This document shows, in pieces, positions 1-15,323 of a stretch of 15,323 nt of DNA (positions are counted from its first letter, which is position 1; each line of letters begins with the position of its first letter). This DNA is from an uncultured archaeon (GTDB taxonomy: Archaea; Asgardarchaeota; Lokiarchaeia; Sigyniarchaeales; SOKP01). A model generated the notes under the pieces. The model made no database searches. It had not been told where the DNA came from and saw nothing but the letters and a program-made list of their open reading frames with translations. Where the stretch lies: positions 1 through 15,323 of the forward strand of contig CAZBPC010000082.1 in assembly GCA_964493715.1 (NCBI GenBank), in the 5' to 3' direction. Made by a program: the position numbers and the translations under genes.

Positions 1-2
1 TT

Positions 3-200
3 CAGAGCTTTTTTGATTTGAATGGAATGCAGTGGCAATTTAATGTTGTATCAACTGATACTTTAAAAGATGCAATGGTCAATCCAGTAAATTATAGATG
101 GTTATTAGTCAGAGTTTCGGGCTATAATGCATATTTTACAAAATTAAATAAAAATATGCAATTAGAAATAATTGAGCGACATGAATATCAACCAAAATAA
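3..200 (+). CDS. Glycyl radical enzyme (PFL-like family), C-terminal fragment; gene starts upstream of the window
   Basis: Frame is open from base 3 (QSFFDLNGMQWQFNVVS...). It carries the glycyl-radical domain pattern QFNVV...L.DA...P..Y..L.VRVSGY.AYF..L....Q.EII.R with the RVSGY radical glycine motif, and an activase follows directly. The substrate cannot be assigned because the Cys loop is outside the window. Confidence 0.95.
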   Translation, partial: QSFFDLNGMQWQFNVVSTDTLKDAMVNPVNYRWLLVRVSGYNAYFTKLNKNMQLEIIERHEYQPK

Positions 201-234
201 TTTAATTCTTTTTTTATTTTTATAGCTGTAAGTA

Positions 235-1134
235 ATGATAGATAAAACATTAGTAGTCGATATCAAAAGAAACGCATTAGATGATGGTCCGGGAATAAGA
301 ACCTTAATATTTTTTAAAGGATGTCCTCTTTCATGTGTGTGGTGTCAAAATCCCGAAGCAAAATCTCCTTCTTTAGAATTAATGTTTGATAAACAGATTT
401 GTTCGGAATGTGGGAATTGTATAGCATCTTGTGATCAAGAAGCTATTGATTTTGAGTATGAATTTCGCATTGATCGAAGTAAATGTACGTTATGTGGTAA
501 TTGTGTGAAAATCTGTCCAAATATGGCTTTGAAATTGATAGGTAAAGAATATACTATACATGATCTTGTGAAAACAATACTGAAGGATAAAGTGTTTTAT
601 GAAAACTCAGGTGGGGGGGTAACACTCTCAGGAGGAGAACCACTTTATCATATAAATTATATTAGTGAATTAGTAAAAGAACTCCAAAAAGAAGAAATTC
701 ATATATGTATAGAAACCAGTGGATATTACAATCGAGAAAAATTTTATGAATTGATTTTACCTTATATTGACCTTATTTATTTTGACTTGAAAATTTACGA
801 TTCTAAATTACACGCTAAATATTGTAAAGTATCAAACGAGAGAATATTAGAAAATTTTGAAGATATCCTTAAAAATAAATCAATAGAACTCTTACCCCGG
901 ATTCCTCTCATTCCGGGTATAACAGACACGAATGAAAACTTGTCAAATTTAGCTAATTATCTAAAATCCTTAAATTCGAAAAAAATAGGATTATTACCTT
1001 ATAATCCCCTCTGGCTTGCAAAACCAGAAAAAATAGGAATTAAAGCATCTTATAACTATTCTGAATGGTTAAATAATAAAAATAAGGAGAGAATTAAATC
1101 AATTTTCTCCGATTTTGAATTTAATGAGTTTTAA
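235..1134 (+). CDS. Glycyl-radical enzyme activating enzyme (radical SAM) with 2x[4Fe-4S] ferredoxin-like insert
   Basis: DGPGIRT..FFKGCPLSCVWCQNPE (CxxxCxxC); inserts CSECGNCIASC and CTLCGNCVKICP; GGGVTLSGGEP; ETSG; FDLK; RIPLIPG; LLPYN. Confidence 0.96.
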   Translation: MIDKTLVVDIKRNALDDGPGIRTLIFFKGCPLSCVWCQNPEAKSPSLELMFDKQICSECGNCIASCDQEAIDFEYEFRIDRSKCTLCGNCVKICPNMALKLIGKEYTIHDLVKTILKDKVFYENSGGGVTLSGGEPLYHINYISELVKELQKEEIHICIETSGYYNREKFYELILPYIDLIYFDLKIYDSKLHAKYCKVSNERILENFEDILKNKSIELLPRIPLIPGITDTNENLSNLANYLKSLNSKKIGLLPYNPLWLAKPEKIGIKASYNYSEWLNNKNKERIKSIFSDFEFNEF

Positions 1135-1177
1135 CAAAATAAATTAATTTTGTATCTATCACTAATTTTATTTCATT

Positions 1178-1269
1178 AATATAACATAAACATAACATTT
1201 AAATAGATAAATTTGTATAAATATAACATAAACATATCTTTTTATCTTAAAAATGATATACATATAACA
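1178..1269 (+). repeat. Phased direct repeats (AATATAACATAAACATA x2 plus partial third copy); putative operator array
   Basis: Exact 17-mer at 1178-1194 and 1220-1236. Core ATATAACA at 1179, 1221 and 1262 (spacing 42 and 41 bp). The repeat is seen directly; the regulatory role is inferred. Confidence 0.7.
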
Positions 1270-1295
1270 ATTAAATTTTAAACAAGTGATAATGT

Positions 1296-1859
1296 ATGAC
1301 TACTATTGCAGAAAAAATAATAAATGAATTAAAAACAAAAGCTTTAACTACTCTTCAATTAAGTGAAATAACAGAGATTGAAGAAGCTAAGATAAGGACT
1401 ACAATAAATAGATTAAAAGAAAAAGCCATAGTACAAGAGACGGGAATGTTTTTAGATAGATATAAAATATATAAACTTTCAGATAAATTGTTTAATGCAT
1501 CTTTCATACTGAGAATGATAAAGAAGCTTGATGGTGTAAAAGCTGTCATTCTTATAAGTAGTGTTGACGGTGCACCAATAAGTAGTATACTTCCAGAAGG
1601 ATTAAATGAATCTCGTTATGCTGCTATGACTATAGCCCTGTTTAGTTTGATGGAAAGAGCGTGTAAAGACATCAACAAAGGAAGATTTAAATTTTGTTAT
1701 ATTGAAGGAGAAGATGGAAAAATACTGCTAATTTCTTTCAATGAGGGATTAATTCTATCGATTTCATTTGATTCTACTGTAAATAATGACTTGATGTTTG
1801 CATCCTATATGAAAATCATTGATTTAATAGGAAGTTCTTTATCAGATCTAATTCAATAA
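1296..1859 (+). CDS. Winged helix-turn-helix + Roadblock/LC7 (MglB-like) fusion protein
   Basis: aa ~1-62 (KIINELKTKALTTLQLSEITEIEEAKIRTTINRLKEKAIVQETG...YKIYKL) fit the wHTH helix/wing pattern. aa ~70-187 (DGVKAVILISSVDGAPISS.LP......RYAAMT.ALFSLMER...DINKGRF....IEGEDGKILL......LIL) fit Roadblock/LC7. SD-like AAGTGA lies 6 nt before the ATG. Confidence 0.85.
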   Translation: MTTIAEKIINELKTKALTTLQLSEITEIEEAKIRTTINRLKEKAIVQETGMFLDRYKIYKLSDKLFNASFILRMIKKLDGVKAVILISSVDGAPISSILPEGLNESRYAAMTIALFSLMERACKDINKGRFKFCYIEGEDGKILLISFNEGLILSISFDSTVNNDLMFASYMKIIDLIGSSLSDLIQ

Positions 1860-1876
1860 TTTTTTTTTTCTTTTTT
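1860..1876 (+). terminator. Archaeal oligo-T terminator
   Basis: T10-C-T6 immediately after the stop codon of 1296..1859, in the gap before the convergent AOR gene. Confidence 0.6.
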
Positions 1877-1883
1877 AAGGACA

Positions 1884-3677
1884 TTATATCGGTATTCCTT
1901 GAGCATTCCAGCCTCTAATTTGATAATATTTTTTCAATAAACCTTCCAATGGAGGAATATTTTGCTTAGATCCACCTTTTCCGAGGGGTGTATAAAATCG
2001 CTTCCCAAAATTATCATCGACTTTGCTAATTCCACACTTTACATTAAAATCTCTTTTCATTCTTACAATTTTTTGTCCCGCTTTCATGAAATCTTCAACA
2101 GTATAAGATCTACCAGTGATTCCATTAAGACCATTTATCCAAGGTGTGAGTTTATGGATGAACCAGAATCCAAATATACACCCCCCACATGCTGAATATG
2201 CCTCACTGCCATCTTGAATTTTTACAACAGCTTCAGCAACATCATCTCCCGTTCCAAAGCGATCTACTTGTTCGGTTAAACCAATTTCTTCTTTTTGATT
2301 CATGTAGGAGGAAAGATGCATCGGTTCATAGCAATGATATGCTCCTCGGGGTGTTGTAGCGTAATCTAATGCCGTCATATTATTTGCTCGTGGTTCATGA
2401 GCTGGAATCTCAAGTCCTTTTCCGTGCATTGAAAGTTCTTCTGGTAATCCCTTTATTTCACAAAAAGATCTTACTCCTTCAGCTAATTCATCACCAATTC
2501 CTTCTCGATAAGCAATTTTTGTAAAAAGCTTTTCTATCGGCTCAACTTCGCCCCAAATGTTATCTTCAGTAAACTTAAATTCATTTACGTCAAAATCAAT
2601 CAGTTTTTTTTCTATAGATTCAAGAAAACATCCAATTACTGCTCCTAGACTGATTGAATCTAATCCTAAATCGTTTACTATTAGATTCCATTTAATTAAC
2701 ACTTCTAAGTCATCAACCATTAAATTAGATCCTAGCATTCCAAGAGTTTCATATTCTGGACGAGTTACCCATTTTCCTTGATACTCTAAGAAACCCCGGC
2801 AAGCTGTTGGGCAATTAAAACAACCATGCATTTTTACTTCTCCTCTGGCTTGCATTGCTTTTGCTCCAAGTTTTTTAATCCCTATCCATCTTCCTTCTGT
2901 ATAATTCTTGATAATTACATCTCCTACACTATACATAGAATCTATATGAATAGGGGTCCCCGAGTCAGCCATTACCATTCCTAATGCCGATTTTTTTAAT
3001 AATTCTCTAAGTTCTTTAGCCGCATCATTTACTTTATCTTTATCTTGAATGTGTACTTTACCCGTGCCCTGAATTGCAATCGCTTTTAAGTTCTTGCTAC
3101 CCATTACAGCTCCCATTCCACAACGTCCAGCAGCATGATGCTTATCATTGATAATACACGCATATTTAACCAAGTTTTCTCCCGCAGGTCCAATCGTAGC
3201 TATTTTTATTTTATCGTTTCCAAGTAGATCTTTTAATTTTTCGTCAGTTTCTTGAGTTCCTTTACCCCACAATTCAGAAGCGTCTTTTATTTCTGCTACT
3301 CCGTCATTTATCCATAGATATACTGGAGTTTTGCTTTTTCCCTTAATGATGACAAGATCAAATCCTGCTGATTTTAACTCCTTACCAAAGAACCCTCCTG
3401 AAGATGCTTCCCCGAGAATTTTTGTTAGCGGTGATTTTGCTGTAATAAAGTATCTACCACAGAAAGGAATAGCTGTACCGCAAAATGGACCCACTGAGAA
3501 GATCAAAAGATTATTCCCATTAAACGGATCAATTTCGGGATCCACTTCTCGAGTGAAGATGGCAGTTGCTAAACCCATTCCACCAATATATTTTGCTTCA
3601 TCTTTATTATGATAATATTCTTGGACAATTTTTTGTGTTCCTAAATCTATTCTTAAAATTTTTACGATTACTAACAC
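1884..3677 (-). CDS. aor: Aldehyde:ferredoxin oxidoreductase family (tungsto/molybdopterin, [4Fe-4S])
   Basis: KILRIDL, YIGGMGLA, KSPLT, GG.FG.ELK.AGFD, IGPAGEN, AAGRCGMGAVMGSKNLKAI, CFNCPTAC plus distal C in GGCIF, PEYET, DLGLDSIS, REGIGDELAEG, YY..RGW...G.P. The exact start is uncertain (GTG 3677 or ATC 3668). Confidence 0.95.
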   Translation of the reverse strand: MLVIVKILRIDLGTQKIVQEYYHNKDEAKYIGGMGLATAIFTREVDPEIDPFNGNNLLIFSVGPFCGTAIPFCGRYFITAKSPLTKILGEASSGGFFGKELKSAGFDLVIIKGKSKTPVYLWINDGVAEIKDASELWGKGTQETDEKLKDLLGNDKIKIATIGPAGENLVKYACIINDKHHAAGRCGMGAVMGSKNLKAIAIQGTGKVHIQDKDKVNDAAKELRELLKKSALGMVMADSGTPIHIDSMYSVGDVIIKNYTEGRWIGIKKLGAKAMQARGEVKMHGCFNCPTACRGFLEYQGKWVTRPEYETLGMLGSNLMVDDLEVLIKWNLIVNDLGLDSISLGAVIGCFLESIEKKLIDFDVNEFKFTEDNIWGEVEPIEKLFTKIAYREGIGDELAEGVRSFCEIKGLPEELSMHGKGLEIPAHEPRANNMTALDYATTPRGAYHCYEPMHLSSYMNQKEEIGLTEQVDRFGTGDDVAEAVVKIQDGSEAYSACGGCIFGFWFIHKLTPWINGLNGITGRSYTVEDFMKAGQKIVRMKRDFNVKCGISKVDDNFGKRFYTPLGKGGSKQNIPPLEGLLKKYYQIRGWNAQGIPI

Positions 3678-3858
3678 CTATTTTTATTTTAATTGTAATT
3701 AGTTCCATCTACATGCTATTTATAGGTTTTCTTCCAGATTATAATGAGTTATAATTATAGGTCTACTGCATTTACTCTTTTTTTTAATAAAAATCAGAAA
3801 TCAGGGTATTTTCAAATTTTATGGAACACTAATACTGTTCCTTAATTTTCTTTTAGAA

Positions 3859-5079
3859 TCAAGGTGCTCGGGGTACAACAATTTTTAGATTAGAGAGAGG
3901 ATATGAAGAGCATGGATGGAAGTAATTACGTAATATATCAGCAGATCTTCTTTTATCATCTAAAGGCCTCACGAATATGTCACCAGATATCAACGCAGAA
4001 CGACAGAAACCACAAGATCCAGATCTACATTTAGAAGGGGGTGCTAATTTTGCTCTCTCTAATGCTGTTAAGACCGATTCAGTTGCTAATGCAGGAATTT
4101 CTGTTATTAAAGATCCTATCTCGACTTCAATTGAAAAGGTTTTACCAATGGATTCCTTAGGATAATTTGGAATAGATTCTATGTTTTTTATTTCACCAAA
4201 TAATTCCTTACGAATTTTCTTATGTTGTAGATTAAATCTTGTTAATTCCTTCTCAACAAATTCATACATAATTTGAGGACCGCATATGAAGAATGAACAT
4301 TCCTCCACATCCACATAGTTCTTTATTTTTTCAGCAGTAATGAATCCTTGTTCGCAACCTTCTAAACTAATTTCCTCACAGCTTAATACATGTATGATTT
4401 TTATTTGTTTGGGAAAGTTCTTTTCAAACTCTTTGAATTTATCATAAAAAATGATGTCATCCTCTTCACTGCTTCCATAAAATACTGTTAATTTTGCGTT
4501 AATTGTTCCATTTATGATAGATTTTGCAATTGAACTGAATGGCGTGATACCTGAACCCCCTGCTATTCCTACTATGTGATTTGAATCCCTTAGTGGTTCA
4601 AAATAAAAATTACCCTCGGGACCAGAGCTTTCTATTTTGGTACCAATTTTCCAATTTTCCCATATATATTGAGTTAAAAACCCATCTTCTGCTTTTTTAA
4701 TCGTAATTTCATAAAAACCATAAAGACTATCTAAGGGAGATGAGGAAATCGAATAGGGTCGTGTTATATCTATTCCGTTTACCTGCACTTTTAGACTCAA
4801 GTACTGTCCTGCTCTAAAATAAGCTAATTTTATATGTTCTGATTCTGAAATAAGGCGATATGTTTTAGTTGATTTAGTTTCCTCTCTTATTTCACTTATG
4901 ACTAATGATTGCTTTTGAGGATGTAAGGTTCTAGAAAGATTTTTAATTGGATCACCCTTTGGGAGGTTTGAGGCTTTTTGAATCAATTTACTTCTTTTGG
5001 AGATCAAATTTTTAAATGCAAGTAAATCTCGAATATTACCTTTAATACTGAGATTGAATTCTTTTTCGTTCTCGTTCAT
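3859..5079 (-). CDS. FNR-family FAD/NAD(P)H oxidoreductase with C-terminal [2Fe-2S] ferredoxin (PaaE/Hcr-like architecture)
   Basis: FRAGQY, RPYSISSSP, GPEG.F, IAGGSGITPF, FICGP, C-terminal CRSGSCGFC...C. Start moved to ATG 5079, which overlaps the upstream TGA (ATGA); the GTG at 5088 sits inside the SD-like GAGGGTGG. Confidence 0.92.
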   Translation of the reverse strand: MNENEKEFNLSIKGNIRDLLAFKNLISKRSKLIQKASNLPKGDPIKNLSRTLHPQKQSLVISEIREETKSTKTYRLISESEHIKLAYFRAGQYLSLKVQVNGIDITRPYSISSSPLDSLYGFYEITIKKAEDGFLTQYIWENWKIGTKIESSGPEGNFYFEPLRDSNHIVGIAGGSGITPFSSIAKSIINGTINAKLTVFYGSSEEDDIIFYDKFKEFEKNFPKQIKIIHVLSCEEISLEGCEQGFITAEKIKNYVDVEECSFFICGPQIMYEFVEKELTRFNLQHKKIRKELFGEIKNIESIPNYPKESIGKTFSIEVEIGSLITEIPALATESVLTALERAKLAPPSKCRSGSCGFCRSALISGDIFVRPLDDKRRSADILRNYFHPCSSYPLSNLKIVVPRAP

Positions 5080-6629
5080 TTTTCCCACCCTCTAATTTTT
5101 TGCAAAGTTAAAAATGCTGATATTTGTCCGGAAATTAAAGAGTTTGTATAACTTACTCCTTGAGAAGAATACCCTCCACATATCTCTAAACCATCAATAT
5201 ATTTTTCATTATTCATTGCCATTAATCGTGGGATAAACGAATCCCAGGGATCACTTTCATATCCATATGCAGAACCTTGATATGCACCTGTATATCTCGA
5301 AAGAGTTTGGGGTGTAGCAATTTCAATCTCTTCAATATTATCTTTAATTGATATATTTAGTGCTTTCTCAAAAGAGCTAATTAAATTATATGCAATTTTT
5401 GACTTTAAATTGAAGTAATCCTTTGGGTTTACATTATCCCATACCCCTGGTAAGAAAAATGTCGTCATCATTAACATTGAAGTGTTTGGAGGAGTACAAT
5501 CATGTATAATATTATTTAGACAAGTCGTTGCTTGCACCATAGGCGGATTTAAAGTATTAAAAGAATTATAAACTTTTTCTGTATCCATTGAATCAAAAAT
5601 GTGATAACTATAATTTCTAATTCCTAATTGCTCAGCCGAAGCATTCAAACCTAAATAAACAGAAAAACAACTAATTGCGTGTTTTCGGGCATTAACAAAT
5701 TTATAGGCGATATCTGGGACTTCCTCCTTAGGATAAATTAAATCGTTAAATAATATTGTTGGAGAAGCATTTGAAATAACATGATTTGTTTGTATTTTAT
5801 CCCCTTTAGAAGTGTGAACTCCAATAATTTTACCGTCATCCACTAAAATTTTTTCCACTCTCGTATTATATTCAACCTTCCCCCCTTTTTCTCGAATTTT
5901 AGATTCTAAAGCTGTTGAAAAATCGTGTGTTCTATATTTCGGGAAATAAGCCTTCCGAGTGAGGAAGTAGTAATGCATGGCTGAATAAAAAGTAAAATTA
6001 ACCCTATTAGTTGGAATCCCAATATAGATCCAATATGCATCTAAGATTTTTTGTGCTTTTTCAGGGATTTTTAACGCATTATTGACTTCATCTAAACTAT
6101 AGGGAACTGACTTTAAAAAATTCTTATATTTTTTTAATAGGATGTCCTTCTCTGGATTTCCTTTTGATTCTGTAAGATATGTAATAGCTAGATTAATCTC
6201 TTCAGATAGCTTTAAATAATTCAATAGAGGCTCTTTGCTGCCAACAGCAACAGTATCTATTGCGGTAACAAAATCTTCAAGACCAAAAGGGACAATTATA
6301 TCAATCGGATCATTTTTGTCAGTACATATTAGTCTAAATGCCTCTGGTATTTCTATAAATTCTACCTGTAAATCTAAATCATTTTCAAATAACCTTCTAA
6401 TCGAACCTTTGTTATCTTCTGGACCATAATCACATAATTCATGAAGAGTACCTTCAAATTCAAATCTCCCCCTCACAAAACTAGTAGCAAATCCTCCTGG
6501 TAAATTATGTTGCTCGAAAAGAATCACTTTTATTCCTTCTATTGCGAGTTGAGTAGCAGCAATTAAACCCCCATTACCTGCTCCTATTATAACAACATCA
6601 TAAACATCATTAAACTCTTGACTATTCAT
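5076..6629 (-). CDS. Phytoene desaturase / retinol saturase-like FAD oxidoreductase (COG1233)
   Basis: Rossmann DVVIIGAGNGGL.AA, EQHNLPGG.ATSF.RG.FEFE, VISNA, S.FSVYLG, EIATP.T..RYT....G..YG, C-terminal GL..CG...G. SD-like GGGGT upstream of the ATG. Confidence 0.9.
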   Translation of the reverse strand: MNSQEFNDVYDVVIIGAGNGGLIAATQLAIEGIKVILFEQHNLPGGFATSFVRGRFEFEGTLHELCDYGPEDNKGSIRRLFENDLDLQVEFIEIPEAFRLICTDKNDPIDIIVPFGLEDFVTAIDTVAVGSKEPLLNYLKLSEEINLAITYLTESKGNPEKDILLKKYKNFLKSVPYSLDEVNNALKIPEKAQKILDAYWIYIGIPTNRVNFTFYSAMHYYFLTRKAYFPKYRTHDFSTALESKIREKGGKVEYNTRVEKILVDDGKIIGVHTSKGDKIQTNHVISNASPTILFNDLIYPKEEVPDIAYKFVNARKHAISCFSVYLGLNASAEQLGIRNYSYHIFDSMDTEKVYNSFNTLNPPMVQATTCLNNIIHDCTPPNTSMLMMTTFFLPGVWDNVNPKDYFNLKSKIAYNLISSFEKALNISIKDNIEEIEIATPQTLSRYTGAYQGSAYGYESDPWDSFIPRLMAMNNEKYIDGLEICGGYSSQGVSYTNSLISGQISAFLTLQKIRGWEK

Positions 6630-6798
6630 GAATAGACCCCTTTATTTAATTCTTCTCATTTCTTTATTTTTGATTTTTAGTTAAATTCATATGAAAAAAT
6701 TGGTTGGTTAAACGATTTATAGTTAATAATATCACGAGCATCAAACGAATACTTAATTATCTCCATTTTAGTAGGAAACATATAAAAAAGAAAAATGA

Positions 6799-7530
6799 TT
6801 ATTGATTTTTTAAAAATATTTTTTCAATAAATTTTGGTAGCATCAATCCAATGTAAAACTCCAGAGTACTTGTAAATAATATTATTCGAGCTATGACATA
6901 GATTAAAGTCATTGGAATAGCAAAGTCTAATACCGTCCCAATTGTAAACGATAAAAACGCAACAAGTAGAAATTTTCCTTTTAAACTTATCACTTCATCT
7001 TGCTCTTTTATAGAACTTATTGAAAATGAAAGTCCAACATATAAAAAGAACAATAGACTTACTATAAAATAAATTTGACTTGGTACAGACCATTTAATCA
7101 TGAAAGTCGACGTTCCAGGTTCTGCAATCATTGAAATATCAGTAAATACGAAAATAAAGAAAAATATCTCATAAAATATATTAATTGAAAGATTTAAGAT
7201 CAGTATTATAGTTTTTGTCCTTTTCTTCATAGGTAAGACTTTTAAGAATGCAATGAGACCTAATACGATAGTTATAGGTAAGAAGGCTATACCGAATACG
7301 ATAAACGCTTCAATACTCACAGGTGCAGTTGTGAATAAAGTCATTATAAAAATTATTATGGTTGGCCACCAAGGAGTTGTAAGACCAATCCAGAATAATC
7401 CAAAAAGAAGGAATTGGCTTTTTCTAAGTTTAAAGTACTTTGAAATAATAATTGCTCCTGTTATGATGGATATTATTACAAATATTAACGTAAAGATACC
7501 ATGAGTCATATCCAATAATTCGATTGCTAT
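6799..7530 (-). CDS. Seven-transmembrane hypothetical membrane protein
   Basis: About 7 hydrophobic segments counted by eye, separated by basic loops (SKYFKLRK, MKKRTK, SLKGK). The start is uncertain: ATA 7530 by SD spacing, or TTG 7515 / ATG 7509. Confidence 0.8.
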   Translation of the reverse strand: MAIELLDMTHGIFTLIFVIISIITGAIIISKYFKLRKSQFLLFGLFWIGLTTPWWPTIIIFIMTLFTTAPVSIEAFIVFGIAFLPITIVLGLIAFLKVLPMKKRTKTIILILNLSINIFYEIFFFIFVFTDISMIAEPGTSTFMIKWSVPSQIYFIVSLLFFLYVGLSFSISSIKEQDEVISLKGKFLLVAFLSFTIGTVLDFAIPMTLIYVIARIILFTSTLEFYIGLMLPKFIEKIFLKNQ

Positions 7531-7732
7531 TTTATATCACCTAATAATTTAATATTAAAAGTATAGGAATATATTTAAAAAAAGCTTTTCTTTAATTTTT
7601 TTTCTAAAACAAAAGTTATGACTAATCACCTACCTATTTCGATAATTCTTAACATAAATATTTAGCCACATAATAATAATTTTGGGATAAGCATAAAAAT
7701 TAATAAAAAAAAAGATTTGTTTAATTTTTGAA

Positions 7733-8059
7733 TTATTCTGGAGGTTTGAGCCCTAAAATATCCATTGCTTCAACAATTGAAGACATCGTTTCAACCTCAT
7801 ATTTGTAACCTTCGACTTGTTGTGCTACATAAATTAGGGATTTATGCAATTGGGCATTGTATTCTTTAAGTTTGCCTTCTTTAACTTCAGATGCGCTTAT
7901 TACCTTGTAACCTTCTTTGGTTGCAGAAACAGCATTATTTAGGAGCTGTTTAGAAAGCGATTTATCTCCTGGAAACTTTTTTGAAGTCTCAATAAAAATT
8001 TTCCCTGCTTCAGAGGCTTTAGCATGAGGAAACCATGCCGTAATCATAACTATTACCAT
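7733..8059 (-). CDS. Small hypothetical alpha/beta protein (ferredoxin-like / dimeric alpha-beta barrel pattern, inferred)
   Basis: 108-aa ORF with AGGTGA SD 5 nt before the ATG, an apparent beta-alpha-beta-beta-alpha-beta pattern, and a downstream minus-strand T-tract near 7705-7715. Confidence 0.8.
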   Translation of the reverse strand: MVIVMITAWFPHAKASEAGKIFIETSKKFPGDKSLSKQLLNNAVSATKEGYKVISASEVKEGKLKEYNAQLHKSLIYVAQQVEGYKYEVETMSSIVEAMDILGLKPPE

Positions 8060-8099
8060 TTATTTCACCTTAAATAATTTATATTATATTAAATCCACA

Positions 8100-8122
8100 T
8101 CATTTTTTGACAAAAATGACAA
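8100..8122. promoter_or_regulatory. Inverted repeat TCATTTTT-N4-AAAAATGA, putative transcription-factor site
   Basis: 8-bp arms at 8100-8107 and 8112-8119, with TGACAA repeated at 8108 and 8117. It lies just upstream of a TATA-like TTTAATAT for the minus-strand gene starting at 8059. Confidence 0.4.
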
Positions 8123-8161
8123 TTTCATTAAATTAACCTTCTATAAAAATTCTACTGAAAT

Positions 8162-9040
8162 CTAATCCTTTGCTGGTGAAGCATAACAATAATCACAATT
8201 ATGTTTACATCTAAAAATCCCCATATAACTTCCAATATCTCTTGACTTTGTACAACCACATTCTTTTCTCTGTCCTGTATCTTTAGCTTTTGAAATAGGT
8301 TCTCCAATGATTTTTTCTATTCTTTTTCCATCAATACAATGTGCTTGTTTTATCCCTTTAAAATCGAGTAAATCAGGTTGACAACAAGCCTTCATTAAAA
8401 TACCATTTTTATCGCATATCTGGATTAATTTTTCGAGAATTTCTTTTTTTTTTCTAAAATTAGGATCGATTGGAATATAGTTCCTTGCTCTCATCCTTTT
8501 TTCTACTTTAGAATACATCGTTGCGAAGGAAAAAATCATTTCCTTTAATCCAAGTGAAGAAACCCTTTCAATTATATATTCAAATTTGTCTAGATTATTC
8601 TTAATTTTATCTGAATTTTTTGACTTATAAATTATAATAGGATCATATCTATAGTTTACCGCTAAAGTGCCAAATTCCTCTACAAGCCATTTCAATTGAT
8701 GCAACCTGTCATCCAATGAGATTGTTACATTTTTTTCTAATTCTGATGGTGAATTAATCGTAAATTGAAAACAATGTCCCTTGTAAATATTAAAAATTTC
8801 AGGTTGATTCTGGTATAATTCAATCCAAATCTTAAAATTTTTTGACCACCACATCCAGCATTTGACATCTTCTGGTTTTAATGAGATTCTGGATACTTGA
8901 GAAGGATAAAATGGATTAGCAACATCCACATATCTACTTTTTATTTTTTCTATTACCCAATCCATCAAAAAAGCAGGAATATCAGTGCGACGAGAACATG
9001 AAATTATAGGAGATTTTACAATCGGTAGGGTTTTACTCAT
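8162..9040 (-). CDS. DUF1848 family protein (C-terminal radical-SAM-like Cys cluster)
   Basis: N-terminal IISCSRRTDIPAF, V.NPF, WSKN, QFTI, RYDPII, HCID, and C-terminal KD.GQR.ECGC..SRDIG.Y...CKHNCDYCYA. Confidence 0.92.
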   Translation of the reverse strand: MSKTLPIVKSPIISCSRRTDIPAFLMDWVIEKIKSRYVDVANPFYPSQVSRISLKPEDVKCWMWWSKNFKIWIELYQNQPEIFNIYKGHCFQFTINSPSELEKNVTISLDDRLHQLKWLVEEFGTLAVNYRYDPIIIYKSKNSDKIKNNLDKFEYIIERVSSLGLKEMIFSFATMYSKVEKRMRARNYIPIDPNFRKKKEILEKLIQICDKNGILMKACCQPDLLDFKGIKQAHCIDGKRIEKIIGEPISKAKDTGQRKECGCTKSRDIGSYMGIFRCKHNCDYCYASPAKD

Positions 9041-9134
9041 AATTTTTCATTAAATTCTTTTTTTAAATCCTTAATATTCTTCAATTCTAATAGGTTCTCA
9101 TTTAATTTACTAAATCTTTTCTTTCTTCCCTTAT

Positions 9135-10727
9135 TTATGAGATATAAATCTTCATTGCTTCAACAAAAAGATTTTTCTGATCAGCCAGCGTAAGATTCTG
9201 ATCGATTCTGTTTAAATCTTGCTCGTTTGAAATTAAATTTTTAAATCTATTTAGTTGTAATTCTCGAAAAATAGTTAAATGTGGATTAATAAAAGCTTTT
9301 TCTTGGTCTATTTCTTTTCTAAGGAGTTCTCTGAATTCTGGTTCAAGCCAGATCTTGAAAGGACCGGGACTGTGTTCTGCTTTATGTCTAATGTTGAATT
9401 GATTTTTTAAAGTATGTATAACTTCATAAACAGTTTCGCATATGGCTTGAATTTTATCTCTATTCTCTCTATAAAAATAATTTATTGGGACAGGGAGGCG
9501 AACGTGTAATAATAATCCCATTCCCTGCCTAAAATTAATATGACCGTAACCAAATATAATTTTTTGGAAACCATTTCTTTCAAAAATATTATTAATTGAT
9601 GATAAAATTTCTGGTAAGTTTTTAGGAGGACTTAAAACATCTTCAAATCCTGGAAATGCAATAAAGTCAGATGATTTATCAGAAGATTGAATTAATAGAG
9701 CAAATGTAGATCTTTCTTGTAGAAAATCATCAAATTCATTACCATTTAACCATTTATATGAACAATTTGTTAGATTTTCCATAACTTTAACAAATGATTC
9801 AACTTCCTCAAATGATCCTTGTATAAGAGTTGCCCATTTTATGGTATCACTTAAATTTGCAAATGCTCCTGGTAGTTTAAATGGAGAAATCACAAATTCA
9901 CTAACTAATGGGAAAACTTTTTTATCTAATACTTGTTGTAGCCCATTAAATGCTGAATCTAGATCGTCTCCGAAGATAATTGCTTGTTTAAGATTCGCTT
10001 CTGGTTGATATAATTTAAAAACGGCATTTAGTACAATACCAAAATAACCGTTTCCTCTAACTATCTTAGTAAAATAAGGATCTCCCTTGTTTATATTAAC
10101 TATTTTTCCTGTGGGGGTTAACACTCGAATACTTATTAACCAATTTGAAACTGAACCAAGCTTTCCAGAGGTTACACCACTTGCTTCGGTTGAAATAATC
10201 CCTCCAATCCGTACTGGTAATTTAAAAGAACTTGCAGGTTGTATTGGAAAAATATATTTGCCTTTACTAACATTAGGGATGATTTTAATTAAATCGGAAA
10301 CTAAAACACTTTGCTCCACATTGATTAATCCATTTTCCAAATCTACTTGAAATTTTTCCTTATTTGAATGAAGATCAGCAAGATCAACGATAATTCCAAA
10401 ATTAGCATAAGCTCCTGATAATCCTGTTTTACCCCCTGCAAAAGTTATTGGAATCTCATATTTTCTTGAGACATTTACAATATGACATAACTGATATTCA
10501 GTTATTGGTCGAAATATGATGTAAGGATTTATATGTAGTAAAGATGTATCTCTAATAGCACCTCCTTCGATTACATTATTAACCAACATAATATTTCCAG
10601 AATTAAGTGATTTTTGTTGATTATTTAATTTACGCTTCAAGAAACCGAGCTTTTCCATTTCATCAATAAAGTCAATCCAATGAATTTTCTTACTTAGTTT
10701 TAAAATCAACTCGCCACGATTCATCAT
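9135..10727 (-). CDS. FAD-binding oxidoreductase, VAO/GlcD/D-lactate dehydrogenase-like, divergent
   Basis: P..IFRP, GGKTGLSG, FPIQPAS, IGG.IST.ASG....K.G, V.TPTG.I, G.FGIV, EDV..P, FGYGH, C-terminal AEH. Start set to ATG 10727 because TTG 10766 lies among the promoter-like elements. Confidence 0.82.
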   Translation of the reverse strand: MMNRGELILKLSKKIHWIDFIDEMEKLGFLKRKLNNQQKSLNSGNIMLVNNVIEGGAIRDTSLLHINPYIIFRPITEYQLCHIVNVSRKYEIPITFAGGKTGLSGAYANFGIIVDLADLHSNKEKFQVDLENGLINVEQSVLVSDLIKIIPNVSKGKYIFPIQPASSFKLPVRIGGIISTEASGVTSGKLGSVSNWLISIRVLTPTGKIVNINKGDPYFTKIVRGNGYFGIVLNAVFKLYQPEANLKQAIIFGDDLDSAFNGLQQVLDKKVFPLVSEFVISPFKLPGAFANLSDTIKWATLIQGSFEEVESFVKVMENLTNCSYKWLNGNEFDDFLQERSTFALLIQSSDKSSDFIAFPGFEDVLSPPKNLPEILSSINNIFERNGFQKIIFGYGHINFRQGMGLLLHVRLPVPINYFYRENRDKIQAICETVYEVIHTLKNQFNIRHKAEHSPGPFKIWLEPEFRELLRKEIDQEKAFINPHLTIFRELQLNRFKNLISNEQDLNRIDQNLTLADQKNLFVEAMKIYIS

Positions 10728-10755
10728 ATTTTCTATATAAAAATAAGTATTTACT

Positions 10756-10776
10756 ATTAAAAACAATTTTTAAATA
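10756..10776. promoter_or_regulatory. Compact divergent archaeal promoter region (TATA-like boxes on both strands)
   Basis: Plus-strand TTTTTAAATA at 10767-10776 begins 29 nt before the mtnA ATG, preceded by an A-rich BRE-like run, with no SD, which fits a leaderless transcript. Minus-strand TTTTTAAT at 10763-10756 precedes ATG 10727. Confidence 0.5.
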
Positions 10777-10795
10777 GTGTTACCTTACATATTCT

Positions 10796-11821
10796 ATGAT
10801 TCCAACGATTGAATGGACTGAGGATAATAAAGTCAAGATGATCGATCAAACGATTTTACCTCATGAATTAAAATTTTTAGAATTCACGGATTATAGAGAC
10901 GTAGCCACCTCTATTAAAGTCATGAATATACGTGGTGCTCCCGCTATAGGTGTAGCCGCCGCATTTGGAATGGCTTTAGCCACGATTGAATTTAAATCTT
11001 TATCAAAAGATAAATTTCTCTTATATATGAAAGAAGCAGCGGAGATCATTAAAAATACAAGACCAACCGCTTCAAATTTATTTTGGGCAGTAGATAGAGT
11101 ATGGAAAATAATCACAGAATTCCCTGATAATCCCCAAATATTATCAGATTTAGTGGTAGAAGAAGCAAAAATTATGGCGCAAGAAGATATTACTGTCAAT
11201 AAAAACATAGGAAAAAATGGTGCAACATTATTGAATGATGGAGATGTGGTTTTAACGCATTGTAATGCAGGCTCATTAGCTACTGTTCAATATGGAACTG
11301 CCTTAGCTCCCATAAGAGCAGCTATTGAAGATGGCAAGAAAATAAGCGTAATTGCTGATGAAACTAGACCAAGATTGCAAGGTGCAAGGCTAACTGCGTA
11401 TGAACTGAAATATGATAATATTCCCGTGAAAGTTATCTCTGACACTTCCTCGGGGTTATTAATGCGTCTTGGAAAAATTGATAAAGTAATTGTAGGGACA
11501 GATAGAGTAACATCTGATGCTGTATTTAACAAAATTGGCACTTATTTAGTTGCTTTAGCTGCGAAAGATAATGATATTCCTTTCTATGTTGCAGCTCCTA
11601 CTTCAACACTTTCTCTTCAAGATACTGTGGATGATGTAAAGATTGAACAACGCGATACTACTGAGGTAAGTTATGTGCTTGGTAAAGTTCGAATCGTCCC
11701 CGAAGGAGTAGAATGCTTAAATTATGCTTTTGATATCACTCCCTTTCGCTTGGTCAGTAGAATTATCACTGAAGATGGGGTATTCACCCCAGAAGAAATC
11801 TTATCAAAATATAAAAAATAA
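10796..11821 (+). CDS. mtnA: S-methyl-5-thioribose-1-phosphate isomerase (eIF2B-alpha-like family)
   Basis: IDQT.LP, IRGAPAIGVAAA, TRPTA.NL.WA, THCNAGSLAT..YGTAL, DETRP.LQGARLTAYEL, VG.DR, NKIGTY, FYVAAP, IEQR, N.AFDITP. Confidence 0.95.
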   Translation: MIPTIEWTEDNKVKMIDQTILPHELKFLEFTDYRDVATSIKVMNIRGAPAIGVAAAFGMALATIEFKSLSKDKFLLYMKEAAEIIKNTRPTASNLFWAVDRVWKIITEFPDNPQILSDLVVEEAKIMAQEDITVNKNIGKNGATLLNDGDVVLTHCNAGSLATVQYGTALAPIRAAIEDGKKISVIADETRPRLQGARLTAYELKYDNIPVKVISDTSSGLLMRLGKIDKVIVGTDRVTSDAVFNKIGTYLVALAAKDNDIPFYVAAPTSTLSLQDTVDDVKIEQRDTTEVSYVLGKVRIVPEGVECLNYAFDITPFRLVSRIITEDGVFTPEEILSKYKK

Positions 11822-11874
11822 TTTAAAGAACTGTAACTTTTAATCTTTATTGATTTTTATTAGTTAGAAACGAT

Positions 11875-12141
11875 GTGAGCAGATTAGCAAGTCATAAATC
11901 GACAAAGAAACAAATTTTATTTAAAATTTTTCTTTATGGAATGATTGAGGTTATTTGCTTCAATTTATATATTATTATTTCTGGATCAGAGGGAAATTTT
12001 AACTGGACTGTTGAAAGGTTGACATCAACTCCAGCTGGAATGGTAATTCAAGCTATTTTTTTAATTGCTACTATTATTGGTTTTATTTTTGTTATTCAAC
12101 TCATTGTTTATATTCTTCTAATTTTTACGACTTCAGATTAA
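11875..12141 (+). CDS. Small two-TM hypothetical membrane protein
   Basis: Basic N-terminus and two hydrophobic segments. It fills the gap between mtnA and dus, and its stop overlaps the convergent dus stop (TTAA, 12138-12141). Start uncertain. Confidence 0.6.
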   Translation: MSRLASHKSTKKQILFKIFLYGMIEVICFNLYIIISGSEGNFNWTVERLTSTPAGMVIQAIFLIATIIGFIFVIQLIVYILLIFTTSD

Positions 12142-13142
12142 AAATTATAAACTTGAATAACTTCTTTAAAAAAGCACCTTAATTGTTCCATATTTTTAGC
12201 CCGTGATAAGTTTCTTCTTATACCTGTCGAATCTTTTATATATTTCGTTAACCATATCGAATTCCTATACATTTCTGTAAACTTAAATTTTTCCTTTTGA
12301 TATTCAATGGGATTTTCTATGTCTAAATAATCATCAATACATTCTTCATAAAGTTTAACATAATTCTCCCATTTTATAATATTATTTTCAATTGATATTT
12401 CAGTACCATTTTTAAGAAATTTATCAATTTGGGTGAATATTTCTGGATTCCCAATGCTACCACGTCCAATCATTAATCCATCCACACTCGTGGATTCTAA
12501 AAAATTTTTTGCTGAAACGGTGTCAATAATTTCACCATTTCCAATAACGGGAATGGACAAGTTTTTCTTTATCTTTTTAATTGTATCTAAATCAATTTTA
12601 GTTTTATAAAATCTATCTTTTACTGTTCTGCCGTGAATAGTAATAAATTCTAAACCAAGATTATCAATCATTGATGTAAATTCATTAACATCTACTGGTT
12701 TTTCAAATCCAGTTCTAATTTTTAATGATACTGGACGAGATGAAAATTTTAGGGCAGATTGAATTAGTCGACCTAAAGTTTCCAAATCGTTCATTAAATA
12801 CCCTCCTTCATTTGCGTGTAATGCTCTTTTTGAGGGGCAACCAGCGTTTATATCGAGCAAATCAAATTCATAGCTCTCTAAGAATTCAATAGATTTTTTT
12901 AAGGCATCTATATTTGATCCAATTAATTGGACACCAATGGGTCGTTCTTCATTAATCTGGTACAACTCTAATTCAACAGAGGAAGGATTTTTTTCGAGTC
13001 GTTTAGTGTATAACATTGGTACAATAACTAATCCCACTTTATCAGAAACTTTGCGACAAAATCTACGATATGGAGCAGAACTGACATTTAGCATGGGGGC
13101 AAGAATTAAACGACTGTTTAATGCTATCCTACCTAACTTCAT
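12138..13142 (-). CDS. dus: tRNA-dihydrouridine synthase, DusB/NifR3-like
   Basis: LILAPM, P.GVQL.G, DINAGCP (catalytic Cys), PVSLKIRTG, IHGRT, IPVIGNG, DGLMIGRG..GNP. Start taken as ATG 13142 (MKLGRIAL...), the typical Dus N-terminus, rather than GTG 13157. Confidence 0.93.
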   Translation of the reverse strand: MKLGRIALNSRLILAPMLNVSSAPYRRFCRKVSDKVGLVIVPMLYTKRLEKNPSSVELELYQINEERPIGVQLIGSNIDALKKSIEFLESYEFDLLDINAGCPSKRALHANEGGYLMNDLETLGRLIQSALKFSSRPVSLKIRTGFEKPVDVNEFTSMIDNLGLEFITIHGRTVKDRFYKTKIDLDTIKKIKKNLSIPVIGNGEIIDTVSAKNFLESTSVDGLMIGRGSIGNPEIFTQIDKFLKNGTEISIENNIIKWENYVKLYEECIDDYLDIENPIEYQKEKFKFTEMYRNSIWLTKYIKDSTGIRRNLSRAKNMEQLRCFFKEVIQVYNF

Positions 13143-13276
13143 TTTTGCTTTACTCACATAAGCCTTCTTGTTAATAAACTATAAAGTATAAAGAAGAAAT
13201 TTTAATAAAAACTGCCTTTTAGTTTAATTAAATACAATTATTATTCTAAAATTGTACAACAGAGAAAAAATTTATC

Positions 13277-13768
13277 ATGACAAATTATCTTGAAGAATTT
13301 GAATTAAATCAAGTTAAAGTTTCATATAATGAAGGTAGACCACTGGAACTCAATAATGATTTTAATTTCTTTCATAATAAAAACAAATTTAGAAAGGAAC
13401 TAAATAAGCTTCAATATTTATTTCGAAATTATACAGGAGATTCATTAGTGGCTTCGGGGATAAGAGATTCTTATCTCAAGGAAGAGATTTCAGAAGAATT
13501 TTTAATTATTTTCTTTGCAACTAATGATACGGTAAAAAATGCTAATGAATTTATTGAACCTAAGAAAAATTTAGTACTTGAAGCGGGTCATTATTATTTA
13601 GAATCTACAACAAATTATATTCTCTTATTGAGTAAAGATATGATTGGTTTAGTTGCGGGTATCGATACTTTAAATTCTATATTCACCCAAGTTTTCGAAC
13701 ATTATTTAAAAGCTAATACCCCCGAAGATTACGTGAAAATAAGACCATTTGAAATTTATAGCAATTAG
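13277..13768 (+). CDS. Hypothetical protein resembling stand-alone glycoside hydrolase family 20 domain 2 (non-catalytic)
   Basis: C-terminal half LEAGHYYLESTTNYILLLSKDMIGLVAGIDTLNSIF...IRPFEIY resembles the GH20b pattern E.Y.L.v....i.i.a....GlfyG.qTL.Ql....i....I.D. No catalytic barrel follows. The CDS is solid; the domain call is moderate. Confidence 0.6.
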   Translation: MTNYLEEFELNQVKVSYNEGRPLELNNDFNFFHNKNKFRKELNKLQYLFRNYTGDSLVASGIRDSYLKEEISEEFLIIFFATNDTVKNANEFIEPKKNLVLEAGHYYLESTTNYILLLSKDMIGLVAGIDTLNSIFTQVFEHYLKANTPEDYVKIRPFEIYSN

Positions 13769-13827
13769 AAAATATCTTTTCTTTAGGTTCTGATAAATAT
13801 AATAAGAAAAATTTTAAAAACCAAAAT

Positions 13828-15321
13828 TTAAGACACGTATTTCCATGGTTTCTGCCTTCTTAATCGATACGCTTTTTCGGCGTATTCTTCAACCATGCGA
13901 TGAGTATTAAAATAAGCGGCTAATGAAATTGCTTGTTTATTTCTTAATAACCATTCATCATGATTCATATATGTGGGAATAATTTGATTCTCTAAAATCT
14001 CATAGATCGCATTTGAATCAATGGTCCAACTATTAGAAACTCCCGGATCTTTGGGATTAGAGTCATCTGGACCAATTGCCCATCCTGCCATGGGGTTCTT
14101 GTGATATCCCTCAAGCCACCACCCATCGAGCACGCTTAAATTTAACCCTCCATTCAATGCCGCTTTCATGCCACTGGTTCCACTTGCTTCTCGATAACGT
14201 TCTGGTGTATTCAACCACACGTCAACACCTGACACTAGCATGTGGGCTAAATCCATATTGTAATTTTCCATCATAACTACCTTGACTTTAAAATTTTCAT
14301 ATAGATATTCTGCGGATTCAAAGATTTTTTTTATGTATTCCTTCCCTATTGTATCTTTTGGGTGTGCTTTACCTGCAAAAATAAATTGAATCTTTCCTTG
14401 ACAGATTTTACCTAATCTGTCGATATCTTGAAAGATCAGTGTCGCTCTTTTGTAAGTTGCAAACCGTCTCGCAAAACCAATGGTTATAAGTTCTTCATCT
14501 AAAAGATTCCAAGAATGACCTTTCTGATAATTTATTAAATTGAATTTATTTTCAATACGAGCGTCAAAAAGTTCCAAATCATCTAATTCAATTGCATTTT
14601 GGAGCAAGAGTGGGTTTGATTTCCAATTTGGCCACTTTCGATCGAATATTTTCCTTATTGGTTTCGACACCCAAAAAGGTAGGTGAATTCCGTTCGTTAT
14701 ATAATCAATGTTTATATTAGGGAACATTTTTCGAGAGATTTCCCCATGCTTTTTTGATACAGCATTTTGATAATGAGAAGCATTCATTCCTAAGAAAGTC
14801 ATGTTGAGAGATCCATTATCATCAGCAAGTTTTCTTAATTCAGAGGGAAATCTTTTTTCAAAAACCTTTTCTACTAATTTTTGTTCAAACTTATCATGTC
14901 CTGCCGGAACCGGAGTATGAGTCGTAAATACTACCTTTTCTTTTACTTTTTCCAAGTCTCCTATGTCCTTATAAAGTTCTATTATAGAAAAGGAACCATG
15001 TCCCTCGTTAAGATGAAAAACTTTAATATTTTTATAATCTTGGGATTTTAACAGTTTAACTGCTCCAATACCTAAAATTTGCTCTTGGACTATTCGATTC
15101 CATTTTGAGGTAGAATCATATAAAGAGCCGGTCATTTTTTTCATCCAATCTTCATTTCCTTCAACATCTGTTGTAAGGAGATAAATAGGAATAATATGAC
15201 CTGATTGGCCAATCACTTTATAAAGCCAAGCAGTTACTAACACTTCTTTGTCTTCAATCTTTATAGTGATTGGTTCTGATATTTTTTCAAATTCGTAAAA
15301 GTAATTCCATTCGATTTCTTT
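13828..15321 (-). CDS. glgP: Alpha-glucan (glycogen/maltodextrin) phosphorylase, GT35; 5'-truncated by the window edge
   Basis: Frame is open to the window end (KEIEWNYFYEF...KEVLVTAW). LYD, R..QE.ILGIG, HLNEGH, FTTHTPVPAGHD, ITNGIH, IGFARRFATYKRA, FAGKAHP, DVWLNTP, EASGTSGMKAALNG (PLP lysine), DGWW.EG, FNT.RM..EY. Confidence 0.96.
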   Translation of the reverse strand, partial: KEIEWNYFYEFEKISEPITIKIEDKEVLVTAWLYKVIGQSGHIIPIYLLTTDVEGNEDWMKKMTGSLYDSTSKWNRIVQEQILGIGAVKLLKSQDYKNIKVFHLNEGHGSFSIIELYKDIGDLEKVKEKVVFTTHTPVPAGHDKFEQKLVEKVFEKRFPSELRKLADDNGSLNMTFLGMNASHYQNAVSKKHGEISRKMFPNINIDYITNGIHLPFWVSKPIRKIFDRKWPNWKSNPLLLQNAIELDDLELFDARIENKFNLINYQKGHSWNLLDEELITIGFARRFATYKRATLIFQDIDRLGKICQGKIQFIFAGKAHPKDTIGKEYIKKIFESAEYLYENFKVKVVMMENYNMDLAHMLVSGVDVWLNTPERYREASGTSGMKAALNGGLNLSVLDGWWLEGYHKNPMAGWAIGPDDSNPKDPGVSNSWTIDSNAIYEILENQIIPTYMNHDEWLLRNKQAISLAAYFNTHRMVEEYAEKAYRLRRQKPWKYVS

Positions 15322-15323
15322 TT

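Follow-up and report, generated by a model that had tools for sequence, protein, structure and literature searches.

A winged helix-Roadblock fusion protein from Lokiarchaeia and the conserved ATAACA boxes of its promoter: a candidate autoregulated transcription factor

The locus and its gene

The window analyzed here is a stretch of 15,323 nucleotides of DNA from an uncultured archaeon of the Lokiarchaeia (GenBank assembly GCA_964493715.1, contig CAZBPC010000082.1, positions 1 to 15,323). Close to its 5′ end lies a stand-alone gene for a protein of 187 amino acids, in which a winged helix-turn-helix (wHTH) domain is followed directly by a Roadblock/LC7 domain (Table 1). Full-length orthologues share 46–87% identity with this protein. 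The Shine-Dalgarno-like element and the T tract, which the original prediction had assigned to the gene as its own, are both present in the sequence, and in an alignment of 8 orthologues the former mostly has the form GGTGAT.

An AlphaFold2 (AF2) model built on a 72-row alignment reached a mean pLDDT of 88.6, and replaced a single-sequence model that was unusable (mean pLDDT 38.2). In the 72-row model the hairpin of the wing runs straight into helix 63–76, which leaves a linker of at most 1–2 residues between the two domains. The architecture read from the sequence at the outset, a wHTH and a full Roadblock domain with a very short linker in a gene of its own, is borne out.

Other profile collections added little to this picture. 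NCBIfam gave two sub-threshold matches to the window protein, PHROGs gave weak wHTH-type matches only (E ≥ 0.001) as to a phage context, and PADLOC, as to a defence context, gave AbiEi alone (E 0.0081) with no stretch passing; a setting of either kind was therefore rejected. No Rfam family matched in the window. Ten public DNA runs contain at least half of the words sampled from positions 1100–1900, of which five may be the source sample, and one public RNA run contains a 0.10 share of them.

Table 1. Features of the wHTH-Roadblock locus, in window coordinates
Feature	Position	Strand	Basis and remarks
Two ATAACA boxes, direct repeat 11 bp apart, abutting the TATA-like box	1181–1186 and 1192–1197	+	ATAAC cores kept in 9/9 promoters
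TTTAAATA, candidate archaeal TATA box	1198–1205	+	Invariant in 9/9 orthologous promoters
Third ATAACA box, ~20 bp downstream of the TATA-like box	1223–1228	+	Presumed start region, position inferred
Fourth ATAACA box (TATAACAATTA), presumed leader	1264–1269	+	11-base block invariant in 9/9 promoters
Shine-Dalgarno-like GTGAT, weak, 5 nt before ATG	1286–1290	+	Read in sequence
wHTH-Roadblock CDS, 187 aa, stop included	1296–1859	+	ORF list (ATG start, TAA stop); full-length orthologues
N-terminal wHTH, aa 1–62 (recognition helix ~aa 30–42, wing aa 46–61)	1296–1481	+	AF2, VIA-align, family profile
Roadblock/LC7 domain, aa 63–187, both terminal helices present	1482–1856	+	Pfam, PDB, Foldseek, VIA-align
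T10-C-T6 tract directly 3′ of stop, candidate archaeal oligo-T terminator	1860–1876	+	Tract read in sequence, function inferred

The winged helix

In the AF2 model the N-terminal domain is composed of helices 4–12, 19–26 and 30–42, a short strand between the first two, and a hairpin of strands 46–53 and 56–61, which is the H1-(strand)-H2-H3-hairpin order of a winged helix. The match of the window protein to the Pfam family TrmB reaches 15.4 bits against a cut-off of 25.6, and further sub-threshold wHTH-type matches are to Phage_rep_O, ScpB and PH0730-like_N. The orthologue in genome G209 passes the cut-offs for HTH_5 (29.3 against 22 bits), TrmB (29.1 against 25.6) and HTH_24 (24.7 against 21.9), and another family member, P0025, passes that for HTH_5 with 26.8 bits against 22. 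At E ≤ 1e-3, HTH_5 is reached by 3 of 12 members of the family and TrmB by 2. A profile of 13 N-termini searched against the PDB finds PH1932 of Pyrococcus horikoshii (1uly_A, E 4.3e-7), the Lrp/AsnC-type PF0864 (1.3e-4), XylR (3.5e-3) and a MarR protein (3.8e-3), and it also weakly matches ribosomal protein eS25 (E 0.011–0.5).

When Foldseek was run on the whole model, the matches listed were all Roadblock domains, and the winged helix surfaced only with VIA-align wide. The latter aligns aa 1–66 of the model with PH1932 (2cwe_A) at Z 11.8 and rmsd 1.9 over 64 residues with 28% identity, and with Mb0332, NolR, CzrA, Rv1404 and MJ223 at Z 10.1–10.7 and rmsd 1.8–2.2 over 61–64 residues. DNA-bound NolR matches at Z 10.4, and Z-alpha domains at Z 10.4–11.0. 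The N-terminus does model as the proposed wHTH, as the predicted fold and the score to PH1932 indicate, although the window copy itself lies below every Pfam cut-off. In sequence and in the predicted structure it resembles regulators of the ArsR/MarR/TrmB type. The fold alone is no proof of B-DNA binding, because eS25 and Z-alpha domains match it too.

The two halves of the protein differ in charge and in conservation. The wHTH has a pI of 9.0 in the window protein and 9.0–10.2 in 11 of 12 members of the family, and the pI of the Roadblock domain is 4.5–6.8 in 11 of the 12. Identity to 11 relatives is 58–90% in the N-terminal domain and 39–85% in the Roadblock domain, the N-terminus being the higher in every pair. 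In a 12-row alignment (A1), residues I33, R34, T35, T36, I37, R39, L40 and K41 are invariant, as are Y56, K57, I58 and Y59. The basic pI and the ATAACA boxes conserved in the gene's own promoter are indirect clues that the domain may bind DNA in a sequence-specific manner.

The Roadblock domain and its predicted homodimer

The C-terminal part is matched by the Pfam family Robl_LC7 (PF03259) at aa 72–156 with E 3.2e-13 and 49.7 bits against a cut-off of 23, and all 12 family members tested match it as well. Its predicted elements (H63–76, E81–88, E94–98, H105–125, E133–138, E141–148, E152–158, H164–186) form the alpha-beta-beta-alpha-beta-beta-beta-alpha sandwich with N- and C-terminal helices. 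Thor-RB (7f8m), with 32–33% identity to this part, is found in the PDB both by sequence (7f8m_A, E 7e-13) and by Foldseek (7f8m_B, E 1.1e-9). VIA-align places the domain among solved Roadblocks at Z 17.7–19.1 and rmsd 1.4–2.4 over 116–124 residues: the Lokiarchaeal Roadblock3 (9jue_D, Z 19.1, rmsd 1.4, 118 residues), the MK-D1 Roadblock (7yh1_D, 17.9), Thor-RB (7f8m_A, 17.8) and MglB (6hjm_A, 17.7). The Roadblock domains of Lokiarchaeal Rag-like GTPases (8yl2_A and 9m28_A) match at Z 11.8–12.0, and GAF domains at Z 10.2–12.1 (3eea_B 12.1, 2qyb_A 10.6, CodY 5n0l_A 10.6, DosS GAF-A 4ynr_A 10.2).

The protein is predicted to form a homodimer, with an ipSAE of 0.59 against 0.10 for the best control, contact agreement of at least 98% between runs and a partner pLDDT of at least 80. 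In calibration, 20 of 30 proteins whose solved structure is a pair reached the ipSAE mark, as did 1 of 23 whose solved structure is a single chain. The predicted interface is made of Roadblock residues only (aa 83, 103–143, 157, 164 and 168), and the closest contacts are 135 with 135 and 133–138 with 129–138. It involves the central helix and the edge strand after it, which is the canonical Roadblock interface and the dimer region described for Roadblocks in part of PMC10933270. Because Roadblock homodimers have already been solved, this pass may reflect likeness to known dimers. The model agrees with the proposal that the Roadblock serves for dimerization, and this would be at least one of its functions, with that of an input module probably being another.

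Conservation of the fusion

Twelve further genomes of the genus carry the same end-to-end reading frame, and two more copies are incomplete, one running off its contig and the other being a remnant. All 15 public genome loci, which belong to metagenome-assembled genomes of Promethearchaeota, have the fusion intact. So do 19 of 20 metagenome loci; the remaining one is truncated by its contig, and the fusion is thus intact in all 19 with enough upstream sequence. Its range is patchy: of 398 genomes in the phylum 17 have it, and these belong to a single family.

An assembly chimera, or two genes mistakenly called as one, is extremely improbable in view of these intact loci, which also answer the earlier concern that related genomes might lack the fusion. 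A split-gene appearance does arise in databases from forms of 136 amino acids that start at Met51 (P0008, P0009, P0010 and P0013) and from N-terminal fragments of 31–87 amino acids. However, the whole winged-helix frame is intact in the loci L067 (identical to P0010), L075 (2,640 bases, as recorded for P0008) and L045. These carry ATT where others carry ATG, and the 136-residue forms are therefore explained as gene-caller truncations. The short N-terminal fragments sit on contigs of 601–1789 bases, with one exception (10,311 bases).

Conserved boxes in the promoter

Four copies of ATAACA lie within 89 bp 5′ of the gene, around an element, TTTAAATA, that we take to be the TATA box from its likeness to the archaeal TATA consensus. 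The invariance of the ATAAC cores and of TTTAAATA in the 9 close promoters extends to loci with a different upstream gene. These promoters are related by descent, so that their invariance is not independent evidence and only about three clades count separately. All 15 genome loci have 2–5 copies of ATAACA in the 200 nt upstream, and boxes around the gene's own TATA box are kept in all clades. The arrangement ATAACA-N5-ATAACA-TTTAAATA recurs in the distant orthologue L046. In a clade of about 50% identity (5 loci) it is the palindrome TGTTAT-N4-ATAACA, whose half-sites are invariant and whose spacer varies (gtac, atac, gctc).

The boxes of the window clade are direct repeats, and the inverted repeat occurs in the distant clade only. 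A symmetric dimer that is nearly without linkers would sooner read an inverted repeat, and direct repeats fit it less naturally.

Across the 3.68-Mb genome ATAACA occurs at 0.94 per kb on both strands, and at least 4 copies within 100 nt are found in only 3 places. Clusters of at least 3 ATAACA/TGTTAT within 100 nt number 19, about what a rough estimate from density predicts, and 4 of them are non-coding, including the gene's own promoter; the other three show no evident link. Inverted pairs numbered 8 in the inward and 10 in the outward orientation, and ATAACA plus TATA occurred at 5 sites; this hexamer scan of the genome gave no convincing second target. A general promoter element or BRE is rejected, as ATAACA stands directly upstream of only 4 of 2333 TATA-like sites. 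A leader RNA or riboswitch at 1160–1300 is likewise rejected, since the region has a z of +1.58 and 195 of 200 shuffled sequences fold equally well or better. The boxes are considered a candidate operator of the wHTH-Roadblock protein.

Genomic neighborhood

No GTPase is found among the 13 ORFs scanned in the window, as had been stated at the outset. The genome has 16 Roadblock matches and 84 Ras-family matches, of which none of the latter is on the window's contig (C82), and another contig, C97, encodes a Roadblock-Ras fusion of 551 amino acids. The nearest stand-alone paralogue (on C27) has no GTPase neighbor.

Among the 15 genome loci, a gene for a Rag/Arf-like GTPase lies directly upstream in one, that of G209. 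There, a GTPase of 299 amino acids with Arf, Ras and Gtr1_RagA matches, encoded at L065:9056–9952, lies 180 nt upstream of the orthologue, which itself lies upstream of another Roadblock gene and of a Ras/Roc protein of 591 amino acids with a winged-helix match at aa 380–423. Given 84 Ras-family matches in 3.68 Mb, a lone GTPase neighbor is near chance by a rough estimate.

Roadblock/longin dimers have been described as platforms to which small GTPases often bind directly, and the GTPase genes of MK-D1 as generally lying outside operons with Roadblock genes (PMC10933270, in part). The missing neighbor is for this reason weak counter-evidence to a GTPase partner.

In close orthologues, a glycyl-radical-enzyme activase is found upstream in 6 of 13 loci and an aldehyde:ferredoxin oxidoreductase (AOR) gene adjoins in 7 of 13. 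G014 and G015 have different neighbors on both sides, and the distant clade adjoins Elp3-like and PyrK/PyrD genes. Functional synteny with the glycyl-radical-enzyme and AOR genes was rejected as a conserved link because the genes on either side are not constant, as seen in G002, G016, G014, G015 and the distant clade.

A model for the function

We consider it probable, at somewhat better than even confidence, that the protein is a lineage-specific dimeric DNA-binding regulator with negative autoregulation through the boxes in its own promoter. The proposed role as a transcription factor appears likely from the basic and better-conserved wHTH, the regulator-like fold and the operator-like boxes, and the regulator is probably autoregulated. 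In this model, the basic ArsR/MarR/TrmB-like winged helix would be joined rigidly to the first Roadblock helix, and the Roadblock domains would pair as those of solved homodimers do, via the central helix and edge strand. The dimer would keep the two winged helices together, by which paired ATAACA half-sites could be read. Since the boxes lie beside and across the TATA box of the gene and its presumed start site, negative autoregulation is the most likely outcome. Repression might occur by occlusion of TBP/TFB or of RNA polymerase, and a wider regulon might be controlled in addition. Candidates for the input are a small GTPase, another Roadblock or longin partner, and a small ligand.

A narrower form of the dimeric-regulator reading, in which nucleotide-dependent docking of an MglA-, Rag- or Arf-like GTPase, or swapping into heterodimers with Roadblock paralogues, switches DNA binding on or off, is unlikely. 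In its favor, the Roadblock part is close to stand-alone Asgard Roadblocks and to MglB, and more distantly to the Roadblocks of Rag-like GTPases; the genome is rich in Roadblock and Ras-family genes, including their fusion; G209 places a GTPase, a second Roadblock gene and the Ras/Roc protein at the locus; and Roadblock/longin platforms often bind small GTPases (PMC10933270, in part). On the other side stand the near-chance frequency of GTPase neighbors, the 15.3-kb window without a GTPase and the paralogue without such a neighbor. The original suggestion that GTPase state could control DNA binding was not supported beyond family membership and the one locus of 15 with a Rag-like GTPase gene next door. 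It is doubtful, by a similar judgment, that the Roadblock dimer docks one of about 80 GTPases (or swaps subunits) and that promoter occupancy would thus directly reflect whether a Rag-, Arf- or MglA-like partner is in its GTP or GDP form.

The winged helix could instead be a protein-protein module, in an adaptor that recruits some partner to a Roadblock/GTPase platform, comparable to Npr2/Npr3, ESCRT-II or the COR domain. Roadblock-related longin domains are indeed fused to winged helices in Npr2/Npr3 (PMC3521125, in part), the Ras/Roc protein near the G209 orthologue carries a winged-helix match, and eS25 and Z-alpha domains are among the matches of the wHTH. We find this reading quite unlikely, since by sequence the winged helix is closest to prokaryotic regulators that bind DNA (PH1932, Lrp/AsnC, XylR, MarR), it is basic and keeps Arg, Thr and Lys unchanged in the recognition helix, as it does Arg, Tyr and Lys in the wing, and repeated and palindromic boxes are kept in the gene's own promoter. 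More improbable again is a ligand-sensing one-component regulator without a GTPase, in which the profilin/PAS/GAF-like Roadblock would serve as a pocket for a small molecule, as in IclR or CodY. GAF domains do match, the IclR-type TtgV (2xrn_A) is matched across aa 1–187 at Z 10.4, and close orthologues often lie between metabolic genes, like local metabolic regulators. However, the TtgV match has an rmsd of 12.7, and the domain arrangement is for that reason unlike that of TtgV; the Roadblock matches (Z 14–19) are far above the GAF matches; and the metabolic neighborhood is not conserved in G014, G015 or the distant clade. The Roadblock family is known for binding proteins rather than small ligands, and we know of no ligand-binding Roadblock domain.

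Comparison with known systems

Canonical ArsR/SmtB metal sensors dimerize by the flanking helices alpha1 and alpha5 around the wHTH. Membership in this group is rejected for the window protein, as no wHTH helix follows the wing in the model and the chain is predicted to enter Roadblock helix 63–76 instead. The closest solved relative of the wHTH, the ArsR-type PH1932 (1uly/2cwe; 192 aa), is similar in size and also has its wHTH at the N-terminus. However, only about its first 84 residues align, and its C-terminal part gave no Roadblock match in searches. The IclR family (TtgV) and CodY offer a likeness of plan, a wHTH with a dimerizing and sensing alpha/beta sandwich of the profilin/PAS/GAF type. 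Here the sensor is a true Roadblock and the window protein has no GAF match in Pfam; membership in the IclR family is rejected, with no IclR match in Pfam at E ≤ 10 and a Roadblock as the C-terminal domain.

Thor-RB, the MK-D1 Roadblocks and MglB are without a DNA-binding domain, unlike the window protein. MglB moreover has its cognate GTPase MglA, whereas no GTPase is encoded near the window gene and no cognate GTPase gene adjoins it. Other small-GTPase modules of prokaryotes have links to partners predicted to bind DNA or to act in signaling. A protein of the REC plus wHTH-like type is encoded with group 3 MglA, and in actinobacteria the conservon (CvnA-D) combines the Roadblock protein CvnB9 with the GTPase CvnD9 (PMC4316618, in part). 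In both, the parts are separate proteins of an operon, in contrast to the single chain without a linked GTPase described here.

Npr2/Npr3 of GATOR1 also have a Roadblock-related GTPase-platform domain and winged helices in one chain (PMC3521125, in part). They differ in their reversed order, in having three C-terminal winged helices of another type, in being eukaryotic and in their much larger size, and they are not shown to bind DNA. The likeness is most likely convergent. As Npr2/Npr3 exemplify, winged helices beside GTPase-platform domains can be protein-binding (PMC3521125, in part).

Significance and prior records

Asgard archaea have dozens of Roadblock and small-GTPase genes, and a fusion to a DNA-binding domain is a rare member with a readable output. 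Their pairings and outputs are largely unknown because the genes are seldom in operons (PMC10933270, in part). If the GTPase input is true, the protein would be a direct link from GTPase to transcription in archaea, a one-protein bridge from eukaryote-like signaling, and it could help to pair an Asgard GTPase with a Roadblock partner. If the input is not a GTPase, the Roadblock fold would have been reused as a plain dimerization or sensor module, like the GAF-like domains in IclR and CodY. The general importance is limited by the narrow and patchy range (17 of 398 genomes, one family).

The original prediction held the architecture to be possibly new. No paper describing or characterizing the wHTH-Roadblock architecture was found in the literature, and the supplements of PMC10933270 and PMC4316618 and the lists of Asgard COGs may include it. 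The claim of novelty is tempered by the public databases, in which the family already stands under automatic names. Records are named “roadblock/LC7 domain-containing protein”, and one JGI record reads [quoted passage not shown]. In the ESM Atlas, a cluster of 53 members has both Robl_LC7 and HTH_24.

Domain architecture and fold

The wHTH-Roadblock protein is a real, narrow-range and uncharacterised architecture with a testable candidate operator. In Pfam, Robl_LC7 (PF03259) matches residues 72–156 with 49.7 bits (cut-off 23), while the winged-helix matches at the N-terminus (TrmB, Phage_rep_O, ScpB and PH0730-like_N) are all sub-threshold. An AlphaFold2 run from the single sequence reached a pLDDT of 38.2, and a model from a 72-row alignment (A4), with a mean pLDDT of 88.6, was used instead. 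In this model, helices 4–12, 19–26 and 30–42 and a hairpin of strands 46–53 and 56–61 make up a winged helix. The Roadblock part begins at once after it and is complete, with helix 63–76, two strands, helix 105–125, three strands and helix 164–186.

The two parts were compared separately with 48,161 chains in VIA-align. Residues 63–187 match Lokiarchaeal Roadblock3 (9jue_D; Z 19.1, rmsd 1.4, 118 residues), followed by 7yh1_D (Z 17.9), Thor-RB (7f8m_A; 17.8) and MglB (6hjm_A; 17.7), and this half is a true member of the Roadblock family. Residues 1–66 match PH1932 (2cwe_A; Z 11.8, rmsd 1.9, 64 residues, 28% identity) and, at Z 10.1–10.4, NolR in its DNA-bound form as well as CzrA, Rv1404 and MJ223. 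A profile of 13 N-termini (alignment A3) likewise finds PH1932 (E 4.3e-7) and one protein each of the Lrp/AsnC, XylR and MarR kinds (E 1e-4 to 4e-3). The winged helix is ArsR/MarR/TrmB-like, and these separate structure and profile matches, together with Pfam and the model, bear out the anatomy of the original prediction, a winged-helix N-terminus joined to a Roadblock domain.

Features of the window at and around the wHTH-Roadblock gene
Feature	Position	Strand	Remarks
Glycyl-radical enzyme, C-terminus	3–200	+	Gly_radical, RVSGYNAYF motif; cut by contig start
Glycyl-radical-enzyme activase	235–1134	+	radical-SAM, extra 4Fe-4S domains; next to the preceding gene, upstream of wHTH-Roadblock
Four ATAACA boxes	start 1181, 1192, 1223, 1264	+	within 89 bp, upstream of wHTH-Roadblock
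TTTAAATA	1198–1205	+	abutted by second ATAACA box
GTGAT	5 nt 5′ of wHTH-Roadblock ATG	+	read in sequence
wHTH-Roadblock CDS	1296–1859	+	ORF, ATG start, 187 aa
T10-C-T6 tract	directly 3′ of wHTH-Roadblock stop codon	+	read in sequence
Aldehyde:ferredoxin oxidoreductase (AOR)	1884–3677	-	downstream neighbour, convergent
Conserved 108-aa protein	7733–8059	-	no Pfam family; counterparts L022:2112–2435, L030:1059–1448
DUF1848 protein	8162–9040	-	also PADLOC model RTasDUF1848 (DRT-associated), E 4.8e-43; no reverse transcriptase among window ORFs scanned

Distribution and constraint

A word-indexed search of 5.8 billion proteins returned 16 relatives, 47–86% identical to the window protein, of which 12 are full-length (186–190 aa, the window's own protein counted). 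When 1.84 billion cluster representatives were searched exhaustively, 487 matched, nearly all of them Roadblock-only; just one of them, full-length, fell below E 1e-30. The N-terminal profile, run against longer proteins, had 33 matches, and since 31 of these, with lengths of 171–267 aa, carry PF03259, this winged-helix subfamily is almost confined to the Roadblock fusion. The RYKIYKL wing signature also occurs in a few stand-alone relatives of 82–118 aa.

A pattern scan of 185,579 species genomes found 15 loci, whose record titles are Promethearchaeota/Promethearchaeia MAGs save for one “uncultured archaeon”. The gene is full-length in all 15, which answers the concern that the fusion might be a chimera or absent from relatives. 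In a scan of the phylum, 17 of 398 genomes had strong matches, every one in the window's family and spread over three genera (14/41, 2/53 and 1/10 genomes, the window's genome counted). The gene is accessory and undergoing loss in places, because it is absent from several same-genus genomes of 99–100% completeness and survives as a remnant in one species of the genus. This remnant, which documents gene loss, keeps only the last 61 codons (aa 127–187, 84% identical; L030:1498–1683, minus strand, in genome G030), with many stops before them.

Against 11 relatives, the N-domain is 58–90% identical and the Roadblock part 39–85%, and the N-domain is the more identical in every pair. Among 12 members, the N-domain is basic in 11 (pI 9.0–10.2), and the Roadblock part has an acidic to neutral pI. 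Invariant residues are concentrated in the recognition helix (I33, R34, T35, T36, I37, R39, L40, K41) and the wing (Y56, K57, I58, Y59).

Some database forms are 136 aa long and begin at Met51, because gene callers meet ATT where the ATG usually stands. This ATT occurs at three loci (L045, positions 3001–3003; L067; L075), and the others have ATG. Split genes were rejected as an explanation, since the N-terminal frame is whole in these three. Of the metagenome loci with sufficient upstream sequence, all 19 have an open winged-helix frame, and the ATT-bearing sub-lineage keeps it intact and conserved. The ATT may be a genuine, weak non-canonical start.

Predicted homodimer and candidate operator

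A two-copy fold of the window protein scored 0.59, compared to 0.10 for the best control. When the tool was calibrated, 20 of 30 proteins known as solved pairs came up to the mark, as did 1 of 23 known as solved single chains. The runs showed at least 98% contact agreement and a partner pLDDT of at least 80. The modelled interface comprises residues 83, 103–143, 157, 164 and 168, with strand 133–138 pairing with itself, and includes no winged-helix residues. It corresponds to the canonical Roadblock dimer region. The modelling supports a putative homodimer, with a score that may reflect likeness because Roadblock dimers have already been solved (7f8m, 9jue).

The ATAACA boxes upstream of the gene are likely an operator for autoregulation, overlapping the core promoter. 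The hexamer occurs at 0.94 per kb genome-wide (both strands), only 3 places in the 3.68 Mb genome have at least four copies per 100 nt, and ATAACA lies directly upstream of 4 of 2333 TATA-like sites. The ATAAC cores and TTTAAATA are invariant in all nine close orthologous promoters, four of which follow a different upstream gene, and 2–5 copies lie within 200 nt upstream in all 15 genome loci. Shared descent among the close promoters leaves only about three clades to be counted separately. One locus at 50% protein identity (L046) has the window's ATAACA-N5-ATAACA-TTTAAATA arrangement. The other clade at about 50% has TGTTAT-N4-ATAACA in 5/5 loci, with invariant half-sites and a variable spacer (gtac, atac, gctc), a pattern usual for symmetric-dimer operators. 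The boxes of the window's clade form direct repeats, an arrangement less suited to a symmetric dimer with hardly any linker. Neither an RNA fold nor an Rfam match was found in the upstream region.

Elsewhere in the genome (C39:23850, plus strand), an 84-aa protein, histone-fold-like and with an N-terminal tail rich in Lys and Ala, lies behind an ATAACA-TTTATATA site, a single half-site and chance-level match.

Gene neighbourhoods and small GTPases

A coupling to small GTPases, as put forward in the original prediction, may exist. The window's genome has 84 Ras-family matches, none on the window's contig, and 16 Roadblock matches, of which only the wHTH-Roadblock protein carries a winged helix. 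Another contig encodes an N-terminal Roadblock fused to a Ras-family GTPase domain (C97:4641–6275, minus strand; L066), in an open frame of 551 aa (545 aa if read from its first start codon).

Orthologue neighbourhoods vary between loci. The activase lies upstream in 6 of 13 and an AOR gene adjoins in 7 of 13; four genomes (G002, G014, G015, G016) have different genes on one or both sides, and a distant clade has Elp3-like and PyrK/PyrD genes. The gene for the 108-aa protein lies directly 3′ of the orthologue in G014 and G015 because the AOR-to-membrane-protein block is missing there. In one locus of the 15 (G209), a gene for a 299-aa Rag/Arf-like GTPase lies directly upstream, and downstream of the orthologue come another Roadblock gene and the gene of a 591-aa Ras/Roc protein. 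By a rough estimate, one such neighbour in 15 loci is close to chance, since GTPase genes are so common in these genomes. PMC10933270 places GTPase genes of MK-D1 generally outside operons with Roadblock genes, and on that account absent synteny is weak evidence against a GTPase link.

The G209 cluster (L065:5094–9952, minus strand) also has small ORFs between its members. Its 591-aa protein, possibly Roc-COR-like, has a winged-helix match (MarR, HTH_IclR, HTH_5) at aa 380–423.

Relation to known proteins

The nearest kinds by architecture are one-component regulators with a winged helix and a dimerising α/β sensor, such as IclR (TtgV) and CodY. Their sensors share the broad fold class, and the model matches them at Z ~10–12 (VIA-align); the window protein falls outside both families because Pfam finds neither IclR nor GAF in it. 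Canonical ArsR/SmtB proteins have flanking dimerisation helices, which its winged helix lacks. Eukaryotic Npr2/Npr3, as described in PMC3521125, likewise combine a longin domain with winged helices, and there the order of the domains is reversed. This likeness is probably convergent, and is a reminder that the winged helices of such fusions do not necessarily bind DNA.

Full-text literature searches (supplements aside) found no paper describing a winged-helix–Roadblock protein. The family is already in databases under automatic names, one of which cites both domains, and a 53-member ESM Atlas cluster has Robl_LC7 in 96% and HTH_24 in 62%. Other public Roadblock fusions among the representative-library matches (P0023, P0026, P0085, P0019, P0022, P0082) include TIR-Roadblock, CDC48_N-Roadblock and a double Roadblock with a C-terminal zinc ribbon.
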